Below are positions 1 to 64,000 of a stretch of DNA of 64,000 bases, piece by piece. Origin of the DNA: Eubacterium sp. Lineage in GTDB: Bacteria > Bacillota > Clostridia > Oscillospirales > Acutalibacteraceae. A model generated the notes under the pieces. The model searched no databases. It was not told the origin of the DNA and was given only the letters and a program-made list of their open reading frames with translations. Position 1 is the first letter of the stretch. Every line of letters begins with the position of its first letter. The DNA lies in the NCBI GenBank assembly GCA_017445905.1, contig JAFSRX010000013.1, positions 15,815-79,814 on the forward strand. Direction: 5' to 3'. The position numbers and the translations under genes are program-made.

Positions 1-99
1 AAAAATATCAAGTTTTAAATCAACAAAAAGTGCAACAACAAGTGCAGCGGCTGAGAATAAATAGAAAAAGATTATTTCATTTTTATACTTCTTTAACAT
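1..99 (-). CDS. 5' fragment of a membrane protein running off the window start (MLKKYKNEIIFFYLFSAAALVVALFVDLKLDIF...)
   Basis: ATG at 99 on the minus strand behind an AGGTGA RBS; open for 33 codons to the window edge; hydrophobic N-terminus. Not in the ORF track. Confidence 0.6.
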   Translation of the reverse strand, partial: MLKKYKNEIIFFYLFSAAALVVALFVDLKLDIF

Positions 100-227
100 A
101 ACATCACCTGTAATTATATTAACAGATTTCAACTTCTCTTTCAATATATCTTATATATTTTTGCTATTATTGATTTTATGTTATATATATGGTATAATGA
201 TAAAAATATTTTGTTCAGGAAAAAGTT

Positions 228-2126
228 ATGTTTGATTGCAAAATGGTAATAAACAGATTAAGTATTGAAGAAAACAAACTTCGTATTTCAGTGGCATTCA
301 GTTGCGAATATAACGCCGATGTTACTTCACCTAAGGCGAAGGTGTTCTTTCAGCAGGGTGAAACAACAAGAAGACTGCCCCTTCTGATGACGAATTATTT
401 TCGCCAGAAGCAAAGAGAGAGCTGCGTTGTTGTTTGTAACTATACTTATTTGATTGATAAACTGTTTTTTAATAAAGACAGTGATGAGGATATAAAAATC
501 AGAATTGATTTTTACTATGGAGAAAACGAAATAACAGGTGTTCCGTTCAGTATTTCATCCAATGTTATTCTTGATAATCCTGATATTGAAGTTAGCGAAG
601 AAAACATTGAATATGAATGCTTTGACGGCGTTGCTGTATTTGACAGTGCTTCTGAATATGAAACATCAAATGAAAAATATTTTGATAAATATAAATTTGA
701 TTTTGATTTCAAAGAAAACCTGATTATTCTTAAAAAGACTGATAAGGCAAGAAAAAGAAGAAAATTCAAGCCTGTTAGTACGCTGATAAAATTCATTTTA
801 TTTGTTTTAAGAGTTTTGCTTGCAGTTGCGTTAGCTCCGTATTTTGTTATTGACGGATTTTTTGCTGCACTCGGAATTGTTCCGAGAAGAGCAACGAAAC
901 AGATTGATACCCTTTCAAAAAATATCTTTGTTCAGATAAAAATCAATTTTTCTTCATTTTTGAAGACAAGCTTCAAAAAATCAAATGTTGTTGAAAATCT
1001 TAGAAAACCGGTTTTAGCCCTTTTCAGATATTACTACAGAGTCCTTTGTGACCATCATGAAATCGTTCCTAACCGAATTGCATTTATGTCGGGGAGAAGG
1101 GACGAGATGGGCGGAAATCCCGAATTTGTTTATAATCTGATTAAAGACAGAGAGGATATCGATTTTAAATTCCTTCTTTTTTCGGACCCGAACGGCCATA
1201 GTAAGCTCAAAAACATTCGCCGCTTTATGCATTTATATGCAACGAGCAAGGTTGTTATTGTTGATGATTATTTCAGGCTTCTCAATGCAGTTGACAAAAG
1301 GGAAGGGGTTAATCTTTTTCAGCTCTGGCATGCCTGCGGCGCATTCAAAACCTTTGGCTTTACAAGACTCGGTAAAAAGGGCGGACCAAAGCAGAATGAT
1401 GTTAACCATAGAATGTATGACTGTGCTATAGTCAGCTCCCAGGAAATTGCAAAGCACTATGCTGAGGGCTTTGGACTCAGCGATGAATGCATTGCCGCAA
1501 CGGGTATTCCGAGAACGGATATATTTATGGATGAGCATTATGCAAAAAGCATTCAAGAACGCTTTTATGAAAAACGGCCTCAGCTCAGGGATAAAAAGAT
1601 TATTCTTTTTGCTCCTACTTTCAGAGGAAACGGTCAGATGAGTGCATATTATCCTCTTGAAGCGTTTGACCCTGCCACTCTTTATGAAAGCCTTTCTGAA
1701 GAATATGCAATCCTTATAAAGCTCCATCCCTTCTGTCAGGAAAGATACGTTATTGATGAGAAGTATAAGGATTATATAATCGATTTATCTGAAGAGGATG
1801 AACTAAATGATTTGCTTTTTGTAACCGACTTGCTTATAACTGATTATTCAAGCGTTATTTTTGAAGCATCTCTTCGCGGTATTCCGATGCTGTTTTATGC
1901 TTATGATTTATATGAGTATATTTCAAGCAGAGATTTCTATTATGATTTTGAGAGCTTTGTTCCGGGTAAAATTGTTTTCTCACAGAGTGACCTTATAAAA
2001 AGCATTAAAGAAAACGATTTTGATACGGAAAAGGTTGACGGTTTTAAGAATAAGTTCTTTGACTCTCTTGACGGAAAATCTTCCCAGAGAGTTGCCGATT
2101 TAATAGTTGATAAGTTAGATATATAA
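228..2126 (+). CDS. CDP-glycerol/ribitol:poly(polyol-phosphate) phosphotransferase, TagB/TagF/TarL family, with a long N-terminal extension
   Basis: Family motifs QLWHACGAFK, GIPRTD, FAPTFRG, KLHP and TDYSSVIFE; directly upstream of tarI-tarJ. Confidence 0.9.
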   Translation: MFDCKMVINRLSIEENKLRISVAFSCEYNADVTSPKAKVFFQQGETTRRLPLLMTNYFRQKQRESCVVVCNYTYLIDKLFFNKDSDEDIKIRIDFYYGENEITGVPFSISSNVILDNPDIEVSEENIEYECFDGVAVFDSASEYETSNEKYFDKYKFDFDFKENLIILKKTDKARKRRKFKPVSTLIKFILFVLRVLLAVALAPYFVIDGFFAALGIVPRRATKQIDTLSKNIFVQIKINFSSFLKTSFKKSNVVENLRKPVLALFRYYYRVLCDHHEIVPNRIAFMSGRRDEMGGNPEFVYNLIKDREDIDFKFLLFSDPNGHSKLKNIRRFMHLYATSKVVIVDDYFRLLNAVDKREGVNLFQLWHACGAFKTFGFTRLGKKGGPKQNDVNHRMYDCAIVSSQEIAKHYAEGFGLSDECIAATGIPRTDIFMDEHYAKSIQERFYEKRPQLRDKKIILFAPTFRGNGQMSAYYPLEAFDPATLYESLSEEYAILIKLHPFCQERYVIDEKYKDYIIDLSEEDELNDLLFVTDLLITDYSSVIFEASLRGIPMLFYAYDLYEYISSRDFYYDFESFVPGKIVFSQSDLIKSIKENDFDTEKVDGFKNKFFDSLDGKSSQRVADLIVDKLDI

Positions 2127-2139
2127 AGGAGATATTAAT

Positions 2140-2853
2140 ATGGTTTACGGAGTTGTTTTAGCAGGCGGAATCGGTTCCAGAATGGGCGGAGATAAGCCGA
2201 AACAGTATCTTGAAGTTAAAAACAAGCCGATTATTATTTATACAATCGAAAAATTCTTTTCAGTACCTGATTTTGAGAAGATTATTGTTCTTTGCCCTAA
2301 TCAGTGGGTTGAGCATACAAAAAATCTTATTGAAAAGTATATTTCTCCTGTTAAAGACAGAGTTGTTGTTATTGAAGGCGGAAATACAAGAAACGAAACA
2401 ATTATGAACGCCATCAAATTCATTGACGGTGAGGGTAAGCTCGACGAAGAAACAATAATTGTTACCCACGACAGCGTTCGTCCGTTTGTTACCCACAGAA
2501 TTATTAAAGAAAATATTGAAGCTGCAAAAGAATTCGGTGCTTGTGATACAGTTGTTCCTGCAACGGATACAATAGTTGAAGCACTTGATAATTCCTTTAT
2601 CAGCGATATTCCCGACAGAAGTAAAATGTATCAGGGTCAGACTCCTCAGTCGTTTAATGCAATGAAGCTCAAGAGGATGTATGATTCGATAACTGATGAA
2701 GAAAAAGCAATTCTGACAGATGCTGCAAAAATCTTCGTTATCAAAGGCGAAAAGGTTGCTCTTGTCGATGGTGAAACATATAACGTTAAAATAACTTATC
2801 CATACGATTTGCGTGTTGCAAGGTCATTCCTGGAGGAACAAGAGGATGATTAA
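2140..2853 (+). CDS. tarI: Ribitol-5-phosphate cytidylyltransferase (IspD/TarI family)
   Basis: LAGGIGSRMG..PKQY, HDSVRPF, QTPQSF and KITYPYDL motifs; paired with a TarJ-like gene. Confidence 0.88.
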   Translation: MVYGVVLAGGIGSRMGGDKPKQYLEVKNKPIIIYTIEKFFSVPDFEKIIVLCPNQWVEHTKNLIEKYISPVKDRVVVIEGGNTRNETIMNAIKFIDGEGKLDEETIIVTHDSVRPFVTHRIIKENIEAAKEFGACDTVVPATDTIVEALDNSFISDIPDRSKMYQGQTPQSFNAMKLKRMYDSITDEEKAILTDAAKIFVIKGEKVALVDGETYNVKITYPYDLRVARSFLEEQEDD

Positions 2854-3871
2854 TACAGTATTTCGATTAGTATCTCCGAGGCGCTTTGAAATAGCGTTTG
2901 AGGATATTGATTTGTTTTCGGGCAATGTAATAGTCAGACCGACAAATCTATCTATCTGCAACGCCGATATGCGCTACTATCTCGGAACAAGGGATGCAAA
3001 GGTTCTTGCCGAAAAGCTTCCAATGGCGCTTATCCACGAGGGAATAGGCGAGATCGTTTTCGATCCGACAAATACCTTTAAATCGGGCGATTTAGTTGTT
3101 ATGGTCCCCAATATGCCCACTGAAGAGGATGAATATATTGGCGAAAACTATCTTCGCTCATCAAAATTCTGCGGTTCTTCTATGGATGGATTTCTTCAGG
3201 AATATGTTGAAATATCACCGAAAAGACTTGTTCTTCTTCCAAAGGAAATTGACAGAAATGTTGCAGCGTTTACTGAAATTGTTTCGGTTTCAGTTCATGC
3301 AATATCAAGGTTTGATAAAATAGCCCACGAAAGACGTAATGTTATCGGAGTCTGGGGCGACGGCAATCTCGGATATATTACATCACTGTTTTTAAAATAT
3401 ACTTTTCCAAATTCTAAGATTGTTGTTTTCGGAACACAGAGAGAAAAGCTCGCCGATTTTACATTTGCAGATGAAACATATCTCGTTCATGAAATTCCTG
3501 AAGGATTTACTATGGACCACGCCTTTGAATGTGTTGGCGGAAACGGAAGTCCTATTGCCATTGAGCAGATTATAGGGCTCATCAAACCCGAGGGAACAAT
3601 ATCAATCCTCGGAGTAAGCGAGTATCCCGTTTCGGTTAATACAAGAATGATTCTTGAAAAGGGACTTCGTGTTTTCGGCTCATCGAGAAGCGGAGTTGAT
3701 GATTTCAGAAAAACAGTTGAAATGTATAAGGCTCACCCTGAAATTATTGATTATCTCGGAAACCTTGTTTTCAGCGTTAATACTGTTAGAACAACAAAAG
3801 ACCTGAAAGAAGCGTTTGAAAGAGATACAAGAAAGCATTTCGGAAAAGTTATTATGAAATGGGAACTTTAA
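2846..3871 (+). CDS. tarJ: Ribitol-5-phosphate dehydrogenase (MDR family)
   Basis: MIN.VF.LVSPRRF start, SICNADMRYY, PMALIHE, GDGNLG. Start moved to ATG 2846 (GGAGG upstream, 8-bp overlap with tarI). Confidence 0.88.
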   Translation: MINTVFRLVSPRRFEIAFEDIDLFSGNVIVRPTNLSICNADMRYYLGTRDAKVLAEKLPMALIHEGIGEIVFDPTNTFKSGDLVVMVPNMPTEEDEYIGENYLRSSKFCGSSMDGFLQEYVEISPKRLVLLPKEIDRNVAAFTEIVSVSVHAISRFDKIAHERRNVIGVWGDGNLGYITSLFLKYTFPNSKIVVFGTQREKLADFTFADETYLVHEIPEGFTMDHAFECVGGNGSPIAIEQIIGLIKPEGTISILGVSEYPVSVNTRMILEKGLRVFGSSRSGVDDFRKTVEMYKAHPEIIDYLGNLVFSVNTVRTTKDLKEAFERDTRKHFGKVIMKWEL

Positions 3872-3891
3872 TTATAATTTAGGAGAATACT

Positions 3892-4296
3892 ATGTTAAGA
3901 AGAATAGTATCTGTTTTAATCCCAGTGGCATTTGGTATTATTATAATTGTTATTGGCTGTGTCAATGTATCGCAGGTTAAAAACTTTCCTGAGGTTAATG
4001 CTGTTGTTACGAAAATAGATATTGACTATTCAACCGATGCGGACGGCGACACAACTGAGGACGAAACTGTTTTTGTTGAATACACTGTTGATGATAAGAC
4101 TTACAACGAAGAACTCAACTATGCTCCGAGCGGACTTGAAGAAAAACAGAAAATAACTGTTCGCTATAATCCTGAAAAGCCCGAATATGTTTCAGGCGCA
4201 ACAAAAAAGAGCGGAATAATTAAAATAGTTATCGGTGCAGCGATTATATTAATTAGCCTTATAGCTAAATTATTAGGAATTCTCAGAGGAAGATAA
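3892..4296 (+). CDS. Small two-TM membrane protein, DUF3592-like
   Basis: N- and C-terminal TM helices around a beta-rich loop with the 'V.Y.P..P' motif (VRYNPEKPE). Confidence 0.7.
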   Translation: MLRRIVSVLIPVAFGIIIIVIGCVNVSQVKNFPEVNAVVTKIDIDYSTDADGDTTEDETVFVEYTVDDKTYNEELNYAPSGLEEKQKITVRYNPEKPEYVSGATKKSGIIKIVIGAAIILISLIAKLLGILRGR

Positions 4297-4314
4297 AACA
4301 TATATAATAAATCA

Positions 4315-4338
4315 AAGCCTCGGCAATCGCCGAGGCTT
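4315..4338. terminator. Intrinsic terminator between convergent genes
   Basis: Perfect 10-bp stem aagcctcggc/gccgaggctt with a 4-nt loop. Confidence 0.8.
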
Positions 4339-5209
4339 AATTTTGTAGTTTTTTATTTATTGTGTTTAAAGTTTTCTTTTTATCAGCACTCCAGAGGGGA
4401 GCGATGAGGTCTTTTTTTGCGCCGTCACCGGTTATTCGATGAACTACAACCTCTTTTGGAATAATATCAATGCACTGTTTTATTATATCTGCGTATTCTT
4501 CAAGTGAAAGTACTTTTACTTTACACTCATTGTATTCTTTTTCAAGGTCAGTTCCTCTTATAACGTGAAGCAGCTGCAATTTGATTCCGTCTGTTTTTTT
4601 GCAAACATATTCAACACTTTCAAGAATATCTTTTCTGCTCTCATTCGGAAGTCCGATAATTAAATGAGTTACAACATTAATATTGATTTTGTGGAGCTTT
4701 TCAACCCCTTCATCATAAACGCTGAGAGGATATCCGCGCCTTATGTACTGAGCGGTTTTTTCGTGAATTGTCTGTAATCCAAGTTCAACGAAAACAGGCT
4801 TGATTTTGTTTATTTCATCAAGTAAATCAATAACTTCTTTGCCGAGACAGTCGGGGCGGGTTGCTATTGAAATGGCAACGATATCGGGGTGATTTATCGC
4901 CTGAAAGTATTTTTCCCTGAGTTCATCAAGCGGTGCGTATGTATTGGTAAAAGCCTGAAAGTATGCAATAAATTTTCCGTCTTTTATTTTCTTTTCAACA
5001 AGGTGTTTTCCCTGTTCAATCTGATTGCTCACTGATAACTCTCTGTTACCAGCAAACTCTCCGCTTCCGCCTTTAGAACAGAAAATGCATCCCCTTGTTC
5101 CAAGAGTTCCGTCTCTGTTAGGGCAGGTAAATCCACCGTCAATGGCAAGTTTATATACTTTACACCCAAAGCGCTCTTTGAGATATGAATTAAGACTTGT
5201 ATAGCTCAT
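4337..5209 (-). CDS. TIGR01212-family radical SAM protein (YhcC/YtqA-like)
   Basis: GFTCPNRDG...GCIFC motif, YFQAFTNTY, IATRPDCL, ELGLQT. True start MSYTSLN at 5209; the track's upstream extension overlaps the next gene. Confidence 0.9.
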   Translation of the reverse strand: MSYTSLNSYLKERFGCKVYKLAIDGGFTCPNRDGTLGTRGCIFCSKGGSGEFAGNRELSVSNQIEQGKHLVEKKIKDGKFIAYFQAFTNTYAPLDELREKYFQAINHPDIVAISIATRPDCLGKEVIDLLDEINKIKPVFVELGLQTIHEKTAQYIRRGYPLSVYDEGVEKLHKININVVTHLIIGLPNESRKDILESVEYVCKKTDGIKLQLLHVIRGTDLEKEYNECKVKVLSLEEYADIIKQCIDIIPKEVVVHRITGDGAKKDLIAPLWSADKKKTLNTINKKLQN

Positions 5210-5954
5210 AGAATTCCTTAATATTCTTATCGTTTCCGCAGATATATGACTGAATTTTTGAGGGGTCAATATCTTTTCCATCGGCAGTTTTTGCAATTCC
5301 TCCAGCTTCCTGAAGAATAACTGTTGCGCCGACCCAGTCCCACGGACGAAGAATAAGCTCGTAATAAAAATCGGCTTTCCCTGCAGCAACATAACAGATA
5401 TCAAGCGCTGCCGAACCCGCTCTTCTGACCTCGATTGATCTTAAAAACAGCTTTTCAGCTAAATCAAATGTTTTATGAGCAAATTCGTGTTCATAGGGGC
5501 AGGTTCCGAAAAGAACAAGGCTGTTTTCAATACTCTCATCAGAAGCAAAAATTCTCTCTCCGTTTAAGAATGCGCCCTTGCCCTTCTGAGCATAGTAGAT
5601 ATTATTTCTGTCGGGGTCAAGAACAACTCCAATATACAGCTCCTTATCCTTAGTTAAACCAACGCTTATTGCAGAATGCTGAAAGCCTTTTATAAAATTC
5701 GTTGTTCCGTCAATCGGGTCAATAATAAAACAAAAGTCGTCGGAAAGCTCTTTTTTCTCATCGCCCTCCTCACACATAAAATGAGCATCGGGAATGATTT
5801 TTGTTAGTTCCTCAATAAGGAACTCCTGAATCAATTTATCATATTTCGTAACGAGATTAACATTTGAGCCTTTTTTGATAATGTCAAGGTCACTTCCTGC
5901 ACTTTTATAGATTTCTCCCGCTTGTTTAACAACTTCAACTATTCTTTCAAGCAT
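5190..5954 (-). CDS. Inositol monophosphatase family protein (SuhB-like)
   Basis: CEEG, IIDPIDGTTNF, RRAGSAALD, WDW motifs. Confidence 0.9.
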   Translation of the reverse strand: MLERIVEVVKQAGEIYKSAGSDLDIIKKGSNVNLVTKYDKLIQEFLIEELTKIIPDAHFMCEEGDEKKELSDDFCFIIDPIDGTTNFIKGFQHSAISVGLTKDKELYIGVVLDPDRNNIYYAQKGKGAFLNGERIFASDESIENSLVLFGTCPYEHEFAHKTFDLAEKLFLRSIEVRRAGSAALDICYVAAGKADFYYELILRPWDWVGATVILQEAGGIAKTADGKDIDPSKIQSYICGNDKNIKEFYELYKS

Positions 5955-6023
5955 AGTGATAATTCCTTTCCCCAGTATGCTTCCATTTTATCATATATTG
6001 AGGATTTTTCAATATAATTTACT

Positions 6024-7352
6024 ATGGTATTTATAACAATTCTAACTGCAAAACTGATTTTTAAGATTTTAAGGCTGCTTGGTCTGGGGGCAACAACCCT
6101 TCCCGGAAAAGTTGCGCTTAAAATGAAATATAATATTCTTAACAAGCTCTCAAGGGGAGTTAAGATAATCTGTATAACAGGAACAAACGGAAAAACAACA
6201 ACCTGCGCACTTGTTGAACACGCTCTGAAATCAGAGGGGTATTCATATTTCATAAATAAAAGCGGAGCAAATATGATAAGCGGAGTGGCTTCATCTTTTA
6301 TTGTGAACTGTTCTGTTTTCGGAAACTGTAAAAAGGAGTATGCAATTCTTGAATGTGATGAAAACAGTTTTCCTGAAATATCAAGATATCTTGATGCAAG
6401 GGTTGTTGCTGTAACCAATATATTTCGTGACCAACTCGACAGATACGGAGAAATTCAGACAACGCTGAATACAATAGTCAGCGCAATAAATAATATGCCC
6501 GATGCTGTTGTTGCGCTTAACGCTGACTGCCCCTTAACATATTCAATAAGCGAAAAATGCGATAATGATATTATAACTTTCGGTATAAATGCGGACTATA
6601 AATTGAAATCCGCTGACGATAACCGCTTCTGTCCTGTTTGCAAAAGTGAACTGATTTATAAATCAAGAGTATATGCTCAGCTTGGTAATTACCACTGTCC
6701 GAAATGCGCTTTTAAAAGGGTTTATCCAGATATTTGTGCAGAGGATATCGTGTCACTTGATGATGGTTATTTTGAGTTCTTTCTAAGATATGGGAGCGAA
6801 AGAAGGTTTAAATCAATTTCACTCGCAGGAATATACAATGTGTATAATTTTTGCTGTGCGTCTGCAATTTTGAAAACTTTGAGTATCAGCACAAACTCGC
6901 TTGATTCCTTTACAGGGGCATTTGGAAGAATGGAAAAATTTTTCGGTGACGGCTATGAGGTGCTTTTACTTCTTGTTAAAAATCCTGTAGGATTTTCAAA
7001 TTGCATTAATTTTGTGTCAAAAATGAACGGATATAATCTTGTATTTGCATTGAATGATAACGAGGCGGACGGAGTGGATGTCAGCTGGATATGGGATACT
7101 TCGTTTTTAAAATTAAAAGAAAAGAAAACACATTTTTTAACTATCGGAAAACGCTCATTTGATATGGCGCTTCGTCTGAAATATGACGGAATATCAGTAT
7201 ATGAAATAATTGACGGTGAGGACTATGAAAAACTTATCAGCTCAATCAATGAAAAGAAAAAGAACACTGTTATTCTCGCTAACTATACTTCTATGATGAA
7301 TATGCGGCGGCATTTTGTCAGCCGTTTCGGAGGAAAGGAGTTTTGGGAGTGA
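6024..7352 (+). CDS. murT: Lipid II isoglutaminyl synthase subunit MurT (Mur ligase with DUF1727)
   Basis: GTNGKTTT P-loop, NIFRDQLDRYGE, two CxxC zinc motifs, LVKNPVG, DGVDVSWIWD; followed by gatD. Confidence 0.9.
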   Translation: MVFITILTAKLIFKILRLLGLGATTLPGKVALKMKYNILNKLSRGVKIICITGTNGKTTTCALVEHALKSEGYSYFINKSGANMISGVASSFIVNCSVFGNCKKEYAILECDENSFPEISRYLDARVVAVTNIFRDQLDRYGEIQTTLNTIVSAINNMPDAVVALNADCPLTYSISEKCDNDIITFGINADYKLKSADDNRFCPVCKSELIYKSRVYAQLGNYHCPKCAFKRVYPDICAEDIVSLDDGYFEFFLRYGSERRFKSISLAGIYNVYNFCCASAILKTLSISTNSLDSFTGAFGRMEKFFGDGYEVLLLLVKNPVGFSNCINFVSKMNGYNLVFALNDNEADGVDVSWIWDTSFLKLKEKKTHFLTIGKRSFDMALRLKYDGISVYEIIDGEDYEKLISSINEKKKNTVILANYTSMMNMRRHFVSRFGGKEFWE

Positions 7353-8047
7353 AGAGAATAAAAATTGTTCATCTCTATCCTAAGGAGCTTAATTTATACG
7401 GTGATATCGGAAATGTTATCTGCCTTTATTACAGGCTGATAAAACGCGGCATTCCTGCGGAAATAGAAAATGTAGGAATAGGGGACAGACTCGGAGAATT
7501 CGACATTCTTGTTATCGGCGGAGGTCAGGACAGAGAGATGAATATAATTTCAAACGACCTGAAAAGAAAGAGTGAAATGCTTTCTTACTGCGTTAACTGC
7601 GGTAAAACTGTTTTTGCTGTTTGTGCGGGTTTTCAGCTACTGGGCAGGAATTATATTGATTCAAATGGACGGGAGGTGAAACTGAGCTCGGCTATTGATT
7701 TTTATACAAAAGCAGGAGAAAAAAGAATGATTGGAAATATAGTTTATAATTCTCCCTTTGGAAAAATAATCGGATTTGAAAACCACAGCGGAAAAACCTA
7801 TCTTTCAAAAAAATATAAACCTTTGGGAAAGGTTATCAGAGGATACGGAAATAACGGTGAGGATGGAAACGAAGGTATATTATATAAAAATACTATTGCA
7901 ACCTACGCCCATGGCGCAGTGCTTCCGAAAAACCCCGCCCTTGCCGATGAAATAATCAAACGTGCTCTTAAAAAAGACAGTCTTTTGGAACTTGATGACA
8001 GTATTGAAAACTCCTGCCATAATAAGTTAATTAATTTATTTAGTTGA
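7349..8047 (+). CDS. gatD: Type 1 glutamine amidotransferase GatD (CobQ-like)
   Basis: LNLYGDIGN, GGGQD, VCAGFQLLG (catalytic Cys), GFENHSG, TYAHG. GTG start overlaps the murT stop (GTGA). Confidence 0.9.
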   Translation: MKRIKIVHLYPKELNLYGDIGNVICLYYRLIKRGIPAEIENVGIGDRLGEFDILVIGGGQDREMNIISNDLKRKSEMLSYCVNCGKTVFAVCAGFQLLGRNYIDSNGREVKLSSAIDFYTKAGEKRMIGNIVYNSPFGKIIGFENHSGKTYLSKKYKPLGKVIRGYGNNGEDGNEGILYKNTIATYAHGAVLPKNPALADEIIKRALKKDSLLELDDSIENSCHNKLINLFS

Positions 8048-8071
8048 AAAAATAATTCTTTATGCTATAAT
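8043..8071 (+). promoter_or_regulatory. sigma-A promoter of the peptidase-ABC-GH2 unit
   Basis: TTGAAA-17 nt-TATAAT with a TG extension (ATGCTATAAT). Confidence 0.6.
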
Positions 8072-8105
8072 TATAAATAATTCTAAACAATTAAGGAACG
8101 TATAA

Positions 8106-8570
8106 ATGACGGAATATACATCAATAAAAGAAATCCTCGAAAAAACAGGAACTTATACAGGACTTACTGTCGGTTCATCCATGGAGCCGCTGCTCCATCA
8201 GCAAAAAGATAATATTATAGTTGTTTATCCTGAGGAAAGACTGAAAAAATATGATGTTGCTCTCTATGTAACTCCGCGCGGAAAATATATTATGCACAGG
8301 GTAATTGAAGTTCATGATGACCACTATGTAATAATGGGAGACAATCTTCAGAAAAAAGAATATGTAAGCGATGATATGATTTGCGGAAAGCTAATCGGTT
8401 TTTATAAAAACGGAAAGAGATATATAGACTGCGAAAACTCAAAACTATATAAGTTTTATTCACGATTAATTGTTGCAGTCATACCGCTCAAGCCTGCTTA
8501 CTATTTTGTTCGCAGATACCTCGGAGCAATAAAAAGAAGAATACTAAAACTGTTTGGGAAGGATAAATAA
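8106..8570 (+). CDS. S24/S26-family serine peptidase (signal-peptidase-like, no N-terminal anchor)
   Basis: GSSMEPLL (catalytic Ser), YIMHRVI (His), GDN motif. Confidence 0.8.
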   Translation: MTEYTSIKEILEKTGTYTGLTVGSSMEPLLHQQKDNIIVVYPEERLKKYDVALYVTPRGKYIMHRVIEVHDDHYVIMGDNLQKKEYVSDDMICGKLIGFYKNGKRYIDCENSKLYKFYSRLIVAVIPLKPAYYFVRRYLGAIKRRILKLFGKDK

Positions 8571-10268
8571 GTGGAAAACAAAGGAAAGAGGAAAATCAGC
8601 AAAAGTGATATAGCAACTTTAAAGTGGATTTATTCTATTTGCAGGAGTGAACGCTTTAAGGTTTATCTTCTTGTTTTAACAAATGTTATTCACGGTGTTC
8701 TGACCATTGTTTTTGCTGGATTTTCAAAAAAGATTATTGATGCTGCAACAGTTGATAAATCGTTTGAAAAGGTTATTTATTATGCTCTGATGTTTCTCGG
8801 CGTTCTTGTTTTTCAGTTGTGTCTTAATTTAATCAGCAGAAGTACTTCTGAGCGCTGCAAGGCTAAAATTGAGTGGCATTTAAAACAGTATATGCTAAAA
8901 AGCATTATGAAAAAGGATTATGCCTCAGTCAGTAAATATCATACAGGCGAACTTCAGAACAGGATGTTTAATGATGTTACCGTTATTTCAGACGGATTTA
9001 CGACCATTCTTCCGAGCGTGCTTTTCTTCCTCGTTAGGCTGATAAGCGCATTCACATATCTTGTTATTATAGATAAAATCTTCGCAGTTGTTTTTCTTGT
9101 TGGCGGTATTGCAGTTTTTCTTTGCACACAGATGTTCAGAAAAACTCTTAAAAGACTTCATAAGGATGTTCAGGCAACGGAGGGAAAAACCCGTTCCTTT
9201 ATTCAGGAAGCAGTAACAAGTCTTCTTGTTGTTAAGTCTTTTTCTGTTGAAAAGAAAATCGCCTCTGAAGCAGATGAACTTCAAAGTGAAAACTATAAAG
9301 CAAAGATGAAAAGAAGATTTTTCGGAATTGCTGCCAATGCAGGAATCAGCTTTGTTTTCAGCCTCGGTTATGTTTTTGCTCTTGGCTTTGGAGCATACAG
9401 ACTTATGCACGGTATCAGCTACGGAACAGTAACCGCAATGCTTCAGCTTGTCAATCAGATTCAGTCACCCTTTGCAGCACTTTCGGGAGTTATGCCAAAG
9501 TATTTCTCACTTGTTGCTTCGGCAGAAAGACTTATTGAAATTGACTCGCTTCCCGATGAAACAAGCGAAAATTCTGCCATAAAGAATCCTGCTGAGGTTT
9601 ACGAAAGACTTAAAAGCATTAATTTCAACGATATTTCCTTCAGCTACGACAGAGATATTATTCTTGATAATACCTCGCTCAATATTAACAAGGGCGATTT
9701 CATTGCAATAATGGGGATTTCGGGAATAGGAAAAAGCACGCTCTTAAAACTTCTTCTCGGAGTTTTCAAAGTCCAAGACGGCAATATCGAGCTTGAACTT
9801 GATAACGAAAAAATTGAGGTTGATAATAAAACAAGAAGAATGTTTTCATATGTTCCCCAGGGCAATTTTCTTCTTTCGGGAACAATCAGAGATAATTTAA
9901 CCTTTATCAATGATGATGTGACTGAAGAGGAGATTGAAGAGGCAATAAGAATTTCGTGTTCGGATTCCTTTATCAGCGAGCTTCCCGAGGGAATTGAAAC
10001 CGTTATCGGCGAAAGGGGAATAGGTCTTTCGGAAGGTCAGCTTCAAAGACTTGCGATTGCTCGTTCTCTTCTTTCAAAGGCTCCTGTTATTCTTCTCGAT
10101 GAGGCAACCTCCGCGCTCGATGAAGAAACCGAAAAACGCTTTTTAACCAATCTTAAAATGCTTGATGAAAAAACCTGCATTATTGTGTCCCACAAAAAAG
10201 CAGCGCTTGAAATCTGCAATAAGCATGTTCAGATTGTTGATTCTAAAATAGTTGTGGAGGAGAAATAA
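8571..10268 (+). CDS. ABC exporter, fused permease and ATPase
   Basis: Six-TM N-terminal domain; Walker A GISGIGKST, signature LSEGQLQR, Walker B LLDEATSALD. Confidence 0.92.
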   Translation: MENKGKRKISKSDIATLKWIYSICRSERFKVYLLVLTNVIHGVLTIVFAGFSKKIIDAATVDKSFEKVIYYALMFLGVLVFQLCLNLISRSTSERCKAKIEWHLKQYMLKSIMKKDYASVSKYHTGELQNRMFNDVTVISDGFTTILPSVLFFLVRLISAFTYLVIIDKIFAVVFLVGGIAVFLCTQMFRKTLKRLHKDVQATEGKTRSFIQEAVTSLLVVKSFSVEKKIASEADELQSENYKAKMKRRFFGIAANAGISFVFSLGYVFALGFGAYRLMHGISYGTVTAMLQLVNQIQSPFAALSGVMPKYFSLVASAERLIEIDSLPDETSENSAIKNPAEVYERLKSINFNDISFSYDRDIILDNTSLNINKGDFIAIMGISGIGKSTLLKLLLGVFKVQDGNIELELDNEKIEVDNKTRRMFSYVPQGNFLLSGTIRDNLTFINDDVTEEEIEEAIRISCSDSFISELPEGIETVIGERGIGLSEGQLQRLAIARSLLSKAPVILLDEATSALDEETEKRFLTNLKMLDEKTCIIVSHKKAALEICNKHVQIVDSKIVVEEK

Positions 10269-11962
10269 TGCTCTTAACAAGGTGGGGCAAGAATATATCT
10301 GAAACTCCGCTCTCTGAGTATCCAAGGCCTCAGTTTAAAAGAGAAAGCTACCTTTGTCTTAACGGAAAATGGCAGCTCTCTTTTTCTGCTCAGAAGAAAA
10401 TACCCGAAGAATTTGATGAAGAAATACTTGTTCCTTTTTCACCTGAAACTCCGCTTTCGGGAGTTTTAAGAGAGCTTAAAAATGATGAATATCTCCTTTA
10501 TCAAAAAAGCTTTACTCTTGATGACAGCTTTAATAAAGGCAGAGTTTTTATCAATTTCGGCGCAGTTGACCAGATTGCCGAAATTTATTTAAACGGCTCT
10601 TTTATCGGAGAGCATCACGGCGGATATACTCCCTTTTCTTTTGAAATTAGTAAGTATCTTAAAGACGGCGAAAACATACTTAATGTTATTGCCCAGGATA
10701 AATGCGAAGAAAATGAGTATTCAAGAGGAAAACAGAAAACAAAAAGGGGCGGCATCTGGTACACAAAGCAAAGTGGGATATGGCAGAGCGTCTGGCTTGA
10801 ATCAACTCCGTGGGAGTATATTAAATCAGTTAAAATAACTCCCGATTATGATAATGAACAGGTTAGCTTTGAATTTGAGAATGCCGACGGAGTTGAAATA
10901 TTAATTTATGATAATAAAGAGCTCATTGCCGACACAACTGATAAAACCGTAAAGCTTCCTCAGTTCAAAGAATGGTCGCCCGAAAATCCGTTTTTGTATG
11001 ACGTTGTTTTCAAATATAAAGAAGACAAAGTTAAATCATATTTTGGCATGAGAAAGTTTTCTCTCGGAAATGATGAAAAAGGAATAAAGCGTCTGTTTTT
11101 AAATAATAAACCCTATTTTCATAACGGACTACTTGACCAGGGCTATTATCCCGACGGATTTCTTACTCCGCCGAGCAATGAGGCGCTTGAAAATGACGTT
11201 AAAACTGTTAAGCAGTGCGGTTTTAATATGTTGAGAAAGCATATTAAAATTGAGCCGCTTCTCTGGTATCATTACTGCGATGTTAACGGAATAATTGTCT
11301 GGCAGGATATGATAAACGGAGGAGGAAAATACGGCGCTGAAATAAGCGTTCTTCCGTTTATGAATATCACTCTTGATGATACAAATTATAAAACCTTTAA
11401 GCGAATAAATGAAAAAGCAAGAGAGCTTTATTATAAAGAGCTTAAAGAAATGGTTGATTTGCTTTATAACTGCCCCTGTATTGCAATGTGGGTTCCTTTT
11501 AATGAAGGCTGGGGACAGTTCGACAGCAAAAAGGCGTATGAAATATTAAAAGGATGGGATAAAACAAGACTTGTTGATTCAGCTTCGGGCTGGCACGACC
11601 AGGGAATAAGCGATGTTATATCAAAGCATATCTATTTCACTCCGATAAAAGTTAAAGCAGGGAACAGACCTTATGTTTTATCGGAATTCGGCGGCTACGG
11701 ACTGAAAAAAGCGGGGCATACTTTTTCTGAAAAAATGTTCGGCTACCGTATTTATAAATCCGAAGAGAGCCTGACTAAAGCATATAAAAGACTTTATGAA
11801 AAGGTTATTATCCCTCAGATTAAAAAAGGACTTTCTGCAACTGTTTATACAGAGATTTCTGATGTTGAGGATGAACTCAACGGACTTTTAACCTACGACA
11901 GAGAAATTTTGAAAATAGATAAAAAAATATTAAGTGATATTAATTCAAAAGTTAAAATCTAA
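10268..11962 (+). CDS. Glycoside hydrolase family 2, cytoplasmic
   Basis: YPRPQF.R....LNG.W, FGAVD, PFNEGWGQ (acid/base Glu), LSEFGGY (nucleophile). TAATG overlap with the ABC gene. Confidence 0.88.
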   Translation: MLLTRWGKNISETPLSEYPRPQFKRESYLCLNGKWQLSFSAQKKIPEEFDEEILVPFSPETPLSGVLRELKNDEYLLYQKSFTLDDSFNKGRVFINFGAVDQIAEIYLNGSFIGEHHGGYTPFSFEISKYLKDGENILNVIAQDKCEENEYSRGKQKTKRGGIWYTKQSGIWQSVWLESTPWEYIKSVKITPDYDNEQVSFEFENADGVEILIYDNKELIADTTDKTVKLPQFKEWSPENPFLYDVVFKYKEDKVKSYFGMRKFSLGNDEKGIKRLFLNNKPYFHNGLLDQGYYPDGFLTPPSNEALENDVKTVKQCGFNMLRKHIKIEPLLWYHYCDVNGIIVWQDMINGGGKYGAEISVLPFMNITLDDTNYKTFKRINEKARELYYKELKEMVDLLYNCPCIAMWVPFNEGWGQFDSKKAYEILKGWDKTRLVDSASGWHDQGISDVISKHIYFTPIKVKAGNRPYVLSEFGGYGLKKAGHTFSEKMFGYRIYKSEESLTKAYKRLYEKVIIPQIKKGLSATVYTEISDVEDELNGLLTYDREILKIDKKILSDINSKVKI

Positions 11963-12010
11963 AGCCTTCTCCTTGAGGAGAAGGGGGACCGCTTGCGGTG
12001 GATGAGGTGT
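11963..12010. repeat. REP-like double hairpin
   Basis: ccttctcc-ttga-ggagaagg followed by accgc-tt-gcggt and ggatgaggtg, immediately after the GH2 stop. Confidence 0.55.
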
Positions 12011-12037
12011 ATGAATTAATAGAAAGGAAATATAATT

Positions 12038-12622
12038 ATGAATCAGCTTGAAATAAAAGAAGGCATAAAAGCAACAATCAAAACAAACAGGGGAGATATG
12101 ACCTTTATTCTTCTTCCCGAGGCAGCACCAAAGGCTGTTGAAAATTTCACAACTCACGCAAAAAACGGATATTATGACGGACTTATTTTCCACAGAGTTA
12201 TCAAAGACTTTATGATTCAGGGCGGCGACCCGAACTCAACAGGAATGGGCGGAGAGTCAATCTGGGGCGCACCATTTGAAGATGAATTTTCCCTTGATGC
12301 AAGAAATTACTATGGCGCTCTTTCAATGGCAAATTCAGGTCCGAACACAAACGGCTCTCAGTTCTTCATTGTTCAGGCTAAAACTGCGCCTCCTCAGATG
12401 CTTTCTCAGATGGAGGAGCTAACCGACAGAGGATATCCGAGAGAGTGCATTGATAATTATAAGGCAGTCGGCGGAACTCCGTGGCTTGATTTTCATCATA
12501 CGGTTTTCGGCCAATTAATTGAAGGCGCAGATGTTCTTGAGGATATTGCAGCAGTTCAAACAGGTATGAATGATAAGCCGTTATACGATGTTGTTATTGA
12601 AAAAATAGAAATATCAGAATAA
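12038..12622 (+). CDS. ppiB: Cyclophilin-type peptidyl-prolyl cis-trans isomerase
   Basis: [43 protein letters not shown]. Confidence 0.95.
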
Positions 12623-12656
12623 TATCGGATATTTATTTAATTTTTTGTTAACCCTA

Positions 12657-12684
12657 TTGACAAATAAAAAAACAATGGTAAAAT
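12657..12684 (+). promoter_or_regulatory. sigma-A promoter of groESL
   Basis: TTGACA (12657) and TG-extended TAAAAT (12679), 16-nt spacer. Confidence 0.75.
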
Positions 12685-12688
12685 ATGG

Positions 12689-12715
12689 TTAGCACTCAGG
12701 TAATGAGAGTGCTAA
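12689..12715 (+). promoter_or_regulatory. CIRCE element (HrcA operator)
   Basis: Exact TTAGCACTC-N9-GAGTGCTAA just downstream of the groES promoter. Confidence 0.97.
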
Positions 12716-12730
12716 AGAATTTGGCAGAGG

Positions 12731-12800
12731 GAGAAATGAGAATATAATAGCTGTCCGCAGCACCCGAAAATCTCCATTCTTCATTCTCCATTTTCAATTT
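12731..12800 (+). repeat. Truncated heptamer-armed mini-element (family copy E1)
   Basis: Core ataatagctgtccgcagcaccc matches the cores at 14861, 16081 and 28575; pyrimidine heptamer arm tccattc-ttcattc-tccattt-tcaattt. Confidence 0.6.
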
Positions 12801-12819
12801 AATATACGAGGTGATATAA

Positions 12820-13092
12820 ATGACTATTAAACCACTTGCAGACAGAGTTCTGCTCAAAGCTGTTGACGCTCAGGAAACAACTGAAAGCGGGCTCATTCTC
12901 GCTGCTTCTGCTCAGGAAAAGCCTGAAGTATCAGAGGTTATCGCAGTTGGACCGGGAACTGAAGAAAATCCTATGACAGTTAAGGTTGGAGATAAGGTTA
13001 TTATTTCCAAGTATTCAGGAACTCAGGTTAAACTTGACGGAGCTGAATATACAATAAGCGAAATCAAAGATATTCTTGCAGTAGTAGAGTAA
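12820..13092 (+). CDS. groES: Co-chaperonin GroES
   Basis: IKPLADRV, GLIL mobile loop, VIAVGPG, VKVGDKV. Confidence 0.98.
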   Translation: MTIKPLADRVLLKAVDAQETTESGLILAASAQEKPEVSEVIAVGPGTEENPMTVKVGDKVIISKYSGTQVKLDGAEYTISEIKDILAVVE

Positions 13093-14767
<1,675 letters not shown>

Positions 14768-14769
<2 letters not shown>

Positions 14770-14794
14770 AAAAAGCCCCATCGGGGCTTTTTTT
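14768..14794. terminator. Bidirectional intrinsic terminator
   Basis: A7-gcccc-atc-ggggc-T7. Confidence 0.88.
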
Positions 14795-14966
14795 AATGAA
14801 TAATTAAGAATTAAGAATTAAGAATTGAGGTTTCTCGCTTCGCTCGGTCAAATAATTATTATAATAGCCGTGCGTAGCCCTTGGAGCGGGCGCCAGACCC
14901 TTTTTTCTTGCAAACTCGACATTTCCCCTAACAGGGGAATAACCCGAAATTTTCCATTTTCAATTT
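14795..14966 (+). repeat. Heptamer-armed mini-element (E2) with an internal hairpin insert
   Basis: Left arm (AATTAAG)x3, conserved core ggtttctcgcttcgctcggtcaaataattattataatagccgtgcgtagcc, insert containing ttcccc-taaca-ggggaa, right arm ttttccattttcaattt. Confidence 0.65.
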
Positions 14967-14970
14967 GAGT

Positions 14971-16044
14971 TTATTTATAAACTCTTTCTATTCTTGGATT
15001 AACCATCAGCGGACTGATATCAACGGTTGCTAAATCGCCTGGTTTTATATCCGTTCCCGTTATATCTACTGCAGTGTGCGAAAGACCGATACCGCCGATA
15101 ACATAGTGCATTTCGCCGTTAATTCTGACATACATCTGCTTCTTTTTCAGAAATGCCTTGAAAATGCTTAAAACATATCTGAAATCATATAGCTCTTTTT
15201 CTTTTCCGAGACCGAAACCGTCATAGTGACCAATGGGAACTATGGCGATTTTTGTTTCTCTTTTTGTTTTATATGTTCCGTTATATCCGATTGAATATCC
15301 CTTGGGAACGGTTTTAACATCAACAACCTCTGCTTCAAGAACTCCGAGGCGGTTGAGCTTGGTTTTGCTTCTTGTTATAACCCTTCCTGTGAACGCTGAA
15401 CCAATGCGAACGGCGTCAAGACAAACGTCGCTGACATTGAGAAGAGCAGGGGAGTTTGCAGCATGGATAATTCCGATTTCTCCGACCTCTTTTTTTATCT
15501 GCTCCATAGTGTCTTTAAATAAAACAAGCTGAGCCTTTGTTAACTCGGCGTTTCTGAAAGCTGAAGAAAAATGAGTGTATGCGCCGATAAACTCAAGGTT
15601 TTCAAATGAATAACACTTGACAGCATCGTTAATCTCGCTCGGAAGAAAACCGTATCTTCCCATTCCCGTATCTATTTTCAAGTGGCATTTAACCTTAACG
15701 CCAAGCTCCTCGGCAACCTTGTTCATAATTTCGGCAGCATTAAGAGAGCCGATTGTTGCTATGGCGCAGTTTTGAGCAATGATTTTTGCTTCCTCATAAA
15801 CGGCTGTTGAGCGCATAACAAGAATATCCTCGTTATCAAGAATTTCTTTTAAAATCGGAATATCGGTAACCTCTGTTACGGCGAAGGTTTTAATCCCGTG
15901 TTTCTTGAGCTCAACGGTAAACTCCTTTATTCCGAAGCCGTATCCGTTGCCTTTAACAACACCGATAACCTCTGTTTTTGCTTTTTCTTTAATAAGCTCA
16001 ATGTTTTCACCGAGCTTTTCTTTATCTATAACATATCTGCTCAT
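14971..16044 (-). CDS. alr: Alanine racemase family protein
   Basis: VVKGNGYG (PLP Lys), HLKIDTGMGRYG, HAANS, IGYNG (catalytic Tyr), PIGHYDG. Confidence 0.85.
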   Translation of the reverse strand: MSRYVIDKEKLGENIELIKEKAKTEVIGVVKGNGYGFGIKEFTVELKKHGIKTFAVTEVTDIPILKEILDNEDILVMRSTAVYEEAKIIAQNCAIATIGSLNAAEIMNKVAEELGVKVKCHLKIDTGMGRYGFLPSEINDAVKCYSFENLEFIGAYTHFSSAFRNAELTKAQLVLFKDTMEQIKKEVGEIGIIHAANSPALLNVSDVCLDAVRIGSAFTGRVITRSKTKLNRLGVLEAEVVDVKTVPKGYSIGYNGTYKTKRETKIAIVPIGHYDGFGLGKEKELYDFRYVLSIFKAFLKKKQMYVRINGEMHYVIGGIGLSHTAVDITGTDIKPGDLATVDISPLMVNPRIERVYK

Positions 16045-16060
16045 ATATTTATCCTAATTA

Positions 16061-16160
16061 ATTACGAATCACGAGTTTTGGGTGCTGCGCACGGCTAGCA
16101 TAATTATTGTTTGAGCGTAGCGAGTAACCGAAAACTCGGAACTCGGCACTCGCAACTCGA
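16061..16160 (-). repeat. Heptamer-armed mini-element (E3), reverse orientation
   Basis: Reverse complement gives the core cggttactcgctacgctcaaacaataattatgctagccgtgcgcagcaccc; arm (AACTCGG)-like x4 at 16133-16160. Confidence 0.65.
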
Positions 16161-16164
16161 AGGT

Positions 16165-17202
16165 TTATCTGATTTTCTTTAATATCTTAGTTCCGAAATT
16201 ATAAAGATTATAAACGGGCTTATTGATAACATAGTCAAATTCGCCGATAAACTCTTTCATATATCCGCCGAAGCCGTGCTTGAATCTCCAAAGTCCGTAG
16301 TGCGGATTGTCGGGGTTCTGACAGTCGCCGCTTATTCCGCCGAAGTCATAAACCTTGCAGCCCTCATCCATGCCCCATTTAATCATTGCCCACTGAAGAG
16401 CATAGTTGGGATAAACATTTCTGTGTGCATTTGATGATGCGCCGTACTGATATTTCATAACGTTCTGTCCCCATTTAATGGCGAGCGTTCCTGCGATTGC
16501 TTTTCCGTCGTAGTATGCCATATAGAGCCTTGCGTCGTCGGTCATACAGTCGAGAATCTTTTCAAAATACCATTTCGGTCTTGTTGAAAATCCGTCTCTT
16601 TCGCCTGTTTCAGCCATAATTGCAACAAAGTCATCAAGCGCTTCTTTACCGCAGATTTTAACCTCAACGCCTTTTTTTGGAGCCTTACGGATTCTGTTTC
16701 TGTAGTCGCTTTTGAAGGTGAGCATAAGCTCGTCCTCATTCATACCGTTATAGTCGAAGCAATAAACAAATCTCGGCTGAACATTTTCAAAATCCATACA
16801 ACCCGGATTGAGCTCAACAAAGCCTTTTTTAACTAAATGCTCTTTGTATGCCTTGTTTTCAATAACAATTTCGGGATCGATTTTTATGCAGTATGCCTTA
16901 TATTCCTTTCCGATCTCAAGAAGCGCGTCAAAAAGCGCATCAAAGGTTTCAAAATCATCCTCATCTGCAACAAAACCTCTGCAGCAATACATAAGTGATG
17001 CTTTGATAACGGGGATTGAGCGGATTAAAACTGCGGCAGCACCTTTGATATTGCCGTTTTCATCCTTGAGCATAACTGCTTCCCATTTCCATGCGGACTT
17101 AACCTTTGCCCATTTGCTTGAATGCTGGAAGAGTCCCTTCGGGTGTGATTTTATAAAATTTTCATATTCTTCAAGATTGTTTTGGTTAACTCTTTCAATC
17201 AT
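16165..17202 (-). CDS. FemABX/MurM-family lipid II aminoacyltransferase
   Basis: FQHSSKWAKVK, IKIDP, QPRF, YQYGAS, NYALQWAMIKW, YDFGGI, GLWRFKHGFGG. Confidence 0.9.
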   Translation of the reverse strand: MIERVNQNNLEEYENFIKSHPKGLFQHSSKWAKVKSAWKWEAVMLKDENGNIKGAAAVLIRSIPVIKASLMYCCRGFVADEDDFETFDALFDALLEIGKEYKAYCIKIDPEIVIENKAYKEHLVKKGFVELNPGCMDFENVQPRFVYCFDYNGMNEDELMLTFKSDYRNRIRKAPKKGVEVKICGKEALDDFVAIMAETGERDGFSTRPKWYFEKILDCMTDDARLYMAYYDGKAIAGTLAIKWGQNVMKYQYGASSNAHRNVYPNYALQWAMIKWGMDEGCKVYDFGGISGDCQNPDNPHYGLWRFKHGFGGYMKEFIGEFDYVINKPVYNLYNFGTKILKKIR

Positions 17203-17284
17203 AATATATTTCTCCTAAAATTTATCTTAAATATTATAACATAGTTGGACGCAGTTGTAAAATGTATTTTCAATAATATTAATA

Positions 17285-17313
17285 TTGAAATTTTTATATA
17301 TTAATGGTAAAAT
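17285..17313 (+). promoter_or_regulatory. sigma-A promoter of the tepA-ftsK operon
   Basis: TTGAAA-17 nt-TAAAAT with a TG extension. Confidence 0.6.
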
Positions 17314-17367
17314 AAACTGATATTGTTTGTTTTGATGTATTTCGGCAATAATATTCTTGGTGATATT

Positions 17368-18069
17368 ATGTGTGAAGAAAAAGAAAACAAACAGGAAAAC
17401 GGTTGTGAAGAGAGCAATTCTTCTTTTGAAACAGGATCAATAACTGTTGAAAGCAGCGGGCATTTTATTCACTGCTTAACTATTATTGGTCAGATTGAGG
17501 GACATTATATTCTTCCCAGCCAGAATAAAACAACTAAATATGAGCATGTTATTCCTCAGCTTGTTGCCATAGAAGAAAGCAAGGAAATCGAAGGACTTCT
17601 GATTATTCTCAATACAGTTGGCGGTGATGTTGAAGCCGGACTGGCTATTGCAGAGCTTCTCTCAACAATGACAACGCCGACTGCTTCCCTTGTTCTCGGC
17701 GGAGGTCATTCAATCGGAGTCCCTCTTGCTGTAAGCTGTCAGAAGAGCTTTATCGTTCCAAGTGCAACGATGACAGTTCATCCTGTTCGAATGAACGGAA
17801 CAGTTCTCGGCGTTCCCCAAACGCTTTCTTATTTTGAAAAAATGCAGGATCGAATTGTTAATTTCATAGAAAATAATTCAAAAATCAGTGCAGAAGATTT
17901 CAGAAAGCTTATGATGAAAACAGGTGAGCTTATTATGGATGTTGGCTGTGTTCTTGATGGCGAGGGCGCTGTTGAGTGCGGACTCATTGATGAGCTTGGC
18001 GGGCTTTCAAGCGCGCTTTCATTTTTAAGCGACAGGATAGGTGAAAACAATGCTCCACACGATAATTAA
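17368..18069 (+). CDS. tepA: ClpP-like protease TepA
   Basis: [37 protein letters not shown] (Ser), TVHPVR (His); classic position upstream of ftsK/spoIIIE. Start set at ATG 17368. Confidence 0.85.
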
Positions 18070-18265
18070 TCTTGACGATGTTTTTTATGATGAAAAAAGC
18101 TTTAATAACGTCAAAAATGAAAGGTCAAGCAACCCATATGATTATATAAGAACAGGCTGGTTTGTTGATAATTCAGCGCTGTTTGAAGGAGTTAACCATG
18201 TCAATTTTAGCAGCAATTATTCAAGCCATATTTCAGGCTGTAACATACATTCTTCCGTTAAGTGA
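18050..18265 (+). CDS. YlzJ-like small protein
   Basis: MLHTII...VF start and SSNPYDY motif; position between tepA and ftsK as in Bacillus. The 3' end overlaps the next gene. Confidence 0.5.
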
Positions 18266-19058
18266 AACAGGGCATTCAGCGATGTTCCACGATTTTGCAG
18301 GCAGATTTGATTCATCTGCCTCAGCAATAACGGGAATAATACATATAGGAATTGCAATCGGAATTATTATTGCAACATATAAACTGTTTCTTTCAATGTT
18401 AACTGAGTTTTTCGGAGTTTTCGGCGATCTTTTCAAAAAGAGGCTTACAACTGTACCTCCGAAACCTGCAAGAAAGTTTATGTATTATACGCTGCTTTCA
18501 TTTGTTCCGATGATTTTGTGGCTTATTCCGCTGGGTGAAAAAGGATTCTTATTCACATTTCTCAAAAACAGCGGATATAATAAAACCTTGCTTGATGACG
18601 GAATATTTTTCCTGATAACAGGCGCGATTGTTCTTTTATGTATCCGCCAGCTAAAGCTTTCAAATAATAATAAAAACGTTAATCTTATTTATTCACTGAT
18701 TATCGGTTTTGCAAGTGTTATTCTTGTACCTGTTTCGGGACTGAGCTTTTTATTCGGAGTTTTCGCAATATTAATGCTCCTCGGAGTAACTAGAAAGATT
18801 TCGCTGAGATATTCTTTTGTTATGAACGTTCCCGTTTTGATTGTGATGGGATTTATTGAAATATTTACTTCAAGCGAAGCGGCAAATATTATTGCTGCAA
18901 TAATCGGCTTTATACTCAGCGCAGCAGTATCATTCCTTTGCGTTAAGATACTCAAATGGATTATCAAAAATGAGAAACTCAAGTATTTTGCATATTATGA
19001 TTTAAGCGTTGGCGCTTTAGCGATAATTATCGGAATTTTCGAACTTATTTTAAGATAA
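18198..19058 (+). CDS. UppP/BacA-family membrane protein with degenerate catalytic motifs
   Basis: Overall BacA pattern ([13 protein letters not shown], multi-TM, F..Y at the C-terminus), but motif 1 and the PGxSRS motif are altered. GGAG RBS before ATG 18198. Confidence 0.75.
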   Translation: MSILAAIIQAIFQAVTYILPLSETGHSAMFHDFAGRFDSSASAITGIIHIGIAIGIIIATYKLFLSMLTEFFGVFGDLFKKRLTTVPPKPARKFMYYTLLSFVPMILWLIPLGEKGFLFTFLKNSGYNKTLLDDGIFFLITGAIVLLCIRQLKLSNNNKNVNLIYSLIIGFASVILVPVSGLSFLFGVFAILMLLGVTRKISLRYSFVMNVPVLIVMGFIEIFTSSEAANIIAAIIGFILSAAVSFLCVKILKWIIKNEKLKYFAYYDLSVGALAIIIGIFELILR

Positions 19059-19072
19059 AAGAGGAAGATTAA

Positions 19073-21667
19073 ATGGCAAATAAAAAAACAACAACTAAAA
19101 AGCCTGCACCTAAAAAAGCTCCTGCAAAAAAAGCAGAGCCTAAGCAGGCCGAAATCAGTCAGGATAATGAAGACGTTAAAAGAATTATCAGCATAGTTAT
19201 TTTTGCGCTTTCTCTGCTGTTTTTCTTTGTTGCGGTTATTCCGGGCGAAGGAGTATGGCTGGCTGTACATAATTTTCACATCGGTTTGTTCGGATGGCTT
19301 GCGGCAATAGTATTTCCGATACTCTGCCTTGTTTATTCGTTTTTATTTACGGTTAAAAAGCCGAAGAAGAATATGACCTTTGAAGCGGTTTCAATAGTTA
19401 TTTTAATACTTCTTGTTTCAAGCCTGATACATATTATAAGAAATCAGCCCGGTGCTGCTTTTGTTGAAACTTTTAAAACTGCTTATCTTGATGCGCCTTC
19501 AACCTTTAACGGAGGATTTTTCGGAGCAGTTTTCGGATGGCTTCTTTTAACTCTCGGAAAAGCACCTGCAATAATTGTTGATCTTATTATCGCATTTACT
19601 GATATTCTTCTCTTATTCAGAGTAACTGTTAATCAGTTCTTTAAAAATACTGCAAAACCCGTTAAAAAGGTTGTTGAAAAGGCAACTCCGTATATTGAAG
19701 AGCGCAGAGAAAAGAGAAGAATAAGCAATATCGATATTCCTCTTGACGAAGAGCCTCCCACAGCGGAGGATGAAAAGCCTAAAAGAAAGAAGAAAAAGTC
19801 CGTCTCAGAAGTTGAAGAGACTGTCTCTGAAACCGGCGACCCGATGGAAGATATCATTCGTGAAATGAATGAGAAAACCAGAAAAAACAGGGAAAAGAAA
19901 AAGGCGGAAGAATCCGAAGAAGAAAAGACCATTGATGAAATAATCGATGATTCCGATAAAAAAGCCGAAGGAAAGAAAGAGAACAAAGAAAAGAAAACAG
20001 AGGAATTCAAAGTCAGCGATGATGATATGAATAAGGCTGTTGCAGAGTATGTAATTCCTCCGGTTGATATTCTTAAATTTATGGCTAAAAAATCTCAGAA
20101 GGATGTTAACAATGAACTCAGGGATAATGCCGAACTCCTTGTTGATACTCTTCATTCCTTCGGAGTTGAGGCTAAGATAACCGATATTTCAAGAGGACCT
20201 ACAGTAACTCGCTACGAGCTTAAACCTGCAGCAGGCGTAAGAATATCAAAGATAACAAATCTTGCCGATGATATAGCGCTTAATCTTGCTGCAACCCATG
20301 TAAGAATAGAAGCGCCAATCCCCGGTAAAGCAGCAGTAGGTATTGAAATTCCGAATACAATCAAGAATGCTGTTTCAATGAGAGAGCTCATTGATTCAGA
20401 CGAATTTAACAGTCAGAAATCAATCCTTTCCGCTGCGCTCGGTAAGGATATTGCAGGTAAAACAATATTCTGCGATGTTGAAAAGATGCCCCATCTTCTT
20501 ATCGCAGGAACAACGGGCTCGGGTAAATCTGTATGTATGAACTCTATTATTGTTTCAATCCTATACAGAGCTAAACCCGATCAGGTTAAATTCCTTATGA
20601 TAGACCCGAAGAAGGTTGAATTTTCAAAGTATGAAAACATTCCCCATCTTCTTGTTCCCGTTGTAACCGATCCGAGAAAGGCATCAGGTGCGCTTGGATG
20701 GGCAGTTTCTGAAATGCTGAGAAGATATCAGTGCTTCTCTGATACAGGCGTTCGTAATATTGAGGGATATAATGCCTTTGTTAAAAAGCATAAGGATATG
20801 GAGCCAATGCCGAGAGTTGTTATCTGTATCGACGAGCTTGCCGATTTGATGATGGCTGCACCTAAAGAGGTTGAAGATTCAATCTGCCGTCTTGCTCAGA
20901 TGGCTCGTGCAGCAGGAATGCATCTTGTTATTGCAACTCAGAGACCTTCAGTTGATGTTGTAACCGGTCTTATCAAGGCTAATATCTCATCAAGAATAGC
21001 GCTAACAGTATCTTCTCAGATTGATTCGAGAACCATTCTTGACACAGGCGGTGCTGAAAAGCTCCTCGGTCACGGTGATATGCTTTATGCTCCAATCAGC
21101 GAAAGCAAGCCACTTCGTGTTCAGGGCGGATATATCAGCGATGAAGAGGTTGAAGAGCTTTGTGAATTTATTAAGTCACAGGGCGAGAGTCAATACAGCG
21201 AAGAAATCGAAAAAGAAATCGAAAGCAAAGCCGCTCAGGAAAAAGGCGCGTCCTCTCCGTTTAAGGATGACGAGCCAGCCGACGACCTTGACCCGCTCTT
21301 TGAAAAAGCAGTTGAGGTTATTCTTGAAAATCAGAGAGCTTCAACCTCATTCCTTGAAAGAAAGCTCGGAGTTGGTTATTCAAGGGGCTCAAAGATTATG
21401 GACCAGGTTGAAGAAAAGGGAATTATCGGTCCTCAGGACGGCGCTAAGCCAAGAGAAATCAGAATAACTATGCAGCAGTGGATTCAGATGAAAGCAAACG
21501 GACCCGCACCTGATTTTACAGCTGAGAATACAGAGCAGATGAGCTTTGAAACATCAGAGGAAGAAAAAGAGAAAGAAAACGATAATTTCTTCGATGATCT
21601 TGATGACGATGAACTTGCAAATACCGATTTAGACAGCTTATATAATATTGATTACAACGATGACTGA
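19073..21667 (+). CDS. ftsK: DNA translocase FtsK/SpoIIIE
   Basis: N-terminal TM region, GPTVTRYE, IAGTTGSGKS, IDELADLMM, ATQRPS, gamma domain GPQDGAKPRE. Confidence 0.97.
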   Translation: MANKKTTTKKPAPKKAPAKKAEPKQAEISQDNEDVKRIISIVIFALSLLFFFVAVIPGEGVWLAVHNFHIGLFGWLAAIVFPILCLVYSFLFTVKKPKKNMTFEAVSIVILILLVSSLIHIIRNQPGAAFVETFKTAYLDAPSTFNGGFFGAVFGWLLLTLGKAPAIIVDLIIAFTDILLLFRVTVNQFFKNTAKPVKKVVEKATPYIEERREKRRISNIDIPLDEEPPTAEDEKPKRKKKKSVSEVEETVSETGDPMEDIIREMNEKTRKNREKKKAEESEEEKTIDEIIDDSDKKAEGKKENKEKKTEEFKVSDDDMNKAVAEYVIPPVDILKFMAKKSQKDVNNELRDNAELLVDTLHSFGVEAKITDISRGPTVTRYELKPAAGVRISKITNLADDIALNLAATHVRIEAPIPGKAAVGIEIPNTIKNAVSMRELIDSDEFNSQKSILSAALGKDIAGKTIFCDVEKMPHLLIAGTTGSGKSVCMNSIIVSILYRAKPDQVKFLMIDPKKVEFSKYENIPHLLVPVVTDPRKASGALGWAVSEMLRRYQCFSDTGVRNIEGYNAFVKKHKDMEPMPRVVICIDELADLMMAAPKEVEDSICRLAQMARAAGMHLVIATQRPSVDVVTGLIKANISSRIALTVSSQIDSRTILDTGGAEKLLGHGDMLYAPISESKPLRVQGGYISDEEVEELCEFIKSQGESQYSEEIEKEIESKAAQEKGASSPFKDDEPADDLDPLFEKAVEVILENQRASTSFLERKLGVGYSRGSKIMDQVEEKGIIGPQDGAKPREIRITMQQWIQMKANGPAPDFTAENTEQMSFETSEEEKEKENDNFFDDLDDDELANTDLDSLYNIDYNDD

Positions 21668-23546
21668 TCAAAATAAATTTCTCCCTATCAGCAAAAATGA
21701 TATGCGCCAAAGAGGATGGGATGAAGTTGATTTCGTTTATATAACGGGAGACGCTTATGTTGACCATCCCTCTTTCGGTGCGTCGATTATAACAAGGGTC
21801 CTTGAAGCAAAAGGATTTAAAGTAGCCGTACTAAGCCAGCCCGACTGGCGTAGCACGGCTGATTTTGTTCGTTTTGGAAAACCGAGACTTGCGTTTTTAA
21901 TAACAAGCGGAAATATTGATTCAATGGTTGCTCACTATACCGTTGCAAAGAAAAAACGCTCAACTGATGCCTACACAGCGGGCGGAGTTATGGGAAAAAG
22001 GCCCGACAGAGCTGTTATCGTTTATTCAAAAATGGTAAAGAGCATATATCCCGACGTTCCCGTTGTTATAGGGGGTCTTGAAGCGTCGCTGAGGCGTTTT
22101 GCCCATTATGATTACTGGGATGATGAGATAAAGCCGAGCATCCTTGTTGAGTCGCTTGCCGATTTGCTGATATTCGGAATGGGCGAAAATCAGATTATTG
22201 AAATGGCGCAAAGGCTTGATGACGGCGAAAGTATAAGTGAACTCCACGATATAAAGGGAACAACTTATGCCGTTGATGTAAGAGAAACGCCATATGTTGG
22301 AATTGAATGTCCGTCCTTTGATAATGTTAAAAACTCAAAAAATGAATATGCGAAAGCCTCCCGTATTCAGCAGGACGAGCAGGATCATATAAGAGGAAAG
22401 GCGATTAAGCAGAAACACGGCAAACTTATGGTCGTTCAGAATCCTCCTATGCCGCCGCTTACAACTCAGGAGCTTGACTGGGTTTATTCTCTTGAGTATC
22501 AGAGAGCCTACCATCCTGTTTATGAAAAGCTCGGCGGTGTTCCCGGTATTCAGGAGGTAGAGTTTTCAATAACTCATAACCGAGGCTGCTTTGGAGCTTG
22601 CAATTTCTGTTCAATAGCTTTTCATCAGGGAAGATATGTTACAACAAGGAGTAAAGAGAGCATAATCGATGAAGCAAAAAAGCTGACTGAAATGCCTGAT
22701 TTTAAGGGATATATCCACGATATCGGCGGTCCGACAGCGAATTTCAGAAAGCCCTCCTGTGAGTTTCAAAAGGAGCATGGACTCTGTAAGGGTAAAAAAT
22801 GCCTTGCGCCAACTCCATGTAAAAACATTGAAGCAGACCATAGCGAATATCTCGATATTTTAAGAAATGTTCGGAATTTACCAAAGGTTAAAAAGGTTTT
22901 TATCCGTTCGGGAATAAGATATGATTATTTGCTTGAAGATAGGGACGATACCTTTTTCAGAGAACTTGTCAAACACCATGTTTCGGGTCAGTTGAAAGTT
23001 GCTCCCGAGCATTGCAGCGCGGCAGTTCTCGATAAAATGGGAAAGCCCCATATCGAAGCGTATATTGAGTTTTCAAAAAGATATTTCAAATATACGTGCG
23101 AGATTAATAAAGAGCAGTATTTAGTTCCTTATCTGATGTCAAGTCATCCCGGCTCAACGCTTAACGATGCGATTGAACTTGCTCTGTTTTTAAAGAAAAA
23201 GCGCATTCGTCCCGAACAGGTTCAGGATTTCTATCCGACGCCCGGAACCATCTCAACAACGATGTATTATACGGGACTTGACCCCTATACAATGAAAGAG
23301 GTTTACTGCGCTAAAAATCCCCATGATAAAGCGCTTCAGAGAGCGCTCCTTCAGTATTTTAACCCGAAAAACAGAGCGCTTGTTGAAGAGGCGTTAAAGA
23401 AAGCAAAGAGATATGATTTAATCGGAAATGGTGAAAAATGTCTTATCAGTGCTCCGAAGAATATGAATTATAATAATCAGAGGAAAGTAACGAATAAGAG
23501 AAACAAAAACAGCAAACCCAAAGGCAGAAATTATGAAAAGCGATAA
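21660..23546 (+). CDS. ygiQ: YgiQ-family (UPF0313) radical SAM protein
   Basis: GDAYVDHPSFG, GNIDSMV, HNRGCFGACNFC, KVAPEH, QVQDFYPTP. Confidence 0.92.
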   Translation: MTDQNKFLPISKNDMRQRGWDEVDFVYITGDAYVDHPSFGASIITRVLEAKGFKVAVLSQPDWRSTADFVRFGKPRLAFLITSGNIDSMVAHYTVAKKKRSTDAYTAGGVMGKRPDRAVIVYSKMVKSIYPDVPVVIGGLEASLRRFAHYDYWDDEIKPSILVESLADLLIFGMGENQIIEMAQRLDDGESISELHDIKGTTYAVDVRETPYVGIECPSFDNVKNSKNEYAKASRIQQDEQDHIRGKAIKQKHGKLMVVQNPPMPPLTTQELDWVYSLEYQRAYHPVYEKLGGVPGIQEVEFSITHNRGCFGACNFCSIAFHQGRYVTTRSKESIIDEAKKLTEMPDFKGYIHDIGGPTANFRKPSCEFQKEHGLCKGKKCLAPTPCKNIEADHSEYLDILRNVRNLPKVKKVFIRSGIRYDYLLEDRDDTFFRELVKHHVSGQLKVAPEHCSAAVLDKMGKPHIEAYIEFSKRYFKYTCEINKEQYLVPYLMSSHPGSTLNDAIELALFLKKKRIRPEQVQDFYPTPGTISTTMYYTGLDPYTMKEVYCAKNPHDKALQRALLQYFNPKNRALVEEALKKAKRYDLIGNGEKCLISAPKNMNYNNQRKVTNKRNKNSKPKGRNYEKR

Positions 23547-23895
23547 AAAACAGACATATGTTATGATTGGAATAGTTTTGCTTATTCTTTCGGGAATAAT
23601 GCTTTATGTAACTATGTCTGCGCCAAAGGTGTATGAGAATAAGCAGTATTCAACAACCTTAACTAAATCAACTACTCAAAAAGAAACAACTATAACTGTT
23701 AAATATCCGCTTAATATCAATACTGCAAGTGTTGATGAGCTTGTATGCATAAAGGGTTTATCCGAGAAAATGGCTTTTTCGATTGTTGCGTACAGGGAAC
23801 AGATCGGAATGTTTGAGGATGTAAGCGAGATTATGAATATTAAAGGAATCGGCAAGAAAACTTATTATGAAATTGCTCCGTATTTAGAGGTCTGA
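23533..23895 (+). CDS. comEA: ComEA-type helix-hairpin-helix DNA-binding protein
   Basis: N-terminal TM; LNINTASVDEL..IKGL, IKGIGKKT. Confidence 0.85.
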   Translation: MKSDKKQTYVMIGIVLLILSGIMLYVTMSAPKVYENKQYSTTLTKSTTQKETTITVKYPLNINTASVDELVCIKGLSEKMAFSIVAYREQIGMFEDVSEIMNIKGIGKKTYYEIAPYLEV

Positions 23896-23899
23896 TTAT

Positions 23900-24610
23900 A
23901 TGATTAAAGAAGCAATAAAGAAGCTTTCTTTTGCCGTTTTTCCAAGGAGATGTGAACTCTGCGGCGAGGTAACAGAGCTTGATGAAGCACGCTGTGAGGA
24001 ATGCAGAAAGCTTAAAAGAATTGAAGGCGAGCTATGCAGAAAATGCGGAATTCCAAAGGATATATGCAGCTGCAAAAATAAAAGGAAAAAATCTGAATAC
24101 AAAGCCTTTATTGCGCCGTTTTATTATGAAAACAGTATTTCTGCAGGAGCAAACAGATTTAAAGACTATGGCTATCCCGAGCTTGCAAAAGCAATGGGAA
24201 AAGAAATGAGCGAGCATATAGAGGATTATTTCGGCGATGTTGAGTTTGATTTTATAACCTTTGTTCCGATGACTAAGAAAAAACAGAACAAGAGGGGATA
24301 TAATCAATCAGAGCTGCTTGCAAATGAGATATCCGAGATTTTGGATATTCCAGTTCTTGCGCTTCTCGATAAGGTTATAAGCACCCGCGACCAGAAAAAG
24401 AAAAGCGCCCGTCAAAGAGCGGTTAATCTTCGGGGAGCGTTTGACCTTAAAGAAGATGCCAATGTTGATGATAAAACTATTCTTTTAGTTGATGATATAA
24501 GAACAACGGGCGCAACGCTTAACGAGTGTTCATATGTTTTAAATGCATACGGCGCTAAAGCAGTTTATGCAACAACCTTTTGTATGACAAAAAAACACTT
24601 GAAAAAGTAA
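23900..24610 (+). CDS. comFC: ComF family protein (zinc ribbon plus PRTase-like domain)
   Basis: Paired CxxC motifs, RGYNQSELL, LLVDDIRTTGATL. Confidence 0.88.
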   Translation: MIKEAIKKLSFAVFPRRCELCGEVTELDEARCEECRKLKRIEGELCRKCGIPKDICSCKNKRKKSEYKAFIAPFYYENSISAGANRFKDYGYPELAKAMGKEMSEHIEDYFGDVEFDFITFVPMTKKKQNKRGYNQSELLANEISEILDIPVLALLDKVISTRDQKKKSARQRAVNLRGAFDLKEDANVDDKTILLVDDIRTTGATLNECSYVLNAYGAKAVYATTFCMTKKHLKK

Positions 24611-24641
24611 TAATAAAATGATAGAATATCAAAGCAAAGAA

Positions 24642-24895
24642 AGTTTCGCGTTTCGTTGTGTTCACAGCACAGTAATTAAACAAAACTAAATATGCGAGTA
24701 TGGCGGAATTGGCAGCATCGTCGCCGAAGCGCTCGCAGTGCGAGATAAAGCGAGGCGGGAATGGCGCAGCGGTCAAAATTCATCGGCGCACCAAGCCGGA
24801 ATGAATTTTGGGCACCGCAAGAGTCTCGCGTGTCGTTGTGTTCACAGCACAGTAATTAAACAAAACTAAATATGCGAGTATGGCGGAATTGGCAG
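24642..24895 (+). repeat. 74-bp direct repeat (tRNA leader plus first 22 nt of tRNA-Leu) around a 106-bp structured insert
   Basis: 24642-24715 equals 24822-24895 except for 2 mismatches; unique GC-rich insert at 24716-24821. Confidence 0.9.
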
Positions 24896-24958
24896 ACGCG
24901 CTAGATTTAGGATCTAGTATCTCCCGATGTGCAGGTTCAAGTCCTGTTACTCGCACCA
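24874..24958 (+). tRNA. trnL: tRNA-Leu (anticodon UAG)
   Basis: Acceptor stem GCGAGTA/TACTCGC plus ACCA, D-arm GGCGGAATTGGCAGACGC, anticodon arm CTAGA-TTTAGGA-TCTAG, long variable arm, GGTTCAAGTCC T-arm. Confidence 0.97.
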
Positions 24959-24960
24959 TT

Positions 24961-24993
24961 AAACAAAGGATACCGTTGCGGTATCCTTTGTTT
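24961..24993. terminator. Bidirectional terminator after tRNA-Leu
   Basis: Perfect 15-bp stem aaacaaaggataccg/cggtatcctttgttt. Confidence 0.9.
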
Positions 24994-25000
24994 AATATTT

Positions 25001-26812
25001 TTATTTTTTTGTTGTAACAGATTTCTTTGAACTCCAGGAAGAATAATACTTCTTGCCGCTTACAGTTTTATATGTTCTGATTCTGACATAGTACTTTTTC
25101 TTTGCCTTTAGCTTCTTAACCGTTGTCTTGGTCGTTTTGTTCTTCTTAACAGTTACGGTTTTAGCATTCTTGAACTTACTGCTGGTTGAATACTGAATCT
25201 GATAACCGGTTGTTTTGGTGGTTTGCTTCTTCCATGTTGCAGTAAATGCCTTCTTACCAGCCGTTACTTTTGAAAGAGAGGTACCCTTCGGGTTAATCTT
25301 ATAAGTCTTTTTAATTGAACCGCCGTAAGCATTTATACCTGTGATTGTAACAGTTGCAGTACCTACGTTTTTGTTGTTTTTATAAGTAACTTTATAGTCA
25401 GTTCCTTTTACAAGTGTTTTTCCGCCGAGCTTTACGGTAACGGTCTGGCTTGTTGCCTTACCTGTATAGGTCTTTGCCTTAATTCCCGTAACCTTAGCTT
25501 TTGCAATGCTGATGAGTTTAGGAACAGTAACGGGAGTTCTGCTGAATTCCTTACCGCAAACAGAACATTTTTCGACCTCGTCGTATGAGCCTGTGGTGTT
25601 AAGTGTTGCGGGGATTATGTTTTCTTTAACAGTAATCTTGGTATGCTCTGCAAGAGGTGCCGGTGATGTAGAAATAACTTCGCCACACTTTACACACTTA
25701 TAGCTTTTTATTCCGTTTTCCGTGCAGGTTGACGGTGTGGTAATGGTTCCACTGTCGGTTGTGCCGTGTACTCTATCCCATTTACGGGTGGAAACGCCCT
25801 GAATAATCTTGCTTGCTACGAGCGGATGGTCGCAGGCAGATTTTACATAAAGATTGTTAGCAACGCCCTTGAACGCCTCATCGCCGATAGAGGTCAAGCT
25901 ATCGGGAATATCCATAATGCTCTTAAGACTTGAACAGCCGCGAAAAGCACCAACTCCGATAGAGACAAGCGACGAAGAGCTGTTAATTAGAAGCTGCTGG
26001 AGAGCAGTGTTGCCTTCAAATGCGTAATCAGCAATAGTAGTAGTTTCATCACGCAGTTCAAATCCTGTGTTTGATTTACCCTGCGGATAGAGAATAAGCG
26101 TTGTTTTATTTTTGTTGTAGAGAACTCCGCTTGCCGAAGAATAAGTTTCGTTTGCTGAATTAACAGAAATACTTGATAAAGCAGGGCAGCCTGCGAATGC
26201 ACCCGATTTGATATCCGAAACTTTGCTGCCGATTGTAACGGTAGATAATTTCGTGCAGTTTGCAAATGCGCCACTAAAGATGGTTTTAACGCTGTTCGGA
26301 ATTGTGATGCTTGTCAGATTTTCGCAATATTCAAATGCGTTTACAGCAATATACTGAAGCTTACTCGGAAGGGTAATGCTCGAAATAGCAGTGCTTCCAA
26401 AAGCAGCCTCACCTATTGTGATTAACTCGCTGCCGCTAGCAAATGTAACACTTGATAAACCGAAGCAAAGATTGAATGCATAGTTATTGATAGTCTTAAC
26501 CGTAGCCGGAATGGTTACACTTTCGATATTATCATTTTCCTGGAATACCTCTTCGCCGATTTGAACAACCGTATTGCCGTTTATTATGGACGGAATTGTA
26601 ATGTTCGCATCGGTAGTACCGGCAGAAAGCGCCTCAAAATCCGTAATCGTAGCCTCGGTTCCGTTGAGGTTATAATAGAAGGTATTACCGCCAAGCGTAC
26701 TTTCCTGAACGTATTTGTATTGGCCTTTGTAGGCGTGTGCCGTAAACGGCAGCGCAGTCAGTGTGGTTAGTATCATCATTAAAGATAATACAAGTGATAG
26801 AGTTTTTTTCAT
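25001..26812 (-). CDS. Secreted BspA-type leucine-rich-repeat surface protein with an Ig-like and a Lys-rich FN3-like C-terminus
   Basis: Sec signal peptide; TpLRR repeats (IGEAAFG, L.SITIPNSVKTI..GAF..C..L); CxxC repeats; GYQIQYS...YYVRIRTYK..WS tail. Confidence 0.88.
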   Translation of the reverse strand: MKKTLSLVLSLMMILTTLTALPFTAHAYKGQYKYVQESTLGGNTFYYNLNGTEATITDFEALSAGTTDANITIPSIINGNTVVQIGEEVFQENDNIESVTIPATVKTINNYAFNLCFGLSSVTFASGSELITIGEAAFGSTAISSITLPSKLQYIAVNAFEYCENLTSITIPNSVKTIFSGAFANCTKLSTVTIGSKVSDIKSGAFAGCPALSSISVNSANETYSSASGVLYNKNKTTLILYPQGKSNTGFELRDETTTIADYAFEGNTALQQLLINSSSSLVSIGVGAFRGCSSLKSIMDIPDSLTSIGDEAFKGVANNLYVKSACDHPLVASKIIQGVSTRKWDRVHGTTDSGTITTPSTCTENGIKSYKCVKCGEVISTSPAPLAEHTKITVKENIIPATLNTTGSYDEVEKCSVCGKEFSRTPVTVPKLISIAKAKVTGIKAKTYTGKATSQTVTVKLGGKTLVKGTDYKVTYKNNKNVGTATVTITGINAYGGSIKKTYKINPKGTSLSKVTAGKKAFTATWKKQTTKTTGYQIQYSTSSKFKNAKTVTVKKNKTTKTTVKKLKAKKKYYVRIRTYKTVSGKKYYSSWSSKKSVTTKK

Positions 26813-26831
26813 ATTGATTTCTCCTTTAAAT

Positions 26832-28490
26832 TTACTTAACTTTTATCGTAACTGTTACCGTTACGGTTTTTGACTTATAGGCTGAAGTGCCTGCGGCTTT
26901 AACCTTAACTTTCACTTTATAAGTGCCTTTTTTAAGACCTTTTTTAACGGTGATTTTTCCGGTTTTCTTATCAACGGTTATCTTTTTGTTGCCGCTTGAC
27001 TTGGCATAGGTAACTGTTCCCTTTGCATTTGAAACGGTGATTGCCTCCTTGCGGGTTATGTACTGCGTCTTTTTCTTAAGCTTTGAATACTTAACCGTTG
27101 GCTTCTTCGCTTTTGCAGAAAGGGTGTTGGTATATTTTTCGCATTTCGCAACGGTCTTTGTTTCTTTTTTGCCGCATTCTTCACAGACGAATTCTATCAG
27201 TCCCGTTTCGGTAGGGGTTGGATATTTAGTTATTACTCCTTGACCGAAAATGTGGTCGCAGAGTTCAATCGCATATCCTCCGTCTGTTTCGCTGCTTCCG
27301 CAGAGAACACATTCGTGATACCTGAGAGCGGTTTTTCCGTAAGTCGCACAGGTAGGCTCAATTTCATCATCTATAATATTCCATTCGCCCCAGTTATGCC
27401 CGATGGAAATGAAATTATAGTTGTTTTTTTCGGCATACGCCTCAGCCGTTGAGCCTTTGCAGGCATAAATCGTCGTTAAGGCTGAGAACTTAGCTTCAAT
27501 ATTAACGGAGTACGAATAGACGTTGACTTTAGTTAAATCGACGCAGTCTGCAAAAGCCATATTTTGAATTCTTTTAACGTTTCGCGGGATATCAATGCCC
27601 TTTAATGAAGCGCATTGGCTGAACGCTGCTTCGCCGATTTCCGTTAAGCTTTCCGGGAGAGAAACATAGGTCATATTAACAAGATTATAGAAAATACCGT
27701 CATCAATACATGTTATTCCCTCTTCAACAAATGCCGTCTTAACATCGTCTTTATAACCGTAAAATCCGGGATTGCCAAAGAAATAATTATCGGTAGAGCC
27801 GGTGCCTTTAATTGTTAAAGCCTTGGTTGTATCGTTGAAAACATAGTATGCGTTGTCGCCGCAGTTACCTGCAAAGCTGTATTCATTAAATTTTGCGCCG
27901 TACAGGCAGATATTGGTTTCGGCGATTTCAATATCATCATTGAAACTGTTAACAGAGTCTGCATAATAAATGAACTCTAATTTTTCGCAGTCCGTGAAAG
28001 CGTCATCCTTTATTGAAACGAGGGCGGTCGGCAGAGATATCGCCGATAAGCTTGTACAGCCTCTGAAGGCGCCTTCGCTGATGACTGAAACAGGTCCGCG
28101 GATAAAAGCCGTTTTAAGGCTGCTGCAACCCTTAAACGCCCAGCCGGCAATTGTTGTAACGCTAAAGGGAATATCAACTCTCTCAATGTTTTCACAATCA
28201 TAGAATGCGGAATCGCCTATTTTTGTTATTCCCTCGGAGATAATAACCTTTTTAAGCGTCGTGTTTGCGTCGAAAACGCTGTCGCCTATGGCAACTACAT
28301 TCTTTCCTCCGAGAGTCGCCGGAATTACAAGCTCCTCCGCGTTGCCGTTATAGCCCGTTATCGTTGCCTGACCTGTGGAAACCGAATAGGTAAAGTCCCC
28401 GTCGGTATCGGCAAATGCCGCAATCGGCGCAGCCGAAAAGACGGACATAATCATAATCAAGGACAATAGGATTGATATGGATTTTTTCAT
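26832..28490 (-). CDS. Secreted BspA-type LRR surface protein with a Lys-rich C-terminal module
   Basis: Signal peptide, TpLRR repeats, HECVLC/CEECG motifs, ...KTVTVTVTIKVK tail. Confidence 0.88.
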   Translation of the reverse strand: MKKSISILLSLIMIMSVFSAAPIAAFADTDGDFTYSVSTGQATITGYNGNAEELVIPATLGGKNVVAIGDSVFDANTTLKKVIISEGITKIGDSAFYDCENIERVDIPFSVTTIAGWAFKGCSSLKTAFIRGPVSVISEGAFRGCTSLSAISLPTALVSIKDDAFTDCEKLEFIYYADSVNSFNDDIEIAETNICLYGAKFNEYSFAGNCGDNAYYVFNDTTKALTIKGTGSTDNYFFGNPGFYGYKDDVKTAFVEEGITCIDDGIFYNLVNMTYVSLPESLTEIGEAAFSQCASLKGIDIPRNVKRIQNMAFADCVDLTKVNVYSYSVNIEAKFSALTTIYACKGSTAEAYAEKNNYNFISIGHNWGEWNIIDDEIEPTCATYGKTALRYHECVLCGSSETDGGYAIELCDHIFGQGVITKYPTPTETGLIEFVCEECGKKETKTVAKCEKYTNTLSAKAKKPTVKYSKLKKKTQYITRKEAITVSNAKGTVTYAKSSGNKKITVDKKTGKITVKKGLKKGTYKVKVKVKAAGTSAYKSKTVTVTVTIKVK

Positions 28491-28510
28491 AAAATCATCC
28501 TTTCTTTTTT

Positions 28511-28632
28511 AATTCGGAATGCGGAATGCGAAATGCGGAATTAGCGGATACTCACTTAGTTCGGACAATTAATTATAAGAGGCGTGCGCAACACCATATA
28601 ACTCCGAATTCCGAACTCTGAATTCATAATAA
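28511..28632 (+). repeat. Complete heptamer-armed mini-element (E4)
   Basis: Left arm aattcgg-aatgcgg-aatgcga-aatgcgg-aatt, conserved core, complementary right arm aactccg-aattccg-aactctg-aattcat. Confidence 0.7.
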
Positions 28633-30489
28633 TTATTTTACTTTTATCGTAACGGTGACCGTTACGGTTTTTGACTTATAGGCTGAAGTGCCTGCGGCTT
28701 TAACCTTAACTTTCACTTTATAAGTGCCTTTTTTAAGACCTTTTTTAACGGTGATTTTTCCGGTTTTCTTATCAACGGTTATTTTGCTGTTACCGCTTGA
28801 TTTAGAGTAGGTCACTGTTCCTTTTGCCTTGCTTACCGTTATTGCGTCGGCACGCTTAACCGTTTGATTCTTTTTCTTTACGGCAGAATACTTAACGGTT
28901 TTTGTTTTGCCCTTTGCCGTTAAGGTGTTTGCCTTTTTAGCAAGCTTTGGAACAACCTTCTGTGCCTCGAGAATTTTTCCGCATTCTGAGCAGTGTGTGC
29001 CGGCGGTCAGTCCTGTTTTTGTATAGGTTGCTGCAACCGGTTTGTCAACAACAACCTTGTGTCCCTTTGCCATAATTGTTTTCTGCGCCTGAATAATCTC
29101 TCCGCAGGCGGAGCAATGGCTGCCCTCGGTTTTTCCCGCCTTTGTGCAGGTTGCGGCAACGGCAGAGTCGGTGACAGGTGTGTGTATGACAATTTCCGGT
29201 GAACTCGCAACAATGTATTCATAATAGTCCATATAGTTATATGAGTCCACCGACCACTCGACGCCGTCAACCGTCACATTCGTACTTTCGCTCAAAGCGA
29301 GTGTATCATTTTCATAGTTATATAAGCCGAAATGACAAATCATTTTATAGGTGCCGCAGGTGAAAGTTTCGCCGACAAGGACCTGCTTCCAACTGTCGCC
29401 GTCCTTTTTGTAATAATTTTTCGTGCCGTTCACATTATAATGTACAGGTGTGCCGACAGTTACCGTTACAGTAGGATTCACCGCTTTATTGCCTACGGCA
29501 AGAATGGAAGCAATATCGGAGGTTGCATCCATATGACTGATACGGGGTCTGTTGTCCTCTCTTTTGGATTTACAGATATTGCAGCGATAATCGGTATCGC
29601 TGTCGTAGATATGCGCTGCTTTTGTGCTATCCACCACTGCGCCGCAGTCCTTGTTTTTGCAGATGTTCCAGTGGTATTCGCCGTCCGACATCCACTGAGT
29701 TCCTGCGTTATGGGGGAGCATATCGCCCACTTCAAAGGTTTCCGTGCCTTTTCTGCCGCATTCGCAGGATTTATAGTAAACTGCTTTGCTGTGGCAGGTG
29801 GCGTCGGCTTTCTTATATTTATCTGCTACGACTTCCTGCGTAAACGAATGAGTGTGCCCAACCTGAGGCTCCATCTCATAATCGCAAACTGTGCAGAGGA
29901 TGGGGTATTCCGCTGTTGCGCTGCCCTCATGGTCGGGAGTGTGCGCCGCCGTGTCCTGTATTGCTCCGCAGTCGGGACATTCGTGCCAGTGATTTGTTTC
30001 ATCATAGTGCCACTCGGTAAAATCGTGAACGGTAAATTCGGGCGAGCGGAATACCATATACTCATATCCGCTCATAGGTCTGTACGAACGGTAGGTCCAC
30101 TCTTCGCCGTCCACCGTCAGGGTAGTATTTTCATCAAGATAATAGGTGCTGTTATCGCCGTTGTATAAGCCAAAATAGCAGGTTAATCTATATGTTCCCG
30201 TAGTAAAGGTATCGCCGGACGAGCACGCTTTGAAATTGCCGTTGTCATCCTTTTTATACCAGTTGATATTGCCTGCGGGGTTATAGAGCGCGGGCGCACC
30301 GACGGTTACCGTAATCGTCGGATTAGTTGATGTGTTAATCGGATTGCCGAAGCCGAGGAGGGACTCTATATTCGAGGTTGCAACAATTTCGGGGATATAG
30401 GTTCTCTCCTCACCGAAAGCAATACCCGACGGTATTAAATTAAATACCATAACTATCGCCGTAACCAAGCTGATTAATGCTTTTTTCAT
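28633..30489 (-). CDS. Secreted surface protein: two copies of an unrecognised ~120-aa beta domain, Cys/His repeats and the same Lys-rich C-terminal module
   Basis: Signal peptide; internal repeat ATS.I.S.L..GN...NPT.TVTVG.P..YN...GTY...C.FGLYN...VDG.EW...SPE; C-terminus shared with 26832..28490. Confidence 0.85.
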   Translation of the reverse strand: MKKALISLVTAIVMVFNLIPSGIAFGEERTYIPEIVATSNIESLLGFGNPINTSTNPTITVTVGAPALYNPAGNINWYKKDDNGNFKACSSGDTFTTGTYRLTCYFGLYNGDNSTYYLDENTTLTVDGEEWTYRSYRPMSGYEYMVFRSPEFTVHDFTEWHYDETNHWHECPDCGAIQDTAAHTPDHEGSATAEYPILCTVCDYEMEPQVGHTHSFTQEVVADKYKKADATCHSKAVYYKSCECGRKGTETFEVGDMLPHNAGTQWMSDGEYHWNICKNKDCGAVVDSTKAAHIYDSDTDYRCNICKSKREDNRPRISHMDATSDIASILAVGNKAVNPTVTVTVGTPVHYNVNGTKNYYKKDGDSWKQVLVGETFTCGTYKMICHFGLYNYENDTLALSESTNVTVDGVEWSVDSYNYMDYYEYIVASSPEIVIHTPVTDSAVAATCTKAGKTEGSHCSACGEIIQAQKTIMAKGHKVVVDKPVAATYTKTGLTAGTHCSECGKILEAQKVVPKLAKKANTLTAKGKTKTVKYSAVKKKNQTVKRADAITVSKAKGTVTYSKSSGNSKITVDKKTGKITVKKGLKKGTYKVKVKVKAAGTSAYKSKTVTVTVTIKVK

Positions 30490-30616
30490 AATTATTCTCC
30501 TTTTTGAGCTTTATTATAAGAGCAGTAAATACAACGGATAATTATTATTCCGTAAGCAGTCCTCCAAATGATATAATGTACCAAATTTATTATAATTAAT
30601 TTTCATAAAATTTCAT

Positions 30617-30634
30617 ATCATCCAAAAGTATGAT
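30617..30634. promoter_or_regulatory. Candidate operator of the NarL-type regulator, box A (ATCATCC-N4-GTATGAT)
   Basis: Near-perfect 7-4-7 palindrome, 22 nt upstream of a minus-strand TATAAT (30589-30594) that serves the surface-protein genes. Confidence 0.6.
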
Positions 30635-30644
30635 TTTAATACAA

Positions 30645-30672
30645 AACAGGATGCGCCTCGGCGCATCCTGTT
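30645..30672 (-). terminator. Terminator of the response-regulator gene
   Basis: 12-bp stem aacaggatgcgc/gcgcatcctgtt with a U-run on the minus strand. Confidence 0.8.
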
Positions 30673-30674
30673 AA

Positions 30675-31307
30675 CTAATCTTTTCTTTTTTTAATTACTA
30701 TTCCGAGACTTCTTGCTTCGCTGACGAGTTCCGTTCGGGTTTTAAAGCCGGTTTTTTCCATTAGGTGCTGAATATGACTCTTGACTGTGGGAAGCGATAT
30801 GTGAAGTCTTTCGGCAATCGCAGTGTTTGTATCTCCCGTGGTAAGCTCTTTGAGAATTTCAAGCTCACGTTCGGTGAAATCGTGGTTTGTTGTGTTGCCG
30901 ATATGAATGAGCGGAGTTTTATCTGGGTATATGTTTTCGCCCGCCATTGTTCTCTCCATAACATCAAGGATGCTATCCTTCTGTCCGTCCTTATACCAAA
31001 AGGAATCAACGCCGATTTTTCTTGCTCTCTCAAGCCACGAATACTCGGGCATCGAGGTAACTATAACAACCTTTATTTCAGGAAATGCTTTTTTGATTTC
31101 TTCTGCGGCGTCAAGCCCGCTGTGACCGAGCTCGGTAAGAACATCCATAAGTATTAAATCAATCTTGTTGTTTGAGCAAATCGACAGAGCTGCCGACGCA
31201 TTGGAAACAGAAAGAAGATGGCTGAACTTTTCACTTGAATTTATATAGATTTCAAAAAGCTGGCGGGGCATATCTTGGTCTTCAACAATAAGAACATTAT
31301 ATGGCAT
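30675..31307 (-). CDS. NarL/LuxR-family response regulator
   Basis: Receiver domain (VEDQ, ILMDV phospho-Asp, VTS, WYK) and LuxR HTH (FTERELEIL..L..G.TN..IA.RLHIS..TVKSH). GGAGG RBS fits ATG 31307. Confidence 0.93.
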   Translation of the reverse strand: MPYNVLIVEDQDMPRQLFEIYINSSEKFSHLLSVSNASAALSICSNNKIDLILMDVLTELGHSGLDAAEEIKKAFPEIKVVIVTSMPEYSWLERARKIGVDSFWYKDGQKDSILDVMERTMAGENIYPDKTPLIHIGNTTNHDFTERELEILKELTTGDTNTAIAERLHISLPTVKSHIQHLMEKTGFKTRTELVSEARSLGIVIKKRKD

Positions 31308-31354
31308 ATTGAACACCTCCAGTTTGATTATACATCAATTCAAAGCAAATGTAT

Positions 31355-31372
31355 ATAAGCCATTCGGATGAT
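31355..31372. promoter_or_regulatory. Candidate operator box B (ATAAGCC-N4-GGATGAT)
   Basis: Same 7-4-7 motif, again 22 nt upstream of a minus-strand TATAAT (31327-31332) that serves the regulator gene. Confidence 0.55.
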
Positions 31373-31385
31373 ATTTCAATAGTTT

Positions 31386-31414
31386 TTGAAATATTTTGTA
31401 TAGTATGGTATAAT
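31386..31414 (+). promoter_or_regulatory. sigma-A promoter of the kinase pair
   Basis: TTGAAA-17 nt-TATAAT with a TG extension. Confidence 0.65.
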
Positions 31415-31444
31415 AAATTTAATTTGTTGCAGAGGAGGGAAAGT

Positions 31445-33097
31445 ATGAACGAAGTAAAAACGACATTCAGGCGGATGGCGCTTTATTATCTGTTGCTTGC
31501 CGTTAATATTATTCCCTGCGGACAACTTATTCCCGATGTTTTTCCAATGCGCAATCTTTCGGTAATCTATCTTCTGACGCTTTGCGTTTGTCATATTTTA
31601 TATTATTCTCACCGCGTTACTCCTATGGGCGGACTTTCCTTTATGATGAAGGCGCTTTCGGCGATGAGCCTTCTTCTGATTCTTTTTAGAGGAATTAAAT
31701 ACAGTGTTTTTGCCGAGATAGGCGTTATTGACCGCCATATATGGTATCTATATTATGTTCCTATGATTTTAATGCCTTTATTTCTTTTTTACATTTCGCT
31801 TTATGTTGCGCCGAAAAAGGATTTCAAAATAAAGAAATGGCTCTGGACTGCTGTGATTTCAGCAGGATTCATTATTCTGATTTTAACGAATGATTTGCAC
31901 CAGCTTGTTTTCAGTTTTCAGCCTGATTTTGAGCGCTGGGACAGCGAATATTCCTATGGGATATTGTTTTATATTATAACTGTTTGGAGATATATTCTCT
32001 ATCTTTCGGCAATTACCATTCTTGTTATGAAATGCCGTATAACATCTTCAAAGAAAAACGCCTGGATAATAATGATTCCTTTTGTTATCGGAGCTGTTAT
32101 GAATACTCTTCTGGTAACAGAAAAAATGCCGAAAATCAACGGCACATATATCATTGAATTTCCGGAGGCGCTTATTTTCACCGCTGCGGTCGTTCTTGAA
32201 TGCTGCATCGGACTCGGTCTTATTCCGACTAATACGGATTACGGAAAGCTGTTTCAGAAGTTTTCTATTGCAGCACAGATTACGGATAAAAACGGAGATA
32301 CCGTTTATTCCTCACTTTGGGCAAGTCCTTTAAGCAAGGAGCAATTTCAGTCTGAAAGCGGAAGCCGAATAAGCGAGCATACGGTTTTGAATAAAATGGA
32401 GATTCCCGGCGGTTTCGGTTTCTGGCAGGACGATATGACCGAGCTTGACCGCCTTAACGATGAGCTTGCCCGTGCTAAAGAGGAACTTTTACAGGAAAAC
32501 GAGCTTATTCGACTCAGAAATAAACTGAAAGAGAAGCAAACGAAAACCGAGCAGCGCTCAGTTGTTTATGATATGATAGCAAAGCGAACGCAAAAGCAAT
32601 CGCAGTTGATTTCCGAGTATGCAAAAACCGCTCGCACCACGGAAGATTTAAGCATTAAGGAAGAATCTCGAAAGAGAATATTACTGCTCGGCGCATATAT
32701 TAAGCGCTATGCAAATCTTATGCTGCTGTCTCAGGAGGACGGATATATTGAAACGGGCGAATTTGCGCTGTCTGTTTCGGAGGTTCTGAGATATCTCAAT
32801 TATTGCGGTATTCCAAGTGAATTTATAAGCAATGCCCAGGGAATAATCAGCGCAGATACTGCACTGAAAACCTTTGAAATATTTGAAACTCTGCTTGAGA
32901 GTAATCTTTCCGTGCTGAAAGGAACCTTTGTTAATCTTTCAACGGAAGAATTAAAAATAACGCTTGAAAACCTCAATGATACCATTTCAAACAGTACGAT
33001 AAATGAACTCAAAAGCTATGGCGTTCAAACGCGGATAAACAGCGAAGATGGTGTTACATACATCTGTTTTACTCTAGGGAAAGGGGGCGAAGCATAA
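31445..33097 (+). CDS. Multi-TM sensor protein, histidine-kinase-like (HisKA_7TM-type N-terminus), probably a pseudokinase
   Basis: About 8 TM helices including ILTNDLHQLVF; coiled coil; YDMI where an H-box His would be expected; no clear N/G boxes. GGAGG RBS fits ATG 31445. Confidence 0.75.
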   Translation: MNEVKTTFRRMALYYLLLAVNIIPCGQLIPDVFPMRNLSVIYLLTLCVCHILYYSHRVTPMGGLSFMMKALSAMSLLLILFRGIKYSVFAEIGVIDRHIWYLYYVPMILMPLFLFYISLYVAPKKDFKIKKWLWTAVISAGFIILILTNDLHQLVFSFQPDFERWDSEYSYGILFYIITVWRYILYLSAITILVMKCRITSSKKNAWIIMIPFVIGAVMNTLLVTEKMPKINGTYIIEFPEALIFTAAVVLECCIGLGLIPTNTDYGKLFQKFSIAAQITDKNGDTVYSSLWASPLSKEQFQSESGSRISEHTVLNKMEIPGGFGFWQDDMTELDRLNDELARAKEELLQENELIRLRNKLKEKQTKTEQRSVVYDMIAKRTQKQSQLISEYAKTARTTEDLSIKEESRKRILLLGAYIKRYANLMLLSQEDGYIETGEFALSVSEVLRYLNYCGIPSEFISNAQGIISADTALKTFEIFETLLESNLSVLKGTFVNLSTEELKITLENLNDTISNSTINELKSYGVQTRINSEDGVTYICFTLGKGGEA

Positions 33098-34332
33098 TGG
33101 TATCCTTTAGTATGCTCCCTGCTTTACTGCGCAGTTTGTTTGCGCTCTGGACATTGCTCCTCTGCCTGATAAATATCGGAAGCGGTGTTCTGGCGGCGGT
33201 AAAAAAGCACCTTGCTTATACTGCTTTCGCAATTTTGCTCTTTGTGCCGTCATACTTTATGTGGCAGGTTATTTTTGACTATTCGCTGATTGAAAAAATG
33301 AAGCATATATCCGAAATTACGCAGCGCATTGTTTTATTTCCCACAGCTTACTTGTTAATAGCTTTTGTTGCTTTAACAATCGCAAGCGCAGTGCTGTTTT
33401 TGCGAAATATTAAATTTGACAGAACCTTTATTACTCCCGGCACTATTAAACTTTATCTTGATAAAGTTCCTTGCGGTATTTGCTGCTGGCGCGAAAACGG
33501 AAGGATTCTGTTTTCAAATGTCTGTATAAATGAGCTTTGTATGGAAGTCTCTTCAACCCCTCTCCTCAACGGCAATCATTTTAATGAGACAGTGAAAGAC
33601 GGAATACTGAAAATCGGCGATAAAGTATGGCGTTTTGTTTGTAACGAAATTGAGCTTGACGGCGAAAAGCTTCGGGAAATGATAGCTTCTGATATCACCG
33701 ATGAAAATGCCAAAACCGAGGCGCTCAAAAACGATAACGCCCGTATTTCACAGCTCAACAGAGAATTGCAGGATTATTATATAAGTATAGACGAATCAGT
33801 TAAAAGAACAGAAATTCTGCAAGCGAAAATGAATATCCACGATGAAATGAACCGCCTTATGCTCTTAACTGTTTCCTGCGATAAGGAGGACGTTAAGAAA
33901 CTTGATAAGGTCTTTTCACTTTGGGAACAAAATTCACTTCTGCTCTGTATGGAAGCGGATAAAAAAGCTTCAAATCAGAAATCGGAGAGTCTTAACGCTC
34001 TTGCAAAATCCCTCGGAATAAATCTTAAGTGGGATATGATGATTCCAAAAACGCTTACGGATGAACAAAAGGAACTCTTTTTCTTTACCTCTCAGGAAGC
34101 GTTGATTAACGCCGTTAAACACGCTGCCGCCAAGGAAATGACAATTTCTGCAGAGTCGGGTGAGGGTGAAGTTGTTTTCAGATTCACGAATAACGGAAAA
34201 ATACCAACGAGTGAGATACACTATGAAGGCGGACTAGCAAATATTGAATATCTTGCAGGAAAACAGGGCGCAACCGTTAGTGTTGAACTCAGCGAAGCAT
34301 TCACTCTTGTCTTGCAGATTAAACTCTCATAA
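33097..34332 (+). CDS. NarX/DesK-type sensor histidine kinase
   Basis: H-box NIHDEMNR, N-box QEALINAVKHA, FTNNG (G1-like), GGLANI (G2-like); 1-bp TAATG overlap with the upstream gene. Confidence 0.8.
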   Translation: MVSFSMLPALLRSLFALWTLLLCLINIGSGVLAAVKKHLAYTAFAILLFVPSYFMWQVIFDYSLIEKMKHISEITQRIVLFPTAYLLIAFVALTIASAVLFLRNIKFDRTFITPGTIKLYLDKVPCGICCWRENGRILFSNVCINELCMEVSSTPLLNGNHFNETVKDGILKIGDKVWRFVCNEIELDGEKLREMIASDITDENAKTEALKNDNARISQLNRELQDYYISIDESVKRTEILQAKMNIHDEMNRLMLLTVSCDKEDVKKLDKVFSLWEQNSLLLCMEADKKASNQKSESLNALAKSLGINLKWDMMIPKTLTDEQKELFFFTSQEALINAVKHAAAKEMTISAESGEGEVVFRFTNNGKIPTSEIHYEGGLANIEYLAGKQGATVSVELSEAFTLVLQIKLS

Positions 34333-34340
34333 AAGAACGT

Positions 34341-34391
34341 AAAAAAAGCATAGCTCCCTTAGAAAAATGTCCTAAGGAGCTATGCTTTTTT
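34341..34391. terminator. Bidirectional terminator
   Basis: aaaaaagcatagctcc...ggagctatgctttttt stem between convergent genes. Confidence 0.85.
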
Positions 34392-34397
34392 GTTTTA

Positions 34398-35105
34398 TTA
34401 TTTGAAATCCTTTTCGCAGAGCGCTTCAACCTCTTCACAAACTGCTTTAAGGCTGCAGGTTTGGCAGTCCATTTTTATATCCTTCATTATATGGTCGAGT
34501 GCCGTTGTTATGTTTTCCGATTTTTGCATTATTGTTTCAAGCTCATCATAAGGAAAATCCTTTGCAGTCACAAAGAGAAGCTTAACCGCTTCAACCTGGG
34601 GCTGTTTTTTATATTCTTCAATAAAGAGTTTTCCAATATCAGAAAAGCTGATTCCATTTTTTATGGCTTTTTTGCTTACTCTTGCGGCTTCCCTGTGGGT
34701 AAATGCGGAAATTCTCATCATATATCCCTCGGGATTGATATGATAGCGGGCATATTCGATTTTTCTTATAGTCTGATATAGCTTTTCGCCAGTTCCCATT
34801 TCATTTTCATTAACACGAATAAGCGCAATTCTTGCGAAAGGTGAATTTGCTTTTATATCGCATAAATCATCACCGATAAGAAGAATTTCGTCACAGGGAA
34901 CATATTCCTCCTTGTCAGTAAATGCAACGCTGCTTACTGCAGGAAGTGTTCCTGAACCGAGTTCATATGCAGTATCGTTTAGAAAAACTATCTGGTTTTT
35001 ATCAGAACTCTTCCATTTGGAAGGGCTGTTTGCTTCAAATTTCTTAACGCAGTGGCTTTTTAAGATTTTGCCAACTCCGTCAAAACATTCATTATATAGT
35101 TTCAT
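34398..35105 (-). CDS. Stand-alone acetyl-CoA synthase (CdhC/AcsB) middle-domain homolog with a C-terminal CxxCx5Cx6C motif
   Basis: AYELG, ILLIGDDL...PFA, INPEGYMMR...RVSKKAIKNGISFSDIG resemble the ACS middle domain; only 235 aa. Confidence 0.7.
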   Translation of the reverse strand: MKLYNECFDGVGKILKSHCVKKFEANSPSKWKSSDKNQIVFLNDTAYELGSGTLPAVSSVAFTDKEEYVPCDEILLIGDDLCDIKANSPFARIALIRVNENEMGTGEKLYQTIRKIEYARYHINPEGYMMRISAFTHREAARVSKKAIKNGISFSDIGKLFIEEYKKQPQVEAVKLLFVTAKDFPYDELETIMQKSENITTALDHIMKDIKMDCQTCSLKAVCEEVEALCEKDFK

Positions 35106-35106
35106 A

Positions 35107-35874
35107 TTATAATACTTTCAGTTTTTTCAGTGCCTCTTTTGTACCGAGAACAACGGGGGACTCCTCAGAGAGCTTATAAACGCTTTCACCCCTCATATCA
35201 TTAAGCGCCATTTCTCTGTCATCGCTAATGCAGGAAAGCAGTTCAAGTCTTCCTGTATCAAGGCTATCCTTAAGTTGTATATCGGGCATTCTGTTGATTA
35301 TAACTCCTGTTTTATCAAACATAACGAGTTCTTTTGCAACCTTGTGAATTGTCTGAATAACCTGCAAGCCTTTTTTGCTGGCGTCTGAAACAAGAACTAA
35401 ATGAGTAACCTTTTCCATAACTCTTCGGTTAACCTGTTCAATTCCTGCTTCACCGTCGATAACAACAAAATCGAAATTATCGGAAATCATGGAAATGATT
35501 TCTTTTAGATATGCATTAACCTTGCAATAGCATCCTGCGCTTTCAGGACGTCCGATTGCAAGAAAAGAAATATTTCCTTTTTCAACAAGCGCATCAAACA
35601 TCTGATATTTCGCTTCACCTAATAGCTCAATAGCGGCGTTTTTGTTTCCTCCTTCAACAGTCTGAACAAATGATTTTCTGATATCATCAACAGTTGAAGT
35701 TATTTCAATTCCGAGCGCAGTTGAAAGACCGACAGCGGGGTCAGCGTCAATAGCAAGTATTCTTTTATCAGGATACGCCTGTGAGAGAAGGCGAACGGTT
35801 ATTGCCGAAAGTGAGGTTTTGCCGACTCCGCCTTTGCCTACAAGGGCGATAATAGTTGTATTAGTTTCTTCCAT
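35107..35874 (-). CDS. cooC: CooC-family nickel-insertion ATPase
   Basis: Deviant Walker A GKGGVGKT, IDADP, GCYC Ni-binding motif, IDGEAGIEQ. Confidence 0.88.
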   Translation of the reverse strand: MEETNTTIIALVGKGGVGKTSLSAITVRLLSQAYPDKRILAIDADPAVGLSTALGIEITSTVDDIRKSFVQTVEGGNKNAAIELLGEAKYQMFDALVEKGNISFLAIGRPESAGCYCKVNAYLKEIISMISDNFDFVVIDGEAGIEQVNRRVMEKVTHLVLVSDASKKGLQVIQTIHKVAKELVMFDKTGVIINRMPDIQLKDSLDTGRLELLSCISDDREMALNDMRGESVYKLSEESPVVLGTKEALKKLKVL

Positions 35875-35876
35875 TT

Positions 35877-36065
35877 TTATTCCGTTTTTAATATAACATA
35901 TCCGTCTGTCAGGCTTGCTTTTAAAAGTGAGCCTTCAACAGTACAGCGCCTGCCCATTAAATCAATTAATATAACCTGATTTTCGGAGCATTCAACTTCC
36001 ATAACATTATTCATTATAGCTGTATCTTCGGATATTTCGTTTTTATATGCAGTTGATAAACACAT
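35877..36065 (-). CDS. cooT: CooT-family nickel-binding protein
   Basis: 62 aa, MCL start (Cys2), 'L.D.MG....V.G.L....L' pattern. Confidence 0.82.
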   Translation of the reverse strand: MCLSTAYKNEISEDTAIMNNVMEVECSENQVILIDLMGRRCTVEGSLLKASLTDGYVILKTE

Positions 36066-36067
36066 AA

Positions 36068-36232
36068 TTATAACTTCTTATCTTTCTTGAGATTATCGTA
36101 GTAAGGCTGCAGCTTATCATATATTTTTCTGACAAGCTTCATATCACTGTTTGTATAGTATATTGAAAAGGTTATAACAAAAAATGCAAACAAAACTGCA
36201 AGGATTATTAAAACAGCTTTTAAAAATTTCAT
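36068..36232 (-). CDS. 54-aa single-TM protein of unknown function
   Basis: ATG 36232 directly after the activase stop; MKFLKAVLIILAVLFAFFVITFSIYY hydrophobic stretch followed by a basic tail. Confidence 0.7.
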   Translation of the reverse strand: MKFLKAVLIILAVLFAFFVITFSIYYTNSDMKLVRKIYDKLQPYYDNLKKDKKL

Positions 36233-36233
36233 T

Positions 36234-37028
36234 TTATTTTGCCATTCCTTTCTGTCTTGCATATTCAGCAGCACCGAGCGCACCCATTAACTGAGGGTCG
36301 GTTTTAAGCTCAACAACTTTAATTTTGAGAACCTTTTCAATAGCCTGTTTTAAACCGTCGTTTTTAGCGCATCCGCCTGTTAAGGTTATGCTGTCTGTTG
36401 CGCCCGCTTTTTTTGCCATAACAAAACATCTCTTTGCAACAGCGAGTTGAATTCCTGCGGCAATTTCATCCATCGGTTTTCCTTCACCGACAAGGGAAAT
36501 AACCTCGCTCTCAGCGAAAACAGTACACTGAGCCGTAATTGGAATTGTGTTCTTTGCCTGAAGAGAAAGTTTTGAGAATTCAGGTAAAGTCATTTCAAAC
36601 GCATTCGCCATTGCTTCATAAAAACGCCCTGTTCCTGCAGCGCATTTATCATTCATAGCAAAATTCTTAACAGTTCCGTCGGTATCAATAGCAATGCCCT
36701 TTACGTCCTGACCGCCGATATCGATAATTGCTTTAACATTGGGGTTTGTAACGTGAACTCCCATTGCATGGCAGGAAATTTCGCTTATGTTTTCGTCTGC
36801 AAAGGGAACCTTGTTTCTTCCGTATCCTGTTCCAACAAGATATGTTAAATCCTTTGCTGAATCTAATCCTTCAACCTGTGATACAGCATCATTTAGCGCT
36901 ATTTCAGCCGACTGAACGGGATTAATTTTACTTCTGTTTGTAACATCGGCAACCATTTTGCCGTCTTCATCAAGTATAACGCATTTTGTGTAGGTTGAGC
37001 CTACATCACATCCGCCAAAATATTTCAT
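36234..37028 (-). CDS. ATP-dependent dehydratase/reductase activase (HgdC/archerase, ASKHA fold)
   Basis: GCDVGSTYTK, TGYGR, SEISCH, IDIGGQDVK, MNDKCAAGTGRF, ITAQCTVFAESEVI (two cluster Cys). Confidence 0.93.
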   Translation of the reverse strand: MKYFGGCDVGSTYTKCVILDEDGKMVADVTNRSKINPVQSAEIALNDAVSQVEGLDSAKDLTYLVGTGYGRNKVPFADENISEISCHAMGVHVTNPNVKAIIDIGGQDVKGIAIDTDGTVKNFAMNDKCAAGTGRFYEAMANAFEMTLPEFSKLSLQAKNTIPITAQCTVFAESEVISLVGEGKPMDEIAAGIQLAVAKRCFVMAKKAGATDSITLTGGCAKNDGLKQAIEKVLKIKVVELKTDPQLMGALGAAEYARQKGMAK

Positions 37029-37041
37029 ATTATTTATCTCC

Positions 37042-38613
37042 TTACCATGCTAAAGTATCGTCAAAATCAACTAATGTCGGGTCAACGGGTTCTTCCTGAA
37101 GAACGGTTGTCATATATTTGTTTATATGCTCGCGCATATCTCTTCTTGAAATAGTGCGCGGGTCCATAAGGTCCTGAGGCACCCAGATAAAGCTGACATT
37201 ATGTTCTCTTGCCTGATCGTCGAAAATTCCGTTTAATCCGTCCATTCCTTTGCAGGAAATCTGGTCATACATAATAACCATATCGGCGTTGAATTCTTCA
37301 ACTATTCTCCAAAGCTCGTCAACAACATTTGCATAACCGCCCTTAGTGTGCTTACGCATTGTTGTTCTCTGAAGTGTTTTAGCAAGTGTTGATAGCGCTT
37401 TTTCTTTATCGTCTGTGTCGTACATATAATAGGAAATCATAGTTTCCATATCCATAACAACATTAACGCCCCAACAGTTTTCAAGCCAGTTTGCAAGACT
37501 GGTATAATAGTTGGCAGGGCAGGACCAGACGATAGCTCTGTGGCGCATTTCTTTTGAACATTTTGTTTTCTTTTCATATGCGTCAAGCATAAGCTTATTG
37601 ACCTTTTTATCGGTCTTTAAGAATCGCTTATCCATACCTCCTGAAATGTGGAAATAAAACAGTCTGTAAAGCCAGAAGGTTGCGCCCGTCATCTGAGGAT
37701 AATCGGTTTTGTTAACTTCCCATTTCTGAATTTCATATTCGGTTTGCTGATTATACTGCTTCATCGCTTTGAAGAAGTGATCCCAGTCCCATTTTTCGCC
37801 TGTTTGTTCTTCAACGAATTTAATAGCGGATTTAATCTCGTCAACCGCGTATTCCTGAACATCCTCGCCGTTATAACGAAGAGGAACATTAATAACCTGA
37901 GTCGGAATATTGAATCTTCTGTCTATGTATGAGGAATTGATAACCGAGCCGTCGCAGGGCATATTACAAGTCAGCGCGCATTTTCCAACAAGCGGATAAT
38001 CATCGTTAATTGCAACGCCTGCCTCAGCGGAGGGAAGGGGGCATACATCGGCGGGAACACCATAGCTCTCTGTTATATCAAGATAGGGGGGAGTTATGTT
38101 CTGGTCAACCATTGATGTTAAGAAAATCGGAATAGTTGTAACATGGTTATCCCTTAAATTAGGAAAGCCTGCAATAAACTCCGACGAAAAAATTTCATCA
38201 ACATTAACAGTTCTGTCAGCCCATTTTGAATTCTCATGAAAATGTCTGTCGTTAGCTAAAAGGAAATTGATTAAATCCGTTGTTGGTTTAACAAGCATAT
38301 TCATATGAAGATGTGTTATTCTGAGTTGAGGACCTCTGAGACCTTCGGTATGTCGGTCAACCCATGCGGGTGCTGATAGATAACTCGCCATCCAACGATA
38401 ATTTGCAAGACCCTTAACTGTTGAAACAGGAGCCTTGCCAGCCATAACAATAATATCTTTCCATGTTATAAGCCAGCGGTAGTAATCGTACATTGTGTCC
38501 GAAATTCCGCGCCACTCTCTGTGTTTGAGCAGTCCTGTTTTATCCTCGTGCAAATCTCCGAGGTTGCTCGGCTCGTTGCGCCAAAGGTTTTTAAGTTTTG
38601 ATTTTAAACTCAT
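37042..38613 (-). CDS. 2-hydroxyacyl-CoA dehydratase / benzoyl-CoA reductase-like subunit (HgdA/BcrB-type) with an N-terminal extension
   Basis: ADVCP, CNMPCDG and ISCKG cluster motifs; FDAD-like (FNADMVI) segment. Confidence 0.8.
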   Translation of the reverse strand: MSLKSKLKNLWRNEPSNLGDLHEDKTGLLKHREWRGISDTMYDYYRWLITWKDIIVMAGKAPVSTVKGLANYRWMASYLSAPAWVDRHTEGLRGPQLRITHLHMNMLVKPTTDLINFLLANDRHFHENSKWADRTVNVDEIFSSEFIAGFPNLRDNHVTTIPIFLTSMVDQNITPPYLDITESYGVPADVCPLPSAEAGVAINDDYPLVGKCALTCNMPCDGSVINSSYIDRRFNIPTQVINVPLRYNGEDVQEYAVDEIKSAIKFVEEQTGEKWDWDHFFKAMKQYNQQTEYEIQKWEVNKTDYPQMTGATFWLYRLFYFHISGGMDKRFLKTDKKVNKLMLDAYEKKTKCSKEMRHRAIVWSCPANYYTSLANWLENCWGVNVVMDMETMISYYMYDTDDKEKALSTLAKTLQRTTMRKHTKGGYANVVDELWRIVEEFNADMVIMYDQISCKGMDGLNGIFDDQAREHNVSFIWVPQDLMDPRTISRRDMREHINKYMTTVLQEEPVDPTLVDFDDTLAW

Positions 38614-39809
38614 TTTGCCTGCTCCTTTTCTTTTTGGATTTTCTTTATTTCAAGGCTTTCAACGAATGCCTGAACTCTTGTTCGTAACTGACCCGAGGCG
38701 TTTGCAGTATATTGACGGTCAACGCATACTGACGGAATACCGAAATCATTTGTTACAATATGTGAAGCGAGCGCTCTCTCATATCCCCAGTATTCACAGA
38801 ATTTGAGCTGCTCATATAAAACGCCGTCAGCATGATAATCTTCAACGAGTTTCTTAACAAAGTCACGTCTGCCCTGAACCTTGTCCTGCGACATATATCT
38901 CGGGCACTGACAGGTTTTCATATAGTGAACAATAATTTGCTCTAAAACATCACCGTCATCTGTGAGATGTATTTCCTCTCTTCCGGGAAGTGAGCCGAAG
39001 CAGAAACGGTCTGCAACAACAAGCGCTCCCGAATCCTCGATTAGCTTGGTAAAATCGGGGTCATCCATTTCTGAGCCAACAACAACAATCTTTGCTCTGT
39101 AGTTCTTCTTCTCATCGGGAACTCTTGTTTTGAGTTCCTCAGCTGTTTCTCTCAGCTTATCGATGATAAGATATTTCGGACAGCAGTAGGTTATTAGATT
39201 GAGAACATGAAATTCATATCCCGTTATTCTCGGATTTTCTTCTTTTCTGTATTCACCGATTTCTGTAATCAGTCGGCAAATCTCATTATGCTCTTCAACC
39301 GCTTTTCTTAATGCGTCATCGCTGATATCAATTCCGTAAACTTCTTTGAGTTTATCGAGAATCTTTTCCTGCATCTGGCTTTTATAGTGCTTGATAGTGT
39401 GGGGCATAATCTTGAACGGAACATCAGAAATAGTAACAAAAAACTTTTCGTTATCAACTAAATTAAGAAGTTCAAAATGCTCATAAGCTCTGTTCATCTG
39501 GGAACAGGTTTCTGTTCCGAAAAGAGCGTTAAGATGCTGATAACCGCCCTCAATGCCTCTTTCAACCAGTGCCTTTGAAAATCCGCACAAAAACGAGCTC
39601 ATATAATATGTAGAAATATCAAGAGAGCCCGTTCTCGGTGCACGAAGTCTTGTTGAAAAGCATCCGGGAAGATTAAGCAGAACTTCCGGAACATGATAAC
39701 ATGTGTAGGCAAGGCATAACTTGCCGTCTTTTTTTGCCTGCTGAACAAGCTCATTATTCGCTTCCTGCAGCAGATTTTCAAATTCATAAAGATACTTTAA
39801 ATCCTTCAT
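38610..39809 (-). CDS. 2-hydroxyacyl-CoA dehydratase-family subunit, Cys-rich (BcrC/DCCP-like)
   Basis: YTCYHVPE, FLCG, ETCSQM, RFCFG, CQCPR, LKFCEYW, GQLRTRVQAFVE. Confidence 0.85.
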   Translation of the reverse strand: MKDLKYLYEFENLLQEANNELVQQAKKDGKLCLAYTCYHVPEVLLNLPGCFSTRLRAPRTGSLDISTYYMSSFLCGFSKALVERGIEGGYQHLNALFGTETCSQMNRAYEHFELLNLVDNEKFFVTISDVPFKIMPHTIKHYKSQMQEKILDKLKEVYGIDISDDALRKAVEEHNEICRLITEIGEYRKEENPRITGYEFHVLNLITYCCPKYLIIDKLRETAEELKTRVPDEKKNYRAKIVVVGSEMDDPDFTKLIEDSGALVVADRFCFGSLPGREEIHLTDDGDVLEQIIVHYMKTCQCPRYMSQDKVQGRRDFVKKLVEDYHADGVLYEQLKFCEYWGYERALASHIVTNDFGIPSVCVDRQYTANASGQLRTRVQAFVESLEIKKIQKEKEQAK

Positions 39810-39822
39810 TTATGTTACCTCT

Positions 39823-40050
39823 TTAAAGTGTTTCAAGCACTTCTTTGAGCAGTGCATTTCCTTTGTTGTACACATTGATTGCTTCCAGCGTTTTTTCAGC
39901 CGAAGTATTCTTCCCGTCTTTTTTTAACCTTTCAGCAATCTGACATAGTTCATCGGTATGTGAAATATTATGTTTAACCATATATTCAACCAATACCTTT
40001 AATTCTTCTTCACTTTCAGCATTAACTGTGTGATGATGGTGTTCGTGCAT
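39823..40050 (-). CDS. Small His-rich helical protein, putative metal chaperone
   Basis: MHEHHHH N-terminus plus YMVKHNISHTDEL; first gene of the operon. Confidence 0.7.
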   Translation of the reverse strand: MHEHHHHTVNAESEEELKVLVEYMVKHNISHTDELCQIAERLKKDGKNTSAEKTLEAINVYNKGNALLKEVLETL

Positions 40051-40188
40051 AAATATCTGCAACCTTTCATTATATTATTACAATAGTAACATTTCTAACA
40101 AATTAAATCAACAAAAATATAAATTTTTCAGTAATAGATGACAATGAAAAATTAATGTGTTATTATTAATCAAACGGGGGGTGATTTA

Positions 40189-40863
40189 ATGATTAAACAT
40201 TTTTATGTTGAAAAGGGTGAGGGCGAGCCTCTTATAATGCTCCACGGAAACGGTGAGAATTGCTATTATTTCTCACATCAGATGGAAGAATTTTCAAACT
40301 ACTATCATATTTATTCACTTGATACAAGAGGACACGGAAAAACGCCAAGGGGCGAAAAGCCGTTTACTCTGGAACAGTTTGCCGATGATTTGCTCGGATT
40401 TATGGATGATCATAATATAGATAAAGCAAATATTCTCGGCTTTTCTGACGGCGGAAATATTGCAATGATTTTTGCAATTAAATATCCTCAAAGAGTCAAA
40501 AAGCTTGTTTTAAACGGAGCAAATTATAACACAAGTGGAACTAAATGGTTTTTTCAGTTTGCAACTGATATTAATTATAAAATAACTTCGAAAATCGCTG
40601 ACAAAAATGAAAAGCTAAAGAGAAAGAATGAACTGCTCGGTATAATGTCTAACGAACCGAACATACCCGAAGATAATATCAAAACTATAAAATCCGAAAC
40701 GCTTGTTATTGCAGGAACAAATGATTTGATAAAAAGAAAGCATACCGAGAAAATTGCCAGCCTTATTCCGAATTCAAAGCTATGTATTCTAAAAGGAAAT
40801 CATGCTGTTGCAAGAGTGAATCCAAAGGAATATAACAGAGAAGTTCTTGAATTTTTGAAATAG
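40189..40863 (+). CDS. Alpha/beta-fold hydrolase
   Basis: LHGNG, DTRGHG, GFSDGG nucleophile elbow, GTND, GNH. Confidence 0.9.
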   Translation: MIKHFYVEKGEGEPLIMLHGNGENCYYFSHQMEEFSNYYHIYSLDTRGHGKTPRGEKPFTLEQFADDLLGFMDDHNIDKANILGFSDGGNIAMIFAIKYPQRVKKLVLNGANYNTSGTKWFFQFATDINYKITSKIADKNEKLKRKNELLGIMSNEPNIPEDNIKTIKSETLVIAGTNDLIKRKHTEKIASLIPNSKLCILKGNHAVARVNPKEYNREVLEFLK

Positions 40864-40954
40864 AAAAAAGTTTTTCTTGCAATAATCATTTTTAAGTGTA
40901 TAATTGATATATGTCTATTAATTTATTATTTGTTTAGAGTTACGGTGAATTACT

Positions 40955-41542
40955 TTGAGATTATTTGTTATTGCAATAATTGTTTTTGATATATTGGTCT
41001 TGCTTATCGGCGCGTTTTTGATTTTTGATAAAATTATGAGAAAAAAGCGCTCGAAGCCCGAAGATCATTATTCTTTGCACCCTTTTGAAAAGAATGAACA
41101 AAGGGGATATGCTCTTTATAACGATGAAGAGAGATATGTTTATTACGCTGTTAAAGAAAAAACAGAGGATAACTGCGAGGTTTACTATTTTAAAAATTGC
41201 ACAACAAATTCTGTTAATCATCATAAGATTTCCGAGATACTCAGAAATAATAATGCACCGAATTTTTCGAGAAAGTCGTTTTATTTCAATGATAAGGAAA
41301 TATGGAAATATCTTGAAAAACAGGGAATCGGTATTCGCGCAACAATTGTTGAAGAAAACCTGACCCAATATAAAATAACTAGGTATTCCGATATTATTGC
41401 TTTTATAAGAAAACGTGCAGGAAGCGGAAGAGTATATACAATGAGAACATATGAAAAAAATCTGGATATATTATTCCTTGTTCTTTTTGCAATTGCTAAA
41501 ACAAACGAAAAAGTTAATAAAGATACAAAAAATGAGCCCTAA
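40955..41542 (+). CDS. Hypothetical membrane-anchored protein
   Basis: TTG start; N-terminal TM; long ORF ending at a hairpin element. Confidence 0.6.
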   Translation: MRLFVIAIIVFDILVLLIGAFLIFDKIMRKKRSKPEDHYSLHPFEKNEQRGYALYNDEERYVYYAVKEKTEDNCEVYYFKNCTTNSVNHHKISEILRNNNAPNFSRKSFYFNDKEIWKYLEKQGIGIRATIVEENLTQYKITRYSDIIAFIRKRAGSGRVYTMRTYEKNLDILFLVLFAIAKTNEKVNKDTKNEP

Positions 41543-41672
41543 GGGGCACCCTGCGAAAATATGGTAGCCCAAAAATGGCATCTTTTTCGCCATAACTTCA
41601 TTAAAAATCACCGCAAGGCGCAAGCCTTACGGTGGTTTTTTGCTTTGTTCTAACAAAAAATTTGCTTATTTT
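41543..41672. repeat. Long imperfect palindromic intergenic element
   Basis: Central aaaaatcaccgcaaggc-gcaa-gccttacggtggttttt hairpin with partly complementary flanks, between convergent genes. Confidence 0.55.
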
Positions 41673-42221
41673 TTAATTGATTTCCATCCTCATAAGAACA
41701 AGCGTCTGAAAGCCGTTTATCGGAGATTTGAAAGCGCGGGGGTTTCTTCCGTATTCTATAAAGCCTAAGTCTTTATAAAGTTTTATTGCTCTTTCATTAT
41801 CATCAACAACTTCAAGTTCAAGCTGTTCATAACCTGCTTTTTTTGCGTATTCAATGCATATCTTTGTCAACTCTCTTCCGATTCCAAGTCCCCAGCATTC
41901 CTGAAGAATACCTATTCCGAATTCTGCACGGTGTCGGGTTTTTATATGCTTCCCCGCCTGCTCAATACCTGCCGAGCCAACAATTCTTCCGTCGATAAGG
42001 GCAACTATTTCAATTTCGTTTTCGCTTTCAGCTTTTTCTTTAAGGAACTTGCTTTCCTCTTCTGCTGTAAAGGTTATTTCTTCGACAACAGAAAGAAGAT
42101 TATCGGTTTCTTTATGGGTCTGAATAAAGACGTCGAGCATCTCTTTTCCGTCTTTTTCGTCGGCATTTCTGATAATGCATTCTTTTGAATTCTTTAGTGT
42201 TATTTTATTATAGTATTTCAT
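41673..42221 (-). CDS. GNAT-family N-acetyltransferase
   Basis: FGIGIL..CWGLGIG motif A, NERAIKLYKDLGF motif B. Confidence 0.9.
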   Translation of the reverse strand: MKYYNKITLKNSKECIIRNADEKDGKEMLDVFIQTHKETDNLLSVVEEITFTAEEESKFLKEKAESENEIEIVALIDGRIVGSAGIEQAGKHIKTRHRAEFGIGILQECWGLGIGRELTKICIEYAKKAGYEQLELEVVDDNERAIKLYKDLGFIEYGRNPRAFKSPINGFQTLVLMRMEIN

Positions 42222-42226
42222 TGCTA

Positions 42227-43369
42227 TTAATCCTTTCGCTTCAGTGATACAACTGTTTCAATATGTTCTGTGAATGGAAACATATCAACACCCTGAATTT
42301 TTTCCGCTGTATAGTCTTTTTTAGTGAGTATTTTTAAATCTCTTGCAAGCGTTTTAGGATTGCAGGAAATGTATATTATTTTCTTTGGTTTCAGTTTAAG
42401 CAGTGAAAGAAGAAATTCTCTGCTTGCTCCCGCCCTTGGCGGATCCATAAAAACAACATCAAAATGTTCTTTTTCTTTTGCTAAATCATCTATTAGCTTT
42501 GTTGCGTCAGCTTCAATGAAATAGATGTTTTTTATATCGTTTTTCTTTGCGTTTGAAACGGCGTCATTAACAGCCTTTTCATTGAGCTCAACGCCGAGAA
42601 CCTGACCTGCCTTTTTAGCGGCAATAATGCCGATTGTTCCGGTTCCGCAGTAGGCATCAAAAACGGCATCGTCTTTTTGTATTTCAGCAAATTCAATAGC
42701 CATATTATATAGCTTTTCGGTTTGAACAGGATTAACCTGATAGAAAGAAGCGGGAGATATTCTGAAAGTGCAGGAGCAGAGAATATCTTCAATATATCCC
42801 TTTCCATAGAGAATATGGCTTTGCTCACCTAAAATCAGATTAGTATCCGTCGGATTGACGTTGTGAATAATTGTTGTTATTTCACTGTGTCTTTTCAAAA
42901 GCGCTTTAACAAAATTATTTCTTGACGGAAAAACAGGGGAGGCGGTAACAATAACAACCATTGTCTCTCCCGTTTTAAAGCCTTTTCTGATTAAAACATG
43001 CCTGAGAAAGCCGCTTTTATTTTTAATGTCATAAGGTCTTAACTTAAAATCATCAGCAAGCTTTCGTATGCTTATTATAATATCATCGGCGCCTTTATCA
43101 TCAAGCATACAGTAATCAATCGGAATAATTCTTTTTGAGGTGCTCTGGTAAACGCCTGATGAACATTTTTGTTTTCTGTAATCAAAATAAAATGCACACT
43201 GAACTTTATTTCTGTAGTTAAAAGGATTTTCCATAGGAATTATTCTTTCAACTTTTGAGAATTCAGAAAGCAGATTATTAAGTCCGTTTTGTTTATATGC
43301 AAGCTGCTTTTCATATTCATCGCTCTGAAATCTGCATGCTCCGCATTTTTTAAACTGTTTACATTGCAT
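42227..43369 (-). CDS. rlmD: 23S rRNA (uracil-5)-methyltransferase, RlmD family, without a TRAM domain
   Basis: CxxxxxCGAC [4Fe-4S] start, YRNK, SFYQVN, DAYCGTGTIG, DPPRAG, YISCNP, DMFPFTEHIE. Start set at ATG 43369. Confidence 0.92.
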   Translation of the reverse strand: MQCKQFKKCGACRFQSDEYEKQLAYKQNGLNNLLSEFSKVERIIPMENPFNYRNKVQCAFYFDYRKQKCSSGVYQSTSKRIIPIDYCMLDDKGADDIIISIRKLADDFKLRPYDIKNKSGFLRHVLIRKGFKTGETMVVIVTASPVFPSRNNFVKALLKRHSEITTIIHNVNPTDTNLILGEQSHILYGKGYIEDILCSCTFRISPASFYQVNPVQTEKLYNMAIEFAEIQKDDAVFDAYCGTGTIGIIAAKKAGQVLGVELNEKAVNDAVSNAKKNDIKNIYFIEADATKLIDDLAKEKEHFDVVFMDPPRAGASREFLLSLLKLKPKKIIYISCNPKTLARDLKILTKKDYTAEKIQGVDMFPFTEHIETVVSLKRKD

Positions 43370-43388
43370 AATTTTTGCCTTTTTACAC

Positions 43389-43633
43389 TTCCCGAAGGGA
43401 AATATCGCATTGAAAATATATCGCACCGAAGGTATATCGCTAATTATTTTTATTTTTAGCAGTTGTTATCGACGCAATTAGTATTCGGCGTATAGTTCCG
43501 CATTTTTTAGAAGTTCTTTTATTGTTTTATCACTCATAAGCAAAAACATCCTTTTGGGGATATGTTGCTGAAGCAACGCGATATATTTGTTTGCAAATGC
43601 GATATTCGCTGAATATATCAGCGAGCGATATAT
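43389..43633. mobile_element. Inverted ATATCGC/hairpin arrays enclosing a gene remnant; probable degenerate mobile element
   Basis: Three ATATCGC units on + (43402-43440) and three on - (about 43578-43633), each separated by a different mini-hairpin. Confidence 0.55.
43440..43537 (-). pseudogene. C-terminal remnant of a four-helix-bundle (TIGR02436/bAvd-like) gene, frameshifted
   Basis: Minus strand reads MSDKTIKELLK / KCGTIRRILIASITTAKNKNN* across a 1-nt shift in an A6 run; by recall this resembles four-helix-bundle C-termini. Confidence 0.45.
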
Positions 43634-43826
43634 ACTTGCATTGCTCGTATGTAATTATAATAACATTTTGATAATTACTTTTCAACTTTCAATTTAGTGA
43701 TTTACCACAATAAAGTTCTAATGTCAAAACATATTTTTATAAATATAATAATATTGCATTATTGATTAAAAAGTGATAAAATATTTAATCATTTTTAGAT
43801 TTTCGGATAAAAACGAGGAGAAAAAT

Positions 43827-45089
43827 ATGGCTGAATATACTAATATGTCGAAAGAAGAATTGCTCAGAGAAAAAGAGCTTCTTCAAAAGAAATATGATGA
43901 ATTTAAAGCAATGGGACTAAGCCTTGATATGTCAAGAGGAAAGCCCTGTAAAGAGCAGCTTGACTTATCAATGGGAATGCTCAGAGCTGATATAGATTAT
44001 ACGGAAAATGGAATTGACACAAGAAACTATGGCATTCTTGACGGAATTCCGAGCTGTAAAAAGCTTTTTGCCGAGCTTTTAGGCGTTGATGTTAAGAATA
44101 TTATTGCAGGTCCAAATGCAAGCCTAACGCTTATGTTTGACTATATAACTCAATGCTTTGCTCACGGTGTTCTTGGCGAAACACCGTGGAGGGAAATTAA
44201 GAATTTAAAGTTTATCTGTCCTGTTCCCGGATATGACAGGCATTTTACAATTCTTGAATACTTTGATATCGAAATGATTAATATTCCGATTAATTCAGAC
44301 GGTCCGGATATGAACGCTGTAAGAGAGCTTGTTAAAGACCCGAGCGTTAAGGGTATGTTCTGCGTTCCTAAGTATTCAAATCCTACAGGAATAACATATT
44401 CCGATGAAATTGTCAGAGAGATTGCAGCTTTAAAGCCGGCAGCAAAGGATTTCAGAATTATCTGGGATAATGCATATTTCATCCACGACCTTGATGATAA
44501 CGGCGACGAGCTTCTTAATATTTTTGATGTTCTTAGCGAATATAATAATGAGGATATGGTAATTGAGGTTTGTTCAACTTCAAAAATTACTTTCTCAGGC
44601 GCAGGCGTTTCCGCTATTGCGGCAAGCGATGCAAATATCAAGCAGATTATGAAAAGACTTAACTGCCAGACAATCAGCTATGATAAGATGAACCAGCTTC
44701 GCCATTCAAGATTTTTCGGCGACGTTTCGGCTGTTAAGGAACATATGAAAAAGCATGCTGCAATACTTAAACCAAAGTTTGAAATTGTTTTAAAGCATCT
44801 TGAAAATGAACTCGGCGGACTTGGTATTGCAAGCTGGGTTAACCCGAACGGCGGATATTTCATCAGCCTTGATGTTATGAACGGCTGCGCTAAAAGAGTA
44901 GGGGAGCTTTGCAAGGGGGCAGGCGTTACATTAACTCCTGTCGGCGCAACATATCCTTACGGCAAAGACCCGAATAACAGCAATATCAGAATTGCTCCGT
45001 CCTTCCCGCCCGTTGATGAACTTGATTTAGCGGCGCAGATTCTTTGCGTTAGTGTTAAAATCGCAGCTATTGAAAAATTGGTAGGTTAG
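43827..45089 (+). CDS. PLP-dependent aminotransferase, class I/II (Rv3722c/AspT-like)
   Basis: LDMSRGKP..EQLDLS, VPGYDRH, VPKYSNPTG, WDNAY, STSKITF (PLP Lys), IRIAPS. RBS fits ATG 43827. Confidence 0.88.
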   Translation: MAEYTNMSKEELLREKELLQKKYDEFKAMGLSLDMSRGKPCKEQLDLSMGMLRADIDYTENGIDTRNYGILDGIPSCKKLFAELLGVDVKNIIAGPNASLTLMFDYITQCFAHGVLGETPWREIKNLKFICPVPGYDRHFTILEYFDIEMINIPINSDGPDMNAVRELVKDPSVKGMFCVPKYSNPTGITYSDEIVREIAALKPAAKDFRIIWDNAYFIHDLDDNGDELLNIFDVLSEYNNEDMVIEVCSTSKITFSGAGVSAIAASDANIKQIMKRLNCQTISYDKMNQLRHSRFFGDVSAVKEHMKKHAAILKPKFEIVLKHLENELGGLGIASWVNPNGGYFISLDVMNGCAKRVGELCKGAGVTLTPVGATYPYGKDPNNSNIRIAPSFPPVDELDLAAQILCVSVKIAAIEKLVG

Positions 45090-45097
45090 TCATTTAT

Positions 45098-45880
45098 ATG
45101 GAAATAGGTGCTTCAACCTCGTGCTTTTATCCGCTTGAAACGGAAAAATCACTTCAGAAGGTTATTGATTTAGGTTTTAAAAGTGCAGAGATATTCTTTA
45201 ATTCCTCAAGCGAGCTCGAGCCTGATTTTGTTATGGAAATGAAAAAGCAGGCTGATGCAGCAGGTGTGAGGATTTTATCGGTGCACCCTTTTTCATCAGC
45301 GCTCGAAAACACCTGTATTTTCGGTGAATACCAAAGAAGATATGATGATTTTATAGATTTATATAAAAAGCATTTCCACGCTGCAGCGCTTCTCGGTGCA
45401 GATGTTGCAGTTATCCACGGGGCTCTTTCAAAACAGAAAAGAGATATTCCTTCGGATTTCTATATTGAACGCTTTGCTTCTCTTATCGAACTCGGAAAAA
45501 CAGAGGGAGTTCGTGTTTGCCAGGAGAATGTTGTTCGCTTTCGAAGTGAGTCGCTGGATTTTCTAAAGGAGATGAGAAAGGCGCTTGGCGATGATTTCAA
45601 CATGGTTTTCGATGTCAAGCAGTCTATTCGTTGTGGGTATGACCCGTTTGAAGTTTTAAATGAGATGAAAAATGATATTGTTCATGTTCATCTTAGTGAT
45701 AATACTCCTGATTGTGATTGTCTTCCTCCGGGAAGAGGAAATTTCGATTATGAGCGTTTATTTAAAGAGCTTGAAAGTGCGAATTATACCGGCGGATATG
45801 TTATCGAGATTTATTCAAAAGGACTTAATGTTGAAGAAGAATTAAAAGCAAGCAAGCATTTCTTTGATAATAATTTTTAG
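45098..45880 (+). CDS. Sugar-phosphate isomerase/epimerase family TIM barrel (AP endonuclease 2-like)
   Basis: QENV, FDVKQ, HVHLSD, VIE metal-binding pattern. Confidence 0.8.
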   Translation: MEIGASTSCFYPLETEKSLQKVIDLGFKSAEIFFNSSSELEPDFVMEMKKQADAAGVRILSVHPFSSALENTCIFGEYQRRYDDFIDLYKKHFHAAALLGADVAVIHGALSKQKRDIPSDFYIERFASLIELGKTEGVRVCQENVVRFRSESLDFLKEMRKALGDDFNMVFDVKQSIRCGYDPFEVLNEMKNDIVHVHLSDNTPDCDCLPPGRGNFDYERLFKELESANYTGGYVIEIYSKGLNVEEELKASKHFFDNNF

Positions 45881-45891
45881 GATTAATAAAA

Positions 45892-46779
45892 ATGAAAAAA
45901 CTAAGCAACAAGACTAAAGGAATTATATGTATTCTCTTTTCCGCTTTATGTTTCAGCGGTATGAGCTCATTTATCAACCTTTCGGGCGACCTTCCGATTG
46001 CCCAGAAGGTTTTCTTTCGAAATCTTGTCGCCTTTTTTATCGCTGCGGGCGCGCTTATAAAGAACCACGAGAGCTTTAAGCCTGTTAAAGGCGCTTTGCC
46101 TTTTCATTTTCTGCGCTCGGCTATCGGTCTTTTGGGCGTTTACGGAAATTTCTATGCAACAACCCATATGACGCATACAGCAGATGCGGCAATGCTGAAT
46201 AAACTCAGTCCGTTTTTTACATTGATTTTTTCGGCGCTCTTCTTAAAAGAAAAGGTTAAACCGAAACAAGCCCTTGCAATTTTAGGCGCTTTTATCGGTT
46301 CCATGTTTGTTATAAAGCCGACATTATCAAATGTTGAGCAGTTGCCGTCGCTTGCAGGACTTATCGGAGGCCTTGGAGCAGGAGCGGCATATACCTGCGT
46401 TCGCCATCTCGGAAATATCGGCGAAAACTCAAGATTTACTGTTTTTCATTTTTCTGCTTTCTCAATAGCGTTAACGCTTCCATTTTTCATTATCAGCTAT
46501 AAGCCGATGACTTCAAAAGAGTTTATATGCTTGCTTCTTGTCGGCGTTTGTGCTGCGGGAGGGCAGTTCGGAATTACCGCTGCATATACCTACGCTCCGA
46601 GCAGGGAAATATCGGTTTATGATTATTCAAATATTGTTTTCGTTGCGATTGAAGGATATCTGTTTTTGGGTCACCAGATACCCGATATTCTATCGATTGT
46701 GGGTTATATTACCATCTGCATAATGGCAATCTGGATGTTCATATACAACAACAAGGGAACAGGACTTCAAAAGCAATAA
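45892..46779 (+). CDS. EamA/DMT-family transporter
   Basis: About 10 TM helices in two EamA repeats; LSPFFT..FS..FLKEK. Confidence 0.88.
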   Translation: MKKLSNKTKGIICILFSALCFSGMSSFINLSGDLPIAQKVFFRNLVAFFIAAGALIKNHESFKPVKGALPFHFLRSAIGLLGVYGNFYATTHMTHTADAAMLNKLSPFFTLIFSALFLKEKVKPKQALAILGAFIGSMFVIKPTLSNVEQLPSLAGLIGGLGAGAAYTCVRHLGNIGENSRFTVFHFSAFSIALTLPFFIISYKPMTSKEFICLLLVGVCAAGGQFGITAAYTYAPSREISVYDYSNIVFVAIEGYLFLGHQIPDILSIVGYITICIMAIWMFIYNNKGTGLQKQ

Positions 46780-46782
46780 AAT

Positions 46783-46841
46783 CATCAATATGTTGTTGTA
46801 AAGTAAAAGCACTTGCATTTTTCTATATCTTGTGTTATAAT
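46783..46841 (+). promoter_or_regulatory. nrdR promoter with two candidate NrdR boxes
   Basis: TTGCAT-17 nt-TATAAT (46813-46841); CAATATGTTG (46786) and CTATATCTTGtgt (46823) match the acaCwAtATaTwGtgt core. Confidence 0.55.
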
Positions 46842-46877
46842 GCATTTTGTAGCGAATTTTCATAAGGAGGATTTATT

Positions 46878-47327
46878 ATGAAATGTCCATTTTGTTCTTT
46901 TACAGACAGTAAGGTTATTGATTCAAGACCTACTGACGAAAATGAACGCATAAGAAGAAGGAGAGAATGCCTTCAGTGCGGAAAAAGGTTTACAACTTAT
47001 GAAATAATTGAAGATGTTCCTATTATCGTTATTAAAAAGGATAAGTCCCGTGAAGTTTTCGACAGAAATAAGATTTTAAAGGGAATGCTCAGAGCTTGCG
47101 AGAAAAGGCATGTAACCGTTGCCGACCTTGAAACAAAGATTTCGGAAATTGAGGCTTCGCTCCAGAGCTCTGTAGATAGGGAAGTAACCTCTGCAAGAAT
47201 CGGCGAGCTTATTATGGAAAAGCTCAAGGAAATCGACGAGGTTGCATATGTTCGCTTTGCATCAGTTTATAAAGAGTTCGACAGCGCAGAGTCTTTCAGA
47301 GAAGAACTTGCGAAACTAAATGACTAA
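46878..47327 (+). CDS. nrdR: Transcriptional repressor NrdR
   Basis: [34 protein letters not shown] cone, [10 protein letters not shown]. Confidence 0.97.
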
Positions 47328-47333
47328 AAATTT

Positions 47334-47365
47334 AACTGCACCGCATAATTCGCGGTGCAGTTTTA
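47334..47365 (+). terminator. Terminator after nrdR
   Basis: 11-bp stem aactgcaccgc/gcggtgcagtt followed by T's. Confidence 0.82.
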
Positions 47366-47399
47366 TAATGTATTAGGGGTCAGACCCCTAATACATTAT
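47365..47399. repeat. Perfect 35-bp palindrome (GGGGTCAGACCCC core), REP-like
   Basis: ataatgtattaggggtc-a-gacccctaatacattat: 17-bp perfect arms, 1-nt loop. Confidence 0.75.
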
Positions 47400-47647
47400 G
47401 CTTGCATATTGGTAAACTTTTGTTTTAGAGTATTGATTTTATCCTGCTGTGCAGTATCGGTCTGATACCAGCCCTTTTCCTGCATTTTCTTATAGATATC
47501 ATCCTGCATACAAAGTGACTCGTTGAGTGCGTTTTTAAAGGTCTGATTGATGTTCTGGGTTGATGATTCAATAGCACCGTGCATATATAAATCGCAAACC
47601 CCTTTTTCAAGCAGGAGAATATCCTGCATTAAATTTTTATCGTCCAT
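47396..47647 (-). CDS. Coat F domain spore coat protein
   Basis: MDDKNLMQDILLLEKG...Y....IES........F...L.....MQ..IY..M..KGWY. Confidence 0.8.
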   Translation of the reverse strand: MDDKNLMQDILLLEKGVCDLYMHGAIESSTQNINQTFKNALNESLCMQDDIYKKMQEKGWYQTDTAQQDKINTLKQKFTNMQA

Positions 47648-47657
47648 TTTCTTCTCC

Positions 47658-47831
47658 TTATAAAAGATTCATAAAACTCTGAAAAATCTGCTGATGCTTT
47701 CCCGTCATTGTCTGAACAGTGTTTCTGAGTTCACTGTCCTGAACATTGTTGATAATTTCGCTGCATTTTGTCTGAAAATACTGCTCGTGGCCAAGAGCAT
47801 CTTCAACATATAAAAGTTCCTTTGATGTCAT
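47658..47831 (-). CDS. Small spore-coat-associated protein
   Basis: MTSKELLYVEDAL..E..., GGAGGTG RBS; typical partner upstream of coat F genes. Confidence 0.7.
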   Translation of the reverse strand: MTSKELLYVEDALGHEQYFQTKCSEIINNVQDSELRNTVQTMTGKHQQIFQSFMNLL

Positions 47832-47931
47832 TTCTTTCACCTCCGCAGTAGTAGTTTTAACAAATAATTGAAATTTATTCCTTTTAGTGATATAATATGA
47901 GCAGTGGTGATATGAAGAAAACAATTTAATA

Positions 47932-47953
47932 GGTACAGAGAACCGTCCCCTGT
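47932..47953 (+). repeat. REP-like hairpin, left of the LRR gene
   Basis: ggtacagagaaccgtcccctgt; 20/22 identical to the reverse complement of 49790-49811. Confidence 0.7.
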
Positions 47954-48010
47954 GTTTCTTGTAACGAAGCAATATAGCTTTAATGATAAAAAACATAAAA
48001 GGAGATTAAT

Positions 48011-49690
48011 ATGAAAAAGTTTTCACAATCCGTATTATCAATTATTATGGTCTTATTAATTATTACCGGTTCCGGAATTTCAGCTTATGCCGCAGATGAC
48101 CTTACAAGCGGATGCTGCGGCGAAAATGTTAAGTATAAGTTTGAAAGCAGTACCGGTACTTTGACTATTTACGGTAAAGGCAAAATGAAGGATTACGGCG
48201 ACCCGAACGACGCTTGGGAGCCAAAAGAAGAATCGCCATTCTCTGACAAAAAGAAAATAAAGCACATTATTGTCAAAAAAGGCGTTAAAAGAATCGGCGA
48301 CAGGGCGTTTTATAATTGTACGCGTGTTGTTAGTGTAACCATGTCGAACACAGTTAAGTCAATTGGAGAACGTGCTTTTTTAAACTGTGATAAATGGGAA
48401 GATATTACTCTTCCCGATAACCTGACGAGTATTGGATGTTACGCATTTGCCAATGATCATCATTATAGTAGTGATGATTATGAAAAAGGTGTAAGGTACA
48501 TCGGCAAATACTTAGTGGAAACATATGAGGGATGGGATAAGGTACCGAAGAATTACACCATTAAAGACGGAACTGAGTTAATTGCAGATGACGCATTTTA
48601 CAATATAACGTTAAAAACAATTAAAATGCCCGACACGGTTAAATATATTGGTGATGGTGCATTTAGTTACTGTACTTCGCTTAAAAGCATTAAGCTTTCA
48701 AAAAATATTAAATCCGTCGGTTCAAATTGCTTCGATGCTTGTTTCAAGCTTTCATCAATTAGTATACCAAAGACTATAAAAACGATACCTGGCGGGGCAT
48801 TTAATAATTGCAAAGCGCTTAAATCCATTAAGATACCGTCTAACATTAAAAGTATTGGCGACAGTGCGTTTAGTGGATGCAACTCACTTAAATCCGTTAC
48901 TATACCTTCCAATATTGAAAGCGTAGATGGCGGTGCATTTGCCGAATGCAAAAATCTTGAAAAAGTAACTATTAAAAAAGGCGTTAAAAAAATCGGTGAT
49001 TACTGTTTTATTGAGGATAAAAAACTTAAAACGGTTACTCTGCCTAAAGGATTAAAAGAAATAGGTGAGGGTGCTTTTTCCAAATGTAACAAGCTTGAAA
49101 AGATTACCATTCCTAAAAGTGTTACCAAAATAAAGAAAGATACATTTTATTGTTGCAAGGGTCTAAAAAAAGCTACAATAAATAACAAAGTAATTTCAAA
49201 AGCCGAATTCTTTGGGTGTGAAAATCTTACCACTGTTGTCATTGCTAAGGGAGCAAAAAAGATTCCCGATTATGCATTTAAAGAATGCTTTAAATTATCA
49301 AAAATAAATATTCCGTCGACCGTTAAAACAATTGGCCTTGATGCTTTTCGCGAAGATTTTAAGCTTAAAAAAATTGTAATACCAAAGTCTGTAAAAACAA
49401 TTAAAGAAGCGGCATTTATGGAATGTGAAAAGCTTAAAACAGTAAAGCTGCACAAAGGACTTAAAACAATAGGCGTGGATTGTTTTGGCAGCACAGCGAT
49501 TAAAACGATAACAATCCCGAGCTCTGTTAAAAAAATAGGCTCACACGCAATTGGCTTTAAAGTCGGATGGAATTATGACCGCAATGTCAGAACTTACTCA
49601 AAAAAGTCGGGAATAACAATCAAGGGCAAGAAAAAGTCTGCAGCTAAAAAGTACGCAAATAAATACAACTTTAAATTTAAAGCAGTATAG
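48011..49690 (+). CDS. Secreted Lys-rich BspA-type LRR protein
   Basis: Signal peptide, GCCGENV...GTLTIYGKG head, many TpLRR repeats, AAKKYANKYNFKF cap; no anchor domain recognised. Confidence 0.88.
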   Translation: MKKFSQSVLSIIMVLLIITGSGISAYAADDLTSGCCGENVKYKFESSTGTLTIYGKGKMKDYGDPNDAWEPKEESPFSDKKKIKHIIVKKGVKRIGDRAFYNCTRVVSVTMSNTVKSIGERAFLNCDKWEDITLPDNLTSIGCYAFANDHHYSSDDYEKGVRYIGKYLVETYEGWDKVPKNYTIKDGTELIADDAFYNITLKTIKMPDTVKYIGDGAFSYCTSLKSIKLSKNIKSVGSNCFDACFKLSSISIPKTIKTIPGGAFNNCKALKSIKIPSNIKSIGDSAFSGCNSLKSVTIPSNIESVDGGAFAECKNLEKVTIKKGVKKIGDYCFIEDKKLKTVTLPKGLKEIGEGAFSKCNKLEKITIPKSVTKIKKDTFYCCKGLKKATINNKVISKAEFFGCENLTTVVIAKGAKKIPDYAFKECFKLSKINIPSTVKTIGLDAFREDFKLKKIVIPKSVKTIKEAAFMECEKLKTVKLHKGLKTIGVDCFGSTAIKTITIPSSVKKIGSHAIGFKVGWNYDRNVRTYSKKSGITIKGKKKSAAKKYANKYNFKFKAV

Positions 49691-49789
49691 CATCATAGCA
49701 AAACCGAATTATTGATTAAAAGCACCTTGCAGCAAAAGCTGTTTGGTGCTTTACTTGGTATCAGCCAATAAACCCCCTGCTATGTAGGT

Positions 49790-49811
49790 ACAGGGGACGG
49801 TTCCCTGTATC
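49790..49811 (-). repeat. REP-like hairpin, right of the LRR gene
   Basis: acaggggacggttccctgtatc; inverted relative to 47932-47953. Confidence 0.7.
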
Positions 49812-49880
49812 TAAAATATGCAAATTACTTCTATGTTTACTTTTAATTCTTTTCGTGATAGAATTAAATCGGTGATAAAA

Positions 49881-50570
49881 ATGAACGAAATAAAAGATTT
49901 TTTATATGAAAATCAGGATATTGATTACCGTGATTTTCAGTCAAAGCTGATTCCAAATGTTGATAAAAGCTATTTCATCGGAGTGAGAACTCCCGTTTTA
50001 AGAAAATATGCAAAAGAGCTATTAAAAGAGGGGAAAACAGCGGCTTTTCTCAGCGAGCTTCCTCATCAGTTCTTTGATGAAAATCAGCTCCACGCATTTA
50101 TTATCAGCGGCATAAAAAATTTTGATGAATGTATTGAAAAAGTTGAAAAGTTTCTGCCCTATATAGACAACTGGGCAACCTGCGACCAATTAAGTCCCAA
50201 ATGCTTTTCAAAGAACAAAAATGAGCTTCTCAAACATATTGATAATTGGATTAAAAGCAAAAAAACATACATAGTGCGCTTTGCAATCGGAATGCTGATG
50301 AGCCATTTTCTTGATGATGATTTTGATGAAAAATACCTTAAAGCAGTTTCATCGGTTAAATCAGATGAATACTATATCAATATGATGATTGCGTGGTTCT
50401 TTGCAACAGCACTTGCAAAGCAATATGAAAAAACTCTTCCGTATATCGAAAATGAAACTCTCGATATCTGGACTCATAATAAGGCAATTCAAAAAGCAGT
50501 TGAGAGTTATCGAATAACGGATGAACAAAAAGCATATTTAAAAACACTGAAAATCAAAACCCGAGGTTAG
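49881..50570 (+). CDS. DNA alkylation repair protein (AlkD-like HEAT-repeat family)
   Basis: IGVRTPVLR, IDNWATCD, YYINMMIAWFFATALAK. GGTG RBS fits ATG 49881. Confidence 0.88.
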   Translation: MNEIKDFLYENQDIDYRDFQSKLIPNVDKSYFIGVRTPVLRKYAKELLKEGKTAAFLSELPHQFFDENQLHAFIISGIKNFDECIEKVEKFLPYIDNWATCDQLSPKCFSKNKNELLKHIDNWIKSKKTYIVRFAIGMLMSHFLDDDFDEKYLKAVSSVKSDEYYINMMIAWFFATALAKQYEKTLPYIENETLDIWTHNKAIQKAVESYRITDEQKAYLKTLKIKTRG

Positions 50571-50580
50571 TCCTCGGGTT
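50558..50580. terminator. Bidirectional terminator spanning two overlapping stop codons
   Basis: aacccgagg-ttagt-cctcgggtt. Confidence 0.7.
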
Positions 50581-51154
50581 CAATTATATTTTTTAATTCT
50601 GTTTTAGTCATATTGTTGTTAAGATATGACAGCAGGGAAGAGGTTGAAAGAAACTCGGGAAGGTCGAGCGCCTTTAAGAGTTTCTTTTTATTCTCCTTTG
50701 CATTAGGTGCTCCCGAAAGTCCGAGTTCAAACAAATCATAATTTGTTATTGGGTCGGGATTATTTTTAATTTCACAGTTAATTTTTGCCTTTTCGAATGC
50801 TTTCAGCAGAGTTTTTGCCTCCATTCCCTCAACGCCGAGCTTGCCCTCTTTTGAGGGGGCATTTTTTCTTTTTTCCTTGCCGTATATGTCGGGAATATAA
50901 ACGTTGGTAATTCTGTCTTTTGGTATTGCCGAGGAGAGATGATTTCTTATCATAAAGCCTGCGGAATCCGAATCGGTGAGAATGATTATTCCTCTTTCCT
51001 CTGCCAGCTTTTTAATGAAGCCAAGCTTTTCCTTATCCTTGAATACCGAAAAGCCGTTTGTTTCAATAATAAAAGCATCGATGATATTTGAGAGCTTAAT
51101 CTTATCGTATTTTCCCTCAACTATAACCGCCTGATTTATCTTGATTTTGTCCAT
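50567..51154 (-). CDS. rnmV: Ribonuclease M5 (Toprim plus DUF4093)
   Basis: AVIVEGKYD, IILTDSDSAGFMIR, GKLGVEG. True start MDKIKINQ at 51154. Confidence 0.85.
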   Translation of the reverse strand: MDKIKINQAVIVEGKYDKIKLSNIIDAFIIETNGFSVFKDKEKLGFIKKLAEERGIIILTDSDSAGFMIRNHLSSAIPKDRITNVYIPDIYGKEKRKNAPSKEGKLGVEGMEAKTLLKAFEKAKINCEIKNNPDPITNYDLFELGLSGAPNAKENKKKLLKALDLPEFLSTSSLLSYLNNNMTKTELKNIIEPED

Positions 51155-51157
51155 TAT

Positions 51158-51436
51158 TAGGTAGGCTGGATTCGGAATCAAACCGTTTCTCAGCTGTCCT
51201 TTCTTGATATTTTCGCCGCAATCTTCTCGATTTACGACAGTAAAACTTCGTCGATTGGCGACGAAACTATCTAATAAATTACTGGCTGAGAAATGCGCAG
51301 CAGTTTTCAGATAGCAGATTTTCTTTAAGACAAAACAAAATTTCGCAGGAATACTTGCGTCTTTCAAGAAATTTTGGGAAGTATTAATGGAAATATGCAT
51401 CTGAAAACCGATTCGATTCCGATTCCAGCCTGCCTA
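51158..51436. mobile_element. 275-bp MITE-like element with ~34-bp imperfect terminal inverted repeats and a TA duplication
   Basis: 51160-51193 is the inverted repeat of 51401-51434; TA on both sides; removing it restores AGGAG-7 nt-ATG for rnmV. Confidence 0.75.
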
Positions 51437-52468
51437 TGCTCCTATAATAAGAAGCTTTGCAACTGTTTCTTCAAGCAAAAGGTTTTTATCAACAGAACTT
51501 GATTTCATAAGCTCGTCAGTATTCTGAAGAACATCTATTGATTCTCTTAGATTTTCAACGGATATGTTTCTACAGTCACGCGAAGCATTTCTGATTATAA
51601 AGTCCCTTCCTTTATAAGAATAGTACTGCGCAATTTCAAACTCACTGACATTCGCTGATTTAGCGCATTTAACCCTGTACATATCAACATAGTATGAAGA
51701 AACAACCGAAAGAATTGAAATGGGATCTTCCTTCTGAGCGAACAGGGCGTTTAAAACATTATAAGCGCCGTCGCTGTTTGATGAGAGAATGAATTTCGAA
51801 AGGTCATAGACTCTTGCCTGGAGCGATTTAACGGCAAGCTCATCTATTTCTTCTTTTGTTATCTCCTTTGATTTTGAAAAAGCACAGATTTTTTCAAGCT
51901 CGTTAAAAAGCGTCTGTATATCATTTCCGACAAGACTGATAAGATATCTTGCGTTATTTAAATCAATAGTGCATTCTCTTTTTTTAGCAAAGCTGACGAG
52001 CAGTTTTGCGAGCTCGCCTTCAGTTCTTTTTTCAAGATTGACGCTGCTTCCTGCTTTTGCAAAGACAGTTTCTATCGATTTCCATTTAGCGCTCTTCTTT
52101 AAATCTATTTCAATATTGTCATACCAGAAAACAAGAACGCAGGTTTCGGGAATATCCTTGAAAAACTCCTTGAGTGCAGTAACATCTTCGCTCGATTTAT
52201 CAAGAGGGTAGTCGCAAACAAGAATAAAAGTGTAATCGCTCATCATCGGAAGAGTCTGAGCGTCCTGAAGAATATCTTCAATAGTAGCGATTTTAGAATC
52301 ATATTGATGAAAGTTGAAATCAGCAAATGCACCGTTTGCGAGCTTGCTTTTAAACTTCTTTATATAAAATTCTTTGAGATAATTCTCTTCGCCGAAAATA
52401 AAATAAACATTTGAAAAAGAGCCGCTTTTTATCTGCTCTTTAAGCTCGGCTTCGTTTATTCTTGCCAT
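51434..52468 (-). CDS. holA: DNA polymerase III delta subunit
   Basis: VYFIFGEENYLK, LPMMSD, NELEKI; syntenic with comEC. Confidence 0.9.
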   Translation of the reverse strand: MARINEAELKEQIKSGSFSNVYFIFGEENYLKEFYIKKFKSKLANGAFADFNFHQYDSKIATIEDILQDAQTLPMMSDYTFILVCDYPLDKSSEDVTALKEFFKDIPETCVLVFWYDNIEIDLKKSAKWKSIETVFAKAGSSVNLEKRTEGELAKLLVSFAKKRECTIDLNNARYLISLVGNDIQTLFNELEKICAFSKSKEITKEEIDELAVKSLQARVYDLSKFILSSNSDGAYNVLNALFAQKEDPISILSVVSSYYVDMYRVKCAKSANVSEFEIAQYYSYKGRDFIIRNASRDCRNISVENLRESIDVLQNTDELMKSSSVDKNLLLEETVAKLLIIGA

Positions 52469-54456
52469 ATGTTAACCCTCCTTACTCTGTAGTTATTATC
52501 TGAAATACGATAGATTATATCTCCGTTTTCAAGCTCAATATATCCGTTTTTATCCTTGCATACCTTATTTATTATGCAAATATCACTTTTATCTGATGAT
52601 GTATTATTTTTGGAAATTTCAATATTGTTTGCTTTAGCAGTGAAATTATATAGCTCTCTCTTAGTTTTGTAATCTATTTTAAGCTTATCCGATATTTCTT
52701 TTTTGTATGTTCGATATATAATTCTGTTACAGTTTAGTTCATCTGCAAGCAGTGATGAATACTGGTTTTTGATATTAGTTCCGATGAAGTCAACTGAATT
52801 ATTCCTAGTTGAAATGAATTTTCTCAGAGAATAGTAATCGCCTTTTGAATTAACTCCGAAAACGGCAGTACTGCTATTTTCGCAAATTGCAACTGCGCCA
52901 TTTTGAGTGACATACATATATGTTGCAGAATTGTTTAACGCCGACATTGAGAAAACCGAAACAACGGCGAAAACAAATGAAATAACCAAAGCCGTTTTAA
53001 TATGCTTTTTATTAATGATAAAGCATATTGCAAGAATAATCAATATTATTGCGGCAACTAATCCGAAATAATTTTCAAAATTTATTATCGCAAATCTCAT
53101 AGAAGCAAATTTTTCAACAATGATGAGAATAGCTCGGTTAACTATTCTGCTCAGAAAAATGAATGGCGCGCCGATTTTTATTCTTATGAAAAAGTTTGTT
53201 AAAAGAGTTAAAATTGTTGCAAAGCTTCCAAGCGGGATGAGAATTACTCCCGAAACAAGAGCAACAAGCGAAACATACCCGAAAAAGAGATAGTATGCAC
53301 AGATTGAATAAGCCATAATGCACAGAGCAGAGGCAAGGGCTTTTAACAAGTATCTGAACGCATTGTTTAATGAGTGGTTTCTGAACAATTTCGAAGCGCT
53401 TATTTTCTTTTCAAAATAAGGATAGCCGGTGCAAAGCGATAAAACACATAGAACACTCAAAACTGCTCCCGCATCGCAAACCGCAAATGGGTTGATTGCA
53501 ATAATGAAGACCGCAAGTCCAAGAGAATTAAGCGGGTCACTATGCCTCCCAAATAAATTACCTAGCATTAAAATGCTCATCATAATTCCCGCTCTGACAA
53601 CGGATTTTGAAAATCCGCAAAGCGCACAGTAATATGCGATAACTCCGAGAGTTAAACAGAAGGATGCTTTATCGGGTAATCTGAGCTTTTTAAGAAGCAG
53701 AAGAATAAATGAACTGATTGCAGTTAAATGAAGTCCGCTGACAGCCATGAGATGAGCAGCGCCCGAAATTCTGAAATTGGTATATATTTCAGGTGAAATA
53801 TCCGATTTATCGCCGATAATAAGCGCCTGAGAAAGTGCGCCTTCATCACCGCCGATTGCACTCAGCCGATTTTTGATACCCTGTCTGGCATTAATTATGT
53901 ATTTCATCGGCGAGCTGACGTATGCTTTTGTCGGAATACAATTAACAGGCTTTGACGAAAGGAAAATATTCTTTCCCCAGTAGCCATAGGAAGAAAATGC
54001 GTTATCTGCAATTCTGTGAAAAACAAGCCGTCCTTTTATTATCTGATAACATTCTGCATTAATCGGATATTTTGTTTTAAGGCGAACTTTTATATTCTGA
54101 GGTGAATTGGGGTAGTTGATTTTTGTAGTTTTAATGATATATGAATATTCGCCGCTGTCGTTTTGCTGAGGCAGTTCGACTATATAAAACTCACATTCAG
54201 CGTTTGAATTATTAAGAATTTGCGCAGGAGCAACATATAAATTCATTGTAAGAGTGAAAATCAAACATGCGAAAACAGCCGCACCCAGACAAATGGGAAC
54301 GGCGAGAGCCTCTTTGTATTTCTTAATAATAAGGCTTGCAATTAAAAGAACTGCAAGCCCGATTATAACATATAAATCATATTTTGCCGGAATGAGGTTT
54401 AACACAAGCATTGTTGTTGCAAATGAAAAACCTATATGTGCAAAAACTCGTTTCAT
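52456..54456 (-). CDS. comEC: ComEC/Rec2 competence channel protein
   Basis: GAAHLMAVSGLHL, SVVRAGIM, multi-TM; C-terminal metallo-beta-lactamase domain degenerate or absent. Confidence 0.88.
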   Translation of the reverse strand: MKRVFAHIGFSFATTMLVLNLIPAKYDLYVIIGLAVLLIASLIIKKYKEALAVPICLGAAVFACLIFTLTMNLYVAPAQILNNSNAECEFYIVELPQQNDSGEYSYIIKTTKINYPNSPQNIKVRLKTKYPINAECYQIIKGRLVFHRIADNAFSSYGYWGKNIFLSSKPVNCIPTKAYVSSPMKYIINARQGIKNRLSAIGGDEGALSQALIIGDKSDISPEIYTNFRISGAAHLMAVSGLHLTAISSFILLLLKKLRLPDKASFCLTLGVIAYYCALCGFSKSVVRAGIMMSILMLGNLFGRHSDPLNSLGLAVFIIAINPFAVCDAGAVLSVLCVLSLCTGYPYFEKKISASKLFRNHSLNNAFRYLLKALASALCIMAYSICAYYLFFGYVSLVALVSGVILIPLGSFATILTLLTNFFIRIKIGAPFIFLSRIVNRAILIIVEKFASMRFAIINFENYFGLVAAIILIILAICFIINKKHIKTALVISFVFAVVSVFSMSALNNSATYMYVTQNGAVAICENSSTAVFGVNSKGDYYSLRKFISTRNNSVDFIGTNIKNQYSSLLADELNCNRIIYRTYKKEISDKLKIDYKTKRELYNFTAKANNIEISKNNTSSDKSDICIINKVCKDKNGYIELENGDIIYRISDNNYRVRRVNIWQE

Positions 54457-57400
54457 ACGGTTTCAATCAAGAAGAATATGCTCTGTTTAACGTTTGCTTT
54501 AACCTTATATTTATCCCTGACAAAAGCCTGACCCGGCATATCTCCGCCAAGTCCCTGCTGAATTGAGTCAACAGTAACAGTTATATCGTTATCTCTTTCA
54601 ACTTCATTGATATGGCTGAATTTTTCAAGGCTATCGGGAGAATAGGGGATAGCACTGAACATTATCGGCTTATCGTAATAAGCTGAAATCTTAATGCCGT
54701 TGCCCTTCTTATCCGTAAGGGTAAAATATCTTACATCTGAACGTGTTGAAGCTTCCTGAGGACGCATATAGTTATATTCAAACTTCTCAATCGGAAGTGA
54801 ATATTTACCGATTTTGTATCCTGTTTTTCTGTCACAGTAGGACGGAGCGCTTCCTCTTCCGTACCAGGTGATATTATCAAACCTTCTGTCTATATCAAAT
54901 TTATAGCCCATTCTGAGCAGGTCTGCTTTAGGTGTTGCAGAGTGAAAAACAGCAATTCTTCCGTCTGAATAAACGGTGTAGGAAACATATGCTTCTTTCA
55001 TATTCGAAACATTGAGTGCAGATTTTATCTTAATGCTTCCGTTTTTCTGTTCAACCTCAGTTTTAACGGCTTTAACAGAGTTGGTTGCCTTCTGCCATTT
55101 ATAATATGGGTTCATATGAATGAAGGGAGGAGCGAAATTGAATATATCAATATCATTATCTGTCAGCGCTCTGAAATAGTTTGGCCTTAAGGGCGATTTG
55201 AAGATTTCATAATTATCAACTATATAACTTTCGATTATTCCATTGTTGATTTCAACATTGAAATTATCGCCCTTAACACTTACGCGGTTGCCGTTTTTAT
55301 CAAAACTTAAAGCGGAAGAGTTATCGCTTGCTGAAGGCTTTGCAGCATTTGTTAAAATAAACTGATCAAAAGCAATTTCAGCATTTTGTTTAAGTCCCGG
55401 AGTCTTTTTCTTAGTGTGGAATGAAATCGTTAAAATGCATTCTTTTTCATCGGGGAGGGAAGAATAGTCATAAGGAATATCGATAAACTCTTCCTGTAGC
55501 GGATTAAGGCTGAATTTTTCTAATTCACCTGAGAGAATTTCGTCGCCCTCACATTCAATCTTCCATTTGCATCTGAAGGATGAAACATCAGTGAATAAGA
55601 AACGTGAACGAACGTTAAATCTGCCTTTTGTAACATCAAATGCTGTTGTAACAATGGGCTGATAAACATGGCGAACTTCCCAGTACTGAGGATGGGGCTG
55701 CCTTGTTGCGCTTATAACTCCGTTAGCGCAGAAATATGTATTTGATCCAGTCATAGCGGTTGTATCAATACCGCTGTACCAGTGACGTGGCTCATCTTTC
55801 TCAAAGTCGGTTCCGTAGAGAAGATTATCATTTCCGTTTTCATCCTTAACTCTGAGCGCCTGGTCAACCCAGTCCCAGATAAATCCGCCGCACATATTAT
55901 CGTATTTCTCAAAATCATCCATATATTCCTGGAAATTTCCAAGTGAATTTTCCATACTGTGGGCGTATTCACAGAGCATAACGGGTTTGTTATACATCTC
56001 TGCCTTAATCGGCTTTGAGTCCGCTGCAAGCTGATTTGCAATGTTATCATAAAGAGAAATTGTTATTGGCTCTTTTTCTCCGAGCTTTCTCATTGTTTCC
56101 TCATCGGGATACATTCTTGATATAACGTCAGATTTTGTAAAATTGAAATCGCCTTCATAGTGGAACTGTCTTGTTGAATCAAGACTGAGAGCGGCTTCCT
56201 TCATTTTCATAAAGTTATCGCCGTCGCCGGCTTCATTACCGAGCGACCACATAAAGATACAGGGAATATTTCTGTCACGAAGAACCATTCTTTCCATTTT
56301 GTCAACAGCAAGTCCTGTCCACAACGGGTTTGACCCGGGAACGCTCTTCCTTCTTACTCCGTGGCTTTCAAGGTCACATTCATCCATAACATAGAAGCCG
56401 TATTTATTCGCATAGTCATAAAATCTTAAATCGTCGGGATAGTGGGAAGTTCTGATTGCATTAACGTTTGCCTGCTTCATTAAATCGAAGTCCTGAATAT
56501 ATCTCTCCTCAGGAACGCTCCATCCGCAGTCACAGTCAAAATCGTGACGGTTAACTCCTCTTATCATAAGAGGCATTCCGTTAAACAAAATCTTCTCGCC
56601 AACAATTTCAACCTTCTTGAAACCGACATCAAAGGTTTTTGTAAAGATCTCGTTGTCGCCCTCAGAAACTCTCATAACGAGTTTATATAAATTGGGCTGC
56701 TCTGCGCTCCATTTTTTCGGATTTTTAACTTCCTGATTGATTGTCAGTTTAGTTTCGTTGTTTGCATCAGCTTTGCCGGTTACTTCACCGAGAGGAATTT
56801 CCTTGTTTGTGTCGGAAATGAGATATGCAAGAATCTTTATATCCTTGCTTTCATCAGAATAGTTCTTTATGAAAAGATCGAGGGTGACTGATGAATTTTT
56901 GTATTCTTCATCAAGATCGGTCTGAATATAAAAATCACGAAGACAGGATTTGGGCTCAGCGTAGATATAAACATCTCTGTAAATTCCGCTCAGCCACCAC
57001 ATATCCTGATCCTCAAGATATGATGAAGCAGCATATCTATATACCTTAGCGCAAACGAGGTTTTCGCCGTCTTTAACATATTTTGTTATATCGAATTCGT
57101 GAGGTGTCATTGAGCCCATGCTGAAACCTACGTATTCACCGTTAACAAAGACTTCAAGCGCTGCTTTGCACGCCTCAAAATGAAGAAAAACTTCTTTTTC
57201 ATTGAAATTTTCGGGTAAAACAAAAGTTCTTCTGTAATATCCGATTTCTTGCATTGAGTGGTCAATTTTCGGAATTTTTGATTTTGAGCGGCTGAGAGCA
57301 CGAGGAAATGTGCTTGCATAATAATAGGGAACGCTGTATCCCTGAGTCTGCCATACGGACGGAACTGCGATTTTATCCCAGTTTGAAGAATCAAAGCTCT

Positions 57401-57599
57401 CTTTTTCAAAATCCGAAATCTGATTTTCAAGTCCTCTCTGCCAGAAAAAGTCCCATTCACCGCTGAGGCTCATTTTATATTTTGAATTTTCGCCTGATAA
57501 TGCTTCATCAATATTATCAAACGGCATTGCAACGGTATGGCCGTCCTCTTTGTTGATTTTATATTTATTCGGATCTTCCCATATGTATTTATAACTCAT
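54453..57599 (-). CDS. GH2 beta-galactosidase, LacZ/EbgA architecture, cytoplasmic
   Basis: EDQDMWWLSGIYRDV, RGVNRH, IRTSHYP, WSLGNE (acid/base), LCEYAHSMENS (nucleophile), GGFIWDWVDQ, small-chain domain. Confidence 0.93.
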   Translation of the reverse strand: MSYKYIWEDPNKYKINKEDGHTVAMPFDNIDEALSGENSKYKMSLSGEWDFFWQRGLENQISDFEKESFDSSNWDKIAVPSVWQTQGYSVPYYYASTFPRALSRSKSKIPKIDHSMQEIGYYRRTFVLPENFNEKEVFLHFEACKAALEVFVNGEYVGFSMGSMTPHEFDITKYVKDGENLVCAKVYRYAASSYLEDQDMWWLSGIYRDVYIYAEPKSCLRDFYIQTDLDEEYKNSSVTLDLFIKNYSDESKDIKILAYLISDTNKEIPLGEVTGKADANNETKLTINQEVKNPKKWSAEQPNLYKLVMRVSEGDNEIFTKTFDVGFKKVEIVGEKILFNGMPLMIRGVNRHDFDCDCGWSVPEERYIQDFDLMKQANVNAIRTSHYPDDLRFYDYANKYGFYVMDECDLESHGVRRKSVPGSNPLWTGLAVDKMERMVLRDRNIPCIFMWSLGNEAGDGDNFMKMKEAALSLDSTRQFHYEGDFNFTKSDVISRMYPDEETMRKLGEKEPITISLYDNIANQLAADSKPIKAEMYNKPVMLCEYAHSMENSLGNFQEYMDDFEKYDNMCGGFIWDWVDQALRVKDENGNDNLLYGTDFEKDEPRHWYSGIDTTAMTGSNTYFCANGVISATRQPHPQYWEVRHVYQPIVTTAFDVTKGRFNVRSRFLFTDVSSFRCKWKIECEGDEILSGELEKFSLNPLQEEFIDIPYDYSSLPDEKECILTISFHTKKKTPGLKQNAEIAFDQFILTNAAKPSASDNSSALSFDKNGNRVSVKGDNFNVEINNGIIESYIVDNYEIFKSPLRPNYFRALTDNDIDIFNFAPPFIHMNPYYKWQKATNSVKAVKTEVEQKNGSIKIKSALNVSNMKEAYVSYTVYSDGRIAVFHSATPKADLLRMGYKFDIDRRFDNITWYGRGSAPSYCDRKTGYKIGKYSLPIEKFEYNYMRPQEASTRSDVRYFTLTDKKGNGIKISAYYDKPIMFSAIPYSPDSLEKFSHINEVERDNDITVTVDSIQQGLGGDMPGQAFVRDKYKVKANVKQSIFFLIETV

Positions 57600-57611
57600 A
57601 AAACACCTCTG

Positions 57612-59282
57612 TTATTCATCTCTGTTGGTTTGGGTTGTATAGTGCTTCAGCTTAATTTTCGATTTACCCTTGAAAACATTTGAATAAATTCCGATGTTTT
57701 CAACGCCTTCGGCTATTATTGGATAAACCTTTTTGTTTTCAAAATTGTTTGAAAAGATTTTTATATTTCTGTGAACAGCAGCTTTAATCTTTCCGCCAAG
57801 AGTTATTGGCTCAATCAGAATAACAGGACTTTCTGATTTTTTAAGACTGTCATCAAAGTCCTTATAAAAACTGTTTGAATAGATTTCCATATCTCTTACA
57901 GGTCCGCTTTCATACCATTCATTTGCGTCATTACTGATATAAATATGCGCCATATAGATATGCGAAAAGCTATTGCCCCATATTCTCGCTTTGCCCGAGG
58001 TTGTGCAGAGAATTCCTCTTGTCGGTATTGCTTCAAACCTGCAGTCTGAAATCTCAACATCGGGGCAGTAGGTAACGTTTTCGATAACAATATTGTTCTG
58101 TCCGTCATAGATTGTTTCAATGTTTTTCGGCAGTTCTTCCTCAAAGGTTAGCGAAACAGATTTACCGTCAATATAATCTATTGCCTGTTTAACGGTATAT
58201 TCTCCGAGCATAGCCTCAAGGCTGTCCCTGTAATAAAACTTAACCTTGTTGCCTTCATGAAAAGCGCTGTATCCGCCCTGCTGGTCGTGAACAAATTCAA
58301 AAACTGCGCTCTTGCTGTCGAGCTTTTCTTTGAATCTCAGAAAAACGCCGTGAATATTAATTGCATCATCATGAGGATGCTCAAAAAGGCATTTTTTAAT
58401 ATCAACTCTGCCCTTGCAGGAGGAAATGTGAATTAAATCTGCAAAAGATGATACCCTGTGATTCTCAGAGGGAACAAAATTACATTCTTCAAAACTTATA
58501 TCGCCACACATCTGAGAGAGCCAGCCAAAGCCCTGAAGGTAATTGATGTTAAGTCTTTTTGCCTTAACATTTTCGCTCTCATTAACAAAAACTCCGCTTG
58601 TGTTTCTGTTTTTATCCTGAGTTATTGCATAAACAGCGCCTTCAATGAATTTTGGCTTTGATGAATATTCTATTTCAATTTTGTTGTTGCCCAGGGCTTT
58701 AATACCCTTAACATTATGGAAAACGCCCTTATCATTATTAACTCTGAAAACATTGCTACCGCTGTGGATAACCTGAATGCTTGAGTTTTCATCATTAATA
58801 TATTTCCAGTAGATTCTTTCAGAAAAAGGACTTTTTTCATAGAATTCAACGGTCTTACCGCTGATATTATAAAATGTGTTTTCGGGAACACTGAAAACAA
58901 CTTTTTTCTTATGAATTTGCTGAACTTTCATCTCGATAACAGACGGTGAATGATACCTGATTGTGAAATCCTTAAGAGTTATATTTTTGCAATTTAAAAC
59001 TCCGAGGGCACAGATATCACCGTGGATAATAAAAGTTGCGCCGTTTCCCTCGATGGTAATATCATCAAGGTTCTCGAGAATCATACCAAAGTATTTGTTT
59101 GGATTTCTCAGAGAATCGGTATTCGACATATGAATTTCGCGCCGCTGCGAGAAATCTTTGTAAAAATGGTATTCAATGTTTTCAAAAGAGAGAATATCTC
59201 CGCTGTTCAGTTTGCTTACAGCGTCGGCAAACCCAGCGGAAAAATTATTTGAATTGCCAAAATCCTTTGCATACAGATTCAT
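57612..59282 (-). CDS. Right-handed beta-helix glycosidase, GH110 alpha-1,3-galactosidase-like, no signal peptide
   Basis: IEGNGATFIIHG, FADLIHIS, HDDAINIHG, RGIL, SNDANEWYESGPV; beta-helix repeats. Confidence 0.72.
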   Translation of the reverse strand: MNLYAKDFGNSNNFSAGFADAVSKLNSGDILSFENIEYHFYKDFSQRREIHMSNTDSLRNPNKYFGMILENLDDITIEGNGATFIIHGDICALGVLNCKNITLKDFTIRYHSPSVIEMKVQQIHKKKVVFSVPENTFYNISGKTVEFYEKSPFSERIYWKYINDENSSIQVIHSGSNVFRVNNDKGVFHNVKGIKALGNNKIEIEYSSKPKFIEGAVYAITQDKNRNTSGVFVNESENVKAKRLNINYLQGFGWLSQMCGDISFEECNFVPSENHRVSSFADLIHISSCKGRVDIKKCLFEHPHDDAINIHGVFLRFKEKLDSKSAVFEFVHDQQGGYSAFHEGNKVKFYYRDSLEAMLGEYTVKQAIDYIDGKSVSLTFEEELPKNIETIYDGQNNIVIENVTYCPDVEISDCRFEAIPTRGILCTTSGKARIWGNSFSHIYMAHIYISNDANEWYESGPVRDMEIYSNSFYKDFDDSLKKSESPVILIEPITLGGKIKAAVHRNIKIFSNNFENKKVYPIIAEGVENIGIYSNVFKGKSKIKLKHYTTQTNRDE

Positions 59283-59438
59283 AGTCTTTCTCCTGCTTTT
59301 TGTGATTTGTTATAATTTTAACATTTTTCGCTTATTAATTCAAGCAACTTGACAATTAATTTTAAAAACTGTAAAATGTCTATCATAGGGGTACTTTTAT
59401 TAATAATAGAAAATCTGAAATAATTGGAGAAAACCAGT

Positions 59439-60953
59439 ATGAAATGGCAGGATATTTATGAAGAAAAGCTCGTTTCCGTCGAGGAGGCAATTAAACTTAT
59501 CAAAAGCGGCGACAAGGTTGTAACAGGCTTTGGATGCGGCGAGCCTTTTGGCATTGAAAGGGCACTTGTTGAGCATTTTCAGGATTATCAGGATGTTGAA
59601 ATTATCAGCATGCTGACTTTGGGAGATTCTCCCTGGTGCAAGCCCGAGATGAAAGGGCATTTTAAACTCAACTGTCTTTTTGCTTCTCAGTCAAACAGAA
59701 AGTCTATTTCTGAGGGTGAGAGCGAATTTACAACCTCGCATTTCTATGAAATACCCGATGTTATAGAAAACTATATCTGTCCGAGAATTTCTTTGGTTAT
59801 GGTATCTCCACCCGATGAACACGGCTATGTTTCATTCGGAACAACAGTTGATTATACCAAGGGAACAACCGACCACTGCGAAATAGTTATAGCTCAGGTT
59901 AATAAATATATGCCCAGAACTTTCGGAAACAGCATTAAGCATGTAAGAGATTTTACATGTTTCGTTGAAATAGACGAGCCGTTGCCCGAAGTTAAAACAG
60001 TTAATATTTCCGATGTTGAAATGGAAATAGGAAAATACTGCGCGTCACTTATAAATGACGGCGACTGCCTCCAGCTCGGAATAGGCGGTATTCCAAATGC
60101 GGTTTGCGCCCAGCTTAAGGACAAAAAAGATTTAGGACTTCACAGTGAGCTTGTCGGCGACGGAGTTGTTGAACTTCTTGAAGAGGGAATAATTAACAAT
60201 AAGAAGAAAAATACAAAAAGAGGAAGAACTGTTATCGGAGCGGCATTCGGCTCTGAGATATTAAACAGATATATTGACAACAATCCTTCTGTTGAGCTTC
60301 ATCCGATTGATTATGTTAACAATCCGAGTAAGATTGCACAGAATGATAATATGGTTTCAATTAATTCATGTATTCAGGTTGACCTTTTAGGGCAGGTTGT
60401 TTCAGATACAATCGGTCTTTCTCAGTTTTCCGCTGTCGGAGGTCAGGTTGACTTTGTAAGGGGTGCAACTATGAGTAAAGGCGGAAGAAGTATTATTGCA
60501 ATGCCTGCAACTGCGAGAAAAGGAACTGTCAGCAGAATAGTTCCGCTTATAACAGAGGGCAGCGCAGTAACAACTCCGAGAAACGATGTTAACTATGTTG
60601 TAACGGAATACGGAATTGCTCAGCTTAAAGGAAAAACGGTTAAAGAAAGAGCAAAAGCGCTTATTATGATTGCTCATCCTGCTTTTCGCCCACATCTTAT
60701 TCTTGAATACAGAAAGCGTTTTAAGGAAGAGCCTTTCACCAAAGATGAATTAATGGGCTTTACTTCCGTTATAAGAGAACGCTCAAAAGAGAGAAGAGAG
60801 CATATCAAGGAAGCAACAAAAGAGCGCGTTGAACAAAGAGTTGAAAACACTAAAGAGAGATTGGAACATCGAAAAGAAAACTCAAAAGAACGCAGGGAAC
60901 ATATTAAAGAAAATATATCGGACTTAAAAACAAGACATAAATCTGAAGAATAA
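59439..60953 (+). CDS. Family I CoA-transferase (4-hydroxybutyrate/butyryl-CoA:acetate type) with a charged C-terminal tail
   Basis: SPPDEHGYVSFG, LQLGIGGIP, LGLHSE (catalytic Glu), GGQVDFVRGA, VVTEYGIA.LKGK. Confidence 0.9.
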   Translation: MKWQDIYEEKLVSVEEAIKLIKSGDKVVTGFGCGEPFGIERALVEHFQDYQDVEIISMLTLGDSPWCKPEMKGHFKLNCLFASQSNRKSISEGESEFTTSHFYEIPDVIENYICPRISLVMVSPPDEHGYVSFGTTVDYTKGTTDHCEIVIAQVNKYMPRTFGNSIKHVRDFTCFVEIDEPLPEVKTVNISDVEMEIGKYCASLINDGDCLQLGIGGIPNAVCAQLKDKKDLGLHSELVGDGVVELLEEGIINNKKKNTKRGRTVIGAAFGSEILNRYIDNNPSVELHPIDYVNNPSKIAQNDNMVSINSCIQVDLLGQVVSDTIGLSQFSAVGGQVDFVRGATMSKGGRSIIAMPATARKGTVSRIVPLITEGSAVTTPRNDVNYVVTEYGIAQLKGKTVKERAKALIMIAHPAFRPHLILEYRKRFKEEPFTKDELMGFTSVIRERSKERREHIKEATKERVEQRVENTKERLEHRKENSKERREHIKENISDLKTRHKSEE

Positions 60954-61021
60954 AATATTGATAAACAATGTATTTTGTGATATAATTATTTCGGTAAAAA
61001 TTATTAAAGGAGTAAAAATTT

Positions 61022-61942
61022 ATGGCATTAAAAGAAAAACAACATTTTGGTATTGCTAGAAAAATTGTTTCCAATATGACCTCGGAAAGCTGGGAACAGA
61101 TTCCTCACGCAACTCTTACATACGAACCTGATGTAACAGAATTTTTGAAAGAATATAAAAAGTTGAATGAAGACTGCACAGATAAAACAAAGAAAATAAC
61201 AATCAATACTGTTATGCTTAAAATTATCTGTGAAGGACTGAAAGCAGCACCGAAACTTAACTCCCATCTTGAGTTTAACAGAAAACTTGTTAGAGGTTGT
61301 CTTAAAACATATGACCATATCGATATTTCAATGCCGATGATTCTTCCAAATGATGAAATGATGACGGTTAACCTTCATAATATGGGAGATAAGTCTTTAA
61401 CAGAGATGACTGAGGTTATTCTTGATACTGCAAGAAGAGCAAAGAATACGGACCTTAATGAGGTTATGTTCGAAGTGTCTCTTGATAATACATTGACAGC
61501 TCTTAAAAGAGGAAAGATTGCTCAGACCATCAACAGACTCTATGGCTCAAAAACAGGTAAACACAAAGTTCATACCCTTTCTGGTCAAGCAAAGAAGGAT
61601 TATTATTCAATTCCTGAAACAGAGAGACTCACAAAGCATGATATTGAGCAGGGAACAACAACGATAACAAATATCGGCTCAATATACCGTCCGTTCAGAG
61701 GCGAGTGCAATCTTCTCGAGATTATTCCGCCCCAGGTTTCAGCATTTGCAATCGGAGCAACTCAGAAAAAAGCTCTTGTTAAAACAGATGAAGATGGCAA
61801 TGATGAAATGTACATCGGCTATACAATGCCGATAACTGTTGCAATGGACCACAGAGCACTTGATTACGGAGATATGGTTCCGTTCTTCGAAAAGCTCGAC
61901 GAAATCTTTGCTGATCCTTCAATTATTCATAGCTGGAAATAA
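61022..61942 (+). CDS. Stand-alone 2-oxoacid dehydrogenase E2-like acyltransferase catalytic domain
   Basis: RK.V...T.ES...IPH, GTTTITNIGS, IIPPQV, AMDHRALD (DHRxxD motif); no lipoyl or E3-binding domain. Confidence 0.82.
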   Translation: MALKEKQHFGIARKIVSNMTSESWEQIPHATLTYEPDVTEFLKEYKKLNEDCTDKTKKITINTVMLKIICEGLKAAPKLNSHLEFNRKLVRGCLKTYDHIDISMPMILPNDEMMTVNLHNMGDKSLTEMTEVILDTARRAKNTDLNEVMFEVSLDNTLTALKRGKIAQTINRLYGSKTGKHKVHTLSGQAKKDYYSIPETERLTKHDIEQGTTTITNIGSIYRPFRGECNLLEIIPPQVSAFAIGATQKKALVKTDEDGNDEMYIGYTMPITVAMDHRALDYGDMVPFFEKLDEIFADPSIIHSWK

Positions 61943-61952
61943 CAATAATAAG

Positions 61953-61992
61953 AAAAAGCTTCGCTTGAGGTAATCCTCAGCGAAGCTTTTTT
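61953..61992 (+). terminator. Intrinsic terminator
   Basis: aaaaagcttcgct-tgaggtaatcctc-agcgaagcttttt. Confidence 0.85.
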
Positions 61993-62089
61993 GTTTGATA
62001 AAACTAACAAAAAGGCGTATAAAATCAACTTGAATTGTTATAAGTATAGTGATAATATATAAATTAGATAAAAATGTGGAGGGAATAGA

Positions 62090-64000
62090 ATGAAAGCAGT
62101 GAAAAGAGTAATGAGTCTGATGCTGTCGGTAGTTATAGTTGTAACAACGCTATCAGCAATGCCTGTAATGGCGGCAAGCAGCGATAAAGACCTGATAATG
62201 AATTTTGATTTGGGAGCAGGCAGCGGAACAAATACAGACTATTCATGTAAAGATTATTACAGCAATGCAAATGCAAAAACGTCTTCGTGGAGCAATATAG
62301 CGGAAGTTAGAACAGTTGGCGAAAAAACAGCGCTGTATAATCAAAACGGATATGTTTTTGCAAATGTAGGTGAAACCGCTTTGTATAATAATGATTCCTG
62401 GCGAATTGAATTTATGTTTCAAAAGAAGGGAAGCGAGCAGAACGACGCCCTTCTTATCGGTCTTGGAACAGCAAACGGAAGCTATGGAATAGCTGATGCA
62501 AATACGGATAATATCTTAACTATTCATCAGGGCGGATATATCTATGTTTGCTCGCAGGAAATAAACGATGCCTCTGCAAACGAAAAACTAAAACTTAATA
62601 TAGACGAGCTTTCATATTATTCAATAATATTCAGCGCGCAGAATAAATATCTGACTTTAACAAAGAACGGTCAGATAGCATTTGAAATGCACTTGAATGA
62701 TGAACAGTCTGAAAGATTTAAGCATGTTGGCTTTATCAGTGCAGGCTGCCATGTCGGCGACGGAAGTATCGGAAGAGGCTGGTACACAGGAACAATAGAA
62801 GGCTACTACTATTACATAAAAGCATATAACGAGCCCGAATGTCCTGAAACAGTTGGAAAACTGACAGTCGATCCCGTAATATATACCCACGGAGAAAAGA
62901 GTTCAACTCAAAACAACTCAACGGGTGATTACGGATATATGATGTACGGAACGCAGATTGCAGACTCCACAGTAAGAGGTGAAGAGAAAACTGCAATAAC
63001 ACTTCCCAAAGGCGCAACGATAGAATCTGTATATTGCCCTGATAATAACTATGTTGATGTTGAAAGAAGCAAGGGCGAATATTATCTTTGCGGAAATTTC
63101 TCAGCAGATGAATATAAAGTCAGCAATAACGAAGAAAAATATGCGAGAATAAGGTTTAAATATACCCTCAATGATAAGCAGTATGTTGAGTGGCATAATT
63201 TCAGCGTTAAAACAAATCCTGTTGCAACTCATTCAATGATATATGCTCAGTCGTATAAATCGGGAACTTTCAGTAATTCCGAACAGTCCGCAGTTGCGTT
63301 TCAGGTAACAGCACTCGGCTCGGTAGGACCCGATTCATCGGGAGCAACCTCAGCAAACTGGGGCTCAACAAGTTTGAAAAGCCATAACGCAAATTCGTGG
63401 AATATATTTGATCCGTTCAGTGATGAACTTCAGTGCAATACAAATAATAACGGCTCGGTTAATCCTGTTTTTATCGAACAGAATGCAAATTCAGTAGTTG
63501 ATAAAACAACGGGATTTGGTGTTGCAGCTTCAAATACAAACGGAGAAGTAAATGTTGGAATATATACCGATTACGCAAAGTATTATGTTGATAAAAGCGC
63601 AGACAGTATTTTAGGCGCAGAGCATAAAGCAGGTGAGAATACATATAGAATAAAACTCTTCCTTGAAAATCTCTCACAGAGCTATACAAGTGGGCAGAGG
63701 GTTGATGTAACAGAACACGGCTCATATTGGATGGAAGAAATTGATATAAACCATCTCGGCGAATATGCGTGGAATGATAAGAGAAAGAGTGAAACAGTAA
63801 CCCTTCAGGGAAATACAGACAACGGAAGCACAACAACGGAATACTGGCACGCTGCCGAAAACCAGGAGGGTAGAAAAGCTAAGGCAACGATAATAACAAA
63901 GATAAGCGTAACTGTATTTGATAAAACAAACGCGAGAAATACGCTTAATAATTCATCACTTTCAAAATATGATTCAAGCTATTATGACGCTGCAAAATGG
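62090..64000 (+). CDS. Large secreted protein, 5' part (637 codons, runs off the window)
   Basis: GGAGGG RBS; signal peptide MKAVKRVMSLMLSVVIVVTTLSAMPVMA; Asn/Ser/Thr/Tyr-rich beta domains. Absent from the track because no stop lies inside the window. Confidence 0.85.
   Translation, partial: MKAVKRVMSLMLSVVIVVTTLSAMPVMAASSDKDLIMNFDLGAGSGTNTDYSCKDYYSNANAKTSSWSNIAEVRTVGEKTALYNQNGYVFANVGETALYNNDSWRIEFMFQKKGSEQNDALLIGLGTANGSYGIADANTDNILTIHQGGYIYVCSQEINDASANEKLKLNIDELSYYSIIFSAQNKYLTLTKNGQIAFEMHLNDEQSERFKHVGFISAGCHVGDGSIGRGWYTGTIEGYYYYIKAYNEPECPETVGKLTVDPVIYTHGEKSSTQNNSTGDYGYMMYGTQIADSTVRGEEKTAITLPKGATIESVYCPDNNYVDVERSKGEYYLCGNFSADEYKVSNNEEKYARIRFKYTLNDKQYVEWHNFSVKTNPVATHSMIYAQSYKSGTFSNSEQSAVAFQVTALGSVGPDSSGATSANWGSTSLKSHNANSWNIFDPFSDELQCNTNNNGSVNPVFIEQNANSVVDKTTGFGVAASNTNGEVNVGIYTDYAKYYVDKSADSILGAEHKAGENTYRIKLFLENLSQSYTSGQRVDVTEHGSYWMEEIDINHLGEYAWNDKRKSETVTLQGNTDNGSTTTEYWHAAENQEGRKAKATIITKISVTVFDKTNARNTLNNSSLSKYDSSYYDAAKW

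Follow-up and report, generated by a model that had tools for sequence, protein, structure and literature searches.

Known elements that integrate into tRNA genes are 5–100 kb in length and nearly always duplicate the 3′ end of the tRNA, and the 5′ end and the anticodon loop are rarely used by known integrases. Fragments of tRNA genes left by tRNA-targeting integrative insertions were reportedly described by Reiter in 1989 and by Williams in 2002. Such fragments are well known (PMC9897764). In the literature searched, tRNA fragments stem from kilobase-scale insertions only, and neither there nor in Rfam was a description found of the family of roughly 110-nt elements that is dealt with here.

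The locus lies in a stretch of 64,000 nt from an assembly of Eubacterium sp.; the whole stretch is referred to as the window. It is arranged as a promoter, a leader with nt 1–22 of tRNA-Leu, an insert named E, a second leader with the intact tRNA, and a terminator (Table 1). A reading made from the sequence alone had noticed that a segment made up of 52 nt of leader and the opening 22 nt of a tRNA occurs twice, 180 nt apart, and that the first copy breaks off in the D-loop and runs into a 106-nt insert. Both observations were borne out: a repeat finder returned a direct repeat of 74 nt, identical at 72 of 74 positions, with starts 180 nt apart; the tRNA start given by ARAGORN and Rfam divides each copy into 52 nt of leader and tRNA nt 1–22; and in copy 1 the tRNA stops where the D-loop ends (...GGAATTGGCAG), after which the insert begins. 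A repeat of 74 nt with 97% identity cannot have arisen by chance. The 106-nt insert contains no ORF. The intact tRNA-Leu(UAG) is the sole gene found for its anticodon in the assembly, where all but three anticodons have a single gene. No second promoter is predicted before repeat copy 2, the upstream one being the only sigma-70-like promoter of the locus, and thus tRNA-Leu would have to be transcribed through E. The predicted transcript would carry a leader of about 240 nt extending through E, from which, according to established knowledge, RNase P would free the tRNA.

Table 1. Features of the tRNA-Leu(UAG) locus, in positions of the window.
Feature	Position	Strand	Remarks
comF-like phosphoribosyltransferase gene	23900–24610	+	Upstream; anchor for the orthologous-locus comparison, outside the element
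Predicted sigma-70-like promoter	24599–24627	+	TTGAAA-17-TAGAAT with TG; upstream of repeat copy 1
Repeat copy 1, attL-like	24642–24715	+	Leader 24642–24693 and displaced tRNA-Leu nt 1–22 (24694–24715)
Element E, 106-nt insert	24716–24821	+	Covariance-model match 24712–24823, 111 bits
Helix P1	24716–24763	+	24716–24725 paired with 24754–24763, internal loop; encloses P2
Helix P2	24729–24751	+	24732–24736/24740–24744, GT-containing triloop; two closing pairs, 24729–24730/24750–24751
Helix P3, long hairpin	24769–24818	+	Invariant base GCGGUCAAAAU...AUUUUGGGCACCGC, 3-nt bulge, variable tip
Conserved 3′ tail AAGAG	24819–24823	+	Last 2 nt are the start of repeat copy 2
Repeat copy 2, attR-like	24822–24895	+	Second leader 24822–24873 and first 22 nt of the intact tRNA
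Intact tRNA-Leu(UAG)	24874–24958	+	ARAGORN; 58 bits against Rfam tRNA
Intrinsic terminator after the tRNA	24958–24996	+	18-bp stem and T run; only good terminator of the locus

E is a member of a protein-less family of about 112 nt with three helices, in which P1 closes a junction holding P2 and is followed by P3. The fold was tested on 108 distinct sequences aligned to the covariance model, together with 500 shuffles. Pairs form in 88% of the cells, compared with 72% in shuffles and 36–46% when the partners are slid by 1–3 columns, and double-sided changes occur at 24 of the 32 pairs (563 cells); none of the 500 shuffles reached the observed values. All 10 pairs of P1 show double-sided changes across the family. 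P2 is 99% paired, with covariation at six of its seven pairs and with conserved flanking strands, GA(A/G)CGC and GAUGAAGCGA-like. Invariant unpaired motifs are also present in the alignment. The two stems that had been picked out from the letters, CTCGC-AGT-GCGAG (24732–24744) and the long hairpin, are both real and conserved. The insert of the window folds better than its shuffles (z −2.6 as RNA and −3.1 as DNA), and since single-sequence MFE folds of the tRNA fragment with E were mutually inconsistent, covariation was relied on for the structure. Among about 2960 paired cells there are 37 G-U and 25 A-C, which amounts to 1.2% G-U with no strand asymmetry (p = 0.16), whereas the tRNA acceptor stems at the same loci contain 4% G-U with a G-U:A-C ratio of 3.6:1, a contrast that is borderline (p = 0.06) and comes from an alignment biased towards the model. 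A fold that is equally good on both strands is expected of folded single-stranded DNA more than of RNA, which suggests that E is recognised as folded single-stranded DNA instead of RNA.

Searches with a covariance model built from 18 copies of E (R1) found matches in 46 of 61 genomes of the genus, with 1–35 copies each, in 51 of 151 genomes of the order (33 of 97 genera) and in 42 of 250 genomes of the class, including families outside the order. A pattern scan of named genomes gave at least 120 MAG contigs with E, and the matches listed include Acutalibacteraceae, Oscillospiraceae, Faecalibacterium, Faecousia, Oscillibacter and rumen 'Eubacterium' MAGs. E is an element of gut and rumen Clostridia, mostly Oscillospirales. 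In the same genome, relatives are found beside tRNA-Ser(CGA) on contig 25 and on contig 57, and others occur in many congeners; the proposal that the insert be looked for at other tRNA genes and in related genomes has therefore led to hundreds of covarying homologs. The same pattern was found in 20 viral contigs of IMG/VR. INPHARED phages and PLSDB plasmids gave no match to E, a metagenome pattern scan with the promoter region returned only unrelated loci, and Rfam 15, searched at permissive thresholds with the window and other subtypes, returned tRNA only, the best match on the element itself being noise (15.8 bits, E = 3.1). One congener, G003, has 41 matches, many of them 98–100% identical over 126 nt, indicating a recent burst. 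Many copies of E stand at contig ends, and E can hold nested inserts, such as one of about 270 nt in G003.

Several surroundings of E may be recorded here in their own right. In IMG/VR (L225–L244), several related contigs have E about 480 nt upstream of a terminase-large-subunit-like gene and about 240 nt behind a portal-like gene, some with two E copies per contig. At L079–L086 (G003; G000:C57:7178-7291), an E of type C lies between tandem heptamer arrays, (ATTACGA)n, and other heptamer/hairpin modules. In G003, a unit 'ATTACGAAT-TAC-E-GAG-ATTACGAAT' recurs at 98–100% identity. The window itself contains at 28511–28632 a heptamer-armed mini-element (CGGAATG-type on the left, AACTCCG/AATTCCG on the right) of a family distinct from E.

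A tRNA gene lies within 400 nt of E in 43 of 147 copies (29%), compared with the roughly 1–2% that would be expected by chance from some 30–50 tRNA genes per 2 Mb, and in 42 of these 43 copies E and the tRNA are on the same strand (p = 1e-11). The orientation of E relative to neighbouring protein genes is random. Most copies, including the G003 burst, are far from tRNA genes. When E lies upstream of a tRNA, a duplicate of the 5′ end of this tRNA stands immediately before E (Ser nt 1–18; Leu 1–22, for all four isoacceptors seen; Pro 1–21..27 or 1–37) and brings 0–58 nt of leader. When E lies downstream, a 3′ copy running from nt ~41–49 to CCA, sometimes with the terminator, is found within 2–20 nt, and several of these 3′ fragments stop precisely with CCA or with the T-run of the terminator. 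Junctions of the 5′ type were counted in 39 copies and of the 3′ type in 30.

At some loci tRNA sequence flanks E on both sides: Ser(CGA) nt 1–18, E and 20–32/41/76; Asn 21–39, E and 42–59; Pro 25–37, E and 41–76; Trp 32–49, E and 52–76. The tRNA coordinates are contiguous across E, running from 18 to 20 in Ser, 39 to 42 in Asn, 37 to 41 in Pro and 49 to 52 in Trp. In at least 10 tRNA species, the breakpoints lie where the gene encodes the D-loop, the anticodon loop or the variable loop/T-stem. At one locus (L210) the order is an intact tRNA-Ser, a terminator, nt 8–18, E, nt 20–89 and a terminator. The interrupted copy is never complete, and an intact gene adjoins it in most, not all, loci. 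A tRNA intron was considered and rejected, no interrupted tRNA being complete: the copies are partial, for example nt 1–18 and 20–41, or 8–18 and 20–89, around E. Some outer ends carry inverted tRNA pieces that form palindromes. At many tRNAs the DNA between the repeats is repeatedly E alone, about 106–190 nt. The length of the flanking repeats varies across the family from 0 to 83 nt, and junctions shift by several nt. The sequence-only reading had proposed a miniature element that targets the 5′ halves of tRNAs and leaves a long duplication or an attL/attR relic. The miniature element itself is supported in outline by the homologs, the covariation, the attL/attR-like repeat and the empty sites described below; a classical target duplication of fixed length does not agree with duplications that range from 18 to 83 nt; and specificity for 5′ halves fails, as 3′ parts and anticodon-loop breakpoints are abutted equally and most copies are away from tRNAs.

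What happens at one and the same site in different species can be followed at the comF–tRNA-Leu(TAG) locus, for which the loci of congeners were compared with ComF as the anchor. In seven congeners (G011, G017, G016, G075, G064, G054 and G002) the site is empty: the comF gap is 56–73 nt, and tRNA-Leu(UAG) follows its promoter after a leader of 7–25 nt. The host therefore does not need E. In five to six genomes the site is occupied by E or related inserts. The gap holds E in the present genome (G000), an E whose 5′ two-thirds is swapped for other hairpin modules in G018, another insert, F, which shares the GCAAGAG tail of E, in G003, and F followed by E, two units in tandem, in G045. G051 also has E, with an extra gene between comF and the tRNA, a gap of about 1.3 kb and altered synteny. 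The three successive tRNA 5′ pieces of G045 are three alleles (GCACCTGTGGCG, GCGGGTATGGTGG.., GCGGGTATGGCGG...), the first two of which equal those of other species. In G051 the leader beside E is unlike the native leader behind the promoter and resembles the E-side leaders of G000, G003, G018 and G045 as well as the native leader of the empty G016. Such mosaics of alleles and leaders would be expected if the resident tRNA gene recombined with an incoming 'E + leader + tRNA piece', as we infer from the comparison of sequences.

Other inserts were met at or near the same kind of site. The insert F combines a long, AT-rich hairpin with two others, GATGCGGTACAAGTATCCGCATC and CAAATCAAAA/TTTTGATTTG; it occurs at the same 5′ site of tRNA-Leu(TAG), after tRNA nt 12 and with the tail noted above, and is also nested in one E copy (F loci: L037 in G003:C34, 445–575; L296 in G045; L250 in G003:C12, 220–520; L252 at G000:C42:11800-12000). 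A third mini-element of about 85 nt (...AGCTCCGGTGGAGCTTTCGATAGTTGAGAAGAAA) lies downstream of tRNA-Leu(TAG) at L036 and L037, abutting a duplicated T-loop-to-CCA fragment; in the genome of the window (C1:131000-131220, L087) it stands after an E of type C that follows tRNA-Leu(GAG), and its other end bears an antisense T-loop piece. Also in this genome (C32:4200-4900, L251), tRNA-Leu(CAG) is preceded by a duplicated promoter, a leader of about 80 nt and tRNA nt 1–38, the duplicate breaks off in the anticodon loop, and a different insert, of about 130 nt, comes next; L017, from another family of the order, is similar. When the empty G016 locus (L292) is set beside the units L286, L288 and L296, the E-side leader, T(C/A)(T/C)CGCGTGTCG.., starts a few nt from the predicted transcription start. 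That duplications begin at the transcription start was tried as a rule and dropped: it holds for tRNA-Leu units and is not general, and foreign flanks explain the starts equally.

These observations are, on balance, probably best explained by E being non-autonomous mobile DNA that colonises tRNA genes, with the direct repeat at our locus being attL/attR-like and the tRNA being made by read-through. The burst in G003, the many copies at contig ends and the nested inserts agree with mobility as well. E would insert, or persist, where tRNA genes encode loops, reading in the same direction as the tRNA. Because these small genomes mostly have one gene per anticodon, plain interruption would be harmful, and survival only where the intact gene is kept would leave a truncated, E-plugged tRNA copy beside an intact one. 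Such a pair could arise if an interrupted allele recombined inside the tRNA sequence with an intact one, on sister or incoming DNA. 'E + leader + tRNA 5′ part' would then behave as a miniature integrative cassette that may be passed between species and whose integration would regenerate the gene. As E encodes nothing, the enzyme would act in trans.

Several points weigh against mobility. A unit of about 180 bp would have to circularise or recombine through a similarity of only 18–70 nt; E has no terminal inverted repeats (its ends are GG..CG and ..GCAAGAG), and neither its duplications nor its junctions are fixed; none of the three assemblies of the species differs from the others by excision or insertion; and E is predicted to be transcribed in the window. 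At tRNA-Ser(CGA) loci, which are vertically inherited, E is about 94% identical across species and the adjacent spacers are unalignable, which would also fit an RNA function for the host. In addition, the search for a mover found neither a transposase or recombinase tied to E nor an autonomous element with E ends. Clustering of all ORFs within 3 kb of 147 copies revealed no shared gene and no conserved integrase. Gene counts of the IS200-type Y1 transposase (PF01797) do not follow E copy number, and the RAYT-like genes are flanked by hairpins other than E. The IS91-type/Y2 search (PF04986) detected nothing, its control also having found nothing anywhere. Among 21 genomes of the genus no small or E-adjacent GIY-YIG gene (PF01541) was detected; the matches are mostly of UvrC length (about 590–630 aa), and the shortest frames are 298–494 aa, some of them probably from cut assemblies. 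Large serine recombinases lie near E in two viral contigs only. No autonomous element with E ends kilobases apart was seen in G003, where partial matches are contig ends or the nested insert, and 147 loci and 20 viral contigs likewise showed no such element with shared att sites close to E. An inverted pair of E copies (L201) encloses a pst operon and no transposase. As a side observation, the genome of the window has two RAYT-like Y1 genes (C42:28.0-28.9 kb and C65:3.4-4.2 kb; 249 and 248 aa) with REP-like hairpins of their own, GGTACAGGGGACGGTTCTCTGTACC and TTGGGGACAGTCCCCAA.

Could E instead be a functional structured RNA, expressed from tRNA promoters or by read-through? It might then act as a small RNA derived from the leader, as a module for processing or stability, or as a decoy that binds protein, with the tRNA fragments giving promoters, processing sites or stable ends. 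The strong covariation with invariant unpaired motifs, the sense orientation with tRNAs and the position of E in the predicted leader behind the only promoter are all in keeping with this, as is the conservation of E at tRNA-Ser(CGA), where one species (L045) duplicates the promoter ahead of the tRNA fragment. However, no Rfam family matched, self-cleaving ribozymes included; G-U is as rare as A-C mismatches; orientation is random with respect to protein genes; many copies stand behind strong terminators without a promoter, as in L210; and a burst of near-identical copies, nested insertions and an orthologous site that is empty in seven congeners are hard to reconcile with such a role. We consider it unlikely. 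The more specific forms that had been suggested from the sequence fare no better. A structured leader RNA gets no help from pairs that lack the RNA wobble signature or from the random orientation, the ribozyme has no Rfam counterpart, and the RNase P decoy has neither a T-arm nor a partner for the acceptor on the 3′ side, and the 5-bp GCGAG/CTCGC pairing is missing in other tRNA-Leu copies; an RNase P substrate mimic with an acceptor-stem/T-arm minihelix was rejected on the same grounds, namely that no T-arm follows E and that this pairing is unconserved. A little less likely again is that E is itself immobile, a conserved att-adjacent arm of larger tRNA-integrating elements (phages, ICEs, islands); our locus would then be what a deletion left behind, or an attL-E-attR stub of the CIME type. 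Direct repeats of a partial tRNA with a regenerated intact tRNA are the classic signature of an integrase, the D-, anticodon and T-arms, in which the breakpoints lie, naturally offer symmetric core sites, and E in 20 viral contigs and the tandem accretion in G045 would follow naturally. Yet none of the 147 loci has a conserved integrase or shared gene beside E, only E is found between the repeats at many tRNAs, and most copies are far from tRNAs; moreover, as the same E occurs at 5′ parts, 3′ parts and anticodon-loop breakpoints, several integrase specificities would be needed.

An RNA-mediated origin, in which E is a template for reverse transcriptase, switches template with loop-cut (pre-)tRNA fragments and enters the tRNA locus by recombination of the cDNA, would account for junctions at the loops where tRNAs are typically cleaved (D-, anticodon and variable), for the tRNA-Leu leader carried by the element, which starts close to the transcription start predicted for the empty G016 locus, and for 3′ fragments that stop exactly at CCA or the T-run. 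Identity that ends at mature tRNA ends is equally expected of units that come from other species, since conservation between species is limited to the tRNA, and some duplications include the promoter (L045), which together with the missing RNA-type wobble makes this origin improbable. Finally, an assembly artefact or a chance local tandem duplication with no element involved might be feared in a short-read MAG assembly, and one Logan contig does end within repeat copy 1, as is expected for a repeat. Two independent ENA assemblies from other samples, with an identical ComF protein, contain the same 391 nt running from comF through to the terminator, one with no mismatch and the other with 1, and the arrangement is therefore not an assembly artefact. 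The same architecture recurs at other tRNAs and in hundreds of genomes, and this explanation can practically be dismissed. The sequence-only reading had itself reckoned with an artefact, or with an insert lacking homologs and covariation; two further assemblies, hundreds of homologs and covariation were found instead.

Returning to E as non-autonomous mobile DNA, one may tentatively go further and suppose that E and its sister families at these loci form an undescribed mobile class that is defined by a fold, not by a gene, splits essential single-copy tRNA genes at loops, and survives by travelling with a replacement piece of the same tRNA or by provoking the duplication of such a piece. Such a class would be moved by an enzyme specific for structured single-stranded DNA, or through RNA and reverse transcription. 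That E will turn out to be a new class once the mechanism is known is a real possibility. If E is the mobile element that it seems to be, an element of about 110 nt without genes colonises the tRNA genes of abundant gut and rumen Clostridia, reshapes their promoters, leaders and trailers, leaves tRNA pseudo-fragments behind and carries foreign tRNA alleles between species. The role of tRNA genes as integration sites would thereby be extended from kilobase islands to the smallest scale, and to the 5′ end and the anticodon loop. The case would also point to an activity in recombination or transposition that is supplied in trans and for which a conserved three-helix fold is the recognised feature. 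In practical terms, the family breaks short-read assemblies, its tRNA fragments are open to miscalling by annotation tools, and the covariance model can be used to annotate several hundred loci.

Compared with tRNA-integrating elements and CIMEs, E shares the direct repeat of a partial and an intact tRNA with the gene regenerated on insertion, tandem accretion at one tRNA and a tRNA segment that may be of a foreign allele. Unlike those elements of 5–100 kb, our locus has about 106 nt between the repeats, no integrase, and a duplicated 5′ end (nt 1–22 with leader); one E family serves D-loop, anticodon-loop and T-region breakpoints, and most of its copies are at non-tRNA sites. With MITEs, REP/REPIN, BOX, RUP, Correia and Rickettsia palindromic elements E has in common a length of about 100 nt, the absence of coding capacity and a strong fold, as well as a copy number ranging from 0 to 35+ between relatives with near-identical copies in one genome, nested insertions and intergenic repeat mosaics. 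Unlike MITEs, E has neither terminal inverted repeats nor a short fixed target duplication, nor was an autonomous IS with the same ends found; unlike REP/REPIN–RAYT, the RAYT-like genes of G000 are flanked by other hairpins and not by E; and none of these repeats has the covarying three-helix fold, the invariant unpaired motifs and the sense-strand tie to tRNA gene loops. As for systems that act on single-stranded DNA, the E consensus GCGGTCAAAAT...ATTTTGGGCACCGC differs from integron attC in lacking R/L boxes (RYYYAAC...GTTRRRY), and E has no cassette arrays and no integron integrase context; its hairpins P2 and P3 differ, whereas IS608 and PATE ends are alike; and IS200/IS605 have a constant 4–5-nt target, whereas the left flanks of E vary (..GTGG, ..GGCAG, ..TTAC, ..CGA). 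Nevertheless, P3 resembles attC in being a hairpin with a conserved base, bulged bases and a variable tip, and E, like attC and the IS200/IS605 derivatives (PATEs), conserves its structure under free sequence change with almost no G-T pairs. If E is so read, it would also share with these systems a function on a folded single strand and orientation-specific insertion without classical duplication.

What the first reader, a model, noticed from the sequence alone, without database searches (positions are those of the whole stretch)
28511..28632. Family of heptamer-armed mini-elements: conserved core, copy-specific but self-complementary 7-bp tandem arms
Seen: four copies in 16 kb (12731, 14795, 16061, 28511). 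They share a ~50-bp core (gg.t.ctc.ct.cg.tc…caa.taattat…tagccgtgcg.agcacc). The flanking 7-nt tandem repeats differ between copies (AATGCGG, AATTAAG, AACTCGG, AGAAATG), yet left and right arms within a copy are partly complementary. All copies are intergenic and none encodes a protein. Inference: a non-autonomous mobile or structured RNA/ssDNA element selected for arm pairing and 7-nt period rather than sequence. It may be related to the heptamer arrays that flank four-helix-bundle genes (see 43.4 kb).
Basis: partly seen in the sequence, partly recalled or inferred. Interest (0 to 1): 0.65.

Follow-up and report, generated by a model that had tools for sequence, protein, structure and literature searches.

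The report
Heptamer-armed hairpin repeats tied to S23p cassettes
The four "mini-elements" belong to a family of about 200 modular repeats (7-base arrays plus small GC hairpins) that fills the gaps between genes in a few uncultured rumen Clostridia, and the same ends enclose a small "23S rRNA intervening-sequence protein" gene, so the gene-less copies look like the non-coding form of that poorly understood cassette.

Summary
All four copies exist at the stated places and no Rfam family matches them. They are part of a genome-wide family: 238 period-7 arrays in 2.27 Mb, against 7-56 for neighbouring periods, and about 90% are intergenic.

The unit is a half-element: 3-5 heptamers (A-R-T-K-N-N-G), then a GC-rich core hairpin of at least 8 interchangeable types with covarying stems, then an AT-rich ATTATAAT junction.

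The claim of copy-specific self-complementary arms fails. A copy's own arms pair no better than arms taken from other copies (P = 0.27).

The suggested link to four-helix-bundle genes is supported. In this genome (2 loci) and in congeners (8 more), the same arrays and cores bracket PF05635 (S23p) ORFs. At the femAB|alr junction, different species carry an empty site, an S23p cassette, a gene-less element or a bare array.

Elements start right after stop codons, mostly in sense orientation, and differ between lineages that share an identical AtpE protein. No transposase or reverse transcriptase travels with them.

Best reading: selfish, transcript-embedded, gene-less relatives of IVS/S23p cassettes, of the same kind as the heptamer arrays of Xanthomonas and cyanobacteria. 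How they spread is unknown.

The parts
28511..28545 (+). Copy 4 (the finding), left heptamer array: AATTCGG AATGCGG AATGCGA AATGCGG AATTAGC
   Evidence: Read. TRF period 7, 4.4 copies.
28546..28564 (+). Copy 4, degenerate A-type core GGATACTCACTTAGTTCGG (4 mismatches to the consensus; the inner mini-hairpin AC-TTA-GT keeps its pairing)
   Evidence: (listed as C63:44360).
28565..28578 (.). Copy 4, AT-rich centre ACAATTAATTATAA. This is the place where the coding versions carry the S23p ORF.
28579..28595 (+). Copy 4, degenerate B-type core GAGGCGTGCGCAACACC with hairpin GTGC-GCA-ACAC (one stem pair broken)
   Evidence: listed as C63:44393, 3 mismatches.
28602..28629 (+). Copy 4, right array CTCCGAA TTCCGAA CTCTGAA TTCATAA, a partial complement of the left array
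   Evidence: Whole-element fold z = -1.3 (+ strand) and -1.7 (- strand).
12731..12800 (+). Copy 1, in the groES 5' leader between the CIRCE operator and the RBS. It has a vestigial left arm (12731-12743), TATAAT, B-type core TAGCTGTCCGCAGCACC (12748-12764), CGAAAA, and the array TCTCCAT TCTTCAT TCTCCAT TTTCAAT (12771-12800).
   Evidence: It is absent between CIRCE and the RBS in 17 of the 19 congener loci printed; the other two (G018, G003) have a different leader without CIRCE.
14795..14969 (+). Copy 2, between the alr stop codon and the groEL terminator. It has the array AATGAAT AATTAAG x3 AATTGAG (14795-14828), A core (14829-14847), ATTATTATAA centre, a B-type core (14865-14881) adjoining a ~65-nt GC-rich module (14881-14944), CGAAA, and a short array TTTTCCA TTTTCAA (14950-14969).
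   Evidence: G018 has a different half-element at this site and G004 has only the terminator.
16057..16161 (-). Copy 3, a full element in reverse orientation between the femAB-like stop codon and the alr ATG. On the + strand it reads: array 16057-16079, reverse-complement B core GGGTGCTGCGCACGGCTA (16080-16097), centre, reverse-complement A core GAGCGTAGCGAGTAACC (16113-16129), and array ACTCGGA ACTCGGC ACTCGCA ACTCGAA (16134-16161).
   Evidence: fold z = -3.35. Most congeners have an overlapping TAATG or a 0-20 nt gap here. G018 has an S23p cassette and G003 a bare array.
43452..43505 (-). Remnant of an S23p (PF05635) coding sequence, from a decayed cassette elsewhere in the window. It is related to the family only through the protein.
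Evidence: tblastn with the C42 S23p gives 14 of 18 residues identical, E = 6e-4.

Best explanation
The four copies belong to a lineage-specific, modular family of intergenic repeats.

Anatomy (shown):
- The basic unit is a half-element. It has 3-5 tandem heptamers (A-R-T-K-N-N-G on one strand), then tt(t)cGG, then a 14-21 nt GC-rich core with a small hairpin, then an AT-rich end (ACA)ATTATAAT.
- At least eight core types are interchangeable. Their stems covary. The opposite strand carries G-N-A triloops of the d(GCGNAGC) type.
- The same ends bracket PF05635 (S23p, '23S rRNA intervening-sequence protein') ORFs in this genome and in its relatives.

Inferred:
- The gene-less copies are the non-coding, MITE-like form of S23p/IVS-type cassettes.
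- These are selfish inserts that live inside host transcripts. They sit immediately after stop codons or at the tip of a host hairpin, mostly in sense orientation.
- They turn over quickly by gain, loss and module swapping.
- Where the two arms match, as in the coding cassettes, the RNA should form a long stem that RNase III can cut, as shown experimentally for the Coxiella IVS. Most gene-less copies in this genome are one-armed or mismatched and are probably tolerated passengers.

Unknown: how copies spread. No transposase or reverse transcriptase is linked. S23p is the only protein that is both embedded in the elements and present in every genome rich in them.
For: Scale:
- 238 period-7 arrays, about 90% intergenic.
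- 90% of 214 oriented arrays have a GC core on the same side.

Structure:
- B-core hairpin G-NNN-GCA-NNN-C is fully paired in 46 of 47 cases, with stems TGC/GCA (32), TCT/AGA (7), ACC/GGT (5) and TCC/GGA (1).
- A-core mini-hairpin stems are GC/GC, AC/GT and GGC/GCC, the last a paired insertion.

S23p link:
- Five PF05635 genes are present in the genome.
- C28:22818-23132 is flanked by [GAGTGGA array + A core] and [B-type core + CTCCACT array].
- C67:11255-11569 is flanked by [AATTAAG array + D core] and [reverse-complement A core + CTTAATT array].
- Eight further cassettes in congeners have matching inverted arrays.
- Cassette arms fold at z = -6.6 and -3.7, against -1.2 to -3.4 for the window copies.
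- All 7 genomes rich in A cores have S23p, against 26 of 61 overall.

Turnover:
- The femAB|alr site is empty in most congeners, holds an S23p cassette in G018, a gene-less element here, and a bare array in G003.
- The atpB|atpE and atpE|atpF spacers are 20-40 nt when empty, and 87-309 nt with different occupants, in lineages with an identical AtpE protein.
- In the rpsL leader, two different elements sit at the tip of the same host hairpin in lineages whose rpsL differs by 2.6%.

Placement: single half-elements are sense 60 to antisense 20 (p = 9e-6), and 28 of the 60 sense copies start within -15..+6 nt of the upstream stop codon.

Published parallel: the Coxiella IVS has tandem GACAGAT heptamers ahead of its S23p ORF, with the RNase III cut at the first repeat (PMC4990558).
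Against: - No S23p coding remnant lies inside any gene-less copy, so descent by deletion is inferred, not shown.
- G046 has 5 S23p genes but only background levels of simple arrays in a 400-kb sample, so S23p alone does not produce arrays.
- Single half-elements cannot form the long stem, and gene-less pairs have arms no better matched than random pairings, so RNase III processing cannot be the general role.
- No target-site duplication was seen.
- The association of S23p with A-core-rich genomes is not corrected for phylogeny.
Confidence: 0.68

Rival explanations
1. REP/BIME- or REPIN-like elements. In this reading the GC hairpin cores are recognised as single-stranded DNA and moved by a RAYT-type Y1 transposase, and the heptamer arrays are only flanking sequence.
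For: - The cores are small hairpins with compensatory changes, and d(GCGNAGC)-type mini-hairpins lie on one strand.
- The elements occur both as singles and as inverted pairs, as REPs and BIMEs do.
- Two RAYT-like genes of ~250 aa are present, and a few of their REPs abut heptamer arrays.
Against: - Both RAYT-like genes are flanked by their own, different REPs (GGTACAGGGGACGGTTCTCTGTACC and TTGGGGACAGTCCCCAA), not by the A, B, C or D cores.
- RAYT-like genes are absent or only faint in the array-rich genomes G018, G066 and G023.
- Orientation follows transcription, not the inferred replication strand: 46:14 for genes on the leading strand and 18:6 on the lagging strand.
Confidence: 0.1
2. Host-selected cis-acting RNA elements in 3' UTRs and spacers between cistrons. 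They might act as mRNA stabilisers, as C-poor blocks against Rho loading, or as uncouplers of translation, rather than as selfish inserts.
For: - There is a strong sense-strand bias, 60:20, and the elements start at the stop codon.
- They are present in essential operons: atp, groESL and the rpsL leader.
- They are identical in six independent assemblies of the strain.
Against: - The same sites are empty in most congeners, or occupied by unrelated arrays and cores in close lineages.
- Whole genomes of the genus lack them.
- There is no common gene class.
- The orientation bias is equally explained by selection against the harmful orientation.
Confidence: 0.12
3. Portable outward or bidirectional promoters, with the palindromic ATTATAAT centre serving as a -10 box and the hairpin forming a protective 5' end of the transcript.
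For: A perfect TATAAT lies at the centre of most full elements, and many copies lie just upstream of an RBS and ATG.
Against: - There is no -35 or extended -10 at the right spacing (sequence read).
- Most single half-elements would fire antisense into the upstream gene.
- In coding versions the S23p ORF occupies this position.
Confidence: 0.04
4. Phase-variable simple-sequence repeats (contingency loci), in which the number of heptamer units switches expression of the neighbouring gene.
For: They are tandem short repeats next to genes. The number of heptamers varies between strains in the Coxiella IVS.
Against: - The intergenic regions are identical in six independent assemblies, although their coding sequence is identical too, so this is probably one strain.
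- Units within an array are not identical.
- The arrays lie after stop codons, not in promoters or reading frames.
Confidence: 0.02

Closest known systems
23S rRNA intervening sequences (IVS) that carry an S23p ORF (Coxiella burnetii, Leptospira; PMC4990558)
   Same: - A PF05635 four-helix-bundle ORF is enclosed by inverted arms that form a long stem.
- Tandem heptamers lie just upstream of the ORF: GACAGAT x3 in Coxiella, with the number varying between strains.
- The insert sits at the tip of a host RNA hairpin. Here the example is the rpsL leader.
   Different: - Here the elements lie in mRNA spacers, not in 23S rRNA.
- Most copies have no ORF, and many have only one arm.
- GC hairpin cores sit between array and centre.
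- RNase III cutting is shown for the IVS and only inferred here.
Intergenic heptamer repeats of Xanthomonas (GGGAATC) and Nostoc (GGGGAYT), Rehm et al. 2015 (PMC4692102), and the cyanobacterial STRR sequences
   Same: - About 190 arrays per genome, mostly of four units, and ~90% intergenic.
- They lie much closer to the upstream ORF than to the downstream one (28 vs 160 nt there; medians 13.5 vs 109 nt here for sense single arrays, the second measured from the array's inner end).
- Many occur as convergent inverted pairs.
- Length and sequence vary strongly between close species.
   Different: - Those genomes use essentially one G-rich heptamer, discussed as quadruplex-forming.
- This genome uses more than 15 heptamers, mostly not G4-prone, each joined to a GC hairpin core.
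- Neither of the two papers read for this point generalises a link between heptamer arrays and S23p, and three literature searches returned no paper that appeared to.
REP/BIME elements and REPINs of Proteobacteria
   Same: - Short intergenic hairpins are present as singles and as inverted doublets, in hundreds of copies.
- They are lineage-specific and transcribed with neighbouring genes.
- The associated gene sits between two inverted copies: RAYT there, S23p here.
   Different: - No cognate Y1 transposase and no GTAG motif.
- Heptamer arrays are an integral part of the unit.
- The enclosed protein has no known catalytic activity.
BOX elements of Streptococcus pneumoniae
   Same: Both are modular intergenic repeats in a Firmicute: end modules plus a variable number of tandem internal units. 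Both lack a coding gene and lie within transcripts.
   Different: BOX has fixed boxA and boxC ends and a 45-nt boxB unit. Here the repeat unit is 7 nt, lies on the outside, and varies in sequence. This comparison rests on my own knowledge and was not tested here.
TAACTGA direct repeats of marine Beggiatoaceae (MacGregor 2015, PMC4679880)
   Same: Both involve about 170 sets of 2-6 tandem heptamers in intergenic regions, have a patchy phylogenetic distribution, and have no known function.
   Different: Those repeats use a single heptamer, lie just upstream of start codons, and have no hairpin cores and only one inverted pair.

Membership tests
S23p/IVS-type cassette (PF05635 ORF in a heptamer-armed hairpin) | A PF05635 ORF lies between the two arms | tested here: not met
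   None of the four window copies, nor any gene-less copy, holds an ORF or an S23p remnant. Family members C28:22818-23132 and C67:11255-11569, which use the same cores and arrays, do. The window copies are therefore filed as gene-less relatives, not as cassettes.
S23p/IVS-type cassette (PF05635 ORF in a heptamer-armed hairpin) | The inverted arms are complementary and form a long stem | tested here: inconclusive
   Met for the coding cassettes: 10 of 10 have the same heptamer type on both sides, and folds give z = -6.6 and -3.7. Weak or absent in the gene-less copies.
S23p/IVS-type cassette (PF05635 ORF in a heptamer-armed hairpin) | Located in the 23S rRNA gene and excised by RNase III | not testable with these tools
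   All copies seen are in mRNA spacers. No RNA data could be obtained.
REP/REPIN | A cognate RAYT (Y1 transposase) flanked by the same repeat | tested here: not met
   The two PF01797 genes are flanked by other palindromes. RAYT-like genes are missing from several array-rich congeners.
REP/REPIN | A short imperfect palindrome with conserved structure | tested here: met
   Compensatory stem changes are seen in the B and A cores.
MITE | Terminal inverted repeats, a target-site duplication, and a related transposase-bearing IS | tested here: not met
   The arms are inverted arrays, but no duplication is visible at filled versus empty sites. No transposase gene is bounded by these ends.
Intergenic heptamer SSR arrays (STRR / Xanthomonas type) | Over-represented tandem 7-nt arrays of about 4 units, intergenic, lying near the upstream ORF | tested here: met
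   (median 4.3 units), compared with PMC4692102.
Any Rfam family | Match to a covariance model | tested here: not met
   The gathering-threshold scan of the window found only a tRNA. Permissive scans of the copies gave only noise far below threshold.

The most novel reading that the evidence does not exclude
The pentameric four-helix-bundle protein S23p and the arrays of 4-5 heptamers may form one cross-phylum genetic element. In this reading the protein binds one heptamer per subunit on single-stranded DNA or RNA next to a hairpin, and promotes copying, maintenance or exchange of the modules without a classical transposase or reverse transcriptase. The long-unexplained heptamer repeats of cyanobacteria and Xanthomonas would then be its gene-less footprints.
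Probability: 0.12. Interest if true: 0.85.

Novelty: new variant of a known kind. Interest (0 to 1): 0.6.

Why it matters
Tandem heptamer arrays between bacterial genes have been reported since 1990 in cyanobacteria, and later in Xanthomonas and Beggiatoaceae. No origin or function has been established for them. S23p is a widespread protein family whose structure is solved (PDB 2RLD) but whose role is unknown.

This genus offers a compact natural experiment:
- Array-free and array-rich species exist side by side.
- At single operon junctions there are allelic series running from empty site to S23p cassette to gene-less element to bare array.
- Interchangeable hairpin cores make module swapping visible.

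That makes the question [quoted passage not shown] directly testable with one small protein and short oligonucleotides. There is also a practical point: these elements occupy leaders and spacers of essential operons (groESL, atp, rpsL) and can mislead operon, promoter and sRNA prediction in rumen MAGs.

Tried and rejected
- **Rfam.** The gathering-threshold scan of the window and permissive scans of the copies found nothing relevant.
- **RAYT/Y1 transposase as the mobiliser.** These genes have their own, different REPs, and their distribution across genomes is inconsistent with the elements.
- **Reverse transcriptase or telomerase-like synthesis of arrays.** PF00078 is absent from all seven array-rich genomes.
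- **Arm complementarity as the selected feature.** It is not better than chance pairing among family members.
- **Replication-strand bias.** Orientation tracks gene direction on both inferred strands. The strand inference rests on local GC skew in a draft assembly and is crude.
- **Phase variation.** Six independent assemblies are identical, but their coding sequence is identical too, so the test is weak.
- **S23p coding remnants inside gene-less copies.** None were found.
- **Promoter reading of the TATAAT centre.** No -35 element is present at the right spacing.
- **S23p as sufficient for arrays.** G046 has five S23p genes and no simple arrays in a 400-kb sample.

Full report
**1. The observation**

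The sequence at 28511-28629 reads as follows:
- five heptamers (AATTCGG AATGCGG AATGCGA AATGCGG AATTAGC);
- GGATACTCACTTAGTTCGG;
- ACAATTAATTATAA;
- GAGGCGTGCGCAACACC;
- ATATAA;
- four heptamers (CTCCGAA TTCCGAA CTCTGAA TTCATAA).

They align over a left core (consensus GGTTACTCGCTTCGCTC, 'A'), a palindromic ATTATAAT, and a right core (TAGCCGTGCGCAGCACC, 'B'). Copy 12731 has no A core. Copy 14795 carries an extra ~65-nt GC-rich module. Copy 16061 is inverted. Tandem Repeats Finder reports the 7-nt arrays. All four copies lie between ORFs. Rfam has no match, neither at gathering thresholds nor in permissive scans of the copies.

**2. Scale**

The window is C63:15815-79814 of a 2.27-Mb, 75-contig assembly.
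- With up to 3 mismatches, the extended B pattern TTATAATAGCCGTGCGCAGCACC occurs 37 times, against 0 for the reversed control. With up to 2 mismatches, the A core occurs 56 times, against 0 for the reversed control.
- A simple period detector finds 238 arrays of period 7, against 8, 49, 15, 56, 7 and 19 for periods 5, 6, 8, 9, 10 and 11. Of the 238, 215 lie outside my crude gene calls, which cover 91% of the genome.
- Arrays have a median of 4.3 units: 105 have four, 61 have five and 39 have three.

**3. Anatomy**

I oriented each array by its A-R-T-K motif.
- 193 of 214 arrays have a GC-rich core on the 3' side.
- The unit is therefore a half-element: [3-5 heptamers] tt(t)cGG [core] (c)aATTATAAT.
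- Core types recognised:
  - A and A2 (37 copies);
  - the reverse complement of B and its covarying variants (42);
  - GGGTCGCTTCGCTCCGA (39);
  - GGGTCGCAAGCGACGA (10);
  - GGGCGGGACACCCGCACCCGA (12);
  - 53 others.
- The two-armed element is two half-elements head to head. Only 28-29 such pairs exist, against about 160 singles.
- The 29 pairs use 26 different core combinations, and 19 of them include a B-type half.

*Core structure.* The cores are small hairpins under structural constraint.
- Anchored only on its flanks, the B hairpin G-NNN-GCA-NNN-C is fully paired in 46 of 47 cases. Its stems are TGC/GCA (32), TCT/AGA (7), ACC/GGT (5) and TCC/GGA (1).
- The A core holds a mini-hairpin with stems GC/GC, AC/GT and GGC/GCC. 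The last is a paired insertion.
- Read on the opposite strand, the A-core loop is GAA, GCA, GTA, GGA or AAA. That is the pattern of the very stable d(GCGNAGC) DNA mini-hairpins. This last comparison rests on my own knowledge.

**4. Arm pairing**

- In the 29 pairs, the two arms share a heptamer type (at least 6 of 7 positions) in 10 cases, against 6.8 expected by shuffling partners (P = 0.09).
- RNAduplex energies of a copy's own arms are no better than with arms of other copies (permutation P = 0.27).
- All arms are partly complementary simply because all share A-R-T-K.
- The finding's own copy folds at z = -1.3 on the + strand and -1.7 on the mRNA-sense strand. The other window copies fold at -2.2, -1.2 and -3.35.

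**5. Placement**

- Single half-elements between co-directional genes have the array-to-core strand in the mRNA sense in 60 of 80 cases (p = 9e-6).
- The ratio is the same for genes on the inferred leading strand (46:14) and lagging strand (18:6). This points to transcription rather than replication as the relevant direction. The strand inference from local GC skew is crude.
- 28 of the 60 sense copies begin within -15..+6 nt of the upstream stop codon. In the earlier split of 64 sense singles, the median gap from the array's inner end to the next start codon was 109 nt.
- Between convergent genes, 19 of 25 copies are nearer the stop codon of the gene they are in sense with.
- Rehm et al. (PMC4692102) reported the same asymmetry, the same modal length of four units, and many convergent pairs for the GGGAATC arrays of Xanthomonas.

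**6. Presence, absence and turnover**

- *groES leader.* 17 of the 19 congener loci printed have promoter, CIRCE, about 25 nt, then the RBS; the two nearest relatives (G018, G003) have a different leader without CIRCE. Here about 75 nt (copy 12731) sit between CIRCE and the RBS.
- *femAB|alr junction.* Most congeners have an overlapping TAATG or a 0-20 nt gap. This genome has copy 16061. G003 has a bare AGTGGAT array. G018 has an S23p cassette.
- *alr stop to groEL terminator.* This genome has copy 14795. G018 has a different half-element. G004 has only the terminator.
- *atp operon.* I looked up contigs that encode an identical AtpE protein; these lineages differ at 7-14% of atpE nucleotides.
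  - The atpB|atpE spacer is 20 or 23 nt when empty. When filled it is 94, 142 or 147 nt, with different occupants.
  - One filled allele shares the left array exactly with this genome but has a different core.
  - The atpE|atpF spacer is 35 or 40 nt when empty, and 87, 100 or 309 nt when filled.
  - Every occupant starts right after the stop codon and leaves the native RBS on its right. No target-site duplication is visible.
- *rpsL leader.* Two lineages whose rpsL differs by 2.6% carry different elements at the tip of the same host hairpin.
- *Within the strain.* Six independent assemblies with identical GroES have identical intergenic regions. Their coding DNA is identical too, so this is probably one strain.

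**7. Distribution**

- An exact 24-mer of the A core occurs 83 times in GTDB species representatives. The records listed come from about two dozen MAGs of uncultured Clostridia, mostly from ruminant guts and variously labelled Eubacterium, Ruminococcus or Oscillospiraceae.
- Almost every one of these hits is preceded by a 4-5 unit array, but the heptamers are very different (GCTCAAG, AGCTATG, AGAGAAG, AATGATA, ACTGAAG and others).
- Within the genus (61 genomes), A cores are abundant in only seven:
  - G003, 83 copies;
  - G000 (this genome), 56;
  - G018, 45;
  - G014, 20;
  - G066, 20;
  - G051, 14;
  - G023, 9.
- In ~400-kb samples, G018 has 55 period-7 arrays, whereas G013, G017 and G046 have 2, 1 and 2.
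- The array-rich species are not simply the nearest relatives by GroES or Alr identity, so the distribution is patchy.

**8. The coding versions**

Earlier notes from this scan led me to test PF05635.
- The genome has five such genes.
- Two sit exactly where the gene-less elements have their ATTATAAT centre:
  - C28: [GAGTGGA array - A core - ATTATAT] ORF [TAA-TCGCTATGCGTAGCACC - CTCCACT array], followed by two more B halves.
  - C67: [AATTAAG array - D core] ORF [reverse-complement A core - CTTAATT array].
- In congeners, eight further S23p ORFs are bracketed by matching inverted arrays. Some have A cores (G003:C77, G018:C41, G023:C183). Others have arrays directly against the ORF (G003:C95, G003:C15, G018:C29, G072:C388).
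- A second S23p subgroup has arrays of one heptamer alternating with mini-hairpins.
- With the ORF replaced by a linker, the cassette arms fold at z = -6.6 and -3.7.
- The C28 protein matches PDB 2RLD, an entry of five chains, at E = 7.5e-33.
- All seven A-core-rich genomes have S23p genes, against 26 of 61 overall. The hypergeometric probability is about 0.0015 by my own arithmetic and is not corrected for phylogeny.
- Warrier et al. (PMC4990558) described tandem GACAGAT heptamers, varying in number between strains, just upstream of the S23p ORF in the Coxiella IVS, with the RNase III cut at the first repeat. They also cite S23p as a homopentamer.

**9. What it is not**

- The two RAYT-like Y1 transposases have their own REPs and do not co-occur with the elements across the genus.
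- No reverse transcriptase is found in any array-rich genome.
- No S23p remnants lie inside gene-less copies.
- S23p alone does not bring simple arrays, as G046 shows.

**10. Reading**

*Shown:* a modular half-element family; structural constraint on the cores; the sense and stop-codon placement; rapid turnover with empty sites; and physical enclosure of S23p ORFs by the same ends.

*Inferred:*
- The gene-less copies are non-coding relatives of S23p/IVS-type cassettes.
- They persist as inserts in host transcripts.
- Matched arms give an RNase III substrate.
- Arrays change by slippage and modules by recombination.

*Unknown:* the copying mechanism and any role of S23p.

The class (intergenic heptamer arrays, the IVS) is known. 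New here are the Firmicute family with interchangeable GC cores and the single-site allelic series that ties arrays to S23p. Neither of the two papers read on this point generalises such a link, and three literature searches returned no paper that appeared to.

Noticed in passing
G000 C67:7755-7870 (outside the window); about 40 further copies, e.g. C68:4956-5147, C72:1334-1577 and C63:121411-121607: This is a second abundant repeat. It has a hairpin (AAATCAAAATG-CAAAA-CATTTTGATTT), a strong RBS, and a 15-codon ORF (MKGFLGFCSQNSLIP; variant MKELIAFCSQNASIPK). It often lies directly after a half-element and often at contig ends, so it probably breaks the assembly.
   Followed up: partly
window 49787-49811 (+) and 47932-47956 (-); genes at G000 C42:28547-28888 and C65:3753-4085: Two RAYT-like Y1 transposase genes (~250 aa) are each flanked by their own palindromic REPs: GGTACAGGGGACGGTTCTCTGTACC (17 strand-wise matches, palindromic sites counted on both strands) and TTGGGGACAGTCCCCAA (28 such matches). 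Two copies of the first lie in the window. This is a separate repeat family.
   Followed up: partly
window 12690-12716: The CIRCE operator (TTAGCACTC-N9-GAGTGCTAA) and the groES promoter are conserved in 17 of the 19 congener loci printed (not in G018 or G003). Copy 12731 has been inserted between the operator and the RBS, which lengthens the heat-shock leader by about 75 nt.
   Followed up: partly
L268 and L271 (rpoC|rpsL spacer), and G000 C41 upstream of 41555: The rpsL leader holds a conserved host hairpin, and elements are inserted at its tip. Two lineages that differ by 2.6% in rpsL carry unrelated elements at that spot. The placement resembles that of the IVS at helix tips of 23S rRNA.
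   Followed up: partly
window 14881-14944; also G000 C54:26150-26230, C3:4300-4390, C1:95910-95990 and several MAG loci (L082, L106, L129): A ~65-80 nt GC-rich module (CTTGGAGCGGGCGCCAGACCC...CCCCTAGCAGGGGAA) recurs inside cores. In the D-type core it replaces the hairpin loop (GGCGGGA[module]CCCGCACCC), which suggests nested insertion into hairpin tips.
   Followed up: no
L230, L237, L241 (G018 samples): G018 has a further array type, TTAGGTG/CACCTAA, in runs of up to 7 units. It is often next to a different palindrome (GGCGATTCGTGAATCGCC) and also flanks one of its S23p genes.
   Followed up: no
window 26832-28490 and 28633-30489 (- strand): The two genes that flank the finding encode surface-type proteins: one has BspA-type LRR plus cadherin-like domains, the other a cadherin-like domain.
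   Followed up: no

Follow-up and report, generated by a model that had tools for sequence, protein, structure and literature searches.

The closest described relatives of the reductase pair reported here are ATP-driven iron-sulfur enzymes. In the class I benzoyl-CoA reductase (BCR) BzdNO, the [8Fe-9S] cluster of BzdN is bound by Cys36/73/100/263/293/327 and the catalytic [4Fe-4S] cluster of BzdO by Cys95/128/380 (PMC11971306). From a different family, the IsrA-HypA-HypB operon of Acetobacterium wieringae encodes a putative isoprene reductase (PMC10134865). A combination of nickel chaperones, an ATP-driven reductase and an acetyl-CoA synthase (ACS) fragment is not described in the literature that we searched in full text. 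We present a locus with this combination, which lies in a 64,000-nucleotide stretch of DNA (hereafter, the window).

The locus forms a compact predicted operon with recognisable boundaries. Our ORF reading of the window places eight co-oriented genes on the minus strand at 34398-40050 (Table 1), and the coordinates give spacings of 13, -4, 13, 1, 2, 2 and 1 bp between successive ORFs. These coordinates agree exactly with those of the first-pass annotation, which had described eight co-oriented genes with gaps of -4 to 13 bp and a single terminator; its gene-by-gene domain calls also hold in the Pfam, NCBIfam, PDB and Foldseek matches. The source of the window is an uncultured ruminant-gut Clostridia bacterium.

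Table 1. Features of the operon, with positions counted from the first letter of the window.
Feature	Position	Strand	Description
HisR (His-rich protein)	39823-40050	minus	75 aa from ATG, MHEHHHH...
BzdN/HgdB-like HGD-D subunit	38610-39809	minus	399 aa
BzdO/HadB-like HGD-D subunit (HgdA-like)	37042-38613	minus	523 aa
HgdC-type activase ("archerase")	36234-37028	minus	264 aa
TM54 membrane protein	36068-36232	minus	54 aa
CooT, nickel chaperone	35877-36065	minus	62 aa
CooC-type MinD-family ATPase	35107-35874	minus	255 aa
ACSf, acetyl-CoA synthase fragment	34398-35105	minus	235 aa
Promoter TTGATT-17 nt-TGnTACTAT (extended -10)	40083-40111	minus	~30 nt 5' of HisR gene
Intrinsic terminator	34341-34390	.	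15-bp stem with one bulge, 9-nt loop, seven T

An alignment of upstream regions shows that the promoter hexamers and their spacing are kept across at least 12 related loci, and a generic promoter scan returned weaker matches that overlap this conserved promoter. A riboswitch scan of the region 5' of the cluster was negative for the window and for 11 loci, and visual inspection of the aligned sequences revealed no candidate operator. At the other end, the strong terminator hairpin starts 8 nt past the ACSf stop codon. An A run flanks the hairpin, which can thus double as terminator for the convergent gene ending at 34332.

The two reductase subunits carry the cysteine sets of BzdN and BzdO, respectively. 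The 399-aa subunit matches PF06050 (HGD-D) at 1.7e-94 (317.6 bits; cut-off, 28.4). Its top NCBIfam model is double_cubane (144 bits, under the cut-off of 350), and its closest PDB chain is BzdN (8s02_B; 4e-28), followed by DCCP (6eno). Residues C37, C75, C102, C270, C302 and C338, which are invariant or nearly so among 49 sequences, align with BzdN Cys36/73/100/263/293/327. They also fit the DCCP motif (PMC7317905), save its non-ligand Cys. All six cysteine ligands of an [8Fe-9S] double cubane are thus retained in this subunit, which predicts a cluster site of that type. This retention is a newly recognised feature, and it refines the earlier label of “HgdB/BcrC-like”: the protein is indeed a PF06050 subunit, more precisely a BzdN-like one with a six-Cys double-cubane motif.

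The 523-aa subunit also belongs to PF06050 (9e-44; 150.9 bits; cut-off, 28.4), and it begins with a conserved helical N-terminal extension of ~170 aa. Its AlphaFold model (pLDDT 85) has HadB (3o3m_A), BzdO (8s02_A/C), MbdO and DCCP as top Foldseek matches, with E ~1e-13. The invariant C191, C220 and C454 align with BzdO Cys95/128/380, and this three-Cys set predicts a catalytic [4Fe-4S] site of the BzdO/HadB type. Also invariant are C212, C216, C380 and H358, which are without counterpart in BzdO or HadB.

The activase is extremely conserved across 50 loci. It matches PF01869 (7.6e-58) and TIGR00241 (217.9 bits; cut-off, 125.4), and C129 and C168 are invariant. This score, above the cut-off, and the two cysteines per monomer identify it as a predicted HgdC-type activase. 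We take C129 and C168 to be the equivalents of HgdC Cys127 and Cys166, the ligands of the bridging [4Fe-4S] cluster.

The last gene of the operon encodes a fragment of ACS. ACSf matches PF03598 weakly (25.1 bits; cut-off, 24) and aligns with positions 309-470 of 705 in NF040764; against ACS equivalog models it scores 20-27 bits, with cut-offs of 356-809. By profile, its residues 39-182 correspond to residues 332-471 of Moorella ACS. The AlphaFold (AF2) model has a pLDDT of 84, and all of its top 21 Foldseek matches are ACS (E ~1e-9). Towards the C terminus lies the motif C214-x2-C217-x5-C223, the three cysteines of which are invariant among 61 sequences, while a fourth (C230) is kept in only 21%. 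We compared this tail, which is modelled at low confidence (pLDDT <50 for residues 210-219), with Cys506/509/518/528 of ACS, presumably the A-cluster ligands. From the end of the A2 alignment to the CxxC, the distance is 32 residues in ACSf and 35 in ACS. ACSf ends 12 residues past its third Cys, and a complete A3 domain (a four-Cys [4Fe-4S] loop plus a Cys-Gly-Cys Ni site) is not present. The profile and the model together show ACSf to be an ACS middle (A2) domain, followed by a predicted opening segment (CxxC...C) of the A-cluster loop, which is newly recognised. The previous designation as an ACS middle-domain protein is therefore borne out by Foldseek and profile, and can be extended to include three cysteines from the beginning of that loop.

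A six-gene module recurs across genomes. It comprises the genes for CooC, the BzdN-like subunit (HgdB), the BzdO/HadB-like subunit (HgdA), the activase, TM54 and ACSf. We sampled 58 ACSf loci from GTDB species genomes, 32 of which have full flanks, and the whole module is found in about 30 of these 32. Counted gene by gene with correction for ORF-selection artefacts, the activase and CooC are each present in 31, HgdA and TM54 each in 30, and HgdB in ~29-30. Reciprocal sampling from the HgdA-like protein recovered full modules in four of six contexts; the other two are bare HgdB-HgdA pairs that have no accessory gene within 8 kb. The hosts are dozens of gut anaerobes, spread over several Clostridia families, Erysipelotrichaceae, Spirochaetes and Muribaculum. 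The genes are arranged in at least four ways: the order of the window, CooC-HgdB-HgdA-Act-TM-ACSf, CooC-Act-TM-ACSf-HgdB-HgdA, and split loci. The linkage of coo-type and hgd-type genes in other genomes, which the first-pass annotation had put forward as a check, is thus upheld in several gene orders and phyla.

Neither CO dehydrogenase (CODH) nor another ACS was found with the module. All ORFs of at least 550 aa in the window carry unrelated domains, and a search with the ACS middle-domain profile matches ACSf only, which agrees with the earlier observation that the window has no CooS or full-length ACS. Apart from ACSf, no ACS occurs in any of the 58 loci, and no CODH is present among the ten Cys-rich neighbours scanned. 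Together with the conserved linkage and the lack of a description in the literature searched, this supports an undescribed conserved system. The names in current databases (“carbon monoxide dehydrogenase” for ACSf at NCBI; “CO dehydrogenase maturation factor” for homologues of the ATPase at JGI) would rather suggest that CooC, CooT and ACSf serve a canonical CODH/ACS elsewhere, or are relics of one, and that their proximity to a dehydratase operon is a coincidence. We consider this very improbable. The coo-hgd linkage persists down to 32% ACSf identity, and coincidental neighbours are largely refuted by such conserved synteny. Nor does ACSf resemble a relic: it belongs to a large, uniform family under strong constraint (674 representatives at the 50% clustering level), and among the best-scoring 150 of these the complete proteins are stand-alone, at ~235 aa.

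The module consists of two separable cassettes, HgdB-HgdA and CooC-activase-TM54-ACSf. Stand-alone HisR-CooT-CooC-ACSf cassettes are seen at L024, L029, L033 and L034, and the activase is added at L028. Nickel chaperones therefore travel with ACSf rather than with the reductase pair, a further feature newly recognised here. The ACSf and HgdA trees are discordant, and thus a physical partnership of the two proteins is putative. In 15 of the 58 loci the module is directly adjoined by genes for HypA, HypB, TetR and a putative Ni oxidoreductase of the IsrA-like kind; this set lies on either side and in either orientation.

This neighbourhood invites an alternative in which the ATP-driven proteins act as a reductive activator or maturase. 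Low-potential reductive activation is required by the ACS A-cluster, and analogous devices are RACo, for a corrinoid protein, and the MCR activation complex. By analogy, the activase and HgdB-HgdA could use ATP to reduce or assemble a Ni centre, whether that of ACSf or that of a different enzyme (the IsrA-like protein, for example), with no turnover of a metabolite. In split and permuted loci the activase does group with CooC, TM54 and ACSf, and not with HgdB-HgdA, as might be expected of an activator. However, the IsrA-like genes come with their own HypA and HypB, and the window and 43 of the 58 loci have no such gene near the module. Furthermore, the catalytic-type subunit retains the active-site Cys triad of BzdO/HadB, and its 170-aa extension, which is very conserved and includes numerous polar and aromatic positions that never vary, exceeds the needs of an electron wire. 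We therefore regard an activator as unlikely. The corrinoid enzyme that had been suggested as a possible client finds no support, as the surroundings of the module show no recurrent corrinoid gene.

The nickel-type accessory proteins carry the sequence hallmarks of their families. The closest PDB match of the CooC-like ATPase is CooC1 (3kje; 7e-13), with the C-Y-C motif aligned, and both its GKGGVGKT P-loop and C115-x-C117 (CYC) are invariant among 50 homologues. A deviant Walker A motif (GKGGxGK[ST]), CxC and nearest similarity to CooC assign it as a predicted CooC. The genomic association of CooC with cooS or acsB is not seen: the window has neither gene, the 58 loci have no ACS other than ACSf, and none of the ten Cys-rich neighbours scanned is a CODH. 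No CooC-specific NCBIfam model matches the protein, the best being MinD and ParA models, all under cut-off. CooT matches PF10133 over its full length (positions 1-60 of 60; 9.3e-16; 58.3 bits; cut-off, 27), and the N-terminal Met-Cys2 is kept in 19 of 19 homologues. Cys2 of CooT has a role in Ni binding, and with the full-length Pfam match it predicts that the 62-aa protein is a CooT.

HisR is helical and has, besides its histidine-rich N terminus, an invariant H27-N28-x2-H31 and G64-N65. Its homologues always head the cluster or lie directly 5' of CooT-CooC. No significant relatives were detected by profile search of Pfam, NCBIfam and PDB sequences, among which a solved CooJ would be included. 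We classify HisR as a putative accessory protein that binds nickel. Of the 58 loci, 18 have CooT and 14 have HisR, and both proteins are confined to the lineage of the window; with the two absent from ~70% of loci, most modules have CooC alone. TM54 has a single hydrophobic stretch, presumably transmembrane, and an invariant N-x-D-M-K and D46 tail. Homologues directly follow the activase gene in at least 46 of the 58 loci, and none of the Pfam or NCBIfam families matches TM54 above threshold.

The narrow distribution of CooT and HisR and the MinD/ParA affinities of the ATPase could also point to a module that uses no nickel. The pair would then be a double-cubane reductase or dehydratase of an ordinary, though new, type. 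The CooC-like ATPase would serve as a general assembly factor for Fe-S clusters, double cubanes or other metals, and ACSf would be a [4Fe-4S] electron-transfer or CoA-binding subunit. The characterised relatives BCR, HAD and DCCP are all without Ni (PMC7317905, PMC11971306). Bare HgdB-HgdA pairs (L005-L008) adjoin genes for Mrp/ParA and a NifX-like Fe-S carrier, not nickel genes, and the tail of ACSf offers only three conserved cysteines and no Cys-Gly-Cys Ni site. Yet DCCP and BzdNO are produced with their clusters without any CooC (PMC7317905, PMC11971306), and the closest solved relative of the ATPase is a nickel insertase, with the metal-binding CxC invariant. In the lineage of the window, CooT, with its Cys2, and a His-rich protein are added next to CooC. 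ACSf, moreover, appears to descend from a nickel enzyme and to retain the cluster loop that bridges to Ni. A nickel-free module is thus, in our judgement, doubtful.

We propose that the operon encodes one functional system, an undescribed variant of the BCR/HAD/DCCP-type ATP-driven Fe-S enzymes with an acquired nickel-handling branch (probability, roughly 55%). The six genes recur together in a combination not found in the literature searched, and may therefore represent an unrecognised nickel-dependent enzyme; we infer its nickel dependence from chaperone homology only. Of the Ni/Fe-S system initially postulated, the conserved and undescribed nature is supported by synteny and by the literature searched, and the corrinoid variant is dropped.

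In such a system, reduced ferredoxin or flavodoxin would donate an electron to the [4Fe-4S] cluster of the activase dimer, and ATP hydrolysis would drive it onto the BzdN-like subunit, at its [8Fe-9S] cluster. By analogy with class I benzoyl-CoA reductase, it would then pass on to the catalytic subunit and its three-Cys [4Fe-4S] site. Nickel would be loaded into ACSf by CooC, itself supplied by CooT and HisR. The CxxCx5C tail of ACSf would be the counterpart of the A-cluster [4Fe-4S] loop in ACS, with the Ni-bridging Cys, and would thus give ACSf a Ni-[4Fe-4S] centre of minimal size. The ATP-driven pair would cooperate with this centre or maintain it in the reduced state, and the 54-aa anchor would site both at the membrane. 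Given the large, closed-looking N-terminal extension and the relationship to ACS, the best substrate candidates are a small molecule or a CoA thioester.

A more specific version, which we offer tentatively, is a new class of Ni enzyme. Here a minimal, split, A-cluster-like Ni-[4Fe-4S] centre on the stand-alone ACSf, matured by its own CooC (and by CooT and HisR in some lineages) and anchored to the membrane, would be wired to an ATP-driven double-cubane electron pump like that of benzoyl-CoA reductase. The reaction would be a reduction at very low potential, or a C-C or C-S conversion of a CoA thioester or another small molecule, to which no system in gut and rumen anaerobes has so far been assigned.

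Among known systems, class I BCR (BzdNO/MbdON; PDB 8S02, 9G87; PMC11971306) likewise pairs two PF06050 subunits in a heterodimer, which is powered by an ASKHA-fold ATPase that holds a bridging [4Fe-4S] cluster. The six [8Fe-9S] cysteines of its N-type subunit lie within a few residues of those in the BzdN-like subunit, and the three [4Fe-4S] cysteines of its O-type subunit (95/128/380) have counterparts in C191/220/454. Identity is low, however, and scores against the BCR equivalogs (bzdN, 105 bits with a cut-off of 454; bzdO, 23 with 449; bzdQ, 168 with 380) fall far under cut-off. With these scores and a single activase gene in place of two ATPase subunits, membership in class I BCR (BzdNOPQ/BcrABCD) was rejected. 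The catalytic subunit further differs in its 170-aa N-terminal extension and extra invariant Cys/His, the operon has no aromatic-degradation genes nearby, and BCR lacks the CooC, TM54 and ACSf that accompany the module.

DCCP/DCCP-R (PDB 6ENO, 7YYL; PMC7317905) resembles the operon in its six ligand cysteines, conserved in the BzdN-like subunit, and in its pairing with a homodimer-type activase from one gene; for both subunits, the double_cubane model scores highest in NCBIfam. DCCP itself is homodimeric and its motif has seven cysteines, whereas the pair described here consists of two different subunits, of which only one has the full six-Cys motif and neither the seventh Cys. The DCCP equivalog (NF040772) was rejected on these grounds and on scores of 144 and 52 bits against a cut-off of 350. 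DCCP is also without nickel- or ACS-related partners. HAD enzymes (HadBC-HadI, HgdAB-HgdC) share the plan of two PF06050 subunits plus one activase, and in structure the catalytic subunit matches HadB best. Their beta subunit, by contrast, has a [4Fe-5S] remnant where the BzdN-like subunit has its six-Cys double-cubane motif, the HAD equivalog models give very low scores (30 and 88 bits; cut-offs, 700-750), and no CoA-transferase or 2-hydroxyacid dehydrogenase genes lie near the operon.

The nickel branch compares best with the CODH/ACS maturation set (CooC-CooT-CooJ, AcsF), from which the operon differs in having no CooS and no complete ACS. The presumed client ACSf is homologous to ACS; it consists of the middle domain and three cysteines, without A1, most of A3 or the Cys-Gly-Cys Ni site. 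HisR, a small His-rich helical protein, is encoded where CooJ would be expected; to CooJ it has no relationship detectable by profile search of PDB sequences and Pfam. Shared with this set are a CooC-type ATPase with P-loop and CxC, and a CooT with Cys2. The IsrA operon encodes a member of an unrelated family, a flavin/Fe-S GltD-like oxidoreductase that is not ATP-driven, is absent from the window and is accompanied by HypA and HypB instead of CooC. Like IsrA, the system described here is a candidate Ni-dependent reductase of anaerobes, recognised through its linkage to nickel chaperones.

The eight genes very probably constitute one functional system. ORF reading bore out in every particular the gene set, order, orientation, spacing and single terminator claimed in the first-pass annotation, with intergenic gaps of 13, -4, 13, 1, 2, 2 and 1 bp in operon order. 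A conserved promoter lies upstream of the gene for HisR, the His-rich protein, and this gene is therefore the head of the unit. Unrelated genes flank the operon on both sides: a convergent set with a 7TM histidine kinase and a LuxR response regulator on one, and an alpha/beta hydrolase, a GNAT protein, an RNA methyltransferase and an aminotransferase on the other. Rfam searches of the window and 11 loci at gathering thresholds turned up no riboswitch and no known regulatory RNA; the matches were limited to tRNAs and a single unrelated sRNA. Homologues of the operon genes are expressed in one metatranscriptome run, the only one with related sequence, on short contigs, mostly <90% identical, from related strains.

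Features of the window and of sampled loci in other genomes (L numbers)
Feature	Location	Strand	Remarks
HisR, His-rich, 75 aa	39823-40050	minus	start at the ATG common to homologues
HgdB, PF06050 protein, 399 aa	38610-39809	minus	ORF
HgdA, PF06050 protein, 523 aa	37042-38613	minus	ORF
BcrAD/BadFG activase, 264 aa	36234-37028	minus	ORF
TM54, 54 aa	36068-36232	minus	ORF; single hydrophobic stretch, presumably transmembrane
CooT	35877-36065	minus	ORF
CooC-like ATPase, 255 aa	35107-35874	minus	ORF
ACSf, acetyl-CoA synthase fragment, 235 aa	34398-35105	minus	ORF; weak CdhC match
Terminator	34341-34390		15-bp hairpin then seven T; 8 nt past last operon stop codon
Promoter, TTGATT-17-TGnTACTAT	40111-40083		upstream of HisR; conserved in alignment with a dozen related loci
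Two-component set	30675-34332		LuxR-type regulator minus; two membrane proteins plus
Surface-type proteins	25001-30489		three large, in a row
tRNA gene	24874-24955
Bare HgdB-HgdA pairs	L001-L004:6802-9575; L005-L008:6804-9545
Stand-alone chaperone/ACSf cassettes	L024:5594-7814; L029:288-2248; L033:3610-5600; L034:8779-10690; L028:7854-10714
IsrA-like genes, among others	L040:2166-5003; L043:10701-13805; L047:10946-13864; L053:2386-5097 and 12958-15645; L054:10650-13325; L050:648-2204
Clostridiales-1 sRNA (RF01699, 139 bits)	L047:10743-10909		Dorea ammoniilytica; between ACSf and IsrA-like gene
Opp/Nik-type ABC transporter	L054:572-4342		single occurrence
Flavodoxin	L055:4201-4707		single occurrence
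Glycyl-radical enzyme and its activase	L075:1306-4864		single occurrence
Rnf complex genes	L010:1-3309		single occurrence

The convergent end of the two-component set lies 66 bp from the operon, and the terminator is common to both. One of its membrane proteins has a 7TM histidine-kinase N-terminal domain, and the other is without a Pfam match; the set was not found beside the module in other loci. Among the surface-type proteins, two combine leucine-rich repeats of the BspA type with fn3 or cadherin domains, and the third (618 aa) is Cys-rich, with internal repeats and a cadherin-like C terminus.

The linkage of coo-type and hgd-type genes, claimed from the window, holds in other genomes. An ACSf profile scan of one genome per GTDB species yielded 58 loci, with a lowest ACSf identity of 32%, and all their ORFs were searched with the eight window proteins. 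In the 32 loci whose flanks were full (6 kb or more upstream, 4 kb or more downstream), we found the activase in 31, CooC in 31, HgdA in 30, HgdB in about 29-30 and TM54 in 30, this last count including four loci where ORF selection had masked the gene and the matches are visible. Sampling from HgdA homologues gave the complete module (CooC, HgdB, HgdA, activase, TM54 and ACSf) in 4/6 contexts and a bare HgdB-HgdA pair in 2/6. CooT (18/58 loci) and HisR (14/58) are restricted to the window's own lineage. The commonest gene order is (HisR-CooT-)CooC-HgdB-HgdA-activase-TM54-ACSf; others are the window type, CooC-activase-TM54-ACSf-HgdB-HgdA, and split loci.

Among Clostridia of the rumen and gut the module is frequent. 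Clostridial hosts of ACSf loci include Oscillospiraceae, Lachnospiraceae (Roseburia, Dorea, Agathobacter, Lachnospira), Eubacteriaceae, Emergencia and Clostridium gasigenes; Erysipelotrichaceae, Spirochaetes, Treponema and Muribaculum are also represented. Cultured carriers are C. gasigenes DSM 12272, Emergencia timonensis SN18, Dorea ammoniilytica and Senimuribacter sp.

These genes are very unlikely to be chance neighbours. On that rival reading, the hgd-type genes would lie by coincidence beside genes of a canonical CODH/ACS system. As the first-pass annotation had claimed, the window holds neither CooS nor full-length ACS: its ORFs of at least 550 aa all have unrelated domains, and the ACS middle-domain profile matches the 235-aa ACSf alone. 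The same profile detected no full-length ACS in any of the 58 loci, and no CODH was found among the ten Cys-rich large neighbour ORFs scanned. Given that the linkage is conserved from both sampling sides and in several gene orders, with no full-length ACS in the sampled loci and no CODH among the neighbours scanned, we consider coincidence highly improbable.

Judged by sequence, HgdB and HgdA are members of the superfamily of benzoyl-CoA reductases, 2-hydroxyacyl-CoA dehydratases and double-cubane cluster proteins (DCCPs), but not of any described enzyme: the pair reached no cut-off of the curated equivalog models for these three groups. Their activase, the most conserved of the eight proteins, exceeds the curated TIGR00241 cut-off (218 bits vs 125). 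The closest PDB relatives of HgdB are BzdN of class I benzoyl-CoA reductase (8s02_B, 4e-28) and a DCCP (6eno, 2e-20). Its six invariant cysteines (C37, C75, C102, C270, C302 and C338) match the [8Fe-9S] ligands of BzdN, Cys36/73/100/263/293/327 (PMC11971306), and the ligand cysteines of the DCCP motif, whose seventh, non-ligand Cys is missing (PMC7317905). The predicted HgdA model is confident (pLDDT 85), and its structural matches are the catalytic subunits HadB, BzdO and MbdO, plus DCCP. HgdA C191, C220 and C454 align with BzdO Cys95/128/380, which ligate the catalytic [4Fe-4S]-OH2 cluster (PMC11971306).

HgdA also has a helical, highly conserved N-terminal extension of ~170 residues with many invariant Arg, Trp and Tyr. 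The further invariant residues C212, C216, C380 and H358 have no counterpart in BzdO and HadB. We considered C212/C216/C380 as a rebuilt half double cubane or a Ni site and do not rely on it: C380 is off the BzdN C263/HgdB C270 position in a profile-profile alignment, and the secondary-structure positions are unconvincing. TM54 has homologues in at least 46 loci, always 3' of the activase gene; its N-x-D-M-K motif is invariant, and its basic C-terminal tail is conserved. No family match was found for it, and we know of no role for a TM54-like protein in any benzoyl-CoA reductase, 2-hydroxyacyl-CoA dehydratase or DCCP system.

Analogy with known maturation proteins suggests that nickel is probably part of the eight-gene system. 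CooC1 is the closest relative of the CooC-like ATPase among solved structures, and their C-x-C metal motifs align; neither this motif nor the P-loop varies among homologues. CooT aligns with the whole of its Pfam model and keeps Cys2 in 19/19 homologues. HisR has no detectable relatives beyond its own small family in Pfam, NCBIfam or PDB, and no similarity to CooJ was detected.

ACSf looks like an A2 domain plus the start of the A-cluster [4Fe-4S] loop, with the Ni-bridging Cys of ACS. Its predicted model (pLDDT 84) has acetyl-CoA synthases as all of its top 21 structural matches, and residues 39-182 align with Moorella ACS 332-471, the middle domain, taking in the conserved E-x-G-G and R-V-S-K motifs. 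One helix past the aligned region lies C214-x2-C217-x5-C223, which does not vary among 61 sequences, whereas only 21% keep a fourth Cys. The CxxC is 32 residues past the last residue aligned to ACS; in ACS, what we take to be Cys506-x2-Cys509 lies 35 residues past the equivalent point. The Cys-Gly-Cys nickel site of ACS is absent. The family has 674 representatives at the 50% clustering level, and complete proteins among the best 150 of these are stand-alone and uniformly ~235 aa.

The module is built of two distinguishable cassettes, HgdB-HgdA and a chaperone/ACSf set. HgdB-HgdA occurs alone in L001-L008, and no activase, CooC or ACSf lies within 8 kb of these pairs. Conversely, four loci (L024, L029, L033 and L034) have HisR-CooT-CooC-ACSf on its own, and L028 has it together with the activase. 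No HgdB-HgdA was found in the 10 kb to either side in L028 and L034, or in the available sequence of L024, L029 and L033, each truncated at one end or both. These stand-alone cassettes may be the missing halves of genomes with bare pairs. The activase-TM54-ACSf order is kept in nearly every locus with all three genes; in L063 another ORF lies between activase and TM54, and in the window type CooT-CooC is inserted ahead of ACSf. Similarity to the window is discordant between the cassettes: HgdA is 71% identical in L066, L068 and L070 and ACSf only 32-36%, while in L040 the values are 40% and 52%. Thus, the cassettes recombine. Because the nickel-type chaperones travel with ACSf, the best available pointer to their client is ACSf, not the reductase pair.

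The bare pairs are 57-58% identical to window HgdA. In L005-L008 they lie downstream of a Mrp/ParA-type ATPase (PF10609) and a NifX/NafY-like PF02579 protein, both Fe-S or cofactor carrier types.

Flanking genes gave no clue to a substrate: they vary by locus, and none recurs except an IsrA-like set. The IsrA-like gene, which is not in the window, directly adjoins the module in 15/58 loci, on either side and in either orientation. It encodes a Cys-rich oxidoreductase of ~900-970 aa (PF07992, PF14691, two ferredoxin motifs) and is flanked by genes for HypA, HypB and a TetR regulator. Architecture and neighbourhood are those described for clade 9 of IsrA, a putative isoprene reductase (PMC10134865). 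Thus, two candidate nickel systems recur side by side; HypA and HypB were not counted as an independent sign of nickel in the module because they belong to the IsrA-like set. The single-occurrence neighbours may point to supply lines. It is improbable that the module is an ATP-driven reductive activator or maturase acting on ACSf or on another enzyme such as the IsrA-like oxidoreductase.

We favor one system in which an ATP-driven Fe-S pair is coupled to a nickel-bearing ACSf branch, at a probability of roughly 0.55 by analogy with characterized systems. The activase has motifs for a bridging [4Fe-4S] cluster, HgdB for an [8Fe-9S] cluster and HgdA for a three-Cys [4Fe-4S] cluster; a CooC-type metal ATPase and an ACS-derived three-Cys protein accompany them. 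By analogy with BzdNO(PQ), 2-hydroxyacyl-CoA dehydratases and DCCPs, ferredoxin or flavodoxin would reduce the activase, and ATP hydrolysis would push the electron via the double cubane to the catalytic cluster. As in CODH/ACS maturation, CooC, aided in the window by CooT and HisR, would load Ni into ACSf. The result would be a minimal Ni-[4Fe-4S] centre on ACSf that leaves one coordination position open and may be completed at an interface with a partner. This centre would work alongside the ATP-driven pair at the membrane, or the pair would keep it reduced. We regard a nickel-free double-cubane enzyme, with CooC in another assembly role, as unlikely, if the strongest of the rivals.

If Ni is confirmed in an ACSf centre coupled to the ATP-driven pair, the module would amount to a new nickel enzyme class. 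To our knowledge, only a handful of nickel enzyme types have been recognized, and the ATP-driven enzymes of the three related groups are so far purely iron-sulfur systems; a conserved module that joins both would extend the list by a new nickel-dependent catalyst. At minimum, it would be a new CooC/CooT client outside CO metabolism. It bears on the natural use of double-cubane clusters, and would place in context the orphan fragments that hundreds of gut genomes carry under the annotation "carbon monoxide dehydrogenase". The cultured carriers make the nickel hypothesis directly approachable by experiment.

A full-text literature search found no description of these chaperones combined with an ATP-driven reductase, one apparent match being the word "cooccurrence", and dehydratase or activase partners go unmentioned in a recent study of CODH genomic contexts. 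The module also falls below the curated thresholds of every described enzyme in related families. Four known systems come closest. Class I benzoyl-CoA reductase (BzdNO/MbdON) shares the module's cluster motifs and the logic of its subunits, and DCCP with DCCP-R likewise combines a double cubane with a one-gene activase. The 2-hydroxyacyl-CoA dehydratases have an operon logic in common with the module and provide, in HadB, the top structural match of HgdA, while the accessory branch resembles the CooC-CooT-CooJ/AcsF nickel maturation set.

Follow-up and report, generated by a model that had tools for sequence, protein, structure and literature searches.

Six conserved cysteines in a BzdN-like subunit point to a double-cubane cluster in an operon that also encodes CooC-type and acetyl-CoA-synthase-like proteins

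Results

An operon of eight genes encodes two paralogous subunits and an activase

The window, a stretch of 64,000 nucleotides from the genome of a Eubacterium sp. of the Acutalibacteraceae, contains an operon of eight genes which encode, in this order, a small His-rich protein, the subunits designated here A and B, an HgdC-type activase, a 54-aa membrane peptide (tm54), a CooT-family protein, a CooC-type ATPase and a cut-down acetyl-CoA-synthase-like protein (acsL; Table 1). All eight genes lie no more than 13 nt apart; the stop of A and the start of B share 4 nt and the activase gene, the only one of its kind in the genome, begins 13 nt downstream of B. An Rfam scan of positions 34000-40500 gave no match above chance.

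Table 1. Genes and features of the operon, with their positions in the window.
Feature	Position	Strand	Description
Promoter-like site	40069..40097	-	TAGAAA-17-TATAAT, 10/12 matches; consensus match only; upstream of first gene
Small His-rich protein	39823..40062	-	75-79 aa, starts MHEHHHH; first gene of operon
Subunit A	38610..39809	-	399 aa; BzdN-like accessory subunit; Pfam HGD-D 1.7e-94
Subunit B	37042..38613	-	523 aa; BzdO/MbdO/HadB-like catalytic subunit; Pfam HGD-D 9e-44
Activase (archerase)	36234..37028	-	264 aa; Pfam BcrAD_BadFG 7.6e-58, TIGR00241 1.5e-64
tm54 membrane peptide	36068..36232	-	54 aa, single helix; conserved motif Y-x-x-N-x-DMKL
CooT-family protein	35877..36065	-	62 aa, starts MC; Pfam PF10133 CooT 9.3e-16, full length
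CooC-type MinD-family ATPase	35107..35874	-	255 aa; C115-x-C117 metal-binding motif; Pfam CbiA, AAA_31
acsL, cut-down acetyl-CoA-synthase-like protein	34398..35105	-	235 aa; ACS middle-domain-like region, then C-terminal Cys motif

Six cysteines of subunit A align with the double-cubane ligands of BzdN

Subunit A contains 13 cysteines (32, 37, 50, 75, 102, 178, 209, 210, 270, 300, 302, 338 and 362), a Cys share of 3.3% compared to 1.6% in the ORFs of at least 250 aa of this genome, which places it at the 95th percentile. A sequence-only reading of this DNA had listed cysteines of this product at 37, 75, 102, 270, 300/302 and 338, in the motifs YTCYHVPE, FLCG, ETCS, RFCFG, CQCP and KFCEYW; every one of these residues and motifs was present, and the ORF bounds that it gave were exact, on the minus strand. 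The same reading had proposed that ligand equivalence be tested by alignment, with a mapping of only three cysteines to the cluster site counting against a double cubane, and at the level of sequence six were found to map. By HMMER alignment, C37, C75, C102, C270, C302 and C338 of A correspond residue by residue to Cys36, Cys73, Cys100, Cys263, Cys293 and Cys327 of BzdN, which are the listed ligands of its [8Fe-9S] cluster (PMC11971306), and the same six residues also align with cysteines of DCCP, whose cluster is likewise described with six ligands (PMC7317905). The PDB sequence matches of A were BzdN (4e-28), DCCP (1.5e-20) and HadC (7e-18). In the predicted model of A (pLDDT 82), the top fold match was again BzdN (8s02_B; TM 0.84/0.89, rmsd 2.6 Å), with DCCP next, although the model is of low confidence at residues 60-63 and 270-272, which adjoin ligand loops.

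The six are the only invariant cysteines of A in one alignment (A1), and are retained in 81-83 of 83 orthologues. Among 51 full-length cluster representatives with 26-57% identity, 47-50 have them. In a second alignment of 43 sequences with 25-56% identity (A5), C37, C75, C102, C302 and C338 were invariant and C270 was present in at least 90%, while the remaining seven cysteines drift among relatives down to 25-30% identity. The one-to-one alignment with BzdN, together with this conservation, argues that the six cysteines are not a chance enrichment. Of the two residues offered earlier for the ligand at 300/302, C302 aligns with the ligand and C300, found in only 20 of the 83 orthologues, does not. 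A pairing of C178 with C210 as an extra metal site was rejected as a general feature, as C178 varies in orthologues of 52-62% identity, and in A1 and A5 no ligand of A beyond the six cysteines was conserved at long range. Around the distal cubane, Arg53 of BzdN corresponds to the invariant R54 of A, but three of the four basic residues of BzdN are not retained (R267 aligns with L274, R290 with T299 and H330 with Y340), which counts against the assignment.

The proximal positions C75, C102 and C338 of A are those used by HadC, and A could on this basis be an ordinary HadC/HgdB-type beta subunit that binds one [4Fe-4S] cluster (plus sulfide), with the three further cysteines having structural or redox-regulatory roles. 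HadC is a clear homologue by sequence and by fold (TM 0.83/0.88), and itself has a cysteine at the C302 position without holding a second cubane. Unlike A, however, HadC, which binds one [4Fe-4S] with a sulfide ligand, has Pro and Ala at the positions of C37 and C270, whereas all three distal cysteines are present in A and are as conserved as the proximal ligands down to ~26% identity, where non-ligand cysteines drift. We consider a single-cubane A to be highly unlikely, and it was rejected as a class assignment as well, with a score of 87.7 bits against the HadC/HgdB-type model NF052456 (cut-off 700) and no CoA-transferase or 2-hydroxyacid dehydrogenase context.

Subunit A is BzdN-like and falls outside the curated families

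The sequence-only reading had suggested a DCCP-like subunit, and this stood in so far as A has a conserved cysteine at each of the six positions that ligate the double cubane in DCCP and BzdN; the protein is nonetheless BzdN-like and not a DCCP equivalog, because the seventh cysteine of the DCCP motif is absent and its score is far below the DCCP cut-off. The DCCP double-cubane model NF040772 was its best NCBIfam match and the best match of B also, at 144.3 bits for A (cut-off 350), and the DCCP segment GSACIGLCGG, which holds the seventh, non-ligand cysteine Cys94, aligned with GCFSTRLRAP in A, where no cysteine stands at the corresponding positions. C50 of A lies at a different position from this seventh cysteine and is not conserved at distance. 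DCCP proper was rejected on these grounds and because the paralogue B follows A, compared to the single-gene homodimer of DCCP. BzdN proper was rejected too: A is only 24% identical to BzdN, scores 105 bits against the BzdN equivalog TIGR03190 (cut-off 453.8), is far below the cut-offs of TIGR03190 and TIGR03191, and is accompanied by a single activase gene, with no aromatic-degradation genes in the window or the variable flanks. Having the six cysteines, a three-Cys partner and the ATPase, A probably belongs with the BzdN-type [8Fe-9S] subunits, and its cluster type is predicted from sequence and model. A link to SAO and selenoproteins has been proposed for NF040772 double-cubane proteins (bioRxiv 2022.07.06.499078); that proposal is about DCCP proteins proper, a family that A falls short of.

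Subunit B has a predicted three-cysteine site and the activase is of the HgdC type

The further claim that A is paired with a second, different subunit carrying an N-terminal extension of ~100 aa was borne out, with Cys191 of B corresponding to Cys95 of BzdO and profile position 171 corresponding to residue 72 of HadB. C191, C220 and C454 of B form a predicted three-Cys [4Fe-4S] site; they are invariant and align with the ligands of MbdO and BzdO, which in BzdO are Cys95, Cys128 and Cys380 (PMC11971306). The family profile of B matched MbdO in the PDB (1.6e-9) with the three cysteines aligned, and no cysteines occur in B at the distal-ligand positions. For C380 of B, considered as a candidate fourth cluster ligand, the alignment indicates the wrong end of the beta-strand. 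The fold of B (pTM of the model 0.79; helices between 37 and 120) matches HadB best, and also BzdO and MbdO. Its N-terminal extension of ~100 residues, predicted to form four helices, is conserved, and both the cysteines and the N-terminal region of B are invariant in alignment A2. B follows A in 78 of 82 loci, and most of the remaining loci are cut by contig ends.

The activase matches MbdQ (5e-61), HgdC (1e-55) and HadI (2e-55) in the PDB, with MNDKCAAGTGRF and CTVFAESEV aligned, and the cluster cysteines C129 and C168 are conserved and both aligned. As only one gene encodes it, two copies presumably pair, with C129 and C168 holding a [4Fe-4S] cluster that bridges the homodimer.

Comparison with known systems and proposed mechanism

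BzdNO, the catalytic dimer of the Bzd-type class I benzoyl-CoA reductase of Aromatoleum sp. CIB (PDB 8S02; published in 2025), joins a subunit bearing the double cubane to another, catalytic one that holds a three-Cys [4Fe-4S] cluster (PMC11971306), so the pairing predicted here is precedented. As in BzdNO and MbdON (PDB 9G87/9GAI), two HGD-D-fold paralogues are encoded, the smaller with six cysteines and the larger with a three-Cys open site. An ATPase of the ASKHA type, with a [4Fe-4S] as its bridge, would drive the dimer as it does in BzdNO, whose smaller subunit is the top match of A in both sequence and fold. Unlike BzdNO, which has two activase genes (BzdP and BzdQ), the operon has one; its B carries the extra four-helix N-terminus; benzoate-pathway and CoA-ligase genes are not found nearby; the host lives by fermentation in gut or rumen and has a small genome; and the operon adds CooC, CooT, the His-rich protein, acsL and tm54. 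The alpha/beta heterodimer with an activase also resembles the (R)-2-hydroxyisocaproyl-CoA dehydratase HadBC/HadI (PDB 3O3M) and the other 2-hydroxyacyl-CoA dehydratases Hgd, Fld and Lcd, although dehydratase operons carry the CoA-transferase and 2-hydroxyacid dehydrogenase genes that are lacking here.

Drawing together homology, ligand-position equivalence, conservation, operon structure and co-occurrence, we infer that A and B, served by the activase, are likely to constitute a reductase-type heterodimer of the benzoyl-CoA reductase/2-hydroxyacyl-CoA dehydratase (BCR/HAD) family in which A stores electrons on a double cubane. In this scheme A would serve a member of this radical-enzyme family as the accessory subunit that stores electrons and passes them on, and most probably binds a [4Fe-4S]-S-[4Fe-4S] cluster with C75, C102 and C338 at the proximal cubane and C37, C270 and C302 at the distal one. 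Ferredoxin or flavodoxin would supply an electron, which the homodimeric activase would then push into the A/B dimer, spending ATP. When DCCP is bound to its reductase, DCCP-R, the cluster of the reductase lies on the axis of the dimer, from where both acceptor clusters can be reached (PMC9351452). By analogy with BzdN, two electrons could then accumulate on the double cubane, and such storage would suit the stoichiometric two-electron reduction of a hard-to-reduce substrate rather than a dehydratase that recycles a single electron. Judging from alignment and model, B, translationally coupled to A, would hold one [4Fe-4S] on three cysteines with an open iron site; catalysis probably takes place on this subunit, which the family-specific four-helix extension would cap.

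As in DCCP of Carboxydothermus hydrogenoformans (DCCP/DCCP-R, PDB 6ENO and 7YYL), whose cluster reduces acetylene, hydrazine and azide (PMC7317905), catalysis could instead take place on A itself, with small molecules reduced at an exposed double cubane; B would then be regulatory or accessory. DCCP shares with A the fold, the six aligned ligand cysteines and a homodimeric ATP-dependent reductase (PMC7317905, PMC9351452); the placing of NF040772 above the BzdN model for A, and at the top for B, fits such a role, as does the lack of CoA-handling genes nearby. DCCP, however, unlike A, is a homodimer whose double cubane is the active site, with a seventh cysteine, which lies above the cluster and is missing from A, and a channel-closing N-terminal extension of ~40 aa, likewise missing from A. 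Moreover, B retains a predicted three-Cys open-site cluster along with an extra domain of strong conservation, as expected of a catalytic subunit, and the fold of A is nearest to that of BzdN, whose cluster is encapsulated and serves electron transfer only (PMC11971306). A catalytic A is quite unlikely on this evidence, and we favour electron storage on A with catalysis on B.

The A family is widespread in small fermentative genomes

At least 596 genomes at species level carry the A family. The closest 80 matches are without exception metagenome-assembled genomes, mostly of animal gut or rumen samples. The carriers are small fermentative genomes without aromatic-compound metabolism. Genes for CoA-ligase, CoA-transferase, 2-hydroxyacid dehydrogenase or other pathway enzymes were not found in the operon, the window or the flanks, and when the flank ORFs of the 82 loci were clustered, no family outside the module occurred in more than 16 loci. 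With no pathway genes near the operon, a CoA-ester substrate and reductase chemistry have no support from gene context. Literature on CooC with dehydratase or benzoyl-CoA reductase, on DUF8180 and on Acutalibacteraceae dehydratases did not yield a description of this module.

To our knowledge, double-cubane [8Fe-9S] clusters have been structurally studied in only two systems, DCCP and BzdN. The A family would, judging from its aligned cysteines, extend the same ligand set to a third and very widespread lineage, and offers a tractable test case both for whether a double cubane serves two-electron storage or catalysis and for which gut substrate needs ATP-energised electrons.

Genes related to nickel-enzyme maturation accompany the module

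The other genes of the operon resemble in part the CODH/ACS maturation set (CooC, PDB 3KJE; CooT; AcsF). CooC matched CooC1 (3kje, 7e-13) with CYC aligned, and keeps both C115 and C117 in 72 of 72 orthologues. CooT, a full-length Pfam match, is also encoded in the eight-gene relatives L094-L098, where homologues of the His-rich protein (relatives of which are labelled DUF8180, PF26551, in precomputed annotation) occupy the same position with His10, His31 and His35 invariant. Both the CooT and the His-rich gene are absent from the 80 loci in which cooC comes first, and are confined to one lineage. The tm54 peptide is homologous to small ORFs in loci L088 and L090, and, in a tblastn search of 82 loci, followed the activase immediately in 64.

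The Cys motif of acsL (C214-x2-C217-x5-C223-x6-C230, with C214, C217 and C223 present in 58 of 58 orthologues) resembles the cubane part of the ACS A-cluster (CxxC...C...C), and the ACS middle domain is matched by profile (Pfam CdhC, 1.8e-5; NCBIfam AcsB positions 309-470 of 705, 1.3e-6). Plain phmmer of acsL against the PDB gave no ACS match, so its link to ACS comes from weak profile matches (E 1e-5 to 1e-6) only. Unlike ACS, acsL stops short of the Ni-binding Cys-Gly-Cys.

This company raises the question of whether CooC, CooT and the His-rich protein insert a nickel-containing Fe-S cluster at the six-Cys site of A, or at a site on B or acsL, which would make the module a new nickel enzyme in place of a plain Fe-S reductase. 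Besides the sharing of one operon by these three, a search of five module genomes, this one among them, turned up no CODH, neither an NiFe hydrogenase nor another ACS-type gene was found in this genome, and where cooC and acsL do not adjoin A/B they are still located elsewhere in the genome. In E. coli, BzdNO and DCCP come to hold their double cubane with no helper present (PMC11971306, PMC7317905), and this cluster by itself therefore does not call for the chaperones. Against nickel, a CbiM- or NicO-type importer was not found in this 97%-complete genome, and acsL ends before the nickel-binding residues, A has no conserved ligand other than its six cysteines, the CooT and His-rich genes have their narrow distribution, and the cooC-acsL pair evolves independently of A/B. 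We therefore regard a nickel-containing cluster of this kind as rather unlikely.

A related arrangement, in which the double-cubane dimer and its activase would be an ATP-powered source of very-low-potential electrons for a site of nickel or another metal on acsL or B, built by CooC, CooT and the His-rich protein, is a doubtful prospect. If true, it would represent a new class of metalloenzyme, joining an archerase with A-cluster-like organometallic chemistry in bacteria without CODH/ACS. CooC and an ACS-derived protein are constant company of the module and, should their role be metal insertion, the known clients of this chaperone family would be widened.

Subunit A keeps the six double-cubane ligand positions of BzdN

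The 399-aa HGD-D subunit A was found to contain 13 cysteines, including every cysteine listed in the sequence-only reading, each of whose quoted motifs was present in the ORF, and its cysteine share (3.3%, against 1.6% in the genome's long ORFs) placed it at the 95th percentile. By sequence, the best solved relatives of A were BzdN, a subunit of class I benzoyl-CoA reductase (8S02_B, 4e-28), the double-cubane protein DCCP of Carboxydothermus (6ENO/7YYL, about 2e-20) and HadC (3O3M_B, 7e-18). BzdN residues were placed on A by counting along the HMMER alignment, the numbering of which was judged to be in register because the BzdN landmarks Arg53, Arg267, Arg290 and His330 fell at their published places. 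The six [8Fe-9S] ligands of BzdN (Cys36/73/100/263/293/327; PMC11971306) stood opposite C37, C75, C102, C270, C302 and C338 of A. Of the pair listed earlier as 300/302, C302 aligned with a BzdN ligand but C300 lay opposite a Pro. DCCP also had a Cys opposite all six positions, but the seventh, non-ligand Cys of its 7-Cys motif (PMC7317905) was without a counterpart in A. The single-cubane HadC shared the C75, C102 and C338 positions, whereas it had Pro and Ala where A has C37 and C270.

At E<=1e-30, 250 proteins came out of an all-against-all HMMER search that covered 1.84 billion cluster representatives. The six ligand positions were Cys in 47-50 of 51 full-length sequences (26-57% identity), the few exceptions looking like chimeric or truncated calls, and each of the remaining seven cysteines of A was kept in at most 8 of the 51. 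The six, and no other Cys, were invariant in an alignment of A relatives (A1). In a further alignment (A5; 43 sequences, 25-56% identity) five of the six were invariant, with C270 kept in at least 90%, and the six were found in 81-83 of 83 orthologues of A. None of the 43 A5 sequences came near any curated NCBIfam cut-off (best E-value 7.7e-77), so they form an uncharacterised radiation between DCCP and BzdN. An AlphaFold model of A built on alignment A3 (pLDDT 82, pTM 0.85) was closest in fold to BzdN (TM 0.84/0.89, rmsd 2.6 Å), followed by DCCP and HadC. These data support the proposed double cubane in A, with C302 rather than C300 as the predicted ligand; A is, however, a BzdN-like subunit and no DCCP equivalog, and the heteromeric arrangement of a double-cubane subunit with a different partner has published precedent.

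Subunit B is a paralogue with three cluster cysteines and an N-terminal extension

The family profile of B, the 523-aa paralogous partner of A, matched the structures of MbdO (1.6e-9), DCCP, BzdO and HadB, and the closest folds were HadB, BzdO and MbdO, all catalytic subunits. C191, C220 and C454 of B, all invariant, were opposite the three [4Fe-4S] ligands, which in BzdO are Cys95/128/380 (PMC11971306), and no Cys was present at the distal-cubane positions (equivalent to C37/C270/C302 of A), T391 or M392 aligning with C270. The first ~160 residues of B had no counterpart in BzdO or HadB, which bears out the earlier claim of a different second subunit with an N-terminal extension of ~100 aa. 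This region was Cys-free, highly conserved (e.g. R32, E33, R35, G36, D39, T40, Y42-Y44, R46-L48, Y72-M75) and modelled with four long helices at residues 37-120. Our reading of B is of a catalytic three-Cys subunit, of putative chemistry, carrying a new cap domain. Beyond the three ligands, C380 was invariant within the invariant motif W-L-x-N-C-W-G, and C212 nearly invariant, both down to 40% identity.

By analogy with BzdN, a double cubane in A argues for two-electron reductase chemistry by A/B, with the HgdC-type activase energising electrons with ATP along a presumed electron path. In the complex of DCCP with its reductase, DCCP-R, the reductase cluster sits on the dimer axis with both acceptor clusters within reach (PMC9351452).

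A and B lie in an eight-gene operon with CooC- and CooT-type genes

Intergenic distances across the eight genes were all <=13 nt (see table), the seeming 360-nt gap after the activase being filled by two small genes, tm54 and that for CooT. The same eight-gene order was seen in five loci of other assemblies (L094-L098) with quite different flanks. Both cluster cysteines of the activase, C129 and C168, aligned with those of MbdQ, HgdC and HadI; it was the only activase-type gene, and A/B the only HGD-D pair, in the genome.

Features of the operon, in gene order
Feature	Position	Strand	Description
His-rich ORF	upstream of A		75-79 aa, MHEHHHH...; behind promoter-like site
A	39809..38610	minus	399-aa ORF; full-length Pfam HGD-D match, 1.7e-94
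B	38613..37042	minus	523 aa; 4-nt overlap with A
Activase	37028..36234	minus	MbdQ, HgdC, HadI matches, 1e-55 to 5e-61
tm54	36232..36068	minus	54-aa membrane peptide ORF
CooT-family protein	36065..35877	minus	PF10133, 9.3e-16
CooC-type ATPase (cooC)	after CooT		CooC1 (3KJE) match, 7e-13; CxC motif aligned
acsL	after cooC		235 aa; weak profile likeness to ACS middle domain and C-terminal Cys motif

The tm54 peptide, a single helix with the motif Y-x-x-N-x-DMKL that matched no Pfam family, was present in the window and in 64 of 82 related loci, always after the activase, or after B where the activase was elsewhere.

The genome, which is 97% complete, was searched for clients of CooC and CooT, and no Prismane/CODH-family gene, no NiFe hydrogenase and no CdhC/ACS-type gene other than acsL was found, leaving both proteins without a canonical client; CODH was also absent from four other module genomes searched. 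As no helpers are required for BzdNO and DCCP to acquire the double cubane in E. coli (PMC11971306, PMC7317905), CooC/CooT are, by this comparison, unlikely to be needed merely to build that cluster. A CbiM- or NicO-type importer was not found in the genome, which counts against a nickel role.

The module is patchily distributed and its helper genes have a separate history

A literature search found no paper describing the module (A, B and activase with cooC, acsL and tm54). A scan in which each species was represented by a single genome gave at least 596 loci, the best 80 of which were all from metagenome-assembled genomes (MAGs), most of animal gut or rumen origin, labelled Eubacterium sp., Acutalibacteraceae, Ca. 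Fimenecus or uncultured Clostridia. Their usual order, cooC-A-B-activase-tm54-acsL, also occurred in a Lachnospiraceae MAG and one other assembly. A close orthologue was found in only 3 of 399 sampled genomes of the class, each from a different family, and in none of 8 same-family genomes, so the gene set is patchy and probably mobile. Across the 82 loci, no flanking family outside the module was shared by more than 16, the only recurring one being a 209-aa ORF (L049 3907-4536 and 15 other loci).

When not adjoining A/B, cooC and acsL were located elsewhere in the same genome. One genome carried A-B-tm54 only at one locus (L009) and cooC-activase-acsL at another (L101), and L017 and L019 were similarly split from L100 and L099; that all parts were kept argues that they depend on one another in function although they are not physically linked. 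Compared with L010, the window's A, B and activase were 85%, 86% and 92% identical and its cooC and acsL 60% and 38%; compared with L090, A and B were 54% and 41% identical and cooC and acsL 78% and 57%. These incongruent identities suggest that the cooC-acsL pair (34398-35874) was swapped between A/B lineages; its history looks different from that of A-B-activase (36234-39809), as of a helper pair exchangeable between enzyme lineages.

In a Lachnospiraceae MAG (L088 8845-12262), Rnf genes were found upstream, and the module was directly followed by genes for a 987-aa Fer4/FAD oxidoreductase and HypA, a pairing also described in the IsrA family of putative isoprene reductases (PMC10134865).
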